This document shows positions 1-64,000 of a DNA stretch of 64,000 nt, one piece after another. Position numbers and translations under genes: made by a program. The notes under the pieces were generated by a model that ran no database searches, had not been told where the DNA came from, and worked only from the letters and a program-made list of their open reading frames with translations. Source of the DNA: an uncultured Rhodopila sp. (lineage in GTDB: Bacteria > Pseudomonadota > Alphaproteobacteria > Acetobacterales > Acetobacteraceae); the NCBI GenBank assembly GCA_903915725.1, contig CAIWTY010000068.1, forward strand, positions 5,211 through 69,210, given 5' to 3'. Each line of letters opens with the position of its first letter. Position 1 is the first letter of the stretch.

Positions 1-1
1 C

Positions 2-289
2 AACTACGCCGCCGCGAAATCCGGTATTCACGGCTTCACCAAGGCGCTGGCGCTGGAAGGCGCGCGCTACGGCATCACCGTGAACGCGTTGGCGCCCGGC
101 TACGTTGATACCGAAATGGTCCGCGCCGTGCCGGCCGAAGTCCTCAAGAAGATCGTCGCGAAGATCCCGGTTGGCCGCATTGGCCATGCCGAGGACATTG
201 CCCGCGGGGTTGCGTTCCTGACCGCGGAAGACGCCGGGTTCGTTACCGGTTCGACGATTTCGATCAACGGCGGCATGTTCATGTACTGA
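2..289 (+). CDS. phaB: Acetoacetyl-CoA reductase / SDR oxidoreductase, 3' part (runs off the left edge)
   Basis: Frame from base 2 reads NYAAAKSGIHGFTKALALE...NALAPGYVDTEMV...TGSTISINGGMFMY; YxxxK catalytic motif and PhaB-like C-terminus. Confidence 0.75.
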   Translation, partial: NYAAAKSGIHGFTKALALEGARYGITVNALAPGYVDTEMVRAVPAEVLKKIVAKIPVGRIGHAEDIARGVAFLTAEDAGFVTGSTISINGGMFMY

Positions 290-348
290 TGCAGGCGGGG
301 TGGGCTTCGGTCCACCCCGGCTCTTCCCACGCCGCGCGGCCTCGGCCC

Positions 349-1128
349 CTATGCCGCGGTTCCCAGATATGCCTGGATAACAGCCGGATTCTGCTGCACC
401 TGCTCCGGCCGTCCGTCGGCGATCTTGCGGCCGAAATTCACCACAACAACCTTGTCGGACACCGACATCACCAGGCTCATGTGATGTTCGACCAGTAGCA
501 CGGTGACCCCCTGTACGTCGCGCACCCGCCGGATCTGGCTTTCAAGCGTGTGAACCTCTTCGTGGTTCAGTCCGGCCGCCGGCTCATCCAGCAGCAACAG
601 CTTGGGTTCGGCCGCCAGCGCGCGCGCGAGTTCGACCCGCTTACGAATCGGAAACGGCAGGCCGGCGGCGATGCGGTGGGTGAAGGCGCCGAGGTTCATG
701 AACTCGATCAGTTCCATGGCCTTGTCTCGCGCCGCCGCCTCCCCCCGCGATACGAACGGCAGGCGCAGCGCGTTGGCCGCGAAGCCGCCGCTGGTGCGGC
801 TGTGCCGACCGATCATTACATTTTCCAGGACGGTCAGGCGGTCGAACAGCGCCACGTTCTGGAAGGTGCGTCCGATGCCGATCGGCGCGATGCGATGGCG
901 GACAAAAGAGAGGATTGATCTATTTTCGAACAGGATATCTCCTGCCGCGGGCTGGTAGAGCCGGCTCAGGCAGTTGAACAAGGTGGTCTTGCCGGCACCG
1001 TTCGGGCCGATAAGACCGGCGATTTGCCCGGGTGCGACATCGAAACTGACGTTGTCGAGCGCAACAACGCCACCGAAGCGAAGCGTAACGCCCTGGACTG
1101 ACAAGAGCGGTTCGGCGGCGTCTATCAT
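349..1128 (-). CDS. Branched-chain amino acid ABC transporter ATP-binding subunit (LivG-like)
   Basis: Walker A GPNGAGKTT, RTFQN, LLLDEPAAGLN, LVEHHM, C-terminal VIQAYLG. Confidence 0.9.
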   Translation of the reverse strand: MIDAAEPLLSVQGVTLRFGGVVALDNVSFDVAPGQIAGLIGPNGAGKTTLFNCLSRLYQPAAGDILFENRSILSFVRHRIAPIGIGRTFQNVALFDRLTVLENVMIGRHSRTSGGFAANALRLPFVSRGEAAARDKAMELIEFMNLGAFTHRIAAGLPFPIRKRVELARALAAEPKLLLLDEPAAGLNHEEVHTLESQIRRVRDVQGVTVLLVEHHMSLVMSVSDKVVVVNFGRKIADGRPEQVQQNPAVIQAYLGTAA

Positions 1129-1510
1129 TGTATTATCGCACCATTTTCGGCCAGAACATTAGCCTGCACGCGGCAACGCCTTCACGCAAGTATCGCCACG
1201 AATGCCCGCCACGGCAACGTGAAAGAACATCTATGGGAGGCGCATTGGATTGTCGTTTCGGTATAATATCGGTATGCGGGACGCCGGGCAGATCGGGATT
1301 CCAATCGCGCCGCCTATAAAGTAGCCGCGATAGCGGGAAGATGCGGGACGGATCGATGCAACCTGGCGCGCCCGTTCTTTGGTCGATACAATCGGACTGG
1401 CTGCACGTCTGGACAGCCGGCGTTCAATCGGCATAGCCTTGCCGCACGGCTATCAAAGGAGAATTCAGGGACCTGCTAACCCTGCACAAGTGGTAGAGGA
1501 AACAACAAGA

Positions 1511-2092
1511 ATGCAAGACTGCGACCCCAGGAATGTCGCCTGGTCCCGGCGTGCCGTGTTGGGGGCCGCGCTGGCCGCGGCACCTCTGCTGATGTCCGCG
1601 GCACGCGCGGACGACGCACCGGATCCCTCGGCCGAACCACCCCAACCTGGCGACCACTTCGTCTATTTGACCGGCCCCAAGATGGGCGAACCTGTCCGAA
1701 GCCAGGATCTGCCTCTTGGGGGGCCCCAGGTGCAGGTTTATCCCGCGGCGCCCGACGGCACGGTGCGGAATGGGTCTCGGCTTAACCTCGTGATTCTGGC
1801 ACGCATCGGAGACGACGGTGTTGACGATGAAACCCGCGCGCGGATGGCCGACGGCGTGGCGGCGTATTCCGGCGTCTGCACCCACCAGGCCTGCCCGGTG
1901 AACATGTGGTCGGCCGAGGCTCATGCCTTTGTTTGTTCTTGCCACGGATCGGTCTACGACCCGAAGGCTGGCGCCGAGGTGCTCGACGGTCCTGCACCGC
2001 GGCATCTCGCCGCGCTGCCGCTGAAATCGGTAGATGGCATCCTGACTGCCGCCGGCGGCTTTACCGGGCACGTCGGAATGCAAATGGGTTGA
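1511..2092 (+). CDS. Tat-exported Rieske [2Fe-2S] protein
   Basis: SRRAVLGAALAA twin-arginine-like leader; Rieske boxes CTHQAC and CSCHGSVY; GPAPRHL. Start 1511 chosen for the GAGGA RBS (ORF track opens at 1379). Confidence 0.85.
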   Translation: MQDCDPRNVAWSRRAVLGAALAAAPLLMSAARADDAPDPSAEPPQPGDHFVYLTGPKMGEPVRSQDLPLGGPQVQVYPAAPDGTVRNGSRLNLVILARIGDDGVDDETRARMADGVAAYSGVCTHQACPVNMWSAEAHAFVCSCHGSVYDPKAGAEVLDGPAPRHLAALPLKSVDGILTAAGGFTGHVGMQMG

Positions 2093-2191
2093 TGCTAATC
2101 GGCAACGGCCGAGGGACCCGCGCTGCCCGCCTGCATCATGATCACGTCGCGCGAATAAACTGACCTGGACGACATCAAGGGAGAAAAAACA

Positions 2192-3913
2192 ATGAAGAAG
2201 CTACTTGTTGGGTCAAGCTTGGCAGTCCTGATGATGGCGGGTACGATCCGCACAGCGAGCAGCGCGGATTACACCCCGGTGACCGATGCCCGTCTGGCCA
2301 ACCCGGAGCCGCAGAACTGGCTGATGACGCGCGGCAATTATCAAGGCTGGAGCTATAGTTCTCTCGACAAGATCAATACCGGCAACGTCAAGAAGCTGAC
2401 GCCGGTGTGGGCGGTGTCGACCGGGGTCGATTCGGGGCATGAGTCGCCGCCGATCGTCAATGACGGGGTGATGTTTGTTAGCACGCCGTATAGCCAGGTG
2501 ATGGCGCTGGATGCGGCGTCGGGTACGTTGCTCTGGCGCTACAAGCGCAGGCTGCCGGAAGGCTTCAGCGCGCTGCACAACACCAGCCGTGGCGTAGCTT
2601 TGTATGGCGACAAGGTTTTCTTCCCGGCGCTGGACGCGGTTCTGGTGGCGCTTGATGCCAAGACCGGAAAGGTCGCATGGCAAGCCAAGGTCGAAGACTG
2701 GAAGACCGGTTACTACATGACGATGGCGCCACTGGTGGTGAAGGGCAAGGTGCTTGTCGGCGTCGCGGGCGGCGAGTTCGGCGTGCGCGGCTTCGTCGAG
2801 GCGTTCGATGCCGACACCGGAAAGTCGGCGTGGAAGACCTATACCATTCCGGCTCCCGGCGAAGCCGGCAGCGAAACATGGCAAAAGCCCGATACCTGGA
2901 AGACCGGCGGCGCATCCACCTGGATGACCGGCAATTACGATTCAGCTACGAACACGGTGTATTGGGGCACCGGCAATGGCTCGCCGTGGTTTGGCGATCA
3001 GCGGCCCGGGGATAACCTGTATACATCTTCGACGGTCGCCCTGGATGGGGATACCGGCAAGATCAAGGGGCACTTCCAGTATCATCAGAATGAATCGTGG
3101 GACTGGGACGCGATGAACGCGCCGATGCTGGTTGATTTCCAACAGAATGGAGCGACCACGAAAGGCCTGCTGACACCGCAGCGCAACGGTTACCTGTATT
3201 GGCTTGGGCGCAACGGTGACGGCAGCATTTCCTACCTGAAGTCCGAAGCCTATGTCCCGCAGAATGTGTTCAAGGGCATCGACGAGGAAACCGGCCGCCC
3301 GGACGTTGACCCGGCGCACAAGCCGGGGACAGGCAAGTCCGCACAGTTCTGTCCCGGTTTGTGGGGCGGCAAGGACTGGCCCTACGAGGCGTATAATCCG
3401 AAAACCGGTATCGTTTACATTCCGTCGAACGAAAACCACTGCAATACACTTGAGGGCAAAGTGGAGCAGCGGGTTCCCGGCCAGTGGTGGACGGGCGTGG
3501 CGATTCCGGACCTGCATTTCTCGGTCGATACGAAGGCGGGTTTCTACGGCGAACTGCAAGCCTATGACGTCAACACCGGCAAGCGCGTCTGGCGGGATAC
3601 ATTCAAGGACTCGATGATGTGGGGTTCGGCGCTGACAACCGCGGGCGACCTGGTCTTCGCCGGCGGCACCAACGACCGAAAGTTCCGCGCCTATGATGCC
3701 AAATCAGGTGAGGAACTCTGGCAGTTCACCACAAACTCCGGCATCATTGCGCCACCGTCGACATTTGAGGTGAACGGCACGCAATACATCGCTGTCGCCT
3801 CCGGCTATGGTGTCGATCCGGCGTTCCAGGAGGGCTTGATGGCCAATTTGGTTGGCTGGAATGCGGACGTGCCGCAAGGCGGCGTGATCTGGGTGTTTGC
3901 GGTTTCGAAGTAA
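2192..3913 (+). CDS. PQQ-dependent dehydrogenase (methanol/ethanol family), no vicinal Cys-Cys
   Basis: Signal peptide; NWLMTRGNYQGWSYS; ESPPIV; GGEFGVRG; YWGTGN; GDNLYTSS; SWDWD; CPGLWGGKDW; W-docking repeats. Confidence 0.92.
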   Translation: MKKLLVGSSLAVLMMAGTIRTASSADYTPVTDARLANPEPQNWLMTRGNYQGWSYSSLDKINTGNVKKLTPVWAVSTGVDSGHESPPIVNDGVMFVSTPYSQVMALDAASGTLLWRYKRRLPEGFSALHNTSRGVALYGDKVFFPALDAVLVALDAKTGKVAWQAKVEDWKTGYYMTMAPLVVKGKVLVGVAGGEFGVRGFVEAFDADTGKSAWKTYTIPAPGEAGSETWQKPDTWKTGGASTWMTGNYDSATNTVYWGTGNGSPWFGDQRPGDNLYTSSTVALDGDTGKIKGHFQYHQNESWDWDAMNAPMLVDFQQNGATTKGLLTPQRNGYLYWLGRNGDGSISYLKSEAYVPQNVFKGIDEETGRPDVDPAHKPGTGKSAQFCPGLWGGKDWPYEAYNPKTGIVYIPSNENHCNTLEGKVEQRVPGQWWTGVAIPDLHFSVDTKAGFYGELQAYDVNTGKRVWRDTFKDSMMWGSALTTAGDLVFAGGTNDRKFRAYDAKSGEELWQFTTNSGIIAPPSTFEVNGTQYIAVASGYGVDPAFQEGLMANLVGWNADVPQGGVIWVFAVSK

Positions 3914-3922
3914 AATAGCTAT

Positions 3923-3957
3923 GCCAGCCACCACAGAAAATGGCGGCTGGCCTTTTT
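3923..3957 (+). terminator. Probable intrinsic terminator after PQQ dehydrogenase 1
   Basis: GCCAGCC...GGCTGGC stem followed by a T5 run, about 10 nt after the stop codon. Confidence 0.6.
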
Positions 3958-3979
3958 CCTATGGGATTGGGATAGGTTC

Positions 3980-4417
3980 ATGCGCACCATCATTTTGCCC
4001 CGGCGCCGCGCCCTGGCGCTGGCTGCCGCCGGTTGGACGGCCTTGGCCGTTGACCGGACCATTGCTGCCGAGGAGTCGGCCGCCTATGTCGTCGATGTCA
4101 GCGATGTCACCGTTAAAGTCGGTGAGCCCGCGGTCATGCTTGCCACTGCCAGAGTCCGTGACGGATACCGGATACTCACGGCCTACAACAACCGCGTTAT
4201 CCGGCTGTCTTCGTACGACGATGGCGTCATCTTCGATAACGATATGGTCCCGGCCAAAGTCGATGACCGGGCCCTGGTGTTTCCGGTCGGGTTGCGCGCC
4301 GTCAAACCGGGGACGCATCCGATCAACGGGCTGCTGCGCGTCGGCTACATCCATGGCACTGATGAAATGGCCATGGTGTCGATGCGGCTGATCGCCAGCG
4401 TTACGGCAAAGGACTAA
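3980..4417 (+). CDS. Hypothetical exported protein (RRR leader, beta-rich)
   Basis: 145-aa ORF with PRRRALALAAAG leader and AxA site; no family recognised. Confidence 0.65.
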   Translation: MRTIILPRRRALALAAAGWTALAVDRTIAAEESAAYVVDVSDVTVKVGEPAVMLATARVRDGYRILTAYNNRVIRLSSYDDGVIFDNDMVPAKVDDRALVFPVGLRAVKPGTHPINGLLRVGYIHGTDEMAMVSMRLIASVTAKD

Positions 4418-4421
4418 CCTG

Positions 4422-5060
4422 CTACCCGGGCGCCTTCAGGATCGTCAGTTGGGTCGCGTCGGTGAAGTCACGCAAATCCTTCGCCGGGTCGCGAAACAGC
4501 TGACGGTCAAGCAGGAAGCGGCGCGATTCCGTCAGCTTTTCGCAATGTTCGTTGACGAACACCCCACCGACCGGCTGCTCGGTTGCTGTTGGCTCAGTCT
4601 TACGGCAGGTCCACCCATCGTCGCCGAACCTTGCTCGTACTTGCAGGGCAAACAGATAAGCCTTCTTGTGCAGATACAGCCGGGTGTGCGGATCGGTTTC
4701 GATCCGAAGTCCCGCAACCCCGGCCGAGTCGTCGATCAGCAAAGCCAGAGTAACGGGCTGACCGCCAACGATGGTCTGGCCGTCGTCACTGCCGGTATCG
4801 TAGCGGAAGCTGACGGCCCGCAGACCGTCAGATGCCGCCGGACACGCCTTGTAGTCTTGCCAGTCCTCGATTTTCCGCGACGAATCGTTGGCGCAGGCGA
4901 ACGCGCCGTATCCGCTCTGCGGCAAGGCTGACACCGGCATGCCAACCCGGAATTCACGCAAATCGTTCTGTGGCGCAGGGCCGGCGGCGGCGCATAGCGG
5001 CAGCAAGATGGCGGCGGCCAGTACGGGTCCGTGCGATTTCATGACCTTACTTCTCCGCAT
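4422..5060 (-). CDS. Hypothetical exported protein with paired cysteines
   Basis: Signal-like N-terminus, four Cys in the mature part, overlaps the end of the cytochrome c gene. Confidence 0.7.
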   Translation of the reverse strand: MRRSKVMKSHGPVLAAAILLPLCAAAGPAPQNDLREFRVGMPVSALPQSGYGAFACANDSSRKIEDWQDYKACPAASDGLRAVSFRYDTGSDDGQTIVGGQPVTLALLIDDSAGVAGLRIETDPHTRLYLHKKAYLFALQVRARFGDDGWTCRKTEPTATEQPVGGVFVNEHCEKLTESRRFLLDRQLFRDPAKDLRDFTDATQLTILKAPG

Positions 5061-5658
5061 CCTGATGGGGGGCGTTTGAATCAGTCGCCGCTTCGACTTT
5101 CATATGATGATGGGTCTCAGCCGTTTCCTGTTGTTCCGCTGAGGCGTGCTGGGTTCCCCCCTCGTCCTGCTTCGCATACATGTCGCAGACTCGGCTTCCT
5201 GCACCGAAGAAGGAATGACACTGATCGAGCGTCGCCTCGCCCTGCCCCTTGATGTTCGCAACCACATATTTTGCGACCGCGTCGATATCTGCCTGACGCA
5301 GCGGGTGATCGGCTTCGGGCGGTATCCGGCCGGGCTCGAGCTGCGACGCCTTCATTCCGTAGCAGCGACCATCCGTGTAAGCGTCGGGATCGAAATGCGG
5401 CATGCCTTTCGAAATGCGCCCGCAACGTATGGTCAACTCGATCTGCTCCAGCGTCAGCTTGGTCTTCCGCAGATTGGCTGCCGCGCCACCATAGCCGCCG
5501 CCGCCGGCGCCGGTCCATTTATGGCACCCCACGCAGTTCGCTGCCTTGAAGACCCGAAGCCCCTCGTCTGTGGAGTTGGCATCCGCCCGCGCAATGCCCG
5601 AGCCAGCCATCATCGCCGCGAAAACCGCAGCCGATACGTAACGGAAGCGTTTCATCAT
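5047..5658 (-). CDS. Monoheme c-type cytochrome
   Basis: Signal peptide; CVGCH heme motif; GMPHF distal Met; four extra Cys. Confidence 0.85.
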   Translation of the reverse strand: MMKRFRYVSAAVFAAMMAGSGIARADANSTDEGLRVFKAANCVGCHKWTGAGGGGYGGAAANLRKTKLTLEQIELTIRCGRISKGMPHFDPDAYTDGRCYGMKASQLEPGRIPPEADHPLRQADIDAVAKYVVANIKGQGEATLDQCHSFFGAGSRVCDMYAKQDEGGTQHASAEQQETAETHHHMKVEAATDSNAPHQDAEK

Positions 5659-5686
5659 GATATGAATCCTTCCTGCAATGAGGTCT

Positions 5687-5713
5687 GGCGGGACGGGTTT
5701 GAAACCCGCCCCG
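5687..5713. repeat. REP-like hairpin GGCGGGACGGGTTTGAAACCCGCCCCG
   Basis: Inverted repeat GGGTTT-G-AAACCC with extended GC arms in the PQQ-DH2/cytochrome c spacer. Confidence 0.5.
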
Positions 5714-5722
5714 GCGAAAACA

Positions 5723-7483
5723 TCAGTTCAGCGAAAAGACGTAGAGCGATGAACCCGGAGGCATTCCCTTGAGCTCCGGCGTCGACTCAATAAACCATTT
5801 GTCCCAGGCGCCGCCCTGGCCAACGAGAATCGCAACATATTGCTTGCCGTCGGACGTAAACGTCATCGGCGGCGCGTTGACCCCCCCGCCGGTATTGAAG
5901 CTCCAGAGCTCCTGAAGAGTCTTTGCGTCCAGAGCTGCAACTTTGCCGTCGGGTTGGCCGTAGAACACCAGATCCGGCGTGGTCAGCAGTCCGCCCAGCA
6001 TCGGAAAAGGTGTCTCGTGCTTGCCGACTTCCTTGCCTGTCGTTACGTCGATCGCGGTGACGCTGCCGGTAATCCGCACCGGCTGGTCCGGTCCGCCGCC
6101 GGTGAAGAATTCCCGCTTGCCGACAGGCTTGCCCGGCGTTTCCGGTTTAACCGTGATGCGGTTGCAACTTTCGATAACCGGAATATACCATTGCTTCAGC
6201 ACCGGATTATACGCCGTCGGTGGCCAGTTCTTGCCACCCATGTTGCCCGGGCAGATCATCGTCACCGGGTTTTCCTTACTCGGTGTGACGGACGCGTTGT
6301 ACTTCTGTACCGGCAACTTCGGATCGTACTCCACCGGCTTGCCGGTTTCCGGGTCGAGTCCTTTCGTCCACGTCACCTTCTTGACAAATGGCAGACCCCA
6401 AACGAACTGTCCATTGTCGCGATCAACCGCATAGGCAAACCCGTTGCGGTCCGCTTCCAAATCCAGGTGCCTCGGCTGGCCGTGCACCGGCGCGTCGGCC
6501 AGCACGTTTTCCGCCACGCTGTCATAATCGAACGCATCGTTTGGTGTATGCTGGAAGTGCCACTTGATCTTGCCGCTATCAACATCAAGCGCCAAAGTGC
6601 TGTCGGTATACAGATTATCGCCAGGCCGGTATTCCGAGTCCCAGTCTGGCCCCGGGTTGCCGACACCCCAGAACAGGGTATTCGTCCGGGGATCATAACT
6701 ACCGGTCACCCAGGTCGAGCCACCGCCGGTGGCCGCCGCATTGTTGCTGTCCTTCCAGGTCTCGCTGCCGGGCTCGCCCTTTGCCGGAATCGTGTATGTG
6801 CGCCAAACCTCCTTCTGCGACGTTAGATCGGTGGCGGCGATCCAGCCGCGGATGCCATACTCGGCGCCCGCTACCCCCGTAATGACCATATTCTTCACGA
6901 CCAGCGGTGCGCCGGTGATAACCTCGCTCTTATCCGGGTCCGCAACCTGTCTCTGCCACGCGATCTGGCCAGTGTCCTTGTTGGTGGCGATCAACCGTCC
7001 GTCCAGAGAGTGCGACAGCACCAGGTTGCCCGACAGCGCGACCCCTCGATTGTCTACGCCGCAGCAGGCCACAGCGCCGGCCCAGTCATGGTCCGTCTTC
7101 GGGTCCATGCGCCACAGCACCTTTGCCTGACCGCCCTTCGTATCGATCTTGTAAACCGATCCCCAGCCGTCCGTCACATACATAAAACCATTCTCGACGA
7201 GAGGCGTGCCTTCCAGGCCGCCATGCGACCAGATTCCCCCCCCTTCGATTCCACCGAGCTGAAGTGTCCAGGCGACATGCAGATTCTTGACGTTATCCTT
7301 ATTGATCTGGTTCAGCGGAGAAAAGCGCTGTGCTGCGTAATCTCTATGATGCGTCAGCCAGTTCCCCGCATCCGAATCCGCGTTCAGCAATTGCTCCGGT
7401 GTCACCCCATCGGCGGCGAAGACGGCCGGCGCGCTGCCGAGGATCAGCGCGACGGCCGCCGCCACGCATGTGTTTTTTACCAT
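5723..7483 (-). CDS. PQQ-dependent alcohol dehydrogenase with vicinal Cys-Cys
   Basis: NWLTHHRDYAAQRFSPLNQIN; EGTPLV; VACCGVDNRG; GAEYGIRG; PNDAFDYD; CPGNMGGKNW. Confidence 0.92.
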   Translation of the reverse strand: MVKNTCVAAAVALILGSAPAVFAADGVTPEQLLNADSDAGNWLTHHRDYAAQRFSPLNQINKDNVKNLHVAWTLQLGGIEGGGIWSHGGLEGTPLVENGFMYVTDGWGSVYKIDTKGGQAKVLWRMDPKTDHDWAGAVACCGVDNRGVALSGNLVLSHSLDGRLIATNKDTGQIAWQRQVADPDKSEVITGAPLVVKNMVITGVAGAEYGIRGWIAATDLTSQKEVWRTYTIPAKGEPGSETWKDSNNAAATGGGSTWVTGSYDPRTNTLFWGVGNPGPDWDSEYRPGDNLYTDSTLALDVDSGKIKWHFQHTPNDAFDYDSVAENVLADAPVHGQPRHLDLEADRNGFAYAVDRDNGQFVWGLPFVKKVTWTKGLDPETGKPVEYDPKLPVQKYNASVTPSKENPVTMICPGNMGGKNWPPTAYNPVLKQWYIPVIESCNRITVKPETPGKPVGKREFFTGGGPDQPVRITGSVTAIDVTTGKEVGKHETPFPMLGGLLTTPDLVFYGQPDGKVAALDAKTLQELWSFNTGGGVNAPPMTFTSDGKQYVAILVGQGGAWDKWFIESTPELKGMPPGSSLYVFSLN

Positions 7484-7513
7484 TCGTTTTCCTTCCCTTA
7501 GCTGATTGAGCTG

Positions 7514-7753
7514 TTATTTCCCGTTGGCTTCGACTTTCGCTTTTTCGCTGTTGTTCATTCCCTTAACTGTTTTGTCCTGGTCGGTCGCTCCTGTCGTGCG
7601 GGTCGTGGTGGCAGCCGGTGCCGACGACGGCACCGACTTTTCAACCGCTGGCCCGTTGCCGATATGCGGTTTGGATACAGCATCATCTGCCAGCACGGCC
7701 CTGCCTGAGAGCAACAGGGCAGCAATACCGAAGGTCAATGACGATTTCCTCAC
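7514..7753 (-). CDS. Small exported low-complexity protein (79 aa)
   Basis: GTG start 13 nt after the iorB stop; MRKSSLTFGIAALLLSGRAVLA signal peptide; Thr/Ala/Lys-rich remainder. Confidence 0.55.
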   Translation of the reverse strand: MRKSSLTFGIAALLLSGRAVLADDAVSKPHIGNGPAVEKSVPSSAPAATTTRTTGATDQDKTVKGMNNSEKAKVEANGK

Positions 7754-7766
7754 AGATTCGTCCCTG

Positions 7767-10052
7767 TCAAGCTGATTGCAATTGTTTGCCGATGGGCAAG
7801 CTGCGGATTCTCTTGCCGGTCGCCGCGAAAATCGCGTTGCACAGCGCGGGAGCGAATGGCGGCAGACCCGGTTCGCCCGCCCCGCTCGGCGGAACGTCCG
7901 GCCCGTTCGGCATGATATGAATGTTTGTAACCATCGGTCCTTCGTCGATCCTGGCAAGCTTGAAGTCGTCGAAGTTTTTCTGGACGACACGGCCGTTCTT
8001 GAAGGTGATCTCCCCGTATTTGGCCAGGCTGAGCCCCATGATCGCAGCGCCCTCGACCTGCGACTGGATACGCTCGGGATTGACGAAGGTGCCGCAATCG
8101 ATTGCGGTATCCACACGCGGGATGGTCAGCTTACCTTTGCCGTCCACGGCGACTTCCACAATCGTTGCGATGTAACTGACGAAGCTGCGATGTACGGCGA
8201 TGCCGAGCCCGTGGCCTTTCGGGACCTGGCGGCCCCACTGGCCCCGTTCGGCGACCAGTTCCACGACGCGGCGTAGACGTCCTGCATCGATCGGGTAGCT
8301 GCCGACGGGCTCGCCATAATCCCAAAAATCCTTGACCGTCGGCCCAATATCCACAATGCGGGCCGGGCCGATAAGTTCCAATAGCATCTCCTTCTGATCG
8401 CGTCCGGTGGCGTGGGCGATCTCCGCAACCATTGTTTGCACGGCGAAGGCGCGCGGAATGTTGGATACGGAACGGAACCAGCCGATCCGGGTATAAGCCG
8501 CCGCTTCGGGGTTTTCACAGCGGATGTTAGGGATATCGAACGGCAAATCGACCAGCCCCATTCCGAGTTCGAACGGAGCCTGGTGCTTGGCCCCGGCCGC
8601 AAACGTGGACATGATCGTCGGCGCGACGCTGCGATGCCGCCATGCAATGACCTTGCCGCTCTTGTCCAATCCGGCTTCGATCCGTTCGGCCGACACCGTG
8701 TGGACGAAGTCGTTATGGATGTCGTCCTCCCGCGTCCATTGCACCTTCACCGGCGCACCGACGGCCTTCGAAAGCAGCACGGCCTCCAGAACGAAATCGC
8801 ATTTCGACTTGCGGCCGAACCCGCCGCCCAGCAGCGTCACGTTGACGGTAACGTTCTCCGGCGAAATACCCAGAGTCTTAGCGATGTCATCGCGTGTCCC
8901 CTGCGGGCTTTGAACGGGCGCCCAGACCTCTGCCTTGCCATCGGCGACCTGTGCGGTGGCGACAGGGGTTTCCATGCTAGCGTGGGCCAGATGTGGAAGG
9001 TAGTACTCGCCGACGATGACCTTGGCGGCGGATTTCATTGCCGAGTCCACGTCGCCGTTGTTGCGAACCACCTCTCCGGGCTTGCGCGATGCGTCTTCGA
9101 GTTCCTTGCGATAGGCGACGGAATCGTAGCTGGCGTTCGGCCCGTCGTCCCAGACGATCTTCAGGGCATCGCGGCCCTTGATCGCCGCGCCGGTGTTACG
9201 GGCGATGACGGCGACGCCGCCAAGCGGCTGGAATTTCGATGGCCAGGGCCAGCCTTGTACCTGGATCACCTGCTCCACCCCGGATACCTTCAGCGCGTCG
9301 GACGGATCGAATGAAACCACTTTGCCGCCGGTCACCGGCGGGCGGGCGATCACAGCGTATTTCATTCCCGGCAGCCGCGTATCTATTCCATACATTGCCC
9401 TGCCGGTAGTGATGTCGTGCAGATCGACAATGCCGATCTGGCCTTTGCCCATATAGCGGAAGTCTTTCGGGTCCTTCAGGCGCAAAGTTGCGACGTCGGG
9501 AACCGGCTGCGCTGCGGCGTCATCAGCCAAGTCTCCGTAACCGAGCTTCTGACCGCTACCGACATGGATGACTTCGTGATGCGCCGCCTTGACTTCGCTG
9601 ACTGGAACGTTCCAGCGCTTTGCAGCAGCGGCTTCCAGCATCGTGCGGGCGGAAGCGCCAATCTGTCGCATGGGGATAAGGAAGTGACGGGTGCTGCGGG
9701 ATCCGTCGGTGTCCTGGTTGCCGTACTTGACTTCATCACCCGGAGCCTGCTGGACCTTAACCATCTCCCAGTTCGCTTCCATTTCATCGGCAACGATCAT
9801 CGGCAGGCTGGTGCGCACGCCGGTGCCCATTTCAGACCGCGCCGCAATGATCGTAACCACGCCGTCAGGGGCGATGGAAACAAAAACCTTTGGATCGTTG
9901 ACTGTGCCGTGCGGCATCTTGTCTGCGCCGGTGGAATAGGCAGCCATGCCGCGGCGCGACATCACGGGCACGGCAAGCACCAGACCGGCGGTCACACCCA
10001 GGCCGCGCAATACGCCGCGCCTGGAGACATTCTCGATGCGATTGTCGAACAT
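7767..10052 (-). CDS. iorB: Molybdopterin-binding subunit, isoquinoline 1-oxidoreductase beta / aldehyde oxidoreductase family
   Basis: SRRGVLRGL Tat-like leader; SEMGTGVRTS; TDGSRS; GGGFGRK; GWFRSVSN; GAGEPGLPPFAPALCNAIFAATGKRIRSLP. Confidence 0.88.
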   Translation of the reverse strand: MFDNRIENVSRRGVLRGLGVTAGLVLAVPVMSRRGMAAYSTGADKMPHGTVNDPKVFVSIAPDGVVTIIAARSEMGTGVRTSLPMIVADEMEANWEMVKVQQAPGDEVKYGNQDTDGSRSTRHFLIPMRQIGASARTMLEAAAAKRWNVPVSEVKAAHHEVIHVGSGQKLGYGDLADDAAAQPVPDVATLRLKDPKDFRYMGKGQIGIVDLHDITTGRAMYGIDTRLPGMKYAVIARPPVTGGKVVSFDPSDALKVSGVEQVIQVQGWPWPSKFQPLGGVAVIARNTGAAIKGRDALKIVWDDGPNASYDSVAYRKELEDASRKPGEVVRNNGDVDSAMKSAAKVIVGEYYLPHLAHASMETPVATAQVADGKAEVWAPVQSPQGTRDDIAKTLGISPENVTVNVTLLGGGFGRKSKCDFVLEAVLLSKAVGAPVKVQWTREDDIHNDFVHTVSAERIEAGLDKSGKVIAWRHRSVAPTIMSTFAAGAKHQAPFELGMGLVDLPFDIPNIRCENPEAAAYTRIGWFRSVSNIPRAFAVQTMVAEIAHATGRDQKEMLLELIGPARIVDIGPTVKDFWDYGEPVGSYPIDAGRLRRVVELVAERGQWGRQVPKGHGLGIAVHRSFVSYIATIVEVAVDGKGKLTIPRVDTAIDCGTFVNPERIQSQVEGAAIMGLSLAKYGEITFKNGRVVQKNFDDFKLARIDEGPMVTNIHIMPNGPDVPPSGAGEPGLPPFAPALCNAIFAATGKRIRSLPIGKQLQSA

Positions 10053-10055
10053 AGC

Positions 10056-10508
10056 TCAGGCCCCCGTCGTTGCGAGATGCACAGCCGTCTCGATCCGTTG
10101 GTAGCAGCCGCACCGGCAGATGTTGCCTGCCATGGCCTCGCGGATTTCCTCGTGCGACGGATGCGGATTGCGCGCGATGAGAGACGAAGCCTGCATGATC
10201 TGCCCGGATTGACAGTACCCACATTGCGGCACGTTGACCTCCCGCCATGCCTTCTGGACGGGATGATTGCCGGCCGGGTCGAGGCCCTCGATCGTGGTGA
10301 TCCGCTTCCCAGCCGCTTCCGCGAGGGTGGTACTGCATGATCGAACCGCTATCCCTTCAAGGTGTACTGTGCAGGATCCACAAAAGCCATGTCCGCAGCC
10401 GAATTTGGTTCCGGTCAGGCCCATCTCGTCACGGATAAACCAAAGCAGCGGCAGAGACGGATCGCCATCCCAGTGCTGTTCACGTCCATTAACTACCAGC
10501 GTTATCAT
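10056..10508 (-). CDS. iorA: (2Fe-2S)x2 subunit, IorA family
   Basis: [35 protein letters not shown]. Confidence 0.9.
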
Positions 10509-10879
10509 TGGTCCCCTCTTCCTCTGTTCTGAAAAACGGGTACAGTAAAGTGTTGCAGCGCAGCATTGCGTAGACTACGGTTAGGCACTTTTAGAATCAC
10601 AATTTCAACCGCACGTGCAACTCCTCCCGCTGCAACCCTTGTCGGCTTTGATTTGGTTGTCAAGTTTTAGACCGGTGGACGACCCCCAAGGGTTCGCCGC
10701 GCAGGGCGGCTTCATTACTTCATCAGTAGAGAAACGGAAACCGGTCCATACAGCGGTGTCATCTGAAATCAATGTATGGAACGTCGCAATGCTTGTTCTT
10801 TCAACCGAAGCCAGCACAAGCATCCGATCATGAACCCGATGGCTCCCGCCACGAAATCATGATCGGAAGATGCGGTTAT

Positions 10880-11278
10880 TTAGCCCATCGTTTGGGTAGC
10901 GGACGGGGTGATCTCATAGATCACCCTTACGTCCTTGTCGTTGTGCCAGGGGTAGACGTCCTTATCGAGGTACTTCTTCGCCAGGCTGTCGATGTGCGCG
11001 ACCGCACCGTCCTCGGTCTGTTTTGTGACGGTCCCACGTATCTGGATGTAGCGATAGGCGTTGTCCGGATCGAGGATCGACAGCGCCACCTTCGCTCCCA
11101 CCGATAGATTGCGGGCCTTGATCCGGCCCTTGGCCGTATTCACTCGGACGACGCCATTGGTGTAATCGAACCAGACCGGCGTCACCTGCGGCGAGCCGTC
11201 GGGCTGGATCGTCGCGATGTTTGCGAAGGCTTTTTTCTCGGTCAGCAGATCGAGAAAACCGGCGGGAATGTCAGCCAT
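10880..11278 (-). CDS. PPOX-class probable F420-dependent oxidoreductase (Rv1155-like)
   Basis: IATIQPDGSPQVTPVWF...KARNL...VALSI.DP.N.YRY.QIRG...HIDSLAKKY pattern. Confidence 0.8.
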   Translation of the reverse strand: MADIPAGFLDLLTEKKAFANIATIQPDGSPQVTPVWFDYTNGVVRVNTAKGRIKARNLSVGAKVALSILDPDNAYRYIQIRGTVTKQTEDGAVAHIDSLAKKYLDKDVYPWHNDKDVRVIYEITPSATQTMG

Positions 11279-11343
11279 TGCACGCTCCTTTTGGGGTATA
11301 AATTACCGCCTGACATACTACGGCCGGGCGGCAAACGCCGCAA

Positions 11344-12543
11344 TCAGCGCAAGGCTCGCTTCGCAACCGCAGCAAGATAACCCGATGCCGCCGGCAGAAT
11401 CGCATCATTGAAATCGTAATTGGCGTTGTGCAGTTCCCTGCCTCCATCCGACGGACCATTGCCGATCCAGACGAAGGCGCCGGGGCGGTGCGTGAGGAAC
11501 CAGGCGAAATCCTCTCCGGCCATCGCTGGCGCCATATCCCGGCGCAGTTTCAGGCCCGCCGCCGCAGCCGCCTCGGCGGCAAGATCCCGTTCGGCCGGGG
11601 TATTCTGTGTAACCGGGTTGCCGTACGGAACCTGCACATCGATATCGACGCCAAAACTGAGCGCAACACCCGCCGCGATGCGGCGAATCGCTTGCTCAAC
11701 CTGCTCCCCGACCTCGTTGCGCAAGCATCGCATGGTGCCGCGCATCACCGCCGTATCGGGGATCTGGTTCGCCGCCGAACCGGCCTGCATCATTGCAATC
11801 GAAACCACGGCCGCATCCAGGGGATCGACCGAACGCGATACGATCGATTGGAGCGCCAGCAGCAAATGCGCCGAGGCCACCATCGGGTCCCTTGTCAGAT
11901 GCGGCAGGCCCGCGTGGCCGCCATGGCCGTTCACTGTGAACCACAACCGGTTGCCCGCCGCCATGACCGGGCCGTCGTGCACCGCAACGGTCCCGGCCTC
12001 CAGACCCGGCCAGTTGTGATATCCGAAAACGCGTTCCATCGGAAAACGATCGAACAGGCCGTCAGCGATCATCGCCCTGGCGCCGCCGCCGCCTTCTTCC
12101 GCAGGCTGGAAAACAAATTGTACCGTTCCGGACCAGGACGTATCCGACGCCAGCAGCGCCGCGGCGCCGAGCAGGGAGGTGGTGTGTCCGTCATGGCCGC
12201 AAGCGTGCATCACCCCCGGATTACCAGACGCATAAGCCACCCCGGTCGTTTCCATGATGGGCAGGGCGTCCATATCCGCCCTCAGTCCGACGCAACGATT
12301 CGATTGGCCGCGGCTGATTGTTGCGACCACGCCATGGCCGCCGACGCCGGCGACGAAGGGCACGCCAAGTTCGCGCAAACAAGTTTGGACGAAAGCGGCC
12401 GTGCGGCCTTCGTGAAGGGTCAGCTCAGGGTTCGCGTGAAGATGACGCCTCCATCCTGTCAGTCTGACGTGCAGGGTGTTGTCCAACAGACGCTCCGGTG
12501 CTCCTGAGAAGTGCTGGGTAGCGTTTCCCTGCGATTGAGGCAA
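11344..12543 (-). CDS. M20 family amidohydrolase (hippurate hydrolase-like)
   Basis: HANPEL, LRADMDALP, MHACGHDGH, FQPAEEG, MAGEDF, LHNANYDFND. Confidence 0.9.
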   Translation of the reverse strand: MPQSQGNATQHFSGAPERLLDNTLHVRLTGWRRHLHANPELTLHEGRTAAFVQTCLRELGVPFVAGVGGHGVVATISRGQSNRCVGLRADMDALPIMETTGVAYASGNPGVMHACGHDGHTTSLLGAAALLASDTSWSGTVQFVFQPAEEGGGGARAMIADGLFDRFPMERVFGYHNWPGLEAGTVAVHDGPVMAAGNRLWFTVNGHGGHAGLPHLTRDPMVASAHLLLALQSIVSRSVDPLDAAVVSIAMMQAGSAANQIPDTAVMRGTMRCLRNEVGEQVEQAIRRIAAGVALSFGVDIDVQVPYGNPVTQNTPAERDLAAEAAAAAGLKLRRDMAPAMAGEDFAWFLTHRPGAFVWIGNGPSDGGRELHNANYDFNDAILPAASGYLAAVAKRALR

Positions 12544-12559
12544 TCACACTGCCCTGCTT

Positions 12560-13579
12560 TCAGGGATCCGCGGAAACCTTGACCAGCAGCTTGCCGAAGT
12601 TCTGCCCGGTCAGGATACCGCTCAGCGCCTCCGGGGCGTTTTCCAGGCCGTCCACAACATCTTCCCGATAGACCAGGCTGCCGCCCGCCACCAGAGGCTC
12701 GGCAATCGCCCGCCATTCGGTCAACCGCTCCGGACGGTCGGAAACGATGAAGCCCTGAATCAAAACTCGCTTGCCGATAACGAAGCCCAAATTCGGGCCC
12801 GGTGGCATGGTCCTAGCGTTATATTGCGAGACCATTCCGCACATTGCAACCCGGGCGAACGAATTCAGGTTGTCGAAGACAGCCTGCTGCACCGCACCGC
12901 CGACATTTTCAAAATACGCGTCGATCCCGTTCGGGCACGCCGCCTTCAATTCCTGTCGCAAATCCAAAGACCGATGATCCACACAATCGTCGAAACCCAG
13001 GCTGTCCTGCACCCAGAGGCACTTATCCGGGCCGCCCGCTACACCGACGACCCGCGCCCCGGCCCGCCTGGCAAGCTGGCCGGCAATCGAACCGACAGCA
13101 CCGGATGCCGCCGACACCACGAACGTTTCACCGGCCTTCGGCTTGCAGATTTCCGTCACCCCCGCATAGGCAGTGGCACCCGGCATACCCAGCACGCCGA
13201 GATACGCTGAAAGTGGCGCCGCGCCCTTCTTGATCTTCACCAGTTGCCTGCCGGTCGAAACCGAATGGGTCTGCCAGCCACGCGCACCCACCACCAAATC
13301 GCCCGGCTGAAAATCCGGATCGGCTGACGAAACGACCTCGCCGACGGTTTCACCGGTAATAACCTCGCCGATCTGGATGGCGACGGCGTAAGTTTGTTCC
13401 TCCCGCAACCGGCCGCGCATGTAGGGGTCGATGGACAGCCAGATCGTACGGGTAACGACCTCGCCGGCCTGCGGATGCGGAATGGCATCCTCTCGGATAT
13501 CGAAGTCAGCCTTAGAGGGCTCGCCGGAGGGCCGGCGTTTCAGAACGACCGAGCGGCGCAAACCCTCGGTACTCATCAC
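12560..13579 (-). CDS. NADP-dependent oxidoreductase (MDR, PTGR/CurA-like)
   Basis: SIDPYMRG, LGVLGMPGATAY, VSAASGAVGS, YFENVGG, GQNFGKLLV. Confidence 0.9.
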   Translation of the reverse strand: MMSTEGLRRSVVLKRRPSGEPSKADFDIREDAIPHPQAGEVVTRTIWLSIDPYMRGRLREEQTYAVAIQIGEVITGETVGEVVSSADPDFQPGDLVVGARGWQTHSVSTGRQLVKIKKGAAPLSAYLGVLGMPGATAYAGVTEICKPKAGETFVVSAASGAVGSIAGQLARRAGARVVGVAGGPDKCLWVQDSLGFDDCVDHRSLDLRQELKAACPNGIDAYFENVGGAVQQAVFDNLNSFARVAMCGMVSQYNARTMPPGPNLGFVIGKRVLIQGFIVSDRPERLTEWRAIAEPLVAGGSLVYREDVVDGLENAPEALSGILTGQNFGKLLVKVSADP

Positions 13580-14646
13580 GCCGCCTCCGCTTTCAGAACG
13601 AGGCGTCCGGTGACCTTGCCGTCCTTCAGCCGCATCAATGCCTCATAGGCGTGGCTCTGCGGCACCGTCTCCACCGGCAAGGCCAAAAGCTCCCCATCCT
13701 GCGCCAGCTTTACCAATTCCCGCAGATCGTTCGGGTTCCCCACATAACTTCCCTGAACGGTCAACGCCTTTATCGCCATGATCGGCAACGGCAACATCAA
13801 TTCGCCACCGAAAAGTCCGACCTGGATCAATTTGCCGCCCTTGGCGAGCGCGCCGAAAGCGAAACGGGCCGTTGCGGTGCCGTTCACCAGATCGATCACC
13901 GCCAGCACAGGACAACCCGCGGCCTCGACGATTCGCTTCGTCACCGCGGCCCCGTCGCCGCTGCCATCCACCACCTTGTGCGCGCCGGCCTTCAGCGCCG
14001 CATCCCGTTTTTCGGCGCTGACATCGACGGAAACGATGTGCTCATGCTTCAAAGCCTTCAGCACGGAGATCGCGTTCAGGCCCACCCCCCCTGCCCCAAC
14101 CAGCACGATCGCCTGGTCCGGCTTAAGCGGCATCGCCTTCTTGATGGCGGAAAGAACCGTGACGCCGGAACATGCGTAGGTCGCGGCGACCGCCAAATCG
14201 AGCTTGCCCGGGTCAACCAGATGCCGCGGATGCGGCGCAACGACATGGCTGCCGTAACCGCCATTCTGGTAAACGCCCAAACTGCGGTTGGTAACCGCGC
14301 ACATATTGTCTTCTTCCGCCAAGCACTTTTCGCACTTTCCGCAGCCCAGCCATGGGAACACGATGCGAACATCGCCGATATTCACGCCTGTCGCTTCCGG
14401 ACCAAGCTTGACGACTCGGCCAATGATTTCATGCCCCATAGCCAGGGGCAGGACGACGCCCCGATCCGTCAACGACATCTTCTGGCCGCCGCCGACGTCG
14501 TAATAACCTTCCCAGATGTGCAGGTCGGAGTGACAAACGCCGCAATAGGTGACCTCCAACAGCACTTCGGTGCCCGTCGGCTCCGGGGTTGGCAACTCGA
14601 TTTCCTGGAGCGGTTCTCCGTTCTTGACCACCGCGTAGGCTCGCAT
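13576..14646 (-). CDS. Zn-dependent alcohol dehydrogenase
   Basis: CGVCHSD, GHE, structural Zn CGKCEKC...C, GAGGVG. Confidence 0.92.
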   Translation of the reverse strand: MRAYAVVKNGEPLQEIELPTPEPTGTEVLLEVTYCGVCHSDLHIWEGYYDVGGGQKMSLTDRGVVLPLAMGHEIIGRVVKLGPEATGVNIGDVRIVFPWLGCGKCEKCLAEEDNMCAVTNRSLGVYQNGGYGSHVVAPHPRHLVDPGKLDLAVAATYACSGVTVLSAIKKAMPLKPDQAIVLVGAGGVGLNAISVLKALKHEHIVSVDVSAEKRDAALKAGAHKVVDGSGDGAAVTKRIVEAAGCPVLAVIDLVNGTATARFAFGALAKGGKLIQVGLFGGELMLPLPIMAIKALTVQGSYVGNPNDLRELVKLAQDGELLALPVETVPQSHAYEALMRLKDGKVTGRLVLKAEAA

Positions 14647-14716
14647 CGTTCTCTCCCGCTGTCCGACGTTTACGCGATGGTTAGCGAGTGGCGCGGAATA
14701 CGCAAGACCGGCGAGC

Positions 14717-17056
14717 CTACGCCACCACCTTCCGCGGCGGCGACTGGACGATTGGCTCCAGGTCGGCCGCGCTGAACGAAACCACGCGCCTTTCGTTTCC
14801 CACAGGCCGGTACAGCGTATCCCGCTGCTGCGGGGTGCGGACCAGCGAGCCGATCAAATGCTCCATGGATTCCGGCGGAAATTCCTGACCGTGCTGGGTG
14901 CCGGCGGCGCGAGAGATGCTTTCGTTCATCAACGTCCCGCCCATGTCGTTGGCGCCCGCATTCAGACACATCGCCGCCCCTTCCGGCCCCATTTTTACCC
15001 ACGATGTCTGGATGTTGGTGATCAGCGGATGCAGCACCAACCGCGAGACAGCATGCATCAGGATCGCCTCCCGCAACGTTGGCCCCTTCCGGGCCAGGCC
15101 GCGCAGATACATGGGCGCTTCCATATGAACGAACGGAAGCGGAACAAACTCGGTAAATCCACCGGTTTCCAACTGCACATCGCGCAGCACAAGCAAATGC
15201 CGCGCCCAGTTCAGCGGTCCCTCGACATGGCCGTACATGATAGTGGAGGTCGTTCGCACGCCGATCGCGTGCGCGGCGCGAACCACATCGACCCATTGTT
15301 GCGTATTGATCTTGTCGGGGCAGATAACCGCCCGGATCTCGTCGTCCAGGATTTCGGCCGCGGTGCCAGGCAGAGTTCCCAGACCGGCGTCCTTCAGGCG
15401 CGCCAGGAATTCGCTCAGCGACAAGCCAAGGGTTGCCGCACCCTGGGTAACCTCCAGCGGTGAGAAAGCATGAATGTGCATCCCCGGAACGGCGGCTTTG
15501 ATGGCTTTGCAAATGTTGATGTAGGTTTCACCGGTATAGTCCGGGTGAATGCCGCCTTGCAGGCACACCTCCGTCGCGCCGCGATCCCAGGCTTCGCGGG
15601 TGCGGCGGACGATCTCTGTGATTTCCAGATCGTAAGGCGTACCGCGCAAAGCTTCGTGCGTCTTGCCCTTGGAGAAAGCGCAGAACTTGCAACGGTAATA
15701 GCAGATGTTAGTGTAGTTGATGTTGCGGTTGACGATGTATCGCACCGTGTCGCCGCTGACCGCCTTGCGCAACTGGTCCGCGACCTCAATCACGCGTTCA
15801 TAATCGGCGTCCCGGGCCGCGAACAGCCGAACGATCTCGGGTTCGTCGAGACGGGTTCCGGCGACGGCGCGGTCGATTATCCTTTCCAGCGCGGGATCAG
15901 CCCTGTTCAGCAACACCGCTCGCGGCTTCGGCGCAAAAGTCAGGCCGGGCGCCCAATCGTCGTCACGCGCCCAGCTTTCGGCGTCAGCTAATTGCATTAC
16001 CCGTGTTGCGACCGCCGAATGTAACCAACGCTCCGCCGTCCAGGCGGGATACACCGGCAGCCGCGGCACCAGGATCTTATCCATTTCCGCTGTGCGCAGG
16101 CCCAACGCTTCCAGTTCAGGCCATGGCGCTTCCGGATTGACGTGGTCTGGCGTCACCGGCGACACCCCCCCCCAATCATCGATGCCGGCATCAATAAGTT
16201 TCTGGTAGACGCCGGGCGAAAGATTTGGCGGGGCCTGGACATGCACATCCGCCGGCAGGATCAGCCGGGCCGCGGCAATGGTCCATAGCAGGTCCAGCAA
16301 ATCCGGCTCGTCGGCGCCTGCAAGTTTCGTGTCCGGCTTGGCGCGAAAGTTCTGTACGATCACCTCCTGGATGTGGCCGTATCGCGCATGCAGATCTCGC
16401 ATCGCCGCCAGCGAATCGAGTCGTTCTGCGCGCGTCTCGCCAATGCCGATCAGGATGCCGGTGGTGAACGGGACTGCAAGTTCGCCGGCCAAGCGGATTG
16501 TTTCCAGCCGCGCAGCAGGAAGCTTATCGGGGGATCCGTAATGTACGCCGCCGGGCGCGCACAGCCGTTCGCTGGTCGATTCCAGCATGATGCCCTGGCT
16601 GGCGGACACCTCTCGCAGGCTGGCGATTTCCTGCCGGGTCATGACGCCGGGGTTCACGTGCGGCAGCAAGGTCGTTTCTTTCAGCACCAGCGCACACATT
16701 TCACGCAGGTAGCCTATGGTGGTTTGGTGACCGAGTTCAGCCAAAGCTTCCCGGGCCGCGCGGTAGCGCAGTTCGGGTTTGTCGCCGAGGGTGAACAGTG
16801 CCTCGGTGCAGCCGGCGGCCTCACCGGCGCGGGCGATGGCAAGGATTTCATCCGCTGTCAGATACACGGAATGTCCGGCGCGGGGGCGTTCGGCAAAAGT
16901 GCAGTAGTGGCAAACGTCGCGGCACAGTTTAGTTAACGGAATGAATACCTTGCGGGAATAGGACACGGTCCGCCCGAACGCCTCATCACGGCGGCCCGCG
17001 GCTTGCGCCATCAGCTCCGCCAGAGGTGCGGATTCGAGCCAGTTCAGATCGGTCAT
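14717..17056 (-). CDS. fbiC: FO synthase, fused CofG-CofH
   Basis: Two radical-SAM motifs (CRDVCHYC, CYYRCKFC); YSRKVFIPLT, IQEVIVQNF, GIDDWGGVSP, GGTLMNESISRAAG. Start MTDLNW (17056) preferred over the ORF-track start. Confidence 0.92.
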   Translation of the reverse strand: MTDLNWLESAPLAELMAQAAGRRDEAFGRTVSYSRKVFIPLTKLCRDVCHYCTFAERPRAGHSVYLTADEILAIARAGEAAGCTEALFTLGDKPELRYRAAREALAELGHQTTIGYLREMCALVLKETTLLPHVNPGVMTRQEIASLREVSASQGIMLESTSERLCAPGGVHYGSPDKLPAARLETIRLAGELAVPFTTGILIGIGETRAERLDSLAAMRDLHARYGHIQEVIVQNFRAKPDTKLAGADEPDLLDLLWTIAAARLILPADVHVQAPPNLSPGVYQKLIDAGIDDWGGVSPVTPDHVNPEAPWPELEALGLRTAEMDKILVPRLPVYPAWTAERWLHSAVATRVMQLADAESWARDDDWAPGLTFAPKPRAVLLNRADPALERIIDRAVAGTRLDEPEIVRLFAARDADYERVIEVADQLRKAVSGDTVRYIVNRNINYTNICYYRCKFCAFSKGKTHEALRGTPYDLEITEIVRRTREAWDRGATEVCLQGGIHPDYTGETYINICKAIKAAVPGMHIHAFSPLEVTQGAATLGLSLSEFLARLKDAGLGTLPGTAAEILDDEIRAVICPDKINTQQWVDVVRAAHAIGVRTTSTIMYGHVEGPLNWARHLLVLRDVQLETGGFTEFVPLPFVHMEAPMYLRGLARKGPTLREAILMHAVSRLVLHPLITNIQTSWVKMGPEGAAMCLNAGANDMGGTLMNESISRAAGTQHGQEFPPESMEHLIGSLVRTPQQRDTLYRPVGNERRVVSFSAADLEPIVQSPPRKVVA

Positions 17057-17180
17057 CGCGACTTCCATGCTGCGTCGCCGTGCAGTGTTGGCTGTTGCGG
17101 GCCGGCGATCAAGTGGCACCCGCTGTTGCCTGCTGACGCGGCTTCGTGTGCTATCAGGTTTCACCGAGCAGGAGAAAACC

Positions 17181-18134
17181 ATGCAGATCGGTTGCAGCGC
17201 CCCCACCAGCGGCCCATTGATCGGCCCCGACAGCCTGTTGCGCATCGCTACCGAGGCGGAAAGCCTGGGCTACGACTACGTCACCGTCAGCGACCATGTG
17301 ATGATCCCCACCAGCATTGCGTCGCGCTACCCGTATTCCGATTCGGGCGAATTTCCTTCGGGTGCCGCGGCGCCGCGGCTGGAGCAATTGACCGCGGCCA
17401 CGTTCATCGCGGCGGCGACATCCAAACTGCGTATCGTGACCTCGGTGATGGTGGTGCCGCATCGGCCAGCGGTCCTGACGGCAAAGATCCTCGCCACGAT
17501 CGACTACCTGTCGAAGGGCCGCCTGACCCTCGGCATCGGCGCCGGATGGTGCGAAGAGGAATTCGTTGCCATCGGCGCGCTTCCGTTCGCCGAACGCGGC
17601 GCGGTCACGGACGAATTCATGGCGGTTTGCCGCGAACTCTGGACCGCCAACGAGCCGAAGTTCGATGGCAAATACGTCCAATTCAAGGACGTTCTGTTCC
17701 CGCCGAAGCCGTCGCAGGGCGCGCTGCCGATTTGGGTAGGCGGAGAAAGCGGCCCCGCGCTCCGTCGCACCGCCCGTTACGGCGACGCATGGTATCCGAT
17801 CGGCACCAATCCGCAGTTCCCGATGGATACGCTGACTCGATTCAAAGCCGGTGTGGCCAGGCTGAGGGATCTGACCGAAAAAGCCGGCCGCAACCCGAAA
17901 GCGGTGGGCTTGGCGTATCGTGTATCCTCGCATCCCGAAGCGCAGCCGAAAGGTTCCGTCGATGGCGAACGGAAACTGTTCACCGGCAGCGCAGCCGACT
18001 ACGTTGGCGATATCAAGGCGCTGAGAGACGTTGGCGTAACTGCGTTCGATTTCGGCCTGTTCGGTCCGGACCTTGATACGACCATCGATAAAATGAAGCG
18101 CTTCCGTGACGACGTTGTAGAGAAAGTTCGGTAG
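17181..18134 (+). CDS. LLM-class probable F420-dependent oxidoreductase (Rv2161c-like)
   Basis: CAGGAG RBS; VSDHVMIP; LATIDYLSKGRLTLGIGAGW; LPIWVGGES..ALRRTARYGDAWYP. Confidence 0.85.
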   Translation: MQIGCSAPTSGPLIGPDSLLRIATEAESLGYDYVTVSDHVMIPTSIASRYPYSDSGEFPSGAAAPRLEQLTAATFIAAATSKLRIVTSVMVVPHRPAVLTAKILATIDYLSKGRLTLGIGAGWCEEEFVAIGALPFAERGAVTDEFMAVCRELWTANEPKFDGKYVQFKDVLFPPKPSQGALPIWVGGESGPALRRTARYGDAWYPIGTNPQFPMDTLTRFKAGVARLRDLTEKAGRNPKAVGLAYRVSSHPEAQPKGSVDGERKLFTGSAADYVGDIKALRDVGVTAFDFGLFGPDLDTTIDKMKRFRDDVVEKVR

Positions 18135-18136
18135 CC

Positions 18137-19171
18137 ATGCGGCTTGGCATCACGGCGGGGATGACGGGAGCGCACCCGACGCTCGACATGGAACTGATCC
18201 TGGAGGCGGAGCGTCTGGGGTTTTCCCAGGTCTGGACCGGGGAATCCTACAGCACCGACGCGGTGTCGCCGGCGGCGTGGATTCTGGCTCGGACAACGAA
18301 GATCAAAGCAGGAACGGGAATCATGCAGATGCCCGCCCGGACTCCGGCCTGTGCGGCGATGACGGTGCTGTCGTTGCAGGCGTTGTCGGCCAACCGGTTC
18401 CTGTGCGGTGTCGGCCCGTCGGGGCCGCAGGTCGTGGAAGGCTGGCACGGCGTGGCCTACGGTAAGCCGGTCCAGCGGACGAAGGAATATATTGGGATCA
18501 TCAGGCAGATTCTGGCGCGCGAGAAACCGCTGGAATTTCATGGCGACCAGTATTCGATTCCTTATGAAGGGCCGGATGCCACCGGGCTGGGTCGGCCGTT
18601 GCGCAGCATCGCGCACGGTGATCCGAATGTTCCATTTTATACCGCATCGATCACCCCGGCCGGCCTTCGCATGGCGGGCGAAGTCGCCGATGGCAATCTG
18701 CCGATTTTCTTTTCCCCGGACGCGCCGGACGTGGTGACGGGTCCTACCCTGGATGGGCGCCGGAAAGTGGGCAAGACGATGGAGGGGTTCGATACCGCTC
18801 CGTTCGTGCGGGTCAGGCTGGGACCGGATGTGGCCGCCTGCCGCGACGCGATCCGGCCGGAACTCGCGCTTTACATAGGTGGCATGGGCGCGCGGTCGAA
18901 GAATTTCTACAACGCCATGGTTTCGAAGATGGGCTTTGAGGCCGAGGCGCGCGCTGTCCAGGATTTCTATCTGGATGGAAAGAAGAATGAAGCCGCCGCC
19001 GCGGTGCCGGATGCATTGATCGACGCAATCTCGCTGTGCGGCCCGGTCGAGCGCGTCAAAGACCGGCTTGACGCCTGGAAGGACGCGGCCAAGGCCGGGC
19101 ATGTCGGCACGCTGATAGCGCTCGGCGCTAATGTGGATGCGCTGCGTGTGCTGGCGGAGGCCGTTCTGTAG
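18137..19171 (+). CDS. LLM-class probable F420-dependent oxidoreductase (Rv3520c-like)
   Basis: VWTGESYSTDA, QMPARTPA, SGPQVVEGWHG, LYIGGMGARSKNFYN. Confidence 0.85.
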   Translation: MRLGITAGMTGAHPTLDMELILEAERLGFSQVWTGESYSTDAVSPAAWILARTTKIKAGTGIMQMPARTPACAAMTVLSLQALSANRFLCGVGPSGPQVVEGWHGVAYGKPVQRTKEYIGIIRQILAREKPLEFHGDQYSIPYEGPDATGLGRPLRSIAHGDPNVPFYTASITPAGLRMAGEVADGNLPIFFSPDAPDVVTGPTLDGRRKVGKTMEGFDTAPFVRVRLGPDVAACRDAIRPELALYIGGMGARSKNFYNAMVSKMGFEAEARAVQDFYLDGKKNEAAAAVPDALIDAISLCGPVERVKDRLDAWKDAAKAGHVGTLIALGANVDALRVLAEAVL

Positions 19172-19489
19172 GCCCGGGTGTTGCGTCCGTAAAGGCTAAT
19201 TGCCTGTCGGCGTAACGCAACGGTCCCCGCGGCGTAGCGCCGGCTGCCGTGAACACCAGGCCCTTGCCTTACGAGATTATTCAACCTACGGCTGACGTAA
19301 TATATAGAAGCCGTTTCGTCAACCCGGCCTGTACAATAGCTAACGACCATCCAGTGCCGCGCATAGTCCAGACGCGTAAGCCGGGCCTTGGCATGCATAA
19401 GCTCCCGAACGCCGCGACAAAGCGGATTGCCTATTCGCGTGAAACTTATATAACACGATATCAGATAGCACTTATAGAATGAGAACGCG

Positions 19490-20836
19490 ATGCCGCCGAC
19501 CGCTCGAAAGCTTAACCTGAACCTGTTCATCTACCCGGGCGGCCACCATGAGGCCGCCTGGCGCTACAAGGATTCGCAGCCCGGGCGGGCGCTCGACATA
19601 ACCTTCTACCAGCAGCTTGCCCAGCGAGCCGAGGCGGCGAAGCTGGACGCGGTGTTTTTCGCCGACGGCCCGGCGCTGGCCGACAACATCCGTTTCGCCA
19701 GCCGGTTTCGCCTTGAACCGCTCACCTGGCTTTCCGCCATCGCTGCCGCAACCACCCGCATCGGGCTGATCGGCACCGCCTCCACCACCTATACCGAGCC
19801 TTACAACCTGGCTCGGCAGTTCGCGTCGCTGGATCATCTGAGCGGCGGCCGTGCGGGTTGGAACATCGTTACGACCAGCGCGGCCGCCGCCGCGCCGAAT
19901 TTCGGGTTGAGCGATCATCCGGTCCACGCTGACCGCTACGACCGTGCGCGGGAATACCTCGATGTCGTCAGCAAGCTCTGGGATAGCTGGGAAGACGACG
20001 CGCTGGTTGTCGATCCAGAGTCGGGCATTTTTGCCGAAACGGACAAGATTCACACGATCGACCATGTCGGGCGTCACTTCAAGGTCGCCGGCCCGCTGAA
20101 TCTGCCGCGCAGCCCGCAGGGACGTCCGGTCTATGTCCAGGCGGGATCATCGGACGAGGGACGCTCGTTCGCCGCCCGTTATGCGGAGGCGATTTTCACC
20201 GCGCACCAGACGCTGGAAAACGCTCAGGCGTTTTACGCCGACATCAAGCGGCAGGCCGCCGCTCTGGGGCGCAACCCCGATCACATCAAGATTCTTCCGG
20301 GCATCAGCCCGTTTATCGGCGGCACCGAAGCCGAGGCAAAACGGTTGGAGCAGGACTTCAACAATCTGATCCAGCCTGAATATTCCCTCGGCCAGTTACG
20401 CCGCATGATCGGCATCGATCTTTCCGGCCACGATTTGGATGGACCGTTTCCGCGGCACCTGGTGCGAACGGAAAGCGAACTCGGTGTCGCCAGCCGTTTC
20501 AGGGTGGTGCTGGATATCGTCGACCGGGAAAAGCCGACGATCCGGCAGCTCATTCAACGACTGGCTGGCGCTCGCGGCCATCAGGTTGTCGCCGGCACCC
20601 CGGAACAGATCGCCAACACAATCCAACTTTGGTTCGATAACGGCGCGGCCGACGGTTTCAACGTCATGCCGCCCTACCTTCCCGGCGGCTTCGATGTATT
20701 CGCTGCCGAGGTGCTGCCGCTCCTGAGAGGACGGGGAATTTTCCGGGAGGACTATGAGGGCACGACGTTGCGTGATCATTTCGGCCTGCTGCGGCCGGAC
20801 AGCGTGTTCGCGCATCGGCTGAAGGCATCCGCATGA
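19490..20836 (+). CDS. NtaA/SnaA/DszA-family flavin-dependent monooxygenase
   Basis: GHHEAAWR, AKLDAVFFAD, TASTTYTEPYNLARQFASLDHLSGGRAGWNIVT, QAGSS, REDYEGTTLRDHFGL. Confidence 0.9.
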   Translation: MPPTARKLNLNLFIYPGGHHEAAWRYKDSQPGRALDITFYQQLAQRAEAAKLDAVFFADGPALADNIRFASRFRLEPLTWLSAIAAATTRIGLIGTASTTYTEPYNLARQFASLDHLSGGRAGWNIVTTSAAAAAPNFGLSDHPVHADRYDRAREYLDVVSKLWDSWEDDALVVDPESGIFAETDKIHTIDHVGRHFKVAGPLNLPRSPQGRPVYVQAGSSDEGRSFAARYAEAIFTAHQTLENAQAFYADIKRQAAALGRNPDHIKILPGISPFIGGTEAEAKRLEQDFNNLIQPEYSLGQLRRMIGIDLSGHDLDGPFPRHLVRTESELGVASRFRVVLDIVDREKPTIRQLIQRLAGARGHQVVAGTPEQIANTIQLWFDNGAADGFNVMPPYLPGGFDVFAAEVLPLLRGRGIFREDYEGTTLRDHFGLLRPDSVFAHRLKASA

Positions 20837-21837
20837 AACGATGGCTCAATCTTGGCGCGGTGACCGCGGTCTTCATTGCGTTCTCGCTGATCGTGGTGAA
20901 GAACGCCCCCGGAAATGTCGGCCAGACACTGGTGAACGTATCTTATGATCCCACCCGGGAGCTCTATGCGTCGCTGAATCCGCTTTTCGCGGCATCATAC
21001 GAGAAGGAAACCGGCCATCGCCTGGCGATCGTTCAATCGCATGGCGGGTCGTCCCGCCAGGCTCACAGGGTGATCAGCGGTGAGCAAGGCGCCGATGTTG
21101 TTACGCTCGGCATGTTTTCCGATGTCGATGCCCTCCGCAAGCGCGGCCTGATCGCCGCAAACTGGGCCGATCGGCTTCCAAATCACTCGATGCCCTACAC
21201 GTCGACGATCGTATTCGTCGTGCGGAAAGGCAATCCCCTTCATATCAGTGACTGGCCGGACCTGTTGGCACCGGGACTGGAGGTCGTAACCCCCGATCCG
21301 CGGACCTCCGGCAATGGCAAGCTGGCAGCGTTGGCGGCCTGGGCCGCGACTACCAGCCGCGGCGGAACCGACGGTGCGGCCAGCGCCTATCTGACGGCGC
21401 TATATCAACACGTCAAAGTCCTGGATGAAGGCGCCCGCGGTGCTGCAACGACCTTCGCGGTTCAGGAAATCGGCGATGTCCACCTGACCTGGGAGAACGA
21501 AGCCCTGCGGGAGGTCGACGCCTCCAAAGGCAGGTTGCAGATCGTTTATCCGCCGGTCAGCATCCTGGCGGAACCTTATGTCGCCTGGGTCGATCGCGAG
21601 GTGGCGCGCGACGGGAATCTCGCAGCCGCCAAGGCGTACCTGAACTTCTTGTTCAGTGACAGCGCCCAGGAAACGATCGCCCGCCTGGGTTATCGCCCGA
21701 GCAAGGGCGGCGCGGCATTTCCCCCGATAACACTCGTTCCGGTCACATCGATCGCCCGAAGCTGGGAAGACGCGAACGAAAAATTCTTTGCCGAGAACGG
21801 CATCATCGACACGATCATGGGCGGACGGCCGCGATGA
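20833..21837 (+). CDS. Sulfate/thiosulfate-binding protein (Sbp/CysP family), paralog 1
   Basis: NVSYDPTRELY, QSHGGS, PYTSTIVFVVRKGNP, TPDPRTSGNG, GDVHLTWENEA; hydrophobic N-terminal segment. Confidence 0.88.
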   Translation: MKRWLNLGAVTAVFIAFSLIVVKNAPGNVGQTLVNVSYDPTRELYASLNPLFAASYEKETGHRLAIVQSHGGSSRQAHRVISGEQGADVVTLGMFSDVDALRKRGLIAANWADRLPNHSMPYTSTIVFVVRKGNPLHISDWPDLLAPGLEVVTPDPRTSGNGKLAALAAWAATTSRGGTDGAASAYLTALYQHVKVLDEGARGAATTFAVQEIGDVHLTWENEALREVDASKGRLQIVYPPVSILAEPYVAWVDREVARDGNLAAAKAYLNFLFSDSAQETIARLGYRPSKGGAAFPPITLVPVTSIARSWEDANEKFFAENGIIDTIMGGRPR

Positions 21838-23579
21838 GGCAGTGGATCGACAGCTACAGAAAGAGCTTCCGGCAGGACCTGGTTGCGGCACTGACAGTTG
21901 CCGCGATTTCGTTGCCGCAGGGCATGGCCTACGCTCTTTTGGCAGGCGTCGATCCGCGGTTCGGGCTTTATTCTGCTATTGTAGTAACCGGTATTGCTTC
22001 TATTTTCGGATCCTCATCGCATCTGATCAACGGGCCGACCAGCGCGATTTCGCTGGTGGTTTTCAGTGCGCTGTCGATTTTCGATCCCGACCAACGGGTC
22101 GAGGCCGCCGAAGCAATGTTTCTGCTGGGCGCCATGGTCGGCTCGATCCAGATATTCATTGCGGTTTTTCGGCTCGGCGATCTAACCCGTTACATTTCAG
22201 AATCGGTCATCCAGGGTTTCATGAGCGGGGCGGCTTTCCTGCTCGCCGTGGGCCAGATCAGCAATGCCCTGGGCGTCCGGGACAAAGGAACTGGCGCGCA
22301 ACATATCCTCTATCGGCTTTGGATGACGCTTAGTGCGGGCGACGCTGTCAATTCGAAAGCGCTGACTGCGACGGCGGCAACGCTGGTCCTGGCCTTGTTG
22401 TTTCGGCATCTGGTTGGCAGGTACCGCCTACCGAAGTTCGACATGCTTTGCGTGCTGGTCATTGTCGGTATCGGCACCTGGCTCGCCGGCTGGACGATTC
22501 CGGGGCTTGACGGCAAGACCGCCATCGGTGTGGCCGGGACAGTCCCGAGCAGCCTGCCGGGGTTTCACATACCGGCGATAAAGCTGAGTTGGGCCTGGGA
22601 CTTTGCGTCCGACAGTGTCGCGATCGCCTTTCTCGGCTTGCTGGAAGCGCTGGCGATTGCGAAGGCGATCGCCAATCAGACACGCCAGCAATTGGACTTC
22701 AACCGCCAGTGCCTGGCCGAGGGAATCGCAAATCTGACAGGCGCCTTCTTCCAATGCCTCCCCGGCTCCGGCTCGCTGTCGCGCTCCGCAATCAATTTCC
22801 AGGCCGGCGCGGCGACGCGATTCTCCGGAGTTTTGACGGCCGGGATTGTTGCTATCGCAGTTATCGCGCTCGCACCGCTGGCACGGTTCGTGCCAAAGCC
22901 GGCGTTAGCGGCGCTACTGCTTCTGACGGCCGCTCGGTTGATCGATTTCAAGCGCCTGGCATTTACGCTGCGGACGTCGCGAATGGATACGTTCATCGTC
23001 GTCGCAACCTGCTTGTCCGCGTTAGCCTTCGGCCTCGATCTGGCTATTCTGATTGGTGTTGCGCTATCGATCCTGCTGTTTGTGCCGCGGGCGGCGAAAT
23101 TGAAAGTCACAGAGCTGGTCATCGATCCCGACGATGTGGTTCGCGACAGACTGCCAGCCGATCGGCTGAACTTCGGCTTCCTGATTTTCGACCTGGAGGG
23201 GGAGTTGTTTTTTGGCGCCGCCCCCGAATTGGGCCGCACTTTTGAACGCATCGAAGCCCGGGCGCATGAGCAGGGCTTGGACCACGTGCTGCTGCGCCTG
23301 AAACGAGTTCGCAACCCGGACGTCGTGAGTATCGAGCAGTTCGAGCATTTTCTGAAGCACGCTCAGGTAGCCGGCATCGAGGTTTGGCTGGCAGGGGTGA
23401 ATCCCGATTTGCTGGAAGCTTTTCGGCGGGCGGACTTTTCGGCCTGGTTTCCGGTTGATCATGTGTTCCCGCAGGCCGCGGACGAAGAAACCGCGACGCT
23501 GGCGGCCATACGGCGCATTCGGTGCGAGATTAGAAAGGGCGAACCCGCCGAGGCGGACGTGCTGTTCTATTCCGTATAA
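21834..23579 (+). CDS. SulP/SLC26 anion transporter with STAS domain
   Basis: DLVAALTVAAISLPQGMAYA, GLYSAIV, GPTSAIS, GSLSRSAIN, C-terminal GELFFGAA STAS domain. Confidence 0.9.
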   Translation: MRQWIDSYRKSFRQDLVAALTVAAISLPQGMAYALLAGVDPRFGLYSAIVVTGIASIFGSSSHLINGPTSAISLVVFSALSIFDPDQRVEAAEAMFLLGAMVGSIQIFIAVFRLGDLTRYISESVIQGFMSGAAFLLAVGQISNALGVRDKGTGAQHILYRLWMTLSAGDAVNSKALTATAATLVLALLFRHLVGRYRLPKFDMLCVLVIVGIGTWLAGWTIPGLDGKTAIGVAGTVPSSLPGFHIPAIKLSWAWDFASDSVAIAFLGLLEALAIAKAIANQTRQQLDFNRQCLAEGIANLTGAFFQCLPGSGSLSRSAINFQAGAATRFSGVLTAGIVAIAVIALAPLARFVPKPALAALLLLTAARLIDFKRLAFTLRTSRMDTFIVVATCLSALAFGLDLAILIGVALSILLFVPRAAKLKVTELVIDPDDVVRDRLPADRLNFGFLIFDLEGELFFGAAPELGRTFERIEARAHEQGLDHVLLRLKRVRNPDVVSIEQFEHFLKHAQVAGIEVWLAGVNPDLLEAFRRADFSAWFPVDHVFPQAADEETATLAAIRRIRCEIRKGEPAEADVLFYSV

Positions 23580-23736
23580 CCAACGATACCCGGCGAAAAC
23601 ATGCCCACTCCCCCGATCTGCCGCGCCGATCGACCATTGGCGCAGCGCCCGGGGTTCGAACGACGGAACCATGGAATGCCGTGATTCACGTCAACACTTG
23701 AGCAGAGGATGCCAACGCGCTACTGACGCCGCTTAC

Positions 23737-23826
23737 GGATGGGTGGCCGAGCGGTTTAAGGCAGCGGTCTTGAAAACCGCCGTACGTGTAAGCGTACCGT
23801 GGGTTCGAATCCCACCCCATCCGCCA
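23737..23826 (+). tRNA. tRNA-Ser, anticodon TGA
   Basis: GGATGGG acceptor/CCCATCC-G-CCA; D loop GCCGAGCGGTTTAAGGC; anticodon stem GCGGT-CTTGAAA-ACCGC; long variable arm; GGTTCGAATCC T loop. Confidence 0.97.
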
Positions 23827-23912
23827 CCAGAACCATTCTAAACCATTGCCCCCGGCACAACCGGGCCAAAGACCTGATCATTGACCGCCAACCCCAAACC
23901 CGGCGCGTCCCG

Positions 23913-25082
23913 CTACCCGACCGACGCATAAACCGCCGCCTCGAACCCATCCAGCGCCTCAAGCACGGTTCTATCGGCAAACGGCAGCACCTGGGTCATC
24001 AGCACCCCGGCCACCTTGCGTACCGGATCGAGCCAGTAATACGTGTTGTTCAACCCCGCCCAGGCCAGGCTGCCCGCACTTCGCCCTGCCGGACCCGGCT
24101 CAGTATTGATCAGAAAACTCAGTCCCCACTTCTTCGCCATCCCCGGGAACAGCTCGACATCGTTGGACATGCGCGGCATCCCGCTCACCATTGGCTGCAC
24201 CTCCAGCGCGCCCATGTGGTTCTGCCCCATCAGCGCCACCGTCTCCGGCCGCAGGATCCGCGCGCCCTCCAGCTCTCCCCGGTTCAGCAGCGCCCGAAGG
24301 AACCGGATGTAGTCGGGCGCGGTGGAGAACAGCCCGCCTCCGCCGGTATAAAACTCCGGCCCCGCCGCCCGCGGCAGCGCAATCGGATGCAACGATCCGT
24401 CGGCCTGCCGCGCATGCACCGCGGCCAGGCGACTGTCCCACTCGGGCCGCTGGATGAAGCTGGTATCGGCCATGCCGAGCGGCGCGAAGATGTGCCGCTG
24501 AAAATAGGCCTCCAGGTCCAACCCGCTGGCCGCCTCCACCATCCGGCCGGCAATATCGATGTTGGCGCCGTATTCCCACCGCTCCCCGGGATCGAACGCC
24601 AAAGGCGCGTTCAGCGCCGCGAGTCTGGCCGATCGAATGCCCGGCAGGTGGGTTACGTCCTGGTAGCGGTTCATTGACGCGTTCCAGATGTCGTAGACGA
24701 AACCCGCCGTGTGGGTCAGCAACCGCCGCAGCGTAATCTCCGTCCGGGGCGGCCGCAGCACGGGCTGGCCGGCGGTGTCGAAACCCTCCAGCACTTGCGT
24801 TTCGGCCAGAAACGGCAGGATCTCCCGCGCCGGCTGGTCCAGCGACAGCGTCCCCTGCTCGGTCAACTGCATAGCCGCGGTGGCGGTGATCGCCTTGGTC
24901 ATCGAGGCGATGCGGAACACGGTATCCGTCGTCATCGGCTCGGGCAGCGCCACGCCGCGGCGGCCGAACCCGGACTGATAGATCACGCCCCGGTCGTCCG
25001 CGGCGGCCGCCACCAGCCCGGCGATCCTGTTGCCGCTGACAGCCGCCGCGAGGCCTGAATCAATAGAAGATAGGCTGGTCAC
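23913..25082 (-). CDS. Serine hydrolase, beta-lactamase-like family
   Basis: FRIASMTKA (SxxK), LLTHTAG, FDPGERWEYG, GGGLFST, WAGLNNTYYWLDP. Confidence 0.9.
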   Translation of the reverse strand: MTSLSSIDSGLAAAVSGNRIAGLVAAAADDRGVIYQSGFGRRGVALPEPMTTDTVFRIASMTKAITATAAMQLTEQGTLSLDQPAREILPFLAETQVLEGFDTAGQPVLRPPRTEITLRRLLTHTAGFVYDIWNASMNRYQDVTHLPGIRSARLAALNAPLAFDPGERWEYGANIDIAGRMVEAASGLDLEAYFQRHIFAPLGMADTSFIQRPEWDSRLAAVHARQADGSLHPIALPRAAGPEFYTGGGGLFSTAPDYIRFLRALLNRGELEGARILRPETVALMGQNHMGALEVQPMVSGMPRMSNDVELFPGMAKKWGLSFLINTEPGPAGRSAGSLAWAGLNNTYYWLDPVRKVAGVLMTQVLPFADRTVLEALDGFEAAVYASVG

Positions 25083-25172
25083 TGGGCTGTGCTTCCTGAT
25101 GCCGGCTCGGGCTTTGAACTAACACCGGCCCCCCCGGCTCGCAAACCCTCGCCCAGCACCGGCCGATACCGC

Positions 25173-26015
25173 TCAATTGCCTTCGAATACCGGCCGCTGC
25201 TTGTCCACGAACGCCCGATAGGCCCGGCCGTAATCGCGCGTCTGCATGCAAATCGCCTGAGCCTGCGCCTCGGCCTCGATCGCGTCGTCCACCTGCATGC
25301 TCCATTCCTGGTGGATGCAACGCTTGGTCATGGCATGAGCGAAGGTTGGCCCCGCGGCCAGCGACGCCGCCAGCTTCTGGGCCTCCTCCAGCACCGCCGA
25401 AGGCTCGCACAGACGGTTGTAGAAGCCGAACCGCTCGGCTTCGGCGCCGTCCATCGCCCGGCCCGTATACAGCAGGTCGGCCGCCCGGCCCGCCCCGATG
25501 ATCCGCGGCAGGATGTTGCAGGCGCCCATGTCCGCGCCCGCCAGGCCCACCCGGGTGAACAGGAAGGCGACCTTGCTGGCGGGTGTGCCGAGCCGCAAAT
25601 CCGAGGCCATGGCGATGATCGCACCGGCACCGGCGCAGATGCCGTCGATGGCGGCGACGATGGGCTGCGGACAGGCGCGCATCGCCTTCACCAGGTCCCC
25701 GGTCATGCGGCAGAAATCCAACAGTCCCTGCATGTCGCCGGCTTCCTGGAGGCGCACCAGCGGACCAATGATTTCGTGCACGTCGCCGCCCGAGCAGAAA
25801 TTGCCGCCGGCGCCGGTGACCACCACCGTCTTCACCGCGTCGGCATAGGTCAGGCGGCGGAAGGTGTCGCGCAGTTCGGCATAGGATTCGAAGGTCAGCG
25901 GGTTTTTCCGCTCCGGCCGGTTCAGCGTGATGGTGGCCACCTTGCCGTCCAGCGACCACCGGAAATGCTTCGGTTCGAAGCTGGCGGCGTCGATGCGGTC
26001 ATGGGTCATTGGCAT
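25173..26015 (-). CDS. Enoyl-CoA hydratase/isomerase family protein
   Basis: [42 protein letters not shown]; start at MPMTHD with GGGAG RBS. Confidence 0.9.
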
Positions 26016-26137
26016 TTCTTGTTGCTCCCGTGTTGTGGACGGAAGGCGGCACCGGATGGCTTCGGGTGTTCGCCATGGCCGCCTCCCTGCCTTGCCGTGA
26101 CGGGACCGGTTGATTCCGGCCCGGCCTCCGCATACAC

Positions 26138-26155
26138 TGAATGAACGTTCATTCA
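26138..26155. promoter_or_regulatory. Perfect 18-bp palindrome TGAATGAACGTTCATTCA, candidate repressor operator
   Basis: Exact dyad in the spacer between two divergent genes. Confidence 0.65.
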
Positions 26156-26309
26156 CAAGCGGATCATGCCTGACCTCGTCATGCAAATCCGGAGGCCGGG
26201 CCAACCGGCGACGCAAGCCGCAGCAGGGAAAGGAAACAGATCATGGCCGGCATCGACCTCGTTTCGGTAAGCGCCTCTGGCATCGGCCGGGCGATGGGGG
26301 GCTGAACAG

Positions 26310-27467
26310 ATGCCGGACGTCTCTTTTATCGACTGGCCGTTCCTGGACGATCGGCACCGCGACTTCGCGCAGCGGCTGGACGCCTGGGCAGCTGCGCATA
26401 TCGATCCGCGGCCGCACCATCCCGGCGAAGACATCGATGCCGCCTGCCGCAGCCTGGCCTTGCAACTGGGGGAGGCCGGCTGGCTGGACGCCTCCGTTCC
26501 GGCGGGCGGCGCCGCGGCGCTGGACGTGCGCACGCTGTGCCTCGCACGCGAGATCCTGGCGCGGCATTCCGGCCTCGCCGACTTCGTGTTCGCCATGCAG
26601 GGTTTGGGCAGCGGGCCGATCACGCTGTTCGGCAGCGCGGAGATGCGGGAGCGGATATTGCCGGCGGTGCGCGCTGGCCGCTCTCTGGCCGCATTCGCCC
26701 TCAGCGAGCCCGATGCCGGCTCGGACGTCGCGGCGCTCGCCACCACGGCGGTGCGCGTGCCGGGCGGCTGGCGGCTGGACGGCGAGAAGACCTGGATCAG
26801 CAACGGCGGCATCGCCGGGCACTATGTCGTATTCGCCCGCACCGGTGAGGCGCCCGGTGCGCGCGGCCTGTCGGCTTTCCTGGTGGAAGCGGGCACGCCC
26901 GGGCTGACCATTCCGCACCGCATCGAAGTGATCGCGCCGCACCCGCTGGCGACTCTGCGCTTCGACACCTGCATCGTGCCGGACGCCAATCTTCTCGCCT
27001 CGCCGGGCGAAGGCTTCAAGGTGGCGATGGCGACCCTCGACGTGTTCCGCACCACCGTCGGCGCGGCGGCTTTGGGGTTCGCGCGGCGCGCCCTCGACGA
27101 GGCCACCGCCCGCGCGCGAGGGCGGCGCATGTTCGGCAAGACGCTGGCCGACATGGAGACCACCCGCGCGCGCATCGCCGACATGGCGCTGGCGATCGAT
27201 ACCAGCGCGTTGCTGGTCTACCGCGCCGCCTGGGCACGAGACACTTCGGGCGGCGGCCGGATCACGCGCGAGGCGGCGATGGCGAAGCTGCACGCGACCG
27301 AGTCGGCCCAGCGCGTGATCGACGATGCCGTGCAGATCTTCGGCGGGCTCGGGGTCACCTCCGGGGTGAAGGTGGAGGAACTGTATCGCGAGATCCGGGC
27401 GCTGCGGATCTACGAAGGCGCTTCCGAGGTGCAGAAGCTGATCATAGCGCGAGAAGTGCTGGGCTGA
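26310..27467 (+). CDS. Acyl-CoA dehydrogenase family protein
   Basis: [56 protein letters not shown]. Confidence 0.92.
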
Positions 27468-27514
27468 AGGGCACCTCGCCCCTGCCTAACCGCCGATCGT
27501 TGACGGCTAAATCA

Positions 27515-30244
27515 TCAAATGCCGTCGGCGGCCTCAATTGCGGGGCGAATTAGGTTGAGACACGCCAGCCCGTCGATATACGCATCGAAGGCGGCCGATA
27601 GCAGCGGCAGATCCGCAACCTCTTTGCCGACACCGCGTTCCAGTTCGGTCTCGGCTGAGGCCGCGAGCTGCGATAGCCGCAAGGCGCCAACCGTCCCCGC
27701 AGTGCCCTTCAACGCATGCAATTCTTCCCGCAAATCGCCCGCATCAAGCGAGCCGCCGGCGAACCGCGCCAACCGGGCCTGCGTCTCGTCGCGGAATATC
27801 TCGACCATGCGCAGCACCGTTTCGTGGCCCAGAGTGTCGGACAGCATATCAAGCGCCGCCGCGTCGAGCACGGCCGGCGCCACCTGCGCGGCCGGCGGCT
27901 CTATCGGCCGATCGGCGCCGGGCACCGCCGTTGCGCCGCCACTGCCGGATAACGCACTCTCCAGCGCCTGGAGCAACAGGTCCCGGGCTATCGGCTTGGC
28001 GACGAAGAATTGCATACCGGCGTCCATGCACGCCTTCACGTCGCTCGGGAAAGCATTAGCCGTGAGCGCGATGATCGGCATTGCGGCGGGGGCGCCCTCC
28101 AGGCGGCGGATGCACCGCGTGGCCTGCAACCCGTCCATTTTCGGCATCCGCATATCCATGCAGACGGCATCGTAAGCGCGCGCCGTAGCCGAAGCCACGG
28201 CCGCCTCGCCGTCGCCCACGATGTCCACCACGATATCGAATTCCCGCAGCAATTGCTCGAGCACGAACTGGTTGGTCGGATTGTCCTCGGCGATCAGCAG
28301 CCGCGCCGATCGGCCAAGCTGCCGCAGGACCGCCCGCAGGCCGGCGGCATGATCGCGGCGCGCCTCCACCGCGGCGGCCGTGGCCGCGGCGTTGGCCCGC
28401 TCCAACGCCAGCCGGAAACGGAACAGGCTGCCCAGTCCCGGCTGCGATTCCACCTCGATTTCGCCGCCCATCTGCTCCACGATCCGGCGGCTGATGGCGA
28501 GACCGAGGCCGGTTCCGCCGAAGCGGCGGGTGATCGAATCGTCGGCCTGCACGAACTCCTCGAACAGCCGCCCCAGTTTTTCCTTGGATATGCCAATGCC
28601 GGTGTCGCGCACTTCCCAGGACACCGACACCTTGCCGTCGTGACTGCCGATGCATCGCGCCTGGATGACCACTGCGCCGGTATCGGTGAACTTGATCGCA
28701 TTCGACACGAGGTTCATCAACACCTGCCGGATCCGGCCGGCATCTCCCAGCAGCGTCTCCGGAAGATCGGGATCCACGGCGGCACTGATGCTGAGTCCCT
28801 TGGCGATCGCCGCGGGGCCCTGCACGCTGACAGCCTCATGGGTGAGTGTCGCCGGTGAGAACGGTATCGGCTCGAGCGTCAACCGCCCGGCATCGAGCTT
28901 CGAGTAGTCGAGAATGTCGTCGAGGATGCGCAGCAGCGCCTCCCCCGACTCGCGGATCACCGACACCATCTGCTGCTGGCCGCCTGACAGGTTGTCGTTC
29001 AGCAAGACCGTCGCCAGCCCCAGCACGGCGTTCATCGGGGTGCGGATCTCGTGGCTCATCATCGCCAGGAAGGCTGACTTGGCCCGGTTTGCCTCGGCGG
29101 CGAGACGGGCGCGTTCGCGCAGTTCGGCGGTTTCACGCTGCAAATCCGTCATCCGCTGGCGGTCGCGTTCGCTCTGCTGCGCCGCGCGCCGCTCGCGAAT
29201 GTCGCGCATCGCCGCCACCCTGGCGATGCCGTCGCCGAAGGATATGTCGCGCGACAGCGTTTCGACCGGAATCAGCTCGCCGTAGCGGTTGCGCAGGTCC
29301 AGCTCAATCGGCTGCGAGCCGACACCGGACCGCAAGATGCTCAAGCCGCCGAAGTCGTCCAGTTGACGGCCCTTCATGTCGTCGAGCGACAGGCCGACCA
29401 TGGCGCATAGCGCACGGTTCGCGTCGAGCACGATGCCGTCGCGAAATACCAGAATGCCCTCGAACGTGCTGTCGGTGAGCTGCCGGAGACGTTCGTTCTC
29501 CTGCGTGGCACGCATGGCCTGACGGCGGTCCACCGAGCTGCCGGCACGCACCAGCAGCAGCGCGGCCAGGAACTCCGAGAAGAACACCACCGTTATCGGC
29601 TGAAGGGCCAGGGCGTTGGGCGTTCCCTTCGCGGCCTCCCATTCCGAGAGCGGCAGGATCGCGGCGAACGAACCGAGATTCACCAGCGTCAGGGTTAAGC
29701 CCATCAGCGTGACCGGCACCAGCCGCCGCCGCCGGGTGGTGACACGCCGCAAGCCGCGCAGCCCGAGGCTGAACAGCGCGGTGGCGGCGATCATGACCGT
29801 CAGAACAGCAGCGAGATCGTACGCCAGCACCAACGGCTCGGCGATGCCGCTCATGCTGACAAACAGCGCGCAGGATGCAGCTGAGGACAACAGCGAACCC
29901 GCCAGCAACGTATCGCGCGCGCCGCCGGCCCCGTAGGCAACGACGAGCATCGATCCGACCGCGCCACCAATGCAGAGCAGAACCGAGATTGCCGCCGGCA
30001 CGGTTGGCACGTGCAGGTTGAGATACGGGAAGAACCCGTTCAGCGAGATCAGGAAGACGCCCCATGTGACTGCGCCGAGTGCCAGGCCCGTCAACATGGT
30101 GCGCGGCAGCCGCCAGCGATCCGTCGCCGCCTCGTTGGCGGGTAGCAGCAGGAAGGCAATCTGGCTTCCGGCGAGTCCGAGCAGCAGGGCACCTGCGAGG
30201 CGAAGATAGTCGTGCGCCGCGATCAGTTCTCTCCACAGGTCCAA
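27515..30244 (-). CDS. Hybrid sensor kinase: degenerate MHYT-PAS-HisKA-HATPase-REC-Hpt
   Basis: About seven TM helices; FEGILV PAS; MSHEIRTPMNAV; NLVSNAIKFT, DTGIG, GGTGLGLAI; CMDMRMP REC; LHALKGTAG Hpt. Confidence 0.9.
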   Translation of the reverse strand: MDLWRELIAAHDYLRLAGALLLGLAGSQIAFLLLPANEAATDRWRLPRTMLTGLALGAVTWGVFLISLNGFFPYLNLHVPTVPAAISVLLCIGGAVGSMLVVAYGAGGARDTLLAGSLLSSAASCALFVSMSGIAEPLVLAYDLAAVLTVMIAATALFSLGLRGLRRVTTRRRRLVPVTLMGLTLTLVNLGSFAAILPLSEWEAAKGTPNALALQPITVVFFSEFLAALLLVRAGSSVDRRQAMRATQENERLRQLTDSTFEGILVFRDGIVLDANRALCAMVGLSLDDMKGRQLDDFGGLSILRSGVGSQPIELDLRNRYGELIPVETLSRDISFGDGIARVAAMRDIRERRAAQQSERDRQRMTDLQRETAELRERARLAAEANRAKSAFLAMMSHEIRTPMNAVLGLATVLLNDNLSGGQQQMVSVIRESGEALLRILDDILDYSKLDAGRLTLEPIPFSPATLTHEAVSVQGPAAIAKGLSISAAVDPDLPETLLGDAGRIRQVLMNLVSNAIKFTDTGAVVIQARCIGSHDGKVSVSWEVRDTGIGISKEKLGRLFEEFVQADDSITRRFGGTGLGLAISRRIVEQMGGEIEVESQPGLGSLFRFRLALERANAAATAAAVEARRDHAAGLRAVLRQLGRSARLLIAEDNPTNQFVLEQLLREFDIVVDIVGDGEAAVASATARAYDAVCMDMRMPKMDGLQATRCIRRLEGAPAAMPIIALTANAFPSDVKACMDAGMQFFVAKPIARDLLLQALESALSGSGGATAVPGADRPIEPPAAQVAPAVLDAAALDMLSDTLGHETVLRMVEIFRDETQARLARFAGGSLDAGDLREELHALKGTAGTVGALRLSQLAASAETELERGVGKEVADLPLLSAAFDAYIDGLACLNLIRPAIEAADGI

Positions 30245-30472
30245 CGCCTCGTTCCTTTCTCACGCCGGCGCGCATTAGCCGCCGGAAACTCGCCGGCCCA
30301 AGACACGCGTTATGCAGCGTTTCAGGAAAAAATACAATCTTTGAGTGTATGATGCGATATTTATGTTTGATTTCGATGTATATTTTGCTACTTAACAACC
30401 TAAATATGAAGTCGATCAGTTTCTGAGACGCCTCTCCATGCGCTTAAGCCACCGTCGAAAGAAAGCGTTCGT

Positions 30473-31030
30473 GTGACTGCTCCGCGCGCCAAACGCCCGG
30501 GGTTGCGGCGGCGAGACGTGCTGGGGGTGCTTTCCCTGGCCCTGGCGGCCGCCCTGCCGCGCGCCGCCGGCGCCGCTTCGCTATCGGCCAAAAGTCTCAA
30601 GGTCCTGGGCAGCGCATTGTCGTGCCTGCTGCCGGAGCCGAGCGGACAGCTTGTCATGGCGATCGCCTACGTCGCGGGTGACGACGCATCGCAGAAGGAT
30701 GCCGAGGCGCTTGCCGCTCTGATCGGTGATGGTCTGCACGCCGGCAGGGCGGTGTTTCAGCCCAGGCTTGTGGACACCGCCTCGCTCGGCGCGGGCGGTT
30801 ACGCCGCGATCCTGGCCGCTTCGGGGGCCGATGGCGAGCGGCTCATGGGCGCCAGCCGCTCTGCCCGGGTGCTCTGCGTTACCGCCGATTTCGCCGCCGT
30901 GCAGGCCGGGCGCTGCGTCATGGCGATCCGCGCCGAACCGCGCGTCGAGGTTCTTGTCAACCATGCCGCCGCGGCGGTCACGGGTGTCGAGCTTGCTCCA
31001 GCCTTCCTCATGATGATCCGAGAGATATGA
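30473..31030 (+). CDS. YfiR/HmsC-like periplasmic protein
   Basis: RRRDVLG leader; C-terminal RVEVLVNHAAAAVTGVELAPAFLMMIREI matches the YfiR-family end motif; ATGA overlap with the TBDR gene. Confidence 0.7.
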   Translation: MTAPRAKRPGLRRRDVLGVLSLALAAALPRAAGAASLSAKSLKVLGSALSCLLPEPSGQLVMAIAYVAGDDASQKDAEALAALIGDGLHAGRAVFQPRLVDTASLGAGGYAAILAASGADGERLMGASRSARVLCVTADFAAVQAGRCVMAIRAEPRVEVLVNHAAAAVTGVELAPAFLMMIREI

Positions 31031-33111
31031 CGATGTGCACAGCACCACGGTCCGGCATGTTCCAAATCCGGCGATTTGTTGCCTTGCCTTTGATACTGCT
31101 GGTGGTTCCGTTCGGTGCACCCGGCGCCCACGCTCAATCAGTCAACTACGGCGTCATGGAGCAGATGTTCGGTGAGCCGGTCACCACGTCGGTCACCGGC
31201 AAACCGCAGCGTGCCGCCGACGCGCCGGCCAACATCGAGATCATCACGCAGGACGACATAAGGCGCTCCGGCGCCACCACCATTCCGGAGGTGCTGCAGT
31301 TCGTCACCGGTGTCGATGTCCGGTTTAACGGCCTGGGAGGAGCTGATGTGGGCATTCGCGGCTACAACCAGACAGCGAACCCGCATCTGATGGTGCTGGT
31401 CGATGGCCGGCAGGTCTACATGGTGGACTATGGCCGCGTGGTCTGGGAAGCGATCCCCGTCCAGTTGGCGGAGATCCGTCAGATCGAGGTTATCTATGGA
31501 CCGAACTCCGCACTGTACGGATTCAACGCCGCGGGCGGCGTGATCAACATCATCACCTACGATCCGCGCAAGGATCCGATCAATACGGCGACAGTGGCAG
31601 GCGGCACCCAGCAATACCGGGCGGGTTCGGCCGTGGCCACGGGCCGTATCGGCGAGGAGTCCGGTCTGCGGCTGTCGCTCGGCGGCTTCGCGGCGCATGA
31701 TTTTGCTCCCGGGGCGTTGAGCCTCGCCGACAGGTTGAGCCGGCAAACCCCGTTCACCGGGACGTTCAACGCCGATGGACGAACGAAGATAACGGATGAT
31801 GTGGAGGCGTTCGCAGGTGTCAGTGTCGGCGACACCCGCTTGTCGGGGCCGTCGCCCGCCGGCGCCTACCTGACGGAAGAGCAGCACTCCAACTCATTCC
31901 GGCTCGGCGTCAACGCCACCACGCCGATCGGCCTGCTCAGTCTGTCAGGATATCGCAACCAGGCCAACGTGAACATTGCCAACGTCATCACAGACGATTT
32001 CGGCGATCTGTTCGCCGCGCAAGAGTTCGAGACCCAGACGGTCAGCGTGGTGCAGGCCAGCGATCTGGTGAAGCTCGGGCCGGACCACACCGTCCGCGCC
32101 GGACTTGAATACCGCTTCAACAGCGACGGCTCGGCCCTGCTGGCCGGGAGCATGTCCAACACCATCTACTCGGCCAGCCTGATGTGGGACTGGCAGGTGA
32201 CCCCGGTGGTTTCGCTGACCAATGCGGTGCGGCTGGATCACGTGCAGATGCAGTATAGCGGGTTCCTGGTGCCGGGCAGCGGCATCACCGCTGCCGACTA
32301 CAGCAACACGACCTTCAACCAGCCGAGCTTCAATTCAGGTCTGGTCTGGAAAGCCACCGATCTCGACACGCTGCGCCTGACCGCGGCGCGCGGCGTGCAA
32401 CTGCCGACGCTGATGGACCAGGCGCTCCAGGTCGCCCCCGGAGAGCTGGCGCCCGTCGGCCTGCTCGGCCGTCCCAATGTGCTTCCGTCGGTGATTTACA
32501 ACGCTGAGTTGGATTACGATCGCACATTGACCGAAATCGCATCCACGCTTCGCACGGCGGTGTTCGGGCAGCGCACCGACAACGTCATTTCCTGGCCGTT
32601 CGGGGGGCAGTTCGGCATCACCCAAGCCGGCATCCCCGCCTTCTTCTCCGCCAATGTCGGCTATACCACCGCCGCAGGGATCGAAATCGGCTTGAAGGGC
32701 CATTCGGAGTCGGGCTGGCGATGGAATGTCAGCTACGCGTTCACCGCTACCACCGACAACACGTCGCTGAACCAGGGCGGGGTGCTGACCAGCACGGTGA
32801 ACTATGCGTGCAGCGCGCCGCGCAACGTCGTCGATGCCGGCATCGGATACAGCAGGGAAAAATGGGAGCTGGACCTGATCGGGCGGTGGCAATCGAATTT
32901 CTGCGACTTCCGCGCCACCGGCTCGAATCTGGGGCTGGAGCGCGTCTCGATCGACAACTACGCCACGCTCAACGCGCGCATCGGTTACGCCGTGATCGAG
33001 CATGTGACCCTGGCGCTCGCGGCACAGCAGCTCAATCAAGCAACGATAGTACGGACCGCGGGACCGCCTTATGAGCGCAGGATTATTGCCAGCGTAACCG
33101 TCCATTTCTGA
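31027..33111 (+). CDS. TonB-dependent receptor
   Basis: Plug APANIEIITQDDIRRSGATTIPEVL, LVLVDGRQVY, IEVIYGPNSALYGFNAAGGVINIIT; C-terminal ...VTVHF. Confidence 0.92.
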   Translation: MTMCTAPRSGMFQIRRFVALPLILLVVPFGAPGAHAQSVNYGVMEQMFGEPVTTSVTGKPQRAADAPANIEIITQDDIRRSGATTIPEVLQFVTGVDVRFNGLGGADVGIRGYNQTANPHLMVLVDGRQVYMVDYGRVVWEAIPVQLAEIRQIEVIYGPNSALYGFNAAGGVINIITYDPRKDPINTATVAGGTQQYRAGSAVATGRIGEESGLRLSLGGFAAHDFAPGALSLADRLSRQTPFTGTFNADGRTKITDDVEAFAGVSVGDTRLSGPSPAGAYLTEEQHSNSFRLGVNATTPIGLLSLSGYRNQANVNIANVITDDFGDLFAAQEFETQTVSVVQASDLVKLGPDHTVRAGLEYRFNSDGSALLAGSMSNTIYSASLMWDWQVTPVVSLTNAVRLDHVQMQYSGFLVPGSGITAADYSNTTFNQPSFNSGLVWKATDLDTLRLTAARGVQLPTLMDQALQVAPGELAPVGLLGRPNVLPSVIYNAELDYDRTLTEIASTLRTAVFGQRTDNVISWPFGGQFGITQAGIPAFFSANVGYTTAAGIEIGLKGHSESGWRWNVSYAFTATTDNTSLNQGGVLTSTVNYACSAPRNVVDAGIGYSREKWELDLIGRWQSNFCDFRATGSNLGLERVSIDNYATLNARIGYAVIEHVTLALAAQQLNQATIVRTAGPPYERRIIASVTVHF

Positions 33112-33205
33112 ACACAACGGGATCCGTCAGGCAAACCGAATGCTGCGAGGCCGCTCCAATACCCGGCTATCTCAGACGGACCGCCCGAAGCCGCTGCTCT
33201 AACAC

Positions 33206-34393
33206 CTAATCCGCGGCGTCGTCCGCGACGTTGCCGCGCAGACGCTCTTGCAGCGCCGCGGCGGCCAGCGGCGGCGCGAACAGGTAGCCTTGTCCGACCA
33301 GGCAGCCCAGCCGTTCCACCTCGATGGCCACGGGTTCGGTCTCGATGCCCTCGGCGACCAGTGTCAGGCCCAGATCTCGGGCCACCGAGACGATCCCGCG
33401 GATGATCTTTGGCGCCTCCGGATCGACCAGGCAGTCGCGCACGAAGGACTGGTCGATCTTCAACTCGCTGAAGGGCAGCCGCATCAGGGACAACAGGGAC
33501 GAGTGGCCGGTGCCGAAATCGTCGATCGACAGCTTGACGTCGCGGATGCGCAGGCGCGTCAGAATGTCCGCCGCGGCCACGCAGTCGGTCATCACCGCGC
33601 CTTCGGTGACCTCCAGCACGAGCGCCGCGGCGGGCACGTCCGCCTTTGCCAATGCGTCAGACACCTTCTCAGGCAGTGACAGGTCGGTCAGGCTGAGCGG
33701 GGACAGGTTGACCGCGAGCGTCATGTCCCGGCTGACCAGGCGCCAGGCGCGGAAGGTGGCGAGCGCCTCGTCGAGAATGTACCAGGTCAGCCGATCGATC
33801 AGGCCCGACCGTTCGGCCACAGGGATGAACAGGCTCGGCGGCACGCTGCCGAGCGTCGGGCTTTGCCAGCGGGCCAGCGCCTCGACCCCGATCAGCTGCC
33901 GTTCAAGCAGCGTTACTTTCGGCTGAAATGCGCAGGTCAGTTCACCGTGCCCGAGTGCGGCCGCGAGCACGTCCGGTTCGATCGCCCTGATCTGCTCCGG
34001 ATGGTCCGGGCCGGCCGCTTGCGGCACGCGGCGCAACAGCGCGATCAAATCATCGACCCGCATCGGCTTGCCGAGCGTGCCCGCGACCCGCAACCCGAGC
34101 GACATCGCCAGACGCGCCGCGGCCTGGCGAACGCGTTCATCGAAGGCCGAAATGAAGATCAGAACCGGATCGGATTTTGAGTCGCAGAGGCGGCGCAACA
34201 ACTCGATCCCGTCATTCTTGCGCAGACCGAGATCGAGCACCACGACATCGTAGGCAACCGCGCCGACGCGGGCGACCGCGGCTTCCAGAGTAGCCGCGCT
34301 GTCGGCGGCGAAGCCCGCGCGCGCGGCGGCGCTGGCGACCACCAGGCGTTGAACGGCCTCGTCATCCACGACCAGGAGGCGTCGTTCAGTCAT
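33206..34393 (-). CDS. REC-EAL c-di-GMP phosphodiesterase
   Basis: LLVVDDE and VVLDL REC motifs; FQPK, EALARW, AVNLS, IDDFGTG, LKID, AEGIE, QGYLF all intact. Confidence 0.92.
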   Translation of the reverse strand: MTERRLLVVDDEAVQRLVVASAAARAGFAADSAATLEAAVARVGAVAYDVVVLDLGLRKNDGIELLRRLCDSKSDPVLIFISAFDERVRQAAARLAMSLGLRVAGTLGKPMRVDDLIALLRRVPQAAGPDHPEQIRAIEPDVLAAALGHGELTCAFQPKVTLLERQLIGVEALARWQSPTLGSVPPSLFIPVAERSGLIDRLTWYILDEALATFRAWRLVSRDMTLAVNLSPLSLTDLSLPEKVSDALAKADVPAAALVLEVTEGAVMTDCVAAADILTRLRIRDVKLSIDDFGTGHSSLLSLMRLPFSELKIDQSFVRDCLVDPEAPKIIRGIVSVARDLGLTLVAEGIETEPVAIEVERLGCLVGQGYLFAPPLAAAALQERLRGNVADDAAD

Positions 34394-34465
34394 GCCGGTT
34401 CAGCCGCCTCCTCATACCGGCCAAAATCAGCCTCCACACATTTGCATCCACAAACCCGGGTGTGG

Positions 34466-34668
34466 ATGGCGGGCCACCGCCCCATAGGCATTAAAATACC
34501 GCCCGTCGCGCGCCGCTTCCCCTCGTCATGCCGACGAAGGTCGGCATCCACGGCTTTGCCTAAACCCGCACCGCAAGGCGTGGATGGTGCGCCTCCGCGC
34601 ACCATGACGGGGAACAAGCGCAGCCGCCGCGGCACTATTTTAACGCATATCGGGCCACCGCCCGCCAT
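34466..34668. mobile_element. About 203-bp MITE-like element, copy A, with about 33-bp imperfect TIRs and a REP-type core (34524-34609)
   Basis: Ends ATGGCGGGC...TTAAAATA / TATTTTAA...GCCCGCCAT; near-identical inverted copy at 51917-52117. Confidence 0.7.
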
Positions 34669-35033
34669 GAAGGCTGATATGTCCGTGCGGATGGGGCCGG
34701 CAGCCGCGCGGCACGCTCTTGGCCAATTCCCCGAAGGGCACAGGCGCCGGGATATGTGCTGTACAGAGCGACAGTGTCTTCCCCGGGTACCCCGGCCTGC
34801 ATGGCAGAGTTTTGGCCGGTCCGCCGCTTCGCCCGAAGGTCGTTCGCCGGGTGACGGATTCACCGGCCATAAACTGTCGCCGCCTGGCAATGACGGGGCG
34901 GCAGCCGGACAATGGGACCGGCTCCGGGCATCCGGTAGCGCTGATAGAAACATCTGGCTGCTGGCCATGTATGTCACCCATTGCGGGAAGCCTGTTGGAC
35001 CGTCGTCTTTGCAACTCCAGTAATGCATATAGA

Positions 35034-35048
35034 TTAACGCAGAGTTAA
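35034..35048. promoter_or_regulatory. TTAA-N7-TTAA motif (CtrA-type site)
   Basis: TTAACGCAGAGTTAA in an AT-rich intergenic patch upstream of the REC-EAL gene. Confidence 0.45.
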
Positions 35049-35299
35049 GATTGCGGCCTCAGCCGCACAATTAGAATTCATTTTTGATTCAGTAACGTGA
35101 CGGGCTTGGAGAACCCGGTTTACGACCTGTCCAGCGCCACGCCGAATGGCGGCAGCTCCAAAGACTGCTTGCCGTCTGCCTCCGTCAGTTGTGCGAGCAG
35201 GGTCTGAACCAACAGCGGCGGCCCCGGGGTCGGTGGAATGCGCTGCCCGACCGGGCGTCGCAGCCGGGACGGTTTGGCCGCTGGCCGACCGCGGCCGCT

Positions 35300-35935
35300 T
35301 CAGCGCGCCGCCGCTATCGCCGCGTTCAACGCTTTCACGCCCGCGGCCGGGCCGTCCGGGTGGTTCCAGACGCAGCCAACGACGGCGAGAAAATCGGTCC
35401 CGGCGCTGACCAGGGGGGCGCAGTTCTCCGGCGTGATGCCGCCGATGGCGCAGCTCGGCAGTTCCATCATCTCGGACCACCATTGCAGGATCTCGGGGTC
35501 CAGCAACGCCGCGACCTGCTTGGTCGAAGAGGGATAGAAGGCGCCGAACGCAACGTAGTCGGCGCCGTCCTCGCCCGCCTGCATTGCCAGGTCGCGGCTG
35601 CCGTGACAGGTCACGCCGAGGGTCAGGTCCGGCCCCAGCAGCCGCCTCGCGTCCCGCGCCGGCATGTCGTCCTGACCGACATGGGCGCCGTCGCAGCCGT
35701 TTGCGCGGACCAAATCGGCGCGGTCGTTCAGCAGGAACGCGACGTCGCGGGACTGGCAGACCGGACGCAGCGTGTCGATCGCACGGCGCCAGGCATCGTC
35801 GTCCGCGTCCTTCAGCCGGAGCTGCACCGCCGCCACGTCACCGGCGTCCAGCGCCGCCGCCAGAAGACCGGCGAACGGCACGGGGTCGAGCGCAGGCGGC
35901 GTGATCAGGTAAATGCGGCAGGCATCCGCCGGCAT
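35300..35935 (-). CDS. thiE: Thiamine-phosphate synthase
   Basis: [60 protein letters not shown]. Confidence 0.9.
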
Positions 35936-36129
35936 CGGCGTCAGGCCTTGCCGCGGAGGCCGCGGAACGGGGTCTCGCGCACGGGATGGTGTCCTTTTCT
36001 GAAGACGGTCCCGGTCACTAGCCCGGGCGGGCACGCCTGTCACCTTTCGGCGAACCGGTCGCCCGGCGGCTGCCATGTCCGCGCCAGGCCGTTACAACGG
36101 ACAGCGGAAACCCGAACGGACCCGCAACA

Positions 36130-36516
36130 ATGAAACTTCTCCCGATTACTGTCTCTGCTGTTTTAGCCCTTGCGGCTTGCGCCGCCGATACGATGAAGGG
36201 CTATGTCGGCCAGGATATCCGGGCGGTTGAACTGGCCTATGGGCCGCCGGCGAATCAGATCGACCTCGGCGGCGGCGTGCGAGCGTTCCAGTGGCAGAAG
36301 ATCTCTGTCGATACCACACCCGTTTCGGCGGTCACCACGACCGACAAGGACAAGAAGGGGCGCAAGACCACCGAAACCGAGTTCATCGGCGGCGACCAGA
36401 CTGTGACGAAATGCCTCTACACATTCCTGACCGCCCGCGACCCGGCGACCAACGGATGGATCGTCACGGGTTTTCGTCAACCGTCGTTGGACTGCGCCGT
36501 TGGCGGTTTGAGCTGA
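36130..36516 (+). CDS. Hypothetical lipoprotein
   Basis: Lipobox LAAC at residues 14-17; ELAYGPP..I; C-terminal Cys pair. Confidence 0.7.
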   Translation: MKLLPITVSAVLALAACAADTMKGYVGQDIRAVELAYGPPANQIDLGGGVRAFQWQKISVDTTPVSAVTTTDKDKKGRKTTETEFIGGDQTVTKCLYTFLTARDPATNGWIVTGFRQPSLDCAVGGLS

Positions 36517-36602
36517 GGTCGGTTACGCTGCGGAACCGGCCGGACCTTCCTGCCGGCGGGGAGCCTGGCGAGCGCCGAACGGCCGGGGAACAGTGCGCTT
36601 CC

Positions 36603-36920
36603 CTACCCGGCACGCCGCGGCGAAGGATTGACCTCGTTGATGAAGTTGGGATCCACCAGCAGACGCCAATAATATGCTGTGCAGACAGCGCCCGGCGGTA
36701 TCGAAGGATATCTCTGCTGGACGACCGCCGAAACAACCGAATCTCCCAGCAGCTTGGCGAGGCCCAGGGCGAACGGCGCGCCCGGGCCTTTGTCGTGTTG
36801 CGATTCTATCCGCACCGCCTGCGTTGCAAGCGCGCCGCACGGGCCACCGGCTCCTTCTATCATCAGCGGAACGAACCAGATGGCGATGACGATGACGACA
36901 ACGGCGAGCAAGGTCTTCAT
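36603..36920 (-). CDS. Hypothetical membrane-anchored protein
   Basis: AGGA RBS; hydrophobic MKTLLAVVVIVIAIWFVPLM; two Cys. Confidence 0.6.
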   Translation of the reverse strand: MKTLLAVVVIVIAIWFVPLMIEGAGGPCGALATQAVRIESQHDKGPGAPFALGLAKLLGDSVVSAVVQQRYPSIPPGAVCTAYYWRLLVDPNFINEVNPSPRRAG

Positions 36921-37237
36921 AATTCCTACGTTAACCAAACGGACGGGATACGCAACCGTGTTTGCTGCGAACCGTCACCCGGGATCGCGGCGACTTGCCC
37001 GCTCGCACCAGAGGTCTGTCCCGGGAAATTTCCTATCATCGCCCGTCAGATTCCACGTTCGGTTATTGTGAAATAACGTCGCCTCAACCCGCGTTACGAC
37101 CCCGGCGTTGCCAATCCGTCACGTCAAAACCAATTGCAATAGCCTGCTTCTGTCGTCCGCCGGCCACCCCCTGACGGTCTCGCTTTCGCTGTGCTAGGAC
37201 GTCGGAGCGAAAAATACCGCACAGTAGGAGTGGAATA

Positions 37238-38260
37238 TTGCCTGCATTGTCCCGACCGATTTCCCGCCGCAGCGCGATCGCCGCGACGCTGGGACTGATG
37301 GCCGCATCGCCGCGCCGCGCCGCCGCGGCGACCACCCTGCTGAACGTTTCATACGATCCGACGCGTGAACTTTACCGCGCCATCAACCCCGCCTTCATCG
37401 CCGCCTGGAAGGCGAAAACCGGGGAGGAGATCAGCATCAATCAGTCGCATGGCGGCTCCGGCGCGCAGTCCCGGGCCGTGCTGGAAGGGCTGCAGGCGGA
37501 TGTCGTCACGCTGGCGCTGGCGGCGGACATCGACGCGCTGGCCAAACGCGGGCTGATCGCGGCCAACTGGCAGACGCGGCTGCCGGACAACGCCTCCCCC
37601 TACACCAGCACGATCGTCTTCCTGGTGCGCGCGGGCAATCCGAAGCGCTTACATGACTGGCCCGACCTGCTGAAGCCGGATGTGGCGGTGATCACACCCA
37701 ACCCGAAGACGTCGGGCGGCGCACGCTGGAATTTCCTTGCCGCCGTTGCCTGGGCGCAGCGCCAGCCGGGTGCCACGGAGGCGACCGTCGAGGCGTTCAC
37801 GCGGCGCCTGATTCACCAGGTGCCGGTGCTGGATACCGGCGCGCGCGGCGCCACCAACAGTTTTGTCCAACGCGAACTCGGCGACGTGCTGCTGGCGTGG
37901 GAGAACGAGGCATGGCTCGCCCGCCAGGAATTCGGCGGCGGCGCTTATGAGATCGTCTATCCCTCGGTGAGCGTGCTCGCGGAGCCTCCGGTTTCCGTGG
38001 TGGATAGCGTTGTCGCCAAGAAGGGTACGCACGACGTGGCCACCGCGTATCTGGAGTTCCTCTACACGAAACCGGCGCAGGAGATCATCGCGAAGAATTT
38101 TTACCGTCCGCGCGATACGGCCGTGGCGAAGCAAAATGCCGACACGTTCCCGGCTTTGCCGATGGCAACGATCGAGGATTTCGGCGGCTGGGACCGCGCA
38201 CAGGCAAAATACTTCGCCGATGGCGGCCTGTTCGACCGCATCTTTACTCCGGGAAAATGA
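37238..38260 (+). CDS. sbp: Sulfate ABC transporter substrate-binding protein
   Basis: LLNVSYDPTRELY, QSHGGSGAQ, PYTSTIVFLVRAGNP, TPNPKTSGGARW, WENEA; first gene of a cysTWA operon. Confidence 0.92.
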   Translation: MPALSRPISRRSAIAATLGLMAASPRRAAAATTLLNVSYDPTRELYRAINPAFIAAWKAKTGEEISINQSHGGSGAQSRAVLEGLQADVVTLALAADIDALAKRGLIAANWQTRLPDNASPYTSTIVFLVRAGNPKRLHDWPDLLKPDVAVITPNPKTSGGARWNFLAAVAWAQRQPGATEATVEAFTRRLIHQVPVLDTGARGATNSFVQRELGDVLLAWENEAWLARQEFGGGAYEIVYPSVSVLAEPPVSVVDSVVAKKGTHDVATAYLEFLYTKPAQEIIAKNFYRPRDTAVAKQNADTFPALPMATIEDFGGWDRAQAKYFADGGLFDRIFTPGK

Positions 38261-39081
38261 CTCTGCCCTCCCGCCGATCGGCTTTGCCCGGATTCTCGTT
38301 GACGCTGGGCATTACGGTGGTCTGGCTGTCGCTGATCGTCTTGCTGCCGCTGACCTTGCTGGCGCTGCGGCCGTGGACGCTCGGCTTCGCGGGCGTCTGG
38401 CAGTCGGTCACCGAGCCGCGGGTGCTCGCCGCGCTGCGGCTGAGTTTCGGCACCGCGGCGCTGGCCGCGGCGGTGAACATGCCGCTCGGGCTGCTGGTGG
38501 CGTGGGTGATGGTCCGCTACCGCTTCCCGCTGCGCAACCTGGCGGATTCGCTGATCGACATGCCGCTGGCCTTGCCCACCGCGGTCGCCGGCATCGCCCT
38601 GACCGCCCTGTTCGCGCCGCGCGGCTGGATCGGTGCCCTGCTGCTGCCGCTCGGCATCCGGGTCGCCTACACGCCGCTGGGCATCTTCGTCGCCCTGGTG
38701 TTTGTCGGCTTGCCGTTCATGGTGCGGACGCTGGAGCCGGTGATCATGGAGATGCCGCGAGAAGCCGAGGAAGCCGCCGCGACCCTGGGCGCCACGCGGC
38801 GGCAGACCCTTTTGCGGGTGGTGCTGCCGGCGCTGACCCCTGCCCTGCTGGCCGGCTTCGGCGCGGCGTTCGGACGCGGCATCGGCGAGTACGGCTCCGT
38901 CATTTTCATCGCCGGCAACATGCCGATGGTGAGCGAGATCGCGCCGTTGCTGATCCTGATCCGTCTGGAGCAGCTTAATTACGCCGGCGCCGCCGCGCTG
39001 GCGCTGGTGATGCTGCTGGCGTCGTTCGCCGTGCTGCTGTCGCTGAACCTGCTGCGCGCCCGCATGCGGAGGCGATCATGA
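38257..39081 (+). CDS. cysT: Sulfate ABC transporter permease
   Basis: LPGFSLTLG, DMPLALPTAVAGIAL, GEYGSVIFIAGNMP. Confidence 0.93.
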   Translation: MTLPSRRSALPGFSLTLGITVVWLSLIVLLPLTLLALRPWTLGFAGVWQSVTEPRVLAALRLSFGTAALAAAVNMPLGLLVAWVMVRYRFPLRNLADSLIDMPLALPTAVAGIALTALFAPRGWIGALLLPLGIRVAYTPLGIFVALVFVGLPFMVRTLEPVIMEMPREAEEAAATLGATRRQTLLRVVLPALTPALLAGFGAAFGRGIGEYGSVIFIAGNMPMVSEIAPLLILIRLEQLNYAGAAALALVMLLASFAVLLSLNLLRARMRRRS

Positions 39082-39911
39082 CGACCCCGGCGGCGCAGGA
39101 AAGCGTTGCGACGCGCGTCGTGTTGATCCTGCTGACGGCGGCGCTGCTGATCATCCTGCTGGTGCTGCCGCTGGTGGTGGTGCTGGCAGAGGCGTTCCGC
39201 AAAGGCATTCCGGCGGCACTGGCGACGCTGAGCGACCCGGACTCGCTAACGTCCATCCGCCTGACCCTGACGGTGGCGGCGATCAGCGTGCCGCTGAATA
39301 CGGTATTCGGGGTGTCGGCGGCCTGGTGCATCAGCCGGTTCCGCTTTCCGGGGCGCGGCGCACTGGTCACGCTGATCGAGCTGCCGTTTTCGGTCTCGCC
39401 GGTGATCTCCGGGCTGGTCTGGGTGCTGCTGTTCGGCATCAACGGCTGGCTGGGGACGTTCATGGACCGGGCCGGCTTGCAGATCATCTTCGCTTTGCCG
39501 GGGTTGGTCCTGGCCACCGTGTTTGTCACGTTTCCGTTTGTCGCCCGCACGCTGATCCCGCTGATGCAGGAACAGGACGCCAGCGAGGAGGAAGCGGCGA
39601 TCACCCTGGGCGCCACCGGGTGGCAGATGTTCAGCCGGGTGACGTTGCCGAATATCCGCTGGGGACTGATCTATGGCGTGCTGCTGTGCAACGCCCGCGC
39701 GATGGGGGAGTTCGGCGCGGTCGCCGTCGTCTCCGGCCATATCCGCGGCCAGACCATGACCATGCCGCTTCAGGTCGAGGCGCTTTTCAACGACTATGAC
39801 TGGGTGGGCGCTTTTACCATCGCCAGCCTGCTGGCGCTGCTCGCGCTGGCGACGCTGGCGGTGAAGGCGGCGCTGGAATGGCGGCTCGGACGCCGCGGGA
39901 GCATGCATTGA
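39078..39911 (+). CDS. cysW: Sulfate ABC transporter permease
   Basis: LIELPFSVSPVISGL, NARAMGEFGAVAVVSGHIRGQT. Confidence 0.93.
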   Translation: MTTPAAQESVATRVVLILLTAALLIILLVLPLVVVLAEAFRKGIPAALATLSDPDSLTSIRLTLTVAAISVPLNTVFGVSAAWCISRFRFPGRGALVTLIELPFSVSPVISGLVWVLLFGINGWLGTFMDRAGLQIIFALPGLVLATVFVTFPFVARTLIPLMQEQDASEEEAAITLGATGWQMFSRVTLPNIRWGLIYGVLLCNARAMGEFGAVAVVSGHIRGQTMTMPLQVEALFNDYDWVGAFTIASLLALLALATLAVKAALEWRLGRRGSMH

Positions 39912-40933
39912 ACGTCGAAATGCGCGGGTTGACGAAGTCGTTCGGGCCGACTCCGGCACTGAATGCCGTCGATCTTTCGGTCAGCAACGGGGAGTTCCTG
40001 GCGATCCTGGGGCCTTCGGGGTCGGGTAAGACATCGTTGCTGCGGGTGCTGGCGGGGCTGGAGTTTGCCGAGTCGGGGACGATCGTTATCGGCGGCCGGG
40101 CGATGGAGGGGGTGCCGGCGCGCGAACGCGGGGTGGGGTTCGTGTTCCAGAACTACGCGCTGTTCCGCCACATGACGGTGGCGCGGAATATCGCTTTCGG
40201 GCTGGAGATCCGGCCTCGGCGCTTGCGGCCGCGGGCGCATGAGATCCGCGACCGGGTGGCGTCGCTGCTCGACCTGATGGGTATCGGCGATCTGGGCGGG
40301 CGGTATCCGGACCAGCTTTCCGGCGGGCAGCGGCAGCGTGTGGCCCTGGCGCGGGCGCTGGCGATCGAGCCGGCGCTGCTGTTGCTGGACGAGCCGTTTG
40401 GCGCGCTGGATGCCAAGGTGCGCAAGACGCTGCGGGTGTGGCTGAAGGACCTGCATGACCGGATCGGGCTGACCAGCATTTTCGTCACGCACGACCAGGC
40501 CGAGGCGATGGAGATGGCCGATCGGGTGGCGGTGATGCAGGCGGGGCGGATCGAGCAGGTGGATACGCCGGATTGTTTGTACGCCGAACCGGCCAGCGCG
40601 TTCGTGCATGAGTTTTTGGGCGAGGCGATCCGGTTGGATTGTCTTGTGGCGGACGGTGTGGCGCGGTTTCCGGGGTTGCCCTCGGCGGTGTTGCCGACGG
40701 CGTGCCGCCCGGGCGCGGCGATCGCTCTGATCCGCCCGTACGAGATCGGCTTTATCGTCCGTCCGGGACCGGCGCATGTGGTGAGCGTGCATGCGAACGG
40801 GCCGTTGAAGCGGGTGCGGCTGCTCATCGGCGGGGTCGGGATCGAAGTGCTGAGCCCGGCGGAGGGGTGGACCCCGGTGGTGGGGGAGAACTGCGATCTG
40901 GAGTTGTCGAAGGCTCGAGTTTATCCGGTTTAG
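39908..40933 (+). CDS. cysA: Sulfate ABC transporter ATP-binding protein
   Basis: GPSGSGKTS, FVFQNYALFRHMTV, LSGGQRQRVALAR, LLLDEPFGALD; TTG start overlapping the cysW stop is assumed. Confidence 0.92.
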   Translation: MNVEMRGLTKSFGPTPALNAVDLSVSNGEFLAILGPSGSGKTSLLRVLAGLEFAESGTIVIGGRAMEGVPARERGVGFVFQNYALFRHMTVARNIAFGLEIRPRRLRPRAHEIRDRVASLLDLMGIGDLGGRYPDQLSGGQRQRVALARALAIEPALLLLDEPFGALDAKVRKTLRVWLKDLHDRIGLTSIFVTHDQAEAMEMADRVAVMQAGRIEQVDTPDCLYAEPASAFVHEFLGEAIRLDCLVADGVARFPGLPSAVLPTACRPGAAIALIRPYEIGFIVRPGPAHVVSVHANGPLKRVRLLIGGVGIEVLSPAEGWTPVVGENCDLELSKARVYPV

Positions 40934-41403
40934 GGCGGCGGGTCGTCGGCCCTCGTGCGGTGGACCCGGCAGCGGTGGGCTATCTGGTCAAACTCGGGCG
41001 CACGAATCCATTCATGCAATGTGCGGCCCATGAGGTCCATAGAGTCATTTGCGTCCTGCATGATGGCAAGCCACTTAGCCTTCGAGCCGTAGTTGCCGGT
41101 GCAGTCATGCATTTCTCGCACGCCAAGTCTTCGCGCGTTTTCTATAACATCAACAGTTGCAGCCAACCTTTCTAGCTGAGAACCCAACGCTATTATTTGC
41201 TTTTCGACGGGATTTCCTCCCGCGAGATGAAACATAAGTTCGTGTAAAGAAACCGAGGTTACCACCACGCCAACGGCGATAAGGATCTCGTGGGCGTCGG
41301 GATGGGAATTACGATCAACAACCAGAGCGGCCAAAAACGCCGTCACGCCAACGGCGATGAAGACAGTCGCTCTGGTTCGCACTGGGGCCGCTGCATTTTT
41401 CAT
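40930..41403 (-). pseudogene. Low-GC 2-TM protein, apparently truncated at the 3' end
   Basis: Two hydrophobic segments then a soluble domain (SMDLMGRTLHEW) that switches abruptly to GC-rich sequence near 40980; about 50% GC in spot counts. Confidence 0.45.
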
Positions 41404-41590
41404 TCACGATAATTATCGATTTGCGTGATTTTGGTCAACCGGATGGCGGGCCAGGGGACTATACAATCGGCCAGCGGCACGGAATCACACGGTAATGGGT
41501 CGAGCGAAACCACCTACCGAAGCATTGGTGGCTCGATTTCACAATTCTCACCGAATGAGTGGCGCCAGGTGCGGCTGAAAAAAAGTTTCT

Positions 41591-41911
41591 CTACGCAATC
41601 GCATCCAACCCCTTAACCCGCGCCAGCACCAGCAACTTCAACGAAGGCCCGCTCGGGCGCTTAACCCCCCGCTCCCAATCGCTCACCAACTTCGTGCCCA
41701 CATTCAGGTGCCGAGCCAGCACGGCCTGACTCACCCCCTCCCGCTCCCGCAGCTCCCGGATATCCTCCGCGCCGATCGGCTCCATTGGCGTCAGGCAGAA
41801 CGCGTCGAGATCACGCATCGTGGTCTTATCCAGCGCGCCCACGCGATGCAGGGCGGAGGCTGTCCTGTGCAGCGATTCCAACCGCTGAGTCCGATACCCA
41901 AGTTCAGCCAT
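41591..41911 (-). CDS. XRE/HTH antitoxin (HigA-like)
   Basis: IRELREREGVSQAVLARHLNV...VSDWERGVKRPSGPSLKLL; overlaps the toxin gene. Confidence 0.88.
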   Translation of the reverse strand: MAELGYRTQRLESLHRTASALHRVGALDKTTMRDLDAFCLTPMEPIGAEDIRELREREGVSQAVLARHLNVGTKLVSDWERGVKRPSGPSLKLLVLARVKGLDAIA

Positions 41912-42278
41912 CGCCGACCACCTCCACCATTTCCTGTTCGTCCAACAGCGTCCGCAACCGGGCATCGTCCATCGTCACGAACGCCCCGGCGACCTTACGC
42001 CAGAACTCAAGTTCCTCCGGCCCGATATTGTCGCGTTCGTTCTTCGCGAAGCCATAGACGAACACCGTCCGGCCCCCGGCCCGAAACGCCATCAGCGTGC
42101 GATAGCCGCTTCGCCGCCCCTGCCCCGGCCGCGCGACCCGTTGCTTGATCAGGCCGCCGCCGAGATCGGCGTCGATCAAACCCCGCTCGGCGCGGCTGGC
42201 GGCTTCAAGCAGGGTGGCGTCACGGATGGTTTCGCGCCGGGCGGAGCGTGCAAATTCCTTGGTCTTGAAGACACGCAC
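41904..42278 (-). CDS. RelE/ParE-family toxin (HigB-like)
   Basis: RVFKTKEFARSARRE...LIDADLGGGLIKQRVAR.GQGRRSGYRT...FVYGFAKNERDNI; toxin-first order. Confidence 0.88.
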   Translation of the reverse strand: MRVFKTKEFARSARRETIRDATLLEAASRAERGLIDADLGGGLIKQRVARPGQGRRSGYRTLMAFRAGGRTVFVYGFAKNERDNIGPEELEFWRKVAGAFVTMDDARLRTLLDEQEMVEVVGDG

Positions 42279-42311
42279 TTTATCTCGAGTGAATCCAGGT
42301 TCGTGCTCCAC

Positions 42312-42340
42312 GATCTATCACACTGTGGGGGATAGTTCAA
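42312..42340 (-). promoter_or_regulatory. Candidate sigma70 promoter and operator of the TA pair
   Basis: Minus strand TTGAAC-17 nt-TAGATC, overlapped by a CTATC...GATAG dyad. Confidence 0.45.
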
Positions 42341-42371
42341 GACACTGCCACGCGACAGACACTGCCACGCG
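42341..42371. repeat. Tandem direct repeat GACACTGCCACGCG x2 (17-bp period)
   Basis: Seen directly at 42341-42354 and 42358-42371. Confidence 0.8.
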
Positions 42372-42429
42372 CCGACGATGACGCTGATAGGCCTAGGCCA
42401 ACGGTTCAACCCATCGCGTATCGGTGCGA

Positions 42430-43170
42430 CTACCGCGACACACTGGTCCAGATCAGCGACACGCCGGACATCCCCAAAAGCACAAGCACGACCTCATGGA
42501 AGCGCTGGTCGCTCAACCGTTGATAGGTGCTGGCGCCCAGCCAGGCTCCAACAAAAGTCCCCGGAAGGGCAATAAGAACCAACCGCCCGACCTCGCCCGT
42601 CAGCCTGCCGGAAACCGCATACACCAGGACGGCAGCGGTCAGGATCGCAAGGTTGAAAGCCTGGAACACACCGCGCCGCTCGTCTTTGCCCCATCCGCGC
42701 AGCGCCGCCCAGACCGTCGGCAACGCACCCGACAGGCCGGCGAGACCGCCGAGAATGCCGCCCGCGAACCCCACCGCGGTGTCGGCCCAACGGCCGCCTT
42801 GCGCTATGTGCATCTGCCGCCCGCCGAACAGCATGAAGCCGGAGAACGCGGCCAGCAGCACGCCCATGCAAAGGCGGAACGCGTTCGGGTCAACCCGCAG
42901 CAGGAGCCAACTGCCAATCGGCACGCCGAGCAGGCCGGCCGCTATCATCGGCCCGACCCGGGCGCGGTCGATAGCGTGCCAGACCGTGCGGATGGTCAGC
43001 GACTGCGCGACCACGGAACAGATGACCACAAGCACCGCCGCCGTGGCGGGGTCGAGGACGTGCAGCCAGATCCCGAGCGCCATGAGGGCCGTGCCGAAGC
43101 CGGCAAGGCCCGAGACGAAACCGCCGGCGAACGCGCCACCCACGACCACCAGGACGGCGGTCGTCAGCAT
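42430..43170 (-). CDS. TauE/SafE-family (sulfite exporter-like) membrane protein
   Basis: GGFVSGLAGFGTAL and GGILGGLAGLSG internal repeats; about 8 TM helices. Confidence 0.85.
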   Translation of the reverse strand: MLTTAVLVVVGGAFAGGFVSGLAGFGTALMALGIWLHVLDPATAAVLVVICSVVAQSLTIRTVWHAIDRARVGPMIAAGLLGVPIGSWLLLRVDPNAFRLCMGVLLAAFSGFMLFGGRQMHIAQGGRWADTAVGFAGGILGGLAGLSGALPTVWAALRGWGKDERRGVFQAFNLAILTAAVLVYAVSGRLTGEVGRLVLIALPGTFVGAWLGASTYQRLSDQRFHEVVLVLLGMSGVSLIWTSVSR

Positions 43171-43299
43171 CGCCGCGGATCGACTGACGGAGGCATTTCG
43201 AGTGCCATAGGGTGAGGATTAGGCCGGCGGAGCAAGCTATACTCTCAATTCGTACCACCAGGCCTGTCCGGGCGATACGAAATCCGTTGGTATCCGCCC

Positions 43300-43992
43300 T
43301 TACGCCATCATCAGGCGCAGCGCCCTGCGGTCCTTCAACATGACCCGCCGCGCCGTCGGCAGGCCGATGACCCCGTCGCGCTCGAGATGCGACAAGGTCC
43401 GCGACACCGTTTCGATGGTCAGTCCCAGATAATCCGCAATATCCTGCCGGCTCATGGGCAGGTCGATCGCGTCGTCGCGCTCGTCCCGCTCCGACATCTC
43501 CAGCAGGAAGGTTGCGATCTTCTGCGCCGCGGTGCCGCGGCCCAGCAACAGCGAGTGTTCCTGCGAACGCGCCAGGCAGGTCATGGCATGGGCGAAGAAC
43601 TGCCGTGCCAGGCGGTCCTCCTGCGCAGCCGAACCGTCGGTGCCGCGGCGGCGATAGGCGATCACCTGGCATTCCGACACTGCCTCGGCCGAGAGACGGT
43701 ACAGGCTGCCTGCCTCGAATCCGAACACGTCGCCCTCGCCATGGAAGGCATCGATCTGGCGGCGGCCGTCGCTGAGGAAACGGCAGGTCCGCACCATGCC
43801 TTTGACGACCTTATAGAAGCAGCGTGCCTGGTCGCCTTCCTCGTAGATCGCGCGATCCGGCACGAAATGATGAACCGTCCCACTGAGTCCGGCATCGCCG
43901 GTGAAACTGTCCTCACTGAAGCCCGACGATATCCAGGGCATCGACGACGCTGCTCGGGATGATTTGGCAGCGATTGCGAGGGAAGCGGACAT
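43300..43992 (-). CDS. fixK: Crp/Fnr-family regulator, FixK type (no N-terminal Cys cluster)
   Basis: IYEEGD, GRRQI..F...GDVFG, LPMSRQDIADYLGLTIETVSRT; downstream of fixLJ. Confidence 0.82.
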   Translation of the reverse strand: MSASLAIAAKSSRAASSMPWISSGFSEDSFTGDAGLSGTVHHFVPDRAIYEEGDQARCFYKVVKGMVRTCRFLSDGRRQIDAFHGEGDVFGFEAGSLYRLSAEAVSECQVIAYRRRGTDGSAAQEDRLARQFFAHAMTCLARSQEHSLLLGRGTAAQKIATFLLEMSERDERDDAIDLPMSRQDIADYLGLTIETVSRTLSHLERDGVIGLPTARRVMLKDRRALRLMMA

Positions 43993-44066
43993 CGGAGGCT
44001 CCTGTCATGGAAAGACCGTAGCCCCGTTGTAATGGCCTGCACGCCCCTGTGAATTCGGTTTAATCC

Positions 44067-44082
44067 TACGGGAATTTACGTA
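44067..44082. promoter_or_regulatory. Candidate FixJ binding site upstream of fixK
   Basis: TACGGGAATTTACGTA; GGGAATTTAC matches 8/10 of the complement of the GTAGTTTCCC FixJ site as I recall it from Sinorhizobium fixK. Confidence 0.45.
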
Positions 44083-44483
44083 TTCGAGGCCGCATGACGG
44101 GCCGGTTCCGGCGCCGAGCCGAGGATCAGCCGGATGTTGTCCGCCAGGGCATTGTCCATCAGCGGCTTCTCCAGCACCATCCGCACCCCCGCGGCATTGG
44201 CGCGCGCCTTGATCCGCGGCGTCGCGTGGCTGGTCAGCAGGATCGCCGGCACGTTCAGGTTCAACGCGTTCAGCCGGCTGAGTAGCGCAAACCCGTCCAT
44301 GCTCGGGTTGCGGTCGTCCAAAATCACGCACCGTGCGTGCGACAGATCCGGATCGGCCAGCAGCCCGAAGCCGCCGCGATGAACATGCACGCACAGACCC
44401 TCAAGCTGCAGGGCGAACTGCAGCGAGTCCCGCACAGCCTGGTCTTCATCGACGATCAATATGAGATCTCGTTGGAAGGCCAT
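44076..44483 (-). CDS. Single-domain response regulator
   Basis: LIVDEDQAVRDSLQFAL, CVILDD, ILLTS, VLEKPL; typical position between fixJ and fixK. Confidence 0.82.
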   Translation of the reverse strand: MAFQRDLILIVDEDQAVRDSLQFALQLEGLCVHVHRGGFGLLADPDLSHARCVILDDRNPSMDGFALLSRLNALNLNVPAILLTSHATPRIKARANAAGVRMVLEKPLMDNALADNIRLILGSAPEPARHAASNT

Positions 44484-44562
44484 TCCAAAACTCCAGCACC
44501 CCACGAACCACGCTCATCGCGAGGACCTGTGCGGATCGTATGGAAAGGCCTCAAAATACGCT

Positions 44563-44576
44563 TTGATCTAGCGCAA
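44563..44576. promoter_or_regulatory. FixK/FNR box TTGATCTAGCGCAA
   Basis: TTGA-N6-GCAA about 80 bp upstream of the single-domain regulator start. Confidence 0.55.
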
Positions 44577-45185
44577 ACCAGAACGGATCACGAAGGCCAT
44601 GCGCACCAGTTCGGCCAGGCTGCCGGCCCCCATCCGGGCCATCAGGTTGGCACGGTGCACCTCCACCGTGCGGGCGCTGATCTTCAGGTCGTAGGCGATC
44701 GTCTTGTTCGGCAACCCGGCCACAAGCCCGTCCAGGACCTCACGTTCGCGCGGCGACAGGGCGTCGATCTTGGCACGGATCGCGGCGATTTCATCCTCCC
44801 GGCTGGCATCGCGGGAGTGCCGATCGATGGCGATCCGAATGGCGGAAAGGAGCTTTTCGTCGTTGAATGGCTTTTCGATGAAATCGATCGCACCGGCCTT
44901 CATCGCCTCCACCGCCAGGGGAACGTCGCCGTGGCCGGTGACGACGATCACCGGCAGCCCGATGCCGCGCTGCGTCAATTGCCGTTGCAGTTCCAGCCCG
45001 TCCATCTCCGGCATGCGAACATCGGTGACGATGCATCCCGGCTGCACCGTCGGCAGCGCCTCCAGAAAGGCGGCCGCCGATTCGTAGACCCGGACCGCGT
45101 AGCCCGACGTGGTCAACAGGAAGGCCACCGCGCGGCGCACCCCATCGTCATCGTCTATCAGGTGAACCACGGCATCACGCGCCAT
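44568..45185 (-). CDS. fixJ: Response regulator REC-LuxR
   Basis: [59 protein letters not shown]. Confidence 0.92.
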
Positions 45186-47103
45186 TATGGATTTCCTCCT
45201 TGCTCAGCGACTTGAGCGTGAGGCGGAAGATGGTTCCGCCCGCCGGATTGGGTTCGGCCCACAGCCTTCCGCCATGCGCCTCGATGATGGTGCGCGAGAT
45301 CGACAGCCCCACCCCCATGCCGTTCGGCTTGGTGGTGACGAAGGGCTGGAACAGTTGCGACAGGATTTCCGGCGCGATGCCGGCGCCGGTGTCGGCGACG
45401 CTGATCTCCGCCATCTCGTCGTCGCGCTGCGCGGTGGAGATTTTCAGTTCGCGGGTGGCTTTTTCCTGCATCGCCTCGATTGCGTTGCGGATCAGGTTCA
45501 GGATCACCTGCTGCACCTGGATCTTGTCGGCCAGCACGAAGCCGGCGCGCGGATCGAAGTCGAACGAGACGCGCACCCGGGACTCTTTGACGCCGACAAG
45601 CGCCAGCGCGCTGGCTTCCTCGATCAGCTTGGTCAGGCTTTCGACGTTGCGCTCGCTTTCGCCGCGCGCGACGAACTGGCGCAGGCGGCGGATGATCTGG
45701 CCGGCGCGCACCGCCTGGTCCGCCGCGCGGTCGATCGCGTCGCGCAGCATCAGCGCATGCACGTGGGCGGAGCCGTCGAGCAGCCGCCGGCAGCCGTTCA
45801 GGTAGCTGGCGACGGCGGTCAGCGGCTGGTTCAGCTCATGCGCGAGGGTGGAGGCCATTTCGCCCATCGCGGTGAAGCGCGACATGTGGATCAGTTCGGC
45901 CTGGAGTTCCTGCAGCCGCTGCTGAGTTTCCTGCCGTTCGGTCAGATCGCGCACGAATCCGGTGAAGGACCGCCGTCCGCCGGAAATCATTTCGCCGACC
46001 CACAGTTCCATCGGAAAGGTGGAGTTGTCGCGGCGCAGGCCGACGACGACGCGGCCGCGGCCGATGATGCGGCGGACGCCGGTGGCGAAGTAGCGCGCCA
46101 GATAGGTGTCGTGCTGCTCCCGGTACGGCGACGGCATCAGGGTGCAGACGTTTTGGCCGATGATGTCGTCCGCCGGATAGCCGAACAACCGTTCCGCCGT
46201 TGCGCTGAACGATCGCATGATGCCCTTGTTGTCGATGACGATCATCGCGTCCGGCACGGTTTCCAGCACCGAACGCAGATGCGCCTCGCGTTCCTCCAGC
46301 GCAAGCTGCGCCCGCTTCGCTTCGGTGATATCGCGCGCCACGACGGAGGCGCCAATCAGGCGGCCGGTGCTGTCCCATAACGGAGAGGCAGTCAGCGACA
46401 CGTCGATGATGTCGCCGTTCTTGCGGCGGCGGCGGGTTTCGTGGTGCTCCACGCGTTCACCGTGGCTGATCCGCTCGAGGATCTGCATGGTGTCGTCCTC
46501 GTGGCCGGGGGGCACCAGGGCCGAGATCGGACGGCCGATGATGTCGGCGGCCGAATAGCCGTACAAGGCTTCGGCGCCGCGGTTCCAGTCGGTTACGCTG
46601 CCATCGGCGGCCTCGCCGATGATCGCGTCGTCCGATGAGGTTACCATGGCGGCGAGGCGGATGTTTTCCGCGGTTCCGGCGGTGCGATGGCCGGCGTCGA
46701 TCAGGATGCCGATGGCCTCCCCGTCCGCGACCCGGCCGCGCGCGCGCAGCCATTGGCCGGTCGCGGCGGCGCGGACATCGAAATCGAAGCCGTGCTCCCC
46801 GGCGGCGCTCTGCCGCAGGATGGTGTCAGCGAAGTTGCGGTCCTCCGCGTGGAGTTGGTCCAACAGGTCCTGGTACGTCGCCGGCACCGCGGCGGCGCAA
46901 TCGAGCAGCCCGGCGGCCTGCCGCGACAGGCTGACCGTGTCCGTTGCAATGTCCCAGTGCCACGGACCGATGTCCGCGGCCTCCAGCGCGTGGCTGAAGG
47001 CGGCGTTGGCCAACGAGGGAGGCGCCGGACGGGCGGACGGTTCGTTGGGGCCGGAGGACATGATGGAATCGCTACCGAGATCTGTGACCGGCGAGCTTAG
47101 CAT
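45175..47103 (-). CDS. fixL: Heme-PAS oxygen sensor kinase with additional PAS domains
   Basis: [11 protein letters not shown]...[11 protein letters not shown]...[10 protein letters not shown] (heme His and distal Arg); [13 protein letters not shown]; [15 protein letters not shown]. Confidence 0.92.
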
Positions 47104-47147
47104 GGATGTTCGGCAGGCGATATGTGGTCGAACAAACGGCCGAAACG

Positions 47148-47161
47148 TTGACGCATATCAA
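47148..47161. promoter_or_regulatory. FixK/FNR box TTGACGCATATCAA
   Basis: TTGA-N6-TCAA in the divergent fixL/usp spacer, about 62 bp before the usp start. Confidence 0.75.
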
Positions 47162-47223
47162 TGCTTTTCCCGCTGCGGTGCGGCATGAAAACCACTTGAT
47201 GGTTTGACCGATGGAGGACAACC

Positions 47224-48078
47224 ATGGCGCTTCATGATCTCGTCGTGCTGCTGGACGGGTCGCCGCGCGACGATGCCCGCCTGACCGTGGCACTGAGCCT
47301 GGCCCGGCGGGACGATGCGCACATTACCGGGCTTTGCCCGCTGGAGCTGCTGCTGCCGGCCGACATGTCCTTCGCGCTGGGCGGCTATCCGGATCTGTGG
47401 GCGATCCCCGAGTTCGCCTCGCAGATCGAGACCGAGGCGAAGGCAAAGGCCGGGATTATCGAGCTGAACTTCCGCGAGCGGCTGCGGCGTGAGGGCGCGC
47501 GCGGGGAGTGGGTGTTCGACAAGGGGCCGCTGGTGCCTGCGGTGGTGCACCGGGTGCAGGCGGCGGATCTGCTGGTGGTTGGACAGAACGATCCGGAGAA
47601 CCCGCCATCGGTGGTGGCGCGGGCGCTGATCGAGGACGTGCTGATGGTCGCCGGGCGGCCGTTGCTGCTGATCCCGTATGCCGGCACGTTTGAGACCGTC
47701 GGCAAGAACGTGCTGATCGGCTGGACCCGCACGCGGGAGTCGGTGCGAGCCGTGCACGACGCGCTGCCGCTGATCGCGCCGGGGGCGACGGTGACCGTGC
47801 TGACGGTCGAGACCAAGACGCCGGACAGCCGGTTGCTGCCGACGGCGGATATCGCCGAGCATCTGGCGCGGCACGGGCTGGCGGTCTCGGCGGCCCGGAC
47901 GGTGGTCACCGACGGCTTGTCGCCGGCGGATGCGCTGCTGGATTATGCCTCGGACACTGGCGCCGACATGCTGGTTGTCGGCGGATACGGGCATTCGCGG
48001 ACGCGAGAGATGATCCTGGGCGGCGTGACCCGGGACCTGCTGCGGTTCATGACGGTGCCGGTGCTGATGTCGCATTGA
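47224..48078 (+). CDS. Universal stress protein (tandem USP domains)
   Basis: ADLLVVGQ, GRPLLLIP, DMLVVGGYGHSRTREMILGGVTRDLL..MTVPVLMSH. Confidence 0.92.
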   Translation: MALHDLVVLLDGSPRDDARLTVALSLARRDDAHITGLCPLELLLPADMSFALGGYPDLWAIPEFASQIETEAKAKAGIIELNFRERLRREGARGEWVFDKGPLVPAVVHRVQAADLLVVGQNDPENPPSVVARALIEDVLMVAGRPLLLIPYAGTFETVGKNVLIGWTRTRESVRAVHDALPLIAPGATVTVLTVETKTPDSRLLPTADIAEHLARHGLAVSAARTVVTDGLSPADALLDYASDTGADMLVVGGYGHSRTREMILGGVTRDLLRFMTVPVLMSH

Positions 48079-48152
48079 GGTGACGGGGGGCGGCGTTGGG
48101 CCATCGGAGTGGTGGCCTGGCGCGGTCCGCAGCCGTGCGGGTTTTGCCCCGG

Positions 48153-48614
48153 CTATTCGTTCAGCACGCGTAGCGTGAAACCGGAATAAGGCAGCCCGCC
48201 CTCGAGAAACCCCGGGGCGTCGAAATGCGCCTGCGCGGTGGCGAATTGCCGCTTTTCGACGGCGATCCTCACGTCCGGATAGGTCTCGAGATACCATCCG
48301 GCGTCGACGTCGATTTTGTAGGGCTGCCTGTGCTCGTAGAAGCCGAATCGGACGTAGTGCTGCCTGGCCGTCGCCACCAGGCCCTGTTCAATCGCCTTTG
48401 CCACGTCCGGGTATTTCATCAAATACCATCGCTCGTCCGGATCGACGCGAGCCACGATCCGGCCGAAGCAGTCAAGAAAAAAGCCCTGCTCGACAGCAAC
48501 ATAGGATCCCGACGCCGAAGGAACAATCGCCTTGCGATCAAGTAACGCTGCGTAGGTCGGCATTCCCGCCGCAGCACCATCGGTTTCCACGAACCTGGCG
48601 AGACTGTCAAGCAT
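48153..48614 (-). CDS. Hypothetical protein with two WYLxxYPDV...H...G..E repeats
   Basis: DERWYLMKYPDVAKAI...RQHYVRFGFYEHRQP and DAGWYLETYPDVRIAV...QAHFDAPGFLEGGLP. Confidence 0.75.
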   Translation of the reverse strand: MLDSLARFVETDGAAAGMPTYAALLDRKAIVPSASGSYVAVEQGFFLDCFGRIVARVDPDERWYLMKYPDVAKAIEQGLVATARQHYVRFGFYEHRQPYKIDVDAGWYLETYPDVRIAVEKRQFATAQAHFDAPGFLEGGLPYSGFTLRVLNE

Positions 48615-48973
48615 GGCTTATTCTTTTCGGCAGAGAGTGTTCTGGTTTACCCAGTTGATTGCCGTAACGAGGTCCAGGTTGCGCATATTGGATGAACCCC
48701 CCTTTCCAACAATGAGGATATTGCATCGCAAAACGATTTCACGTCATCGTGAACCGCATGTGTGTATACACCCGTATTGTTACTTATCCGTTGACAGTAC
48801 AATCCGATGCCGAAACAGTAAGTCGATCGGGCAGGCCCGGCCGGGGCGGATCTGCGTACGATCAATCGCGTCCGATTTGACTTTACTGGAGAGTATCAAT
48901 TGCCCGCACGGCCGCCCGCCGCAGCGGACTCAGCCAGACGGCAGCCTTCGCGAGGCGCAATGCCGCGCCCGGC

Positions 48974-49690
48974 CTACAGCGCGGCGTCCGGCCCCTCGAT
49001 CACCGTTCCGGTATACGGCTCGATATAGACCAGATGATCGTGCACGGCCGTCACACCGGGCGTGTTCTCCACCACGACGCGGATCGCATGACGTTCCGGC
49101 TCGTTGGTGATGGTGCCCCAGATATCGACCACCCCTTTGGCGACCGTCACGTTCAGGGTCGTCATCGGCGCCCAGGATTGCTTTTCCAGCGTATCCAGGA
49201 TCGCCGCGCGGATCGCGGTGTCGTCACTGCTTACCGGCTCCGCCCCCCGCACGCGGCCGAGCAGTGCCCGCAGCAGGTCCGCCCGGCTGACAACCCCGAT
49301 GACGCGGTTGTCCCTGGTCACCGGCACCCGCTTGATGCGGGCCTTTTCCATCGTCGCCACCACCGTCTCCAGCGGCGCGTCGTCCGCGACGCTGATTACG
49401 TCCCGCGTCATCACGTCGCGCACATGCCGCCCGTGCGCCCGGGTAAAATCGGCGGCCTGCCGCGCCGGGGAAAGCAGCAGCTTCAACCACCACGGCCGCC
49501 CGCGCTCGGTGCCAAGTTCGTCGCGCCGCAGCAGGTCGCCCTCGGTAATCACGCCGGCAAGGTCGCCGCCGGCATCGACCACAAACAGGCCGGAGATGCG
49601 GTGCAACAGCATCAGATTAACGGCGTCCACGACGGTCGCCTCCGGCGCGATCGAGATCACGTTCCGGGTCATGACGTCGGCGACGATCAT
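48974..49690 (-). CDS. CBS-pair plus BON domain protein
   Basis: VADVMTRNV, ISGLFVVD, GVITEGDLLRR, VRDVMTRDV, IKRVPV; C-terminal BON (VDIWGTI...VENTPGV.AV.DHL). Confidence 0.88.
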   Translation of the reverse strand: MIVADVMTRNVISIAPEATVVDAVNLMLLHRISGLFVVDAGGDLAGVITEGDLLRRDELGTERGRPWWLKLLLSPARQAADFTRAHGRHVRDVMTRDVISVADDAPLETVVATMEKARIKRVPVTRDNRVIGVVSRADLLRALLGRVRGAEPVSSDDTAIRAAILDTLEKQSWAPMTTLNVTVAKGVVDIWGTITNEPERHAIRVVVENTPGVTAVHDHLVYIEPYTGTVIEGPDAAL

Positions 49691-49825
49691 CGCATCCCCC
49701 TATCGCGAACCGTCACATCGGTTCGCACGACAAGCCTACGCCCAATCGTTGCGGCGGTCAGCCCCGCCCTATCACTGCACCCCGCGCCTGACCTAGACTG
49801 CGCTACACATGGATGGGGACAAAGC

Positions 49826-50665
49826 ATGGGTCCGCTTGTGACGACGGAATGGCTGGCCGCGAACCTGGGGACGCCCGGCCTCGTGGTGTTCGACGCGACG
49901 AAATATCTTCCCAACGAGCCGAAGGACGGCCATGCCGAGTACCTCCGCAGCCACATCCCCGGTGCGCGGTTTTTCGACATCGACCTGGTCGCCGATACCG
50001 ACACCGACCTGCCGCACATGGTTCCCACGCCCGGCCGTTTCGCCAAGCTCATGAGCGAACTCGGCGTCAGCAACGACTCGCGCATCGTCTTCTATGACCA
50101 GAAGGGGCTTGCCTCCGCGGCGCGCGGCTGGTGGCTCATGAGCCTGTTCGGCCACGATGAGACCGCCGTGCTGGATGGCGGCCTACCGAAATGGATCGCC
50201 GAACACCGGCCCATCGGCGACGGCCAGGGCGCCGCGCCGCCGCCGGGGTCGTTCGTGCCCGATTTCCGGGCGAAGCAGTTGCGCGGTATCGGCGACATCC
50301 TACGCAACGTGCTGACCCGGCATGAGCTGGTGCTGGATGCCCGCGCCGCCGGCCGCTTCACCGGCTCAGTGCCGGAGCCGCGCGCCGGGATGCGCAGCGG
50401 CCACATCCCGGGGTCGGCCAGCGTGCCCTACACTGATCTGCTGAACGCCGACGGCACCTTCCGCCCGGCCGGCGAAGTTCGCGCCAGGCTGGAAGCCGCG
50501 GGCGTGGACGGCAAAAAGCCGGTTGTCACAAGCTGCGGCTCCGGCGTAACGGCGTGCATCCTGACCTTGGGACTGCGCGTCGCCGGTTTCCCGGAGGGCG
50601 CGGTGTATGACGGGTCATGGACGGAATGGGGCGGGCGCCCCGATACGCCGATAGAGGTGGGCTAA
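49826..50665 (+). CDS. sseA: 3-mercaptopyruvate sulfurtransferase (rhodanese)
   Basis: HIPGARFFDID, ARGWW, LDGGLPKW, RSGHIPGS, active-site CGSGVTA, YDGSWTEWG. Confidence 0.9.
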   Translation: MGPLVTTEWLAANLGTPGLVVFDATKYLPNEPKDGHAEYLRSHIPGARFFDIDLVADTDTDLPHMVPTPGRFAKLMSELGVSNDSRIVFYDQKGLASAARGWWLMSLFGHDETAVLDGGLPKWIAEHRPIGDGQGAAPPPGSFVPDFRAKQLRGIGDILRNVLTRHELVLDARAAGRFTGSVPEPRAGMRSGHIPGSASVPYTDLLNADGTFRPAGEVRARLEAAGVDGKKPVVTSCGSGVTACILTLGLRVAGFPEGAVYDGSWTEWGGRPDTPIEVG

Positions 50666-50667
50666 GC

Positions 50668-51867
50668 ATGACTGAGGATAACCGGAAGCGCGGCTTCCGC
50701 ACGACGCTGTCGCATATCGGGCGGATCACCAAGAACGAGCATGGCTTCGTCAACCCGCCGCTGCTGCGCGGCTCCACCGTGCTGGTCCCGACGGTCGCGG
50801 AACGCCTGAAGATGAGCGCGCGGCGCGGCGAGCAGGTGCTGACTTACGGCACCGGCGGGTCCTCCACGCACTGGGCGCTGGAGGATGCGATGGCGGCGAT
50901 CGAGGGCGGCACGCGCTGCTATATCGTCTCCACCGGCCTTGCCGCGATCACCACGCCGCTGCTGGCCTGGCTCGGATCGGGCGATCATTTGCTGATGCCC
51001 GACCATGTCTACGGACCGGCGCGAAGTTTCGCCTCCGGGCTGCTGCGGCAATACGGCGTGGAGACGACGTATTATCCGCCCGAGGTGGATGAAGCCGGCA
51101 TGGCGGCGCTGATGCGCCCGAACACAAAGGTTGTCTTTACCGAAAGCCCCGGCAGCCACACCTTCGAGGTCCAGGACGTGCCGGCGATCGCCCGCGCCGC
51201 GCATGCCGGCGGGGCCAAGGTGATGATGGACAACACCTGGGGCATCCATCACTTCCAACCGTTCACGCATGGGGTGGACATCTCGATCCAGGCCGCGACC
51301 AAATATCCGGCCGGACACTCCGACGTACTGATCGGCGCGATCACGGTGAACGACCCGGACGACTGGATGGTGCTGCACAACGCCGGCCGCGCGCTGGGGC
51401 AATATGCCAGCCCGGACGATTGCTGGCTGACTCTGCGGGGGATCCGGACCCTGGCGGTGCGGTTGCAAGCTCAAATGGAATCGGCGCTGCTGGTGGCGCA
51501 TTGGCTGCGGCAGCAGCCGGAGGTCGCCCAGGTGCTGCATCCGGCGTTGCCGGGCGCCCCGGGTCACGAGCTGTGGCGGCGCGATTTCACCGGGGCCTGC
51601 AGCCTGTTCGGGGTGGAGTTCAAACCGAATTTCACGCCCGCGGCGACGCACCGGTTCGTCGAGTCGCTGGCGCTGTTCGGTATCGGCGCCTCGTGGGGCG
51701 GGTATGAAAGCCTGGCGATCCCGACCACCGGGTTCATCACGCGCACGGCGGGAACCGGCAAGTTTGCCGGGCCGGTGGTGCGAATCCATATCGGGCTGGA
51801 GGATGTGGACGACCTGATCGCGGATTTGCGCCAGGGGCTGGGACAGATGCGAGCATTCGAGGGGTAA
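50668..51867 (+). CDS. metC: Cystathionine beta-lyase
   Basis: VNPPLLRGSTVL, ESPGSHTFE, MMDNTW, QAATKYPAGHSD, FGIGASWGGYESL, RIHIGLED. Confidence 0.9.
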   Translation: MTEDNRKRGFRTTLSHIGRITKNEHGFVNPPLLRGSTVLVPTVAERLKMSARRGEQVLTYGTGGSSTHWALEDAMAAIEGGTRCYIVSTGLAAITTPLLAWLGSGDHLLMPDHVYGPARSFASGLLRQYGVETTYYPPEVDEAGMAALMRPNTKVVFTESPGSHTFEVQDVPAIARAAHAGGAKVMMDNTWGIHHFQPFTHGVDISIQAATKYPAGHSDVLIGAITVNDPDDWMVLHNAGRALGQYASPDDCWLTLRGIRTLAVRLQAQMESALLVAHWLRQQPEVAQVLHPALPGAPGHELWRRDFTGACSLFGVEFKPNFTPAATHRFVESLALFGIGASWGGYESLAIPTTGFITRTAGTGKFAGPVVRIHIGLEDVDDLIADLRQGLGQMRAFEG

Positions 51868-51916
51868 TTCCAACCGCCGCAGAGAACGGCAGATGGACAT
51901 GTGCGGCTGAATCGTT

Positions 51917-52117
51917 ATGGCGGGCGGAGGCCCCATAGGCGTTAAATTAGTGCCGCGGCGGCTGCGTTTATCCACCGTCATGGTGCGCGAAGGCGCACCA
52001 TCCACGCCTTGCGGTGCGGGCTTTGGCAAAGGCGTGGATGCCGATCTTTTTCGGCATGACGGGGAAGCGGCGCCCGACGGGCGTTATTTTATCGACTATG
52101 GGGCGAGGGCCCGCGAT
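51917..52117. mobile_element. About 201-bp MITE-like element, copy B (inverted relative to copy A)
   Basis: Aligns by eye over its whole length with the reverse complement of 34466-34668; the ORF-track translations of both share the same peptide pattern. Confidence 0.7.
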
Positions 52118-52196
52118 CCACGTCTCTGTTTGCTTGGATTCCGACCTCCGCCGCCATGACGCGGCGGTGTCGCCGAGAAGTCGATCTCAACGCCCG

Positions 52197-52946
52197 TTAC
52201 CGTCCGCTCCAGGCCACCCGGATTGGCGCCGAGCGATACATCTCAAGCGTCCGCCCCGGTGCGATCGTTCCGGCCGCTCCGGCGGCTTGGGGAATGATCC
52301 GCCCGATCGATTGGCGCGCACCAACCGGCAGCGCCGGCGCCGCAAACATCGCGCTTCGGAACGAAGACCACGGCGGCGGCACCCCGGCCAGCCGCTGCTC
52401 CTCGGGCCAGGCGGCGTACACTTTGCGCTGATACTCCAACCCCAGTTCCGGCGTGGCCGAATGGTACAGTTCCACCGCCTTCGGCCAGGATCCCGTCTTT
52501 TCGTAAAGCTGCATCAGGAACCGCGCGCCATAGTCGGCATTCGACGACGGCTCGAAAGCCTGCGCCATACCGGCGAACGCATCAGGATGGTGCACCAGGC
52601 TGATCTGCATGCAACCGACATCGATCGAGTGCTCAACGCGCGGACGCATCGCCGTTGCGGCGGCAATCGCCTGCGCCTTGGTGTCATAGAAACTGCCCTG
52701 GCCGTCCATATTGATCGTCCAGGGCCACGGGTTGAACGTGCCGGTGACCTGATCCCGCCGCCCGCTCTCCACCCGTGCGACCGCGGCGAGCAAATTGGCC
52801 GGAATGCCGTGCGCACGTTCGGCTACAGCAATAGCCTGGCGGCACAGCCCATTCGCGGATGGGGATGCCGGCGGACCGGGGATATCCGCCCGGGCCTCGG
52901 ATTGAACCAGCAGGGCCAGGACGGCCGGAACGATGCGCCACTTCAT
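52197..52946 (-). CDS. Lytic transglycosylase (SLT domain)
   Basis: LLAAVARVESGR, SIDVGCMQISLVHHP, NADYGARFL, AVELYHS. Confidence 0.88.
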   Translation of the reverse strand: MKWRIVPAVLALLVQSEARADIPGPPASPSANGLCRQAIAVAERAHGIPANLLAAVARVESGRRDQVTGTFNPWPWTINMDGQGSFYDTKAQAIAAATAMRPRVEHSIDVGCMQISLVHHPDAFAGMAQAFEPSSNADYGARFLMQLYEKTGSWPKAVELYHSATPELGLEYQRKVYAAWPEEQRLAGVPPPWSSFRSAMFAAPALPVGARQSIGRIIPQAAGAAGTIAPGRTLEMYRSAPIRVAWSGR

Positions 52947-53007
52947 GCGCGCGGTTCTAACCGCCAAAGATGAACAAACCGTTTACGGCGGCCGCACGGA
53001 ATGCGGT

Positions 53008-53511
53008 TCAGTCGTCCTCGTCATCCCGGCCGGCACCGTCGATCACCGCGAGCAGGCGGCGGGCGCCCATGCGATCGTCTGGATCGAGTTCGGTCACTTT
53101 CGTCAGCGCCGCACGGCCTTCCTCGATACGCCCCAGGCGCGCCAGCACATATCCGTAGGCAACCAGCGAAAAAAGCATCATCCGCGGTTCCGAGTCCAGC
53201 GAGGTGAACGCGGCGTCCGCCGGACTCACATCCCGCCAATCCGCGGGGAGTTGGTTGCGGCGCAAGGTCTCGGCGAGGCAGGCCCGGGCGTATGGCAGCG
53301 CTTCGTTCAAACGATGCCGGTAGAAGTAGAATTTATAGGCCGCGATCTGGACGGCGAGATGCCCGGGGGCAAGCTCGAGCGCCTCGTAGATGTGCCCCTC
53401 GGCGGCAGCTTCATCCTGCCAGTCCAGGCCGACTGCGTGCAGCGCGCGCTCGGCGGCGGCGGGAAGATCCCCACCGTAGTAGCGCCGCTCTAACCAGGCA
53501 TCGTCTTGCAC
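53008..53511 (-). CDS. TPR-like hypothetical protein
   Basis: GGAGG RBS before GTG; AAYKFYFYRHRLNEAL...LFSLVAYGYVLARLG...KVTELDPDDRMGA helical repeats. Confidence 0.75.
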   Translation of the reverse strand: MQDDAWLERRYYGGDLPAAAERALHAVGLDWQDEAAAEGHIYEALELAPGHLAVQIAAYKFYFYRHRLNEALPYARACLAETLRRNQLPADWRDVSPADAAFTSLDSEPRMMLFSLVAYGYVLARLGRIEEGRAALTKVTELDPDDRMGARRLLAVIDGAGRDDEDD

Positions 53512-53580
53512 GCGGGCAGCCTCCGGATGGGAGACGCAGCCTAACCCGGGACTCGGTGAGACCAAAGCCCGGGCAGAACG

Positions 53581-54708
53581 TCAGCCCGAAGCGGTGCACA
53601 TCAGCGCCATTCTGACAAAGCACACCGCCAACCGCCGATCGTCCCCGCCGTCCGAAACCAGCATCGGGCTGGCGGCATCGGGATGGTCCAGGATGATGTC
53701 GATTGTCTCCTGCCCGGCGATCAGGCGCCCGGGCACCACGCATCCCACCGTGCCGCGCGGCAGCGGATCGAAACTATGCACCAGCGTCCCATCGATACGC
53801 ACGTCCAGCCGCTGATGCGGCACCCAGGGCAGGGCGAGATAGGGGATGACCTCCATCTCCAGCCAATATTCGCCGGCGTCGCCGGGGTTCCGAACGGTAA
53901 TCAGGCTCCGCTCGCCAACCGACCATTGATAGCCCGGTTCGGGACCGGACCATCCGTAGCCCAGCGACGGGGCGGCGTTGCCCTCGAAGCCGAACCTCAG
54001 CTCGGTCCTGCCTAGCTGGCGCCAGGCGGCGCGCGCGGCTTCCTCCCTGGCAGCGCCGGACAGGGCGGACAGCGCGAAGGCCCGCCGCAGCACCGTCAAC
54101 CAGGATTCGAGGTCCAGATCCGGCACATACTCTCGCGCCGCCAACCGCCGGACATAGCCGATCATCAGGCGATCATCGGCCACATCCACCGTTCCGGCCG
54201 GATGCCCGGGACAGGCCTCGCGGACCCAAAGCAGAACCCCCGGTCCATAGGCCGAAAGGGCGATGCGCAAGTCGACCAGATCGCCCGCCGATAGCCGCTC
54301 GTTCTGCCGGAACACCAGTATCTTGGAGGGGGTTTCCAGATCGCCGATGAGCTTTTTGGCGAGGAATCCGACCGTGCGGCATTGCTGCTGGTGAATGGCT
54401 TCCGGCGTCATGTCGCCGACTTTGACATGGGCGTGGTAGTAGAAATCGTACTTGGTCAGCTTCACCATGTATTCGCCGGACTCTTCATGAATCCGTATAT
54501 GCGCCGGATCGTCGATGCCCTCGAACCGCGCAGCCATGGCCAGCAACAGTGCTGGCAAGGGCGTTCCGGCGAAGCGCAGCAGGCCAAGCGGTTCGGCGCC
54601 CGCCAGGCGTTGAACCAGGCCCAACTCGCAATTGTCGCCGATGCTCTCGAACTGGAGCACCAGATCGCGGTCGCTCAGGGTGCTAATGGCGGTTGGATCA
54701 AGGTCCAT
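53581..54708 (-). CDS. Hypothetical two-domain protein (FESIGDNC motif plus C-terminal beta-sandwich)
   Basis: 375-aa ORF with typical codon usage; FESIGDNCELGLVQR..GAEPLGLLRF; C-terminal LGYGWSGPE.GYQWSVG. Confidence 0.75.
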   Translation of the reverse strand: MDLDPTAISTLSDRDLVLQFESIGDNCELGLVQRLAGAEPLGLLRFAGTPLPALLLAMAARFEGIDDPAHIRIHEESGEYMVKLTKYDFYYHAHVKVGDMTPEAIHQQQCRTVGFLAKKLIGDLETPSKILVFRQNERLSAGDLVDLRIALSAYGPGVLLWVREACPGHPAGTVDVADDRLMIGYVRRLAAREYVPDLDLESWLTVLRRAFALSALSGAAREEAARAAWRQLGRTELRFGFEGNAAPSLGYGWSGPEPGYQWSVGERSLITVRNPGDAGEYWLEMEVIPYLALPWVPHQRLDVRIDGTLVHSFDPLPRGTVGCVVPGRLIAGQETIDIILDHPDAASPMLVSDGGDDRRLAVCFVRMALMCTASG

Positions 54709-54785
54709 CTCGATAATTTCGCCTCCGAAGCGCGATCGGTATCACACCAACCGGCGATGACGTTGACTCTCAGCCGCAGGCGCCC

Positions 54786-54868
54786 CGTCATGCCGACGGT
54801 GGTCGGCATCCACGCCTTTTCTCTGTGCAAACAAAGACGTGGGTGGCGGGCCTGCGCCCACCATGACG
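54786..54868. repeat. REP-type double hairpin (GTCATG...ATCCACG...CGTGG...CATGAC)
   Basis: Same architecture as the MITE core and the 60281 element. Confidence 0.75.
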
Positions 54869-55017
54869 ATGCGGCGGCCTGCCGGCCGGTCAACGTCAAC
54901 GCCGGTTGATATAGGGTGGCGGAAAGTCGGTGCCCACCCGAAAGCGGCGTCGGGTGCTCGCATGAAATATTACGAAGGCAAGCAGGCAGGACGACCCGCC
55001 GGAATGGCAGACGGCTA

Positions 55018-56439
55018 CTACCGGAACAGCACTCCGGCCGCCGCCTGGGCCGCCGATACCACAGGTGCCGGGAACAGAAAGAAGAACGTCGTGAACAAGC
55101 CGGTCCCCGCCACCACGAAGGTCAACGGAAGCGGGCGCGGATCGAACCGCTCGGCCGGGGCGTCGAAATACATCACCTTGATGATGCGGATATAATAGAA
55201 CGCGCCCACCACGCTGGTCAGCACGCCGATAATCGCCAGCGTCCACAACCCGCCCTGCACGGCCGCCAGGAAGATATACAGCTTGGCGAAGAAGCCCGAC
55301 ATCAGCGGGATGCCGGCCAGGCTGAACATGAACACCGCCAGTGCCAGCGCCAGCGCTGGATCGTTGGACCCAAGACCGGCGAGGTCGGAGATCTGCTCCA
55401 CCGCCCTGCCCTTGCGCCGCATCGCCAGGATGCAGCCGAAGGTGCCGGCTGTCATGAACACGTAGATCACCATGTACAACAAGGTGCCGCGCACCCCCGC
55501 CGCGTTGCCCACGGACAGGCCAATCAGCGCGTAGCCCATGTGGCCGATGGAGGAATACGCCATCAGCCGCTTGATGTTGGTCTGCCCGATGGCGGCGAAC
55601 GCGCCCAGCACCATCGACGCGATGGAGACGATGATCACCAGCACCTGCCACGCCCCGACCAGGGAGGCGAAGGACGTCCCCATCACTCGCAGCAGCAGCG
55701 ACATCGCCGCGACTTTCGGGGCGGTGGCGAAGAATACCGTCACCGGCGTCGGCGCGCCTTCGTACACATCCGGCGTCCACATGTGGAACGGCACGGCGGA
55801 CACCTTGAACGCCAGGCCCACCAGCACGAACACGATTCCGACGACCAGCCCCGGCGAGGCGCTCAACGGCTGCACCAGCAGATCATGCAGCGCGGCCAGG
55901 TCCATGGTGCCGGAGAAGCCGTAGATCAGCGAAATGCCATAGAGCAGCAGTCCGGAGGCCAGGCCGCTCAAGACGAAATACTTCAGCGCCGCCTCGGAGG
56001 ATCGCAAATTGTCGCGGGCAAACCCCGCCAGCACGTACAGCGCCAGCGATTGCAGCTCCAGGCCCAGGTACAGCGTCATCAGGCTGCCCGCCGACGCCAT
56101 GATCATCATGCCGACGGTCGAGAACAGCATCAGCACCGGGAACTCGAACCGGGCGATGCCCTCCGACTTGTTCCAATCCAACGCCAGGATCGTCGCCAGG
56201 GCTGCGCCCGACAGGATCAGGATCTGGTTGAACGAACTGAACGCATCCTTCACGAACTGTCCGTGGAAGCCGTAGCCGTAGGTGCGGGTCAGCACCAGCA
56301 GCCCGGCGATCAGGAAGCCGCCGATGGTGAACATCGTGCAGGCCAGGGTGCTGTCCTGCTTGCGCAGCACACCGAAGACAAGGATCGCCAGTCCGATGAC
56401 GGACAGGACAATCTCGGGAAGCGCCAGTGTCCAGTTCAT
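55018..56439 (-). CDS. nuoN: NADH-quinone oxidoreductase subunit N
   Basis: LYLGLELQSLALYVL, EAALKYFVL, FKVSAVPFHMWTPDVYEGAPTPV, IKRLMAYSSIGH. Confidence 0.96.
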   Translation of the reverse strand: MNWTLALPEIVLSVIGLAILVFGVLRKQDSTLACTMFTIGGFLIAGLLVLTRTYGYGFHGQFVKDAFSSFNQILILSGAALATILALDWNKSEGIARFEFPVLMLFSTVGMMIMASAGSLMTLYLGLELQSLALYVLAGFARDNLRSSEAALKYFVLSGLASGLLLYGISLIYGFSGTMDLAALHDLLVQPLSASPGLVVGIVFVLVGLAFKVSAVPFHMWTPDVYEGAPTPVTVFFATAPKVAAMSLLLRVMGTSFASLVGAWQVLVIIVSIASMVLGAFAAIGQTNIKRLMAYSSIGHMGYALIGLSVGNAAGVRGTLLYMVIYVFMTAGTFGCILAMRRKGRAVEQISDLAGLGSNDPALALALAVFMFSLAGIPLMSGFFAKLYIFLAAVQGGLWTLAIIGVLTSVVGAFYYIRIIKVMYFDAPAERFDPRPLPLTFVVAGTGLFTTFFFLFPAPVVSAAQAAAGVLFR

Positions 56440-57974
56440 CAGTGCACGATCCCGGCAAGCTTGGTGGTCGCGGCCAGTGCGGCGGTATGGTGCTGCACCA
56501 TCGCCCCCACGGTCGCATCGAAGTAGCTGGTGAAGCTGGACGGGTAGATGCCCATCCAAAGCGTCAGGGCGATCAGCGGCGCGAACACCACCCACTCCCG
56601 CGTGCTGAGGTCCAAAATCCCCCGCAGATCGGCGTGCGTGATGCGGCCGAAGATGATCCGGCGATACAAGTACAACATGTAGGCCGCACCCAGGATCATC
56701 CCCATGCCGCCCAGCAGGGCCAGCCAGAAGTTCACCTGCAACGAACCGATAATGACCAGGAACTCGCCGATGAAGCCTGCGGTGCCCGGGAGGCCAACGG
56801 AGGCCATCATGAACAGCATAAACACCAGCGCGTAGCCCGGCATGCGGTCGCCGAGGCCGCCGTAGCGCGCGATCTCCCTGGTGTGGATGCGGTCATAGAC
56901 GACGCCGACGACAAGGAACAACGAGCTGGCGACGATGCCGTGCGACAGCATCTGGAACAGCGCGCCGGAGATGCCCTGCACGTTGAAGGTGAAGATGCCG
57001 ATGGTCACCACGCCCATATGCGCGACCGACGAGTACGCAATCAGCTTCTTCATGTCCTCCTGCGCCAGCGCGACCAGCGAGGTGTAGATCACCGCCACCA
57101 CCGAAATCGCGAAGATGAACGGCGCGAAGTAGGTCGAGGCATCCGGCAGCATCGGCACCGAGAAGCGCAGGAACCCGTACGCTCCCATCTTCAGCAGCAC
57201 GCCCGCCAGTATGACCGAGCCGGCCGTCGGCGCCTCCACATGCGCATCCGGCAACCAGGTGTGCACCGGCCACATCGGCACCTTCACCGCGAAGGAGGCG
57301 AAGAACGCCAGGAACAGCCAGGTCTGCATATGCGGCGAGAACGCCGTCTGCATCAGCGTCGCGATGTCGGTGGTGCCGGCCTGCACCCACATGGCGATCA
57401 GCGCCAACAGCATCAAAACCGAGCCGGCGAGCGTGTAGAGGAAGAACTTCACCGCCGCATAGACGCGCCGCGGGCCGCCCCAGATGCCGATGATAAGATA
57501 CATCGGGATCAGCACGCCCTCGAAGAACATGTAGAACAGCACGAAGTCGGTGGCGCAGAACATGCCCACCATCATGGTTTCCAGGATCAGGAAGCTCATC
57601 ATGAACTCCCGCACCTTCACCTTGATGGCGTCCCATGCCGACAGGATGCATATCGGTGTCAGCAGGGTGGACAGCAGGACGAACAGGACCGAGATCCCGT
57701 CCACGCCCATTTTGTAGCCAACCTTGAACTCCGGCATCCAGATCACGCTCTCATTGAACTGGAAGCCGGGATCGGATTGGTCGAAGCTCACCCACAGCAC
57801 CAGCGACAGCACCAGGACCAGCAGGCTGGTCCACAGCGCCGCCCAGCGGGCGTTGGTGGCGACGGTTTCCTCGTCCCCGCGCAGCATTGTCGCGATGACC
57901 AGGGCGCCCACCAGCGGCAGCCAGGTGATCAGCGAGAGGATCGGGAAGCCGGCGATATTGGTCAAAGCGGGCAT
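56439..57974 (-). CDS. nuoM: NADH-quinone oxidoreductase subunit M
   Basis: GVDGIS, FYMFFEGVLIPM, VKVPMWPVHTWLPDAHVEAPT, KKLIAYSSVAHMG. Confidence 0.96.
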   Translation of the reverse strand: MPALTNIAGFPILSLITWLPLVGALVIATMLRGDEETVATNARWAALWTSLLVLVLSLVLWVSFDQSDPGFQFNESVIWMPEFKVGYKMGVDGISVLFVLLSTLLTPICILSAWDAIKVKVREFMMSFLILETMMVGMFCATDFVLFYMFFEGVLIPMYLIIGIWGGPRRVYAAVKFFLYTLAGSVLMLLALIAMWVQAGTTDIATLMQTAFSPHMQTWLFLAFFASFAVKVPMWPVHTWLPDAHVEAPTAGSVILAGVLLKMGAYGFLRFSVPMLPDASTYFAPFIFAISVVAVIYTSLVALAQEDMKKLIAYSSVAHMGVVTIGIFTFNVQGISGALFQMLSHGIVASSLFLVVGVVYDRIHTREIARYGGLGDRMPGYALVFMLFMMASVGLPGTAGFIGEFLVIIGSLQVNFWLALLGGMGMILGAAYMLYLYRRIIFGRITHADLRGILDLSTREWVVFAPLIALTLWMGIYPSSFTSYFDATVGAMVQHHTAALAATTKLAGIVH

Positions 57975-57978
57975 GATC

Positions 57979-59907
57979 TCACCGGCTCAGCATGAAGATG
58001 GCGACCAGCACGACAACGCCAATCAGCATGGCGAAGGCGTAGACGGCCAGGGATCCGGTCTGGATTTTGACGATCTGCTTCGATCCGTCGCTGGTCAGTT
58101 CGGCCAGCCCGTTGGGGACGCCGTCGATCAGCGTGGCATCGCCAACCTGCCAGAGGATGCGCGACAGGCGGATCAGCGGCTGGACGAGGACGCGGTCGTA
58201 GAACTCATCGAAATACCATTTGTTCAGGAACAGCCGGTAGATTGGCCCGAACACCTGCGCCATGCGCACCGGCAGCAACGGGTTGACGATATACATGACG
58301 AAGGCGATCAGGATGCCGGCGACGGCGAGCACCAGCGGCGCCTGCTCGACCCAGTCGGGCACCTTGTCGATGGCCTCGATGATGTCGCTGCCCCGGCCGT
58401 TATAGATCGAGCCGTTCCAGAAATGCTGGAAGTCCGCGCCGATGAACCACTCGTTCAGCGCCCAGCCGGCCCCGATGGCGCCGACGGACAGCACCAGCAG
58501 CGGCGTCAGCATCACCCACGGGCTTTCATGCGCATGCTCCAGCGCATGGTGATCGGCGCGCGACTTGCCGTGGAAGGTCATGAACAGCAACCGCCAGGAG
58601 TAGAAGGCGGTGAGGAACGCGGCCAGCAAGGTGCAGACAAAGGCGTAGTAGCCGATGGCGGTGCCCGAGGCGTAGGTCGCGGAGATGATCGCGTCCTTGG
58701 AATAGGACCCGGCCAGCGGCGGGATGCCAGCCAGTGCGAGGTTGCCGATCCACATCACCAGGCAGGTGACGGGGATGATTTTCCAAAGGCCGCCCATCTT
58801 GCGCATGTCCTGCTCGTCCGACATCGCGTGAATGACCGAGCCGGCGGACAGGAACAGCAGCGCCTTGAAGAAGGCGTGCGTGATCAGGTGGAACACCGAT
58901 GCCTCATACGCGCCCACGCCCGCGGCGGCGAACATGTAGCCGAGCTGGGAGCAGGTCGAATAGGCGATCACCCGCTTGATGTCATTCTGCGCGCAGCCGA
59001 TGGTCGCGGCGAACAGCGCGGTGGAGGCGCCGATGAAGGTGACGAAGCCCAGCGCATAGGGCGCGTACTCCATCAGCGGCGACATCCGCGCCATCAGGAA
59101 CACGCCGGCCGTGACCATCGTGGCGGCATGGATCAGCGCGGAGACCGGCGTCGGTCCTTCCATCGCGTCCGGCAGCCAGACATGGAAGCCAAGCTGCGCC
59201 GACTTGCCCATCGCGCCGATGAACAGCAGGAAGGCGATCACCTCAATGGACGAAAAAGTCGTCCCGAACAGCGCGTAGGTGTCGGAGCCATGCGCGGCGA
59301 CCGCCGGGAAAATGGTGGAAAACTCCAGCGAGCCGAACTTGAAGTAGATCAACGCCAGCCCAACAGCGAACGGCAGATCGGCTATGCGATTGACAATAAA
59401 AGCTTTTATTGCGGCGGCGCAGGCGCTTGGGCGGTCATACCAGTAGCCAATCAGCAGGTAGGAGCAGAGGCCGACGCCCTCCCAGCCGAAGAACAACTGC
59501 ACCAGGTTGTCGGCGGTCACCAGCATCAGCATGGCGAAGGAGAACAACGACAGGTAGGCGAAGAAACGGTATTTCGGCCGGGCGTCGTGACCCATGTAGC
59601 CGATGGAATAGACGTGGATCAGCATCGACACGAACGTCACCATCGCCACCATGACGGCGGACAGCGTGTCGTAGCGCAGCGCCCAGTTGACGTGGAAACG
59701 GCCGGACTCGATCCAGTTGCCGAGGTCGAGCACGCCCGGTTCGGCGCCTTGCGTCAGTTGCCAGAATGCCAGCGGCCCGCAAATGGCGGCCACGACCATG
59801 CCGAGGATGGACGCACCCATGGCGTTCTTGTCGCCGATGATCCGGCCGAGCAGGCCGGAGACCAGGGCGCCCGCCAGCGGCGCGAAAACGGCGAGAGCGT
59901 ACAGCAT
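57979..59907 (-). CDS. nuoL: NADH-quinone oxidoreductase subunit L
   Basis: FFGWEGVGLCSYLLIG, GKSAQLGFHVWLPDAMEGPTPVSALIHAATMV, DIKRVIAYST. Confidence 0.97.
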   Translation of the reverse strand: MLYALAVFAPLAGALVSGLLGRIIGDKNAMGASILGMVVAAICGPLAFWQLTQGAEPGVLDLGNWIESGRFHVNWALRYDTLSAVMVAMVTFVSMLIHVYSIGYMGHDARPKYRFFAYLSLFSFAMLMLVTADNLVQLFFGWEGVGLCSYLLIGYWYDRPSACAAAIKAFIVNRIADLPFAVGLALIYFKFGSLEFSTIFPAVAAHGSDTYALFGTTFSSIEVIAFLLFIGAMGKSAQLGFHVWLPDAMEGPTPVSALIHAATMVTAGVFLMARMSPLMEYAPYALGFVTFIGASTALFAATIGCAQNDIKRVIAYSTCSQLGYMFAAAGVGAYEASVFHLITHAFFKALLFLSAGSVIHAMSDEQDMRKMGGLWKIIPVTCLVMWIGNLALAGIPPLAGSYSKDAIISATYASGTAIGYYAFVCTLLAAFLTAFYSWRLLFMTFHGKSRADHHALEHAHESPWVMLTPLLVLSVGAIGAGWALNEWFIGADFQHFWNGSIYNGRGSDIIEAIDKVPDWVEQAPLVLAVAGILIAFVMYIVNPLLPVRMAQVFGPIYRLFLNKWYFDEFYDRVLVQPLIRLSRILWQVGDATLIDGVPNGLAELTSDGSKQIVKIQTGSLAVYAFAMLIGVVVLVAIFMLSR

Positions 59908-59909
59908 GG

Positions 59910-60221
59910 TCAGCCCTTCATCAGGTTGACGTCTTCAACCTGGATCGATCCGCGGTTGCGGAAATAGATCACGACAATGGCGAGCCCGATCGCCGCCTCG
60001 GCCGCCGCGACGGTCAGCACCAGCATCGCCATGATTTGCCCCGCCATGTCGTTCAGCGCGGCGGAGAAGGCGACGAAGTTGATGTTGACCGCAAGCAGGA
60101 TGAGTTCGATCGACATCAGGATGACGATGACGTTCTTGCGGTTCAGGAAGATGCCGAAGATGCCCAGCACAAGCAGGATGGCGGACACGGCGAGGAAGTG
60201 TCCGAGACCGACGGCCATCAT
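59910..60221 (-). CDS. nuoK: NADH-quinone oxidoreductase subunit K
   Basis: [36 protein letters not shown]; start at MMAVGLGHF. Confidence 0.95.
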
Positions 60222-60280
60222 GGCGTGTACTCTCTCTGTATGGGCGTGCGGCCGGTGCCTGGCGCAGCGGTCACCGCCCT

Positions 60281-60377
60281 TTGTGTCATGGCCGGCCTTG
60301 TGCCGGCCATCCACGACTTGCGATGCTTAGACGAAGGAAAGTCGTGGATGGCCGGGCTAAACCCGGCCATGACACAA
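60281..60377. repeat. REP-type double hairpin between nuoJ and nuoK
   Basis: TTGTGTCATGGCCGG...ATCCACGAC...GTCGTGGATG...CCGGCCATGACACAA with perfect outer arms; extra partial CCATGAC at about 60388. Confidence 0.85.
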
Positions 60378-60404
60378 TCTACGCCAGCCATGACGCAAGA
60401 GGAA

Positions 60405-61100
60405 CTAATGCCCATGACCGTGCCCCCCGGCATCCGCTTCTTCCTCAACCGGTTCCGGCTCCGCGACAATCGGCCGCAGGATCCCGCCCGATGCGGTCGT
60501 GCCAGCCCCAAGCTTCACCGACACCAGTTGCAGCGTCTCCGCCACCGTCCGCTCCGTCTGGTGGCGGATGTTCTGGTGCCGCGAGGTCTTGCGATCACGC
60601 AAGGTCAGAACGATCGCGCCGATCATGGCGACGAGAAGGATCAGGCCGGCGGTCTGGAACTGGAAAATGTAGTCGGTGTAGAGAATCCTGCCGATCGCCT
60701 CGGTATTCGACATCCCCACCGGCGTTGGCGACATGCGCAACTGCACCGCACCCGGCGCCAGTTCCCACCCGCCCAGCACAATCGCCAGTTCCAGGAGCAG
60801 CACCACGCCAACGGTCGCGCCGACGGGCAAATACCGCTGGAACCCGCCTCTTAGCTCGGCGAAGTCCACATCCAGCATCATCACCACGAACAGGAACAGC
60901 ACCGCGACCGCGCCGACATAGACGATGACCAGGATCATCGCCAGGAACTCCGCCCCGGCAATCAGGAACAGCGCCGCGGCGTTGAAGAACGCCAGGATCA
61001 GGAACAGCACGGAGTGCACCGGATTGCGCGAGCTGACGACCATCGCGGCCGATGCCAGCAATATCCCGGCGAAGATATAAAACAGGATTGCGGTGATCAT
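60405..61100 (-). CDS. nuoJ: NADH-quinone oxidoreductase subunit J
   Basis: [50 protein letters not shown]. Confidence 0.95.
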
Positions 61101-61585
61101 CGGTAGGGCGCGTCCAGTTCCAGCCGCCGGGCCAGTTCCGGTTCCCACCGGTCGCCGTTCTCCAGCAGCTTGTCTTTATTGTACAAAAGCTCTTCACGCG
61201 TTTCGGTGGCGAACTCGAAGTTCGGGCCTTCGACGATCGCATCCACCGGGCAGGCTTCCTCGCAGAGACCGCAATAGATGCACTTGGTCATGTCGATATC
61301 ATACCGCGTCGTCCGGCGCGAGCCGTCGTCCCGCGGTTCGGCTTCGATGGTGATCGCCTGCGCCGGGCAGATCGCCTCGCACAGTTTGCAGGCGATGCAG
61401 CGTTCCTCGCCGTTCGGGTAGCGCCGCAGCGCGTGCTCGCCCTTGAAGCGGGGGCCGATGGGACCCTTTTCGTAGGGGTAGTTTATGGTCGCCTTGCGCC
61501 CGAAGAAATAGCGCAGGGTCAGCCCCATGCCCGAGACCAGTTCCCCGAGCAACAGGCTACGCGCGGTGCGGTCGATGAACGCCAT
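61097..61585 (-). CDS. nuoI: NADH-quinone oxidoreductase subunit I
   Basis: [14 protein letters not shown] and [13 protein letters not shown] 2x[4Fe-4S] motifs. Confidence 0.97.
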
Positions 61586-61614
61586 GTCAGGACTCCGCCG
61601 CTGGTATTTGAATT

Positions 61615-62622
61615 TCAAGCATTCGGCAGCCACCCGAAGGCCATCAGCGCGCCCGCCGTCAGCACCAGCCAGATCAGCGAGAACGGCAGGAACACCTTCC
61701 AGCCCAACCGCATGAGCTGATCGTAGCGATAGCGCGGGAAGGTGGCACGGACCCACAGGAAGACGAACAGCAGGGCGCAGATCTTCAGGATGAACCACAG
61801 CACGCCAAGCTGCGGCCACAGCCCGAACGGACCCATCCAGCCGCCGAGGAACAGAATCGCCGTCATCCCGCTCATGAGGATCATGTTGGCGTATTCGCCG
61901 AGGAAGAATAGCCCGAAGCTCATGGACGAGTATTCGACGAAGAACCCGGCGACGATCTCCGATTCACCTTCCGGCAGATCGAACGGGGAGCGGTTGGTTT
62001 CCGCCAGCGCCGAGATGAAGAAGATGATGAACATCGGGAACAGCGGGATGCAGAACCACATATGCTGCTGCGCCCGCACGATGTCCGACAGGTTCAGGCT
62101 GCCGACGCACAGCATCACGGTGACCAGGACGAAGCCCATCGAGACCTCGTAGCTGACCATCTGCGCGGCCGACCGCATGGCGCCGAGGAAGGCGTATTTC
62201 GAATTCGACGCCCAGCCGGCGATGATGATGCCGTAGACGCCAAGGGACGAAATCGCGAACAGGTACAGGATGCCGACATTGATGTCGGCGCTGACCCAGC
62301 CGTCGTTCACCGGCACCACCGCCCAGGCCAGCATCGCCAGCATGAAGGTCAGCATCGGCGCCAGCAGGAACAGCACCCGGTTGGCGCCGGACGGGATGAT
62401 GGTCTCCTTGGTGACCATCTTGATCGCGTCGGCGAACGGCTGAAACAGGCCGAACGGACCGACGACGTTCGGCCCCTTGCGCATCTGCATCGCCGCCAGG
62501 ACCTTGCGTTCCGCATAGGTCAGGTAGGCGACGCCGATCAGCAGCGGCACCAGCAGCGCCAGGGCCTCGGCGACGGTCAGGATCACCAGGCCGATGTTGG
62601 TATTGTAGAAGAAGTCGTACAT
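61615..62622 (-). CDS. nuoH: NADH-quinone oxidoreductase subunit H
   Basis: [53 protein letters not shown]. Confidence 0.97.
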
Positions 62623-62626
62623 CGGT

Positions 62627-64000
62627 CTACTCCGCCGCCAGAGCAGGTGCGGCCTGCGCCGCGACGCAGGCGGCCATGGTCGGGCTGGCCCGGCTGATCG
62701 GGTCGGTTTGGTAGTAGTTGGCCACCGCCGAGACGAAGGGGGCAGCGGACAGCACGGTCGGGTCGCCCGCCGGGCCGGTGTGGTCCGAGCAGCCGAAACG
62801 CGGCAGGAAGCCGACGCGGCCGAACACCGGGTTGACCTGCTCCAGCCGTGCGCGCAGCGCATCGATCGTGTCGTACGGCAGCGTCTTGCCGATGACGGCG
62901 CTAAAGGCGCGCAGGATCGTCCAGTCCTCGCGCGCCTCGCCCGGCGCATAGACGGCCTTGAAGCCGTGTTGCGCGCGGCCTTCGGTGTTGACGTAAGTGC
63001 CTGATTTTTCGGTATACGCCGCGCCCGGCAGGATCACGTCCGCGCGGTGCGCACCGGCATCGCCATGATGGCCCTGGTAGACCACAAACGTCCCCGCCCC
63101 GATATGCGAGGCATCGAAGCCGTCCGCGCCGAGCAGCCAGAGGAACTCCACCCCGCCGCCGAGCATCGAGTCCAGCGTCTTGCCGTTCGGCCCCGGCACG
63201 AAACCGAGGTCCAGCGCGCCGACGCGGGCCGCGGCGGTGTGCAGGACATTGAAGCCGTGCCACTCGGAAGACAGCGCCCCGACATGCGCGGCCAAACGCC
63301 ACGCCGCCGCAAGCACGGCGCTGCCGTCCGGACGGGCGAGAGCGCCCTGCCCCACGATGATCATGGGCTTCTTCGCCGCGGCGAGAACCTTCGCAAAATC
63401 ATGCGAGTCGGACTGCAGGTCCTTCAGCACCGATGGTCCGGCGCCGAGATGCGCAGCGGGATAGGTCAGGTTCGTGGCATCGCCAATCACACCGACGACC
63501 GCGCCGCCGCTCGCCCAGCGCTTCCGGATGCGCGCGTTCAGCACGGGCGCTTCCTTGCGCGGGTTGGACCCGACGATCAGGATCGCGTCCGCCTCGTCGA
63601 TGCCGGAGATCGAGGTGTTGAAGCAGTAGAAGTCCCGCCGCGAGGCATCCAGCTTCGCCCCGTCCTGCCGGCAATCCAGGTTCGTGGACCCCAGGCTGAC
63701 GAACAGGTCCTTCAGCGCCAGCATGCTCTCGGCGTCGCACAGATCGCCGGCGATGGCGCCGATTTGCTCGCCTTTCAGGGGCTTCAGTTTGGCGGCGATG
63801 GTGTCGAAGGCCTCGGTCCAGGTGGCGGCGCGCAGCTTGCCGTTCTCGCGCACCCATGGGCGGTCGAGGCGGCGGCGCTTCAGGCCGTCGATGGCGAAGC
63901 GCGACTTGTCGCCGAGCCACTCCTCGTTCACGTCCTCATTGATGCGCGGCAGGACGCGCAGCACTTCCGGACCGCGCGCGTCGATGCGGATATTGGTGCC
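62627..64000 (-). CDS. nuoG: NADH-quinone oxidoreductase subunit G, 3' part (continues past the right edge)
   Basis: [59 protein letters not shown]. Confidence 0.95.

Follow-up and report, generated by a model that had tools for sequence, protein, structure and literature searches.

To our knowledge, all characterised soluble PQQ alcohol and methanol dehydrogenases use a c-type cytochrome, whether a separate protein or a fused domain, as their electron acceptor. A vicinal disulfide is regarded as a hallmark of this family, and the role of this Cys-Cys ring is debated between electron transfer and protection of the semiquinone. The exported high-potential Rieske proteins of which we are aware serve in electron transfer only (bc1, b6f, arsenite oxidase), and arsenite oxidase, AioAB, is the only well-known case that we can name in which an exported Rieske protein is active outside a bc/b6f complex. 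In this periplasmic oxidoreductase, electrons exit via a high-potential Rieske protein with a Tat signal to a soluble cytochrome c or to azurin.

The window, by which we mean the whole stretch of 64,000 nucleotides analysed here, contains two PQQ dehydrogenase genes with different redox neighbours. A gene for an exported Rieske [2Fe-2S] protein of 193 aa (1511–2092, + strand; Tat signal 1511–1606, mature domain 1607–2089) is followed, after a spacer of 99 bp (2093–2191, + strand), by the gene for DH1, a PQQ dehydrogenase of the methanol/ethanol family with a Sec signal and a predicted periplasmic location (2192–3913, + strand; 573 aa). The spacing agrees with an earlier note on this DNA, which had placed a Tat-type Rieske gene about 100 bp ahead of DH1. 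A ribosome-binding site, AAGGGAG, could be read before the DH1 start. No terminator-like site was found in the spacer, and a scan of spacer and leader for promoters, terminators and Rfam families gave no signal above chance. Co-transcription of the two genes is inferred, as no transcript data are available.

On the opposite strand, DH2 (5723–7483, − strand; TIGR03075, 543 bits) carries the Cys-Cys pair within ACCGVDNRG as well as the motif F-D-Y-D, and 65 bp downstream of it lies the gene for a monohaem c-type cytochrome (5047–5658, − strand; CVGCH; PF13442 and PF00034). Upstream of DH2 stands a periplasmic pair of the Mo aldehyde-oxidoreductase type (7767–10508, − strand; MoCoBD_1, MoCoBD_2 and Fer2_2), made up of a MoCo subunit with a Tat signal (7767–10052, − strand) and a 2Fe-2S subunit (10056–10508, − strand). 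The earlier note had claimed that cytochrome b and c1 are absent nearby, and that the CC-positive enzyme adjoins a cytochrome c gene and the CC-less one a Rieske gene. Both claims hold, the former for the entire 64-kb window, in which neither a cytochrome b nor a cytochrome c1 gene was found.

DH1 scored 579.5 bits against TIGR03075 (cut-off 480) and 266 bits against PF01011, and the closest structure in the PDB is PedH (6zcv; E 6.5e-110). DH1 and DH2 share 37% identity and fall into separate clades in alignment and tree. All PQQ and metal ligands are kept in DH1. E195, N262, D304, R331, W244 and R133 match PedH and are invariant among 16 clade members, and D306 is likewise invariant in the clade alignment. 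Together with D304 it forms the lanthanide-type D-x-D within W-D-W-D, metal use being a prediction from sequence only; W-D-W-A replaces this motif in some gammaproteobacterial clade members and in one Methylobacterium aquaticum copy. The genome also contains pqqC. Its sequence marks DH1 as an alcohol-type PQQ dehydrogenase exported by Sec to the periplasm, with an intact active site that is predicted to be of the lanthanide type here.

What DH1 lacks is the Cys-Cys ring. The relevant stretch in DH1 is PEGFSALHNTSRGVA, and its counterpart in DH2 is AVACCGVDNRGVA; the loss of the vicinal cysteines that had been proposed is confirmed, with ALHNTSRG in DH1 against ACCGVDNRG in DH2. In the alignment to 6zcv the residues LH sit under the CC of PedH (RPCCDVINRG), and MAFFT shifts the register by one, so that L128 comes under the second Cys and H129 under the residue that follows. 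The loop at this site is shorter in DH1, and His129 is invariant across the clade.

DH1 thus resembles PedH-PedF, ExaF and XoxF-XoxG (6zcv/6zcw) in its TIGR03075 membership, in its PQQ and metal ligands including the extra Asp, in being a periplasmic, Sec-exported protein, and in having the gene of a small periplasmic redox protein next to its own. It differs from them in the absence of Cys-Cys, the shorter loop and the invariant His, with an identity of only about 40%. Where these systems employ XoxG, PedF or ExaB, the neighbour of DH1 is a Tat-exported Rieske [2Fe-2S] protein, and there is no adjacent dedicated c-type cytochrome.

The Rieske protein starts with a Tat signal (SRRAVLG), followed by ARA|DD and an acidic stretch. 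Its cluster motifs are CTHQAC (box I) and CSCHGSVY (box II), and the disulfide cysteines are kept. Ser and Tyr of box II, which had been put forward as markers of a high potential, are both present. Among 97 family members CxHxxC and CxCH are kept without exception, an RR signal with an AxA-like cleavage site occurs in 93, the Ser of box II is nearly invariant and the Tyr is replaced by Phe in about half. The protein matches PF00355 with E 8e-8, and the AioB model TIGR02694 gave 41.8 bits, which does not meet its cut-off of 95.65. The translation accordingly displays a Tat signal, a cleavage-type site and cluster motifs of the high-potential type, the potential itself being predicted, and the protein is probably Tat-exported, cleaved and soluble.

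The pairing of Rieske protein and dehydrogenase is conserved far outside the window. Within the genus, the Rieske gene adjoins a DH1-type gene in all 13 cases, from two subclades. In 400 sampled alphaproteobacterial genomes, Rieske homologs occurred in eight, the same eight that have a DH1-clade gene, and the dehydrogenase was adjacent to the Rieske gene in each of them; in these 400 genomes DH1-clade genes scored at least 693 bits and the next best PQQ-ADH 409. The pair was present in 74 of the best 80 of at least 589 species-level loci, in about ten phyla that include Pseudomonadota (alpha, beta, gamma), Acidobacteriota, Rokuibacteriota, Methylomirabilota, Binatota, Tectimicrobiota and Myxococcota. 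It was also seen in all 15 informative metagenome loci and on a Deinococcus plasmid. The pair persists down to identities of 48–55% for the dehydrogenase and about 35% for the Rieske protein. It also persists where the gene order has changed to dehydrogenase-orf145-Rieske (Bradyrhizobium-type loci) and after local duplications, in which each dehydrogenase copy retains its own Rieske gene. Orphans without a Rieske gene amounted to six of the 80 loci plus a second copy in one genome. Rieske-neighbour counts were taken from tblastn, as a regex combined with a greedy gene caller undercounts them (over-long dehydrogenase ORFs swallow Rieske genes). The search for Rieske homologs listed only relatives of at least 60% identity, so that distant relatives beside other enzymes would be invisible to it.

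Distances in the Rieske and dehydrogenase families co-vary (r = 0.78, Mantel p about 0.001, 107 pairs), and charge complementarity between the partners gave no signal (r = 0.07). Natural Rieske-dehydrogenase fusions were absent from 150 cluster representatives and from the long hits. The pairing is beyond chance, and on these comparisons the Rieske gene and DH1 are to be regarded as a conserved two-gene module of predicted redox function.

The earlier note had called for a tree of PQQ dehydrogenases on which Cys-Cys presence is scored against Rieske and cytochrome c neighbours. In this tree the CC-less enzymes linked to a Rieske gene make up a single clade (local support 100%), with CC-positive groups as its sisters; loss of Cys-Cys coincides with Rieske adjacency on a single branch. 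Cys-Cys was present in all 45 non-clade relatives examined. None of these CC-positive enzymes had a Rieske neighbour, and 26 of the 45 had a cytochrome c gene within 1.5 kb or a fused haem; within the clade, a cytochrome c gene lay within 1.5 kb at only about 6 of 86 loci. Because the link goes back to a single evolutionary event, it is not a replicated correlation. Nor does Cys-Cys loss alone exclude haem partners, since fused haem c domains occur in several other PQQ dehydrogenases without Cys-Cys and one clade member, P0121, has a cytochrome c domain fused at its N-terminus. A metagenome scan for relatives of P0121 did not recover the fused form. The proposal of a Rieske protein, in place of cytochrome c, as the electron acceptor of the CC-less clade passes all the genomic tests that the earlier note had put forward and is supported at this level, without biochemistry or transcript data.

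Contact between the partners was modelled with AlphaFold2, using a read-through chain of Rieske protein, spacer and DH1 (768 residues, 26 paired rows). The chain reached a pTM of 0.83. By arithmetic, the dehydrogenase domain alone could give about 0.70 at most, and therefore the two domains appear to be placed confidently against each other. As this rests on pTM only, with no negative control and with neither PAE nor coordinates, the model provides hints that the Rieske protein may dock on DH1.

The reading that we prefer, at a probability of roughly 0.6, is that the Rieske protein is a dedicated electron acceptor or subunit of DH1 and replaces cytochrome c; biochemical, genetic or transcript data are lacking. 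DH1 would oxidise an alcohol, not yet identified, and the product would probably be an aldehyde, because Mo or NAD aldehyde dehydrogenases often adjoin the module. The electrons of PQQH2 would leave singly to the [2Fe-2S] cluster of a Rieske protein that docks on DH1 or stays bound to it and that would do the job performed by cytochrome cL, c550 or XoxG in the Cys-Cys-bearing relatives. From what is established for Rieske proteins of the bc1 type, its potential is expected to be above that of PQQ. The reduced protein might then be re-oxidised by a soluble c-type cytochrome, a cupredoxin or a terminal oxidase, as in arsenite oxidase. On the enzyme side, loss of the Cys-Cys ring, the shorter loop and the invariant His next to PQQ would represent adaptation to the Rieske partner.

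Such an arrangement would differ from AioAB, where the Rieske protein is partnered by a Mo-bisPGD/[3Fe-4S] subunit that has no signal of its own and depends on co-export, whereas DH1 is a PQQ propeller exported by Sec. Should the Rieske protein prove to be a bound subunit, the nearest likeness would be to the quinohaemoprotein alcohol dehydrogenases (type II; 1kv9, 1yiq), in which a PQQ propeller also has a permanent one-electron acceptor. Those enzymes have a fused haem c and retain Cys-Cys, whereas here the Rieske protein is a separate polypeptide and Cys-Cys is absent.

A more specific version, which we consider doubtful, is that the Rieske protein oxidises enzyme-bound PQQH2 in the way a quinol is oxidised at the Qo site of bc1, the two soluble proteins together making up a ‘Qo site’. 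The loss of Cys-Cys and the shorter loop would open the active-site funnel, and an exposed cluster-ligand His at the tip of the Rieske protein could approach PQQ closely enough for a hydrogen bond or for tunnelling over a short distance. His129 would perhaps act as a relay, and proton-coupled electron transfer would follow. If true, quinoprotein iron-sulfur dehydrogenases would be a new enzyme class with a wide distribution among soil bacteria.

Among the alternatives to a Rieske electron acceptor, the one that survives best, although we hold it to be rather improbable, is that the Rieske protein is an accessory factor and not an electron outlet, be it as a keeper of the PQQ/semiquinone redox state, as an activator or as an electron feed for a reductive reaction. 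The role of the Cys-Cys ring is itself debated, and a tight, apparently docked pairing would also suit a permanent accessory subunit. Most modules, however, encode no other acceptor nearby (the cytochrome c count being about 6 of 86), whereas the CC-positive relatives do; the catalytic residues for alcohol oxidation are all kept, and we know of no exported high-potential Rieske protein with a role other than electron transfer. As an accessory factor, the Rieske protein might take over a role that has been proposed for the Cys-Cys ring.

It is also conceivable, but in our view very unlikely, that the Rieske protein serves the neighbouring periplasmic Mo aldehyde oxidoreductase and that the PQQ dehydrogenase uses another acceptor. 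The Mo aldehyde-oxidoreductase family adjoins the Rieske-dehydrogenase pair in about 30–32 of 88 loci, and in many other genomes the Mo genes sit inside the Rieske-DH1 operon, often in the order Rieske-dehydrogenase-orf145-2Fe2S-MoCo. The Mo enzyme found there has no cytochrome subunit, unlike AldFGH-type enzymes, which have a cytochrome c subunit. Against this, more than 90% of the loci have the Rieske gene, and about a third have the Mo enzyme. The Rieske gene always adjoins the dehydrogenase and not the Mo genes, its profile at the genome level equals that of the dehydrogenase, and the Mo genes of the window belong to another operon, one that contains a cytochrome c. That DH1-type and Mo enzymes share one acceptor remains possible.

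Still less credence can be given to co-inheritance of two independent periplasmic proteins on a mobile cassette without direct contact. The module does occur on plasmids and megaplasmids and has a patchy distribution over the phyla, a pattern that points to horizontal transfer of the whole unit, and co-varying distances are to be expected of any co-transferred pair. A mere cassette is nevertheless difficult to reconcile with a pair that survives deep divergence, changes of gene order and local duplications while no other neighbour is conserved, with the observation that this Rieske type never occurs without the dehydrogenase in the 400 genomes, and with the confident joint placement of both domains by AlphaFold.

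The last possibility, a spare or alternative iron-sulfur subunit of a bc complex encoded elsewhere, is barely tenable: the best family matches are indeed bc-type Rieske proteins (QcrA-like, 83 bits; Thermus thermophilus 1NYK, E 2e-35 over the whole soluble domain), but all bc-type NCBIfam scores are far below cut-off, the genome's own PetA shares only 37% identity over 59 residues, behind the Tat signal there is an AxA site with an acidic stretch and no retained anchor, and the window has no cytochrome b or c1 gene. This reading, which the earlier note had listed as a possible refutation, was rejected, as the genome holds two complete petABC operons, each encoding a PetA of its own, and a further two PetA-like genes, and the Rieske protein is thus not a stray part of bc1. 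With QcrA-type Rieske proteins (1NYK, 3FOU) it aligns over the whole soluble domain, N-terminal subdomain and disulfide cysteines included, at an identity of about 35%. It differs in lacking a cytochrome b or c partner, in its predicted cleavable signal in place of a membrane anchor and, in box II, in a Ser (CSCHGS) where Thermus has Gly.

PQQ-ADH type 6a, reportedly defined by Keltjens et al. in 2014, is probably the group into which the DH1 clade falls, although locus tags could not be matched and no comparison with the Keltjens reference sequences was made. Both type 6a genes of Methylobacterium aquaticum 22A (Adh4, Adh6) lie on megaplasmid pMaq22A_1p, and the type has been called uncharacterised (PMC7356819). 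We found exactly two DH1-clade genes on pMaq22A_1p, both CC-less, with 55–59% identity and each with its own Rieske gene upstream. Growth of this strain on methanol or ethanol is not supported by the two clade enzymes (PMC7356819; locus tags unmatched), and Cys-Cys loss has been noted in ‘some minor members’ of the type 6a group (PMC8561711). The consulted papers that use the term type 6a contained no mention of a Rieske protein, and a full-text literature search yielded no description of a PQQ dehydrogenase-Rieske pairing; Keltjens et al. (2014) itself lay outside both searches.

If a Rieske electron acceptor is confirmed, quinoprotein biochemistry would gain a new electron outlet that applies clade-wide, the clade having exchanged the disulfide for a His-bearing loop and the cytochrome for a Tat-exported high-potential Rieske protein. 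After arsenite oxidase, exported Rieske proteins would thereby have only a second well-supported role outside bc/b6f complexes. It could also explain why type 6a is uncharacterised, as such enzymes may escape assays and genetic work built on a cytochrome partner and on methanol or ethanol as the substrate. Lanthanide biology would be touched as well, because the lanthanide motif is found in most clade members, and so would bioelectrocatalysis, because haem would give way to an iron-sulfur mediator. At the level of species, at least 589 genomes harbour the clade; they belong to bacteria from soil and water, among them Bradyrhizobium, Methylobacterium, Paracoccus, Azoarcus, Hyphomicrobium, Acidobacteriota, Rokuibacteriota and Deinococcus.

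Two further exported proteins are encoded between DH1 and the cytochrome c gene. No Pfam or NCBIfam match was obtained for either. The first, orf145 (3980–4417, + strand), has no redox motif and is an Ig-like beta-sandwich protein according to its AlphaFold model, which is all-beta with a pLDDT of about 97 over the mature part; Foldseek returned only generic Ig-like folds with a TM of at most 0.5. At 40 of 88 loci a member of its family follows the dehydrogenase gene, and orf145 constitutes the third module gene in the subclade that includes the window. The second, orf212 (4422–5060, − strand), without assigned function, is the last gene of the neighbouring convergent operon; among close relatives it accompanies the cytochrome c and DH2. 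NAD aldehyde dehydrogenases, like the Mo enzymes, are frequent neighbours of the module.

The ORF map and the family scans resolved two convergent gene groups in the window. Proteins of 95% identity bear names that point to a Rhodopila-like member of the Acetobacteraceae as the source. The forward-strand group comprises a Rieske protein of 193 aa (1511–2092), the PQQ dehydrogenase DH1 (2192–3913; 573 aa) and orf145, an exported protein of 145 aa (3980–4417). On the reverse strand lie a 2Fe-2S subunit (10056–10508), a molybdopterin subunit with a Tat signal (7767–10052), the second PQQ dehydrogenase DH2 (5723–7483), a monohaem cytochrome c (5047–5658) and orf212, an exported protein of 212 aa (4422–5060). 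The earlier note had placed the Rieske gene about 100 bp from DH1 and had contrasted this neighbourhood with that of DH2 near a cytochrome c gene; both statements agree with the map, the spacer between 2092 and 2192 (forward strand) measuring 99 bp. A ribosome-binding site lies within this spacer, which has no hairpin resembling a terminator. The start of orf212 overlaps the cytochrome c gene by 14 bases, suggesting translational coupling of the two; orf212 has no family match, yet it accompanies the DH2–cytochrome c unit in relatives.

Both dehydrogenases scored above the curated threshold (480 bits) of the profile for methanol/ethanol-type PQQ dehydrogenases, DH1 with 579 and DH2 with 543 bits. 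Alignment with PedH, a lanthanide-dependent PQQ alcohol dehydrogenase used as reference, confirmed that DH1 lacks the vicinal Cys-Cys (CC) which DH2 possesses: DH1 reads PEGFSALHNTSRGVA, DH2 AVACCGVDNRGVA and PedH RPCCDVINRG, with His129 placed one residue differently against the second Cys by different aligners. The remaining active-site residues of DH1 are kept (E195, N262, D304, R331, W244 and R133), the extra Asp of the lanthanide type is present (D306) and PqqC is encoded in the same genome. Within the clade, i.e. the CC-less, Rieske-linked PQQ-ADHs related to DH1, a subset shows W-D-W-A in place of the lanthanide-type W-D-W-D (L075, L076, L079, L088, L091, L105, L172). These loci belong to Rhodanobacter, Pseudoxanthomonas, other gammaproteobacteria and one Methylobacterium copy (L172, copy 1 of M. 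aquaticum). The motif suggests that the clade may include calcium-type members, and linkage to a Rieske gene thus does not depend on the lanthanide motif.

Judged from gene neighbourhoods, the pairing of Rieske and dehydrogenase genes is conserved far past chance. Within the genus, the Rieske gene adjoins a DH1-type gene on the same strand in 13 of 13 cases, the dehydrogenases forming two subclades with 84–95% and 55–57% identity to DH1; six other PQQ-ADHs of the genus (~40% identity) are CC-positive and without a Rieske gene. In 400 evenly sampled alphaproteobacterial genomes, a Rieske homolog occurred in eight. Genes of the DH1 clade, which score well clear of all other PQQ-ADHs (693 vs 409 bits), were present in exactly these eight, and every one of the eight Rieske genes adjoins the dehydrogenase. 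Scanning one-genome-per-species contigs returned at least 589 relatives. Among the best 80 of these, 74 have the pair and are distributed over alpha-, beta- and gammaproteobacteria, Acidobacteriota, Rokuibacteriota, Methylomirabilota, Binatota, Tectimicrobiota and Myxococcota; the six exceptions are apparent orphans, one of which adjoins a transposase-like ORF. The pair is also present in all informative metagenome contigs (15/15) and on a Deinococcus plasmid, where RefSeq labels the neighbour only as ‘Rieske 2Fe-2S domain-containing protein’. It is kept where the order is dehydrogenase–orf145–Rieske, as in Bradyrhizobium-type and some gammaproteobacterial loci, and in tandem or back-to-back duplications every dehydrogenase copy retains its own Rieske gene. 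Several genomes (L032, L033, L108 and, at 143487–145802 and 449314–451841, the M. aquaticum 22A megaplasmid pMaq22A_1p) carry two modules, one per subclade. The two modules may be arranged in tandem, back-to-back or at a distance from each other, each dehydrogenase with its cognate Rieske type, CSCHGS or CPCHQSEY.

Outside the clade, 45 of 45 PQQ-ADHs are CC-positive; an adjacent Rieske gene was sought beside them and found in none (0/45), whereas in 26 of them a cytochrome c gene is no more than 1.5 kb away or a haem domain is fused to the enzyme. FastTree, run on 137 sequences, placed the CC-less enzymes with a Rieske link on a single branch with 100% local support; the closest outgroups are CC-positive. 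The CC state requires two changes on this tree and Rieske adjacency five, namely one gain and scattered orphan losses. The correlation of CC loss with Rieske adjacency, the check proposed in the earlier note, is perfect but rests on a single origin; the real evidence is that the linkage has outlasted deep divergence. Distances among the dehydrogenases track those among the Rieske proteins (r = 0.78, Mantel p about 0.001, 107 pairs); this shows that the two are inherited together without swapping partners, and alone it does not show contact.

Because the Rieske and DH1 genes share a reading frame, 1607–3910 was translated through, with three stop codons taken as Gly, and submitted to AlphaFold2 with 26 naturally paired rows from other loci, likewise read through. 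The pLDDT was about 90–96 in the Rieske domain, about 80–95 in the propeller and below 50 in the 60-residue linker, at a pTM of 0.83. By our own arithmetic, the 548-residue propeller alone would account for at most about 0.70 in the 768-residue chain, and a Rieske domain at an inter-domain error of ~5 Å would give about 0.83. The model suggests a confidently docked arrangement, but as a hint only, given the artificial linker, the monomer network, the reliance on pTM alone and the lack of a negative control. Charge complementarity between the two proteins was looked for and none was seen.

The proposal that the CC-less clade passes electrons to a Rieske protein instead of cytochrome c is therefore supported by comparative genomics and lacks bench proof. 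Most likely, with a probability of about 0.6, these dehydrogenases have the Rieske protein as their dedicated electron acceptor or as a redox subunit, which, if true, would represent a new variation on the PQQ dehydrogenase system. CC loss alone does not bar haem partners, because several other CC-less PQQ dehydrogenases have fused cytochrome c domains, as does a clade member, the cluster representative P0121, at its N-terminus. P0121 (1075 aa; LHPTNRG, WDWD) combines an N-terminal beta-propeller-like region with the cytochrome c domain (CARCH), the fused parts being connected through very acidic linkers.

The clade is probably identical with, or part of, ‘PQQ-ADH type 6a’. This type has been termed uncharacterised; two of its genes, adh4 and adh6, are borne by the M. 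aquaticum 22A megaplasmid, and growth of this strain on methanol or ethanol depends on other enzymes (PMC7356819). We found exactly two clade members on this megaplasmid, both CC-less and each with a Rieske gene upstream. The absence of CC from some members of the group has been remarked on in passing (PMC8561711). A literature search, which did not cover the founding type 6a classification, revealed no Rieske link for the clade or any PQQ dehydrogenase.

Besides the pair itself, no universal neighbour was seen across 88 loci. The Ig-like, exported orf145 lies downstream of the dehydrogenase in 40 of them; it is a beta-sandwich with the conserved stretch KPGxHPINGxxRVGY, without a redox motif in its sequence or an informative fold match. 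A periplasmic pair of the molybdenum aldehyde-oxidoreductase type adjoins the module in about 30–32 of the 88 loci, and 11 have an NAD aldehyde dehydrogenase there; a route from alcohol via aldehyde to acid would be compatible with these neighbours. Because the Mo enzymes at these loci have no cytochrome subunit, the Rieske protein may, on a rival reading, serve both the dehydrogenase and the Mo aldehyde oxidoreductase. Mo genes are found inside the Rieske–DH1 operon, with no cytochrome gene, at L022, L027, L034, L037, L042, L063, L064 and other loci; those of the window (7767–10508, reverse strand) lie upstream of CC-positive DH2 and its cytochrome c.

As to the proposed acceptor itself, the Rieske protein carries a twin-arginine signal (SRRAVLG, ending ARA/DD) and the boxes CTHQAC and CSCHGSVY, with two disulfide cysteines. 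The Ser and Tyr of box II are linked with high potential in bc1 Rieske proteins; both are present, as had been claimed, and the Tyr is replaced by Phe in about half of the family. In 93 of 97 family members the RR signal precedes an AxA-like site and then a run of polar and acidic residues, from which we infer a cleaved, soluble, periplasmic protein. Its nearest solved structure is the Thermus Rieske protein, the likeness extending over the whole soluble domain. A bc1 subunit, also one of a complex encoded elsewhere, can be ruled out, as scores with bc-type profiles and that of AioB (the arsenite oxidase Rieske subunit) are all far under cut-off, identity to PetA, the bc1 Rieske subunit, is 37% across 59 residues only, a search of the window gave no cytochrome b or c1 gene, in keeping with the earlier note, and two complete petABC operons in the same genome (contigs 29 and 69, besides two further PetA-like genes) already hold their own PetA. 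The second full bc1 operon is on contig 69, outside the window: the region 31398–38440 begins with a cytochrome c gene, petA, petB and petC and continues with a response regulator, a CC-positive PQQ-ADH (35539–37287) and a CxxCH protein of 383 aa. The two further PetA-like Rieske genes are orphans on contigs 47 (78819–79613) and 30 (42560–43528).
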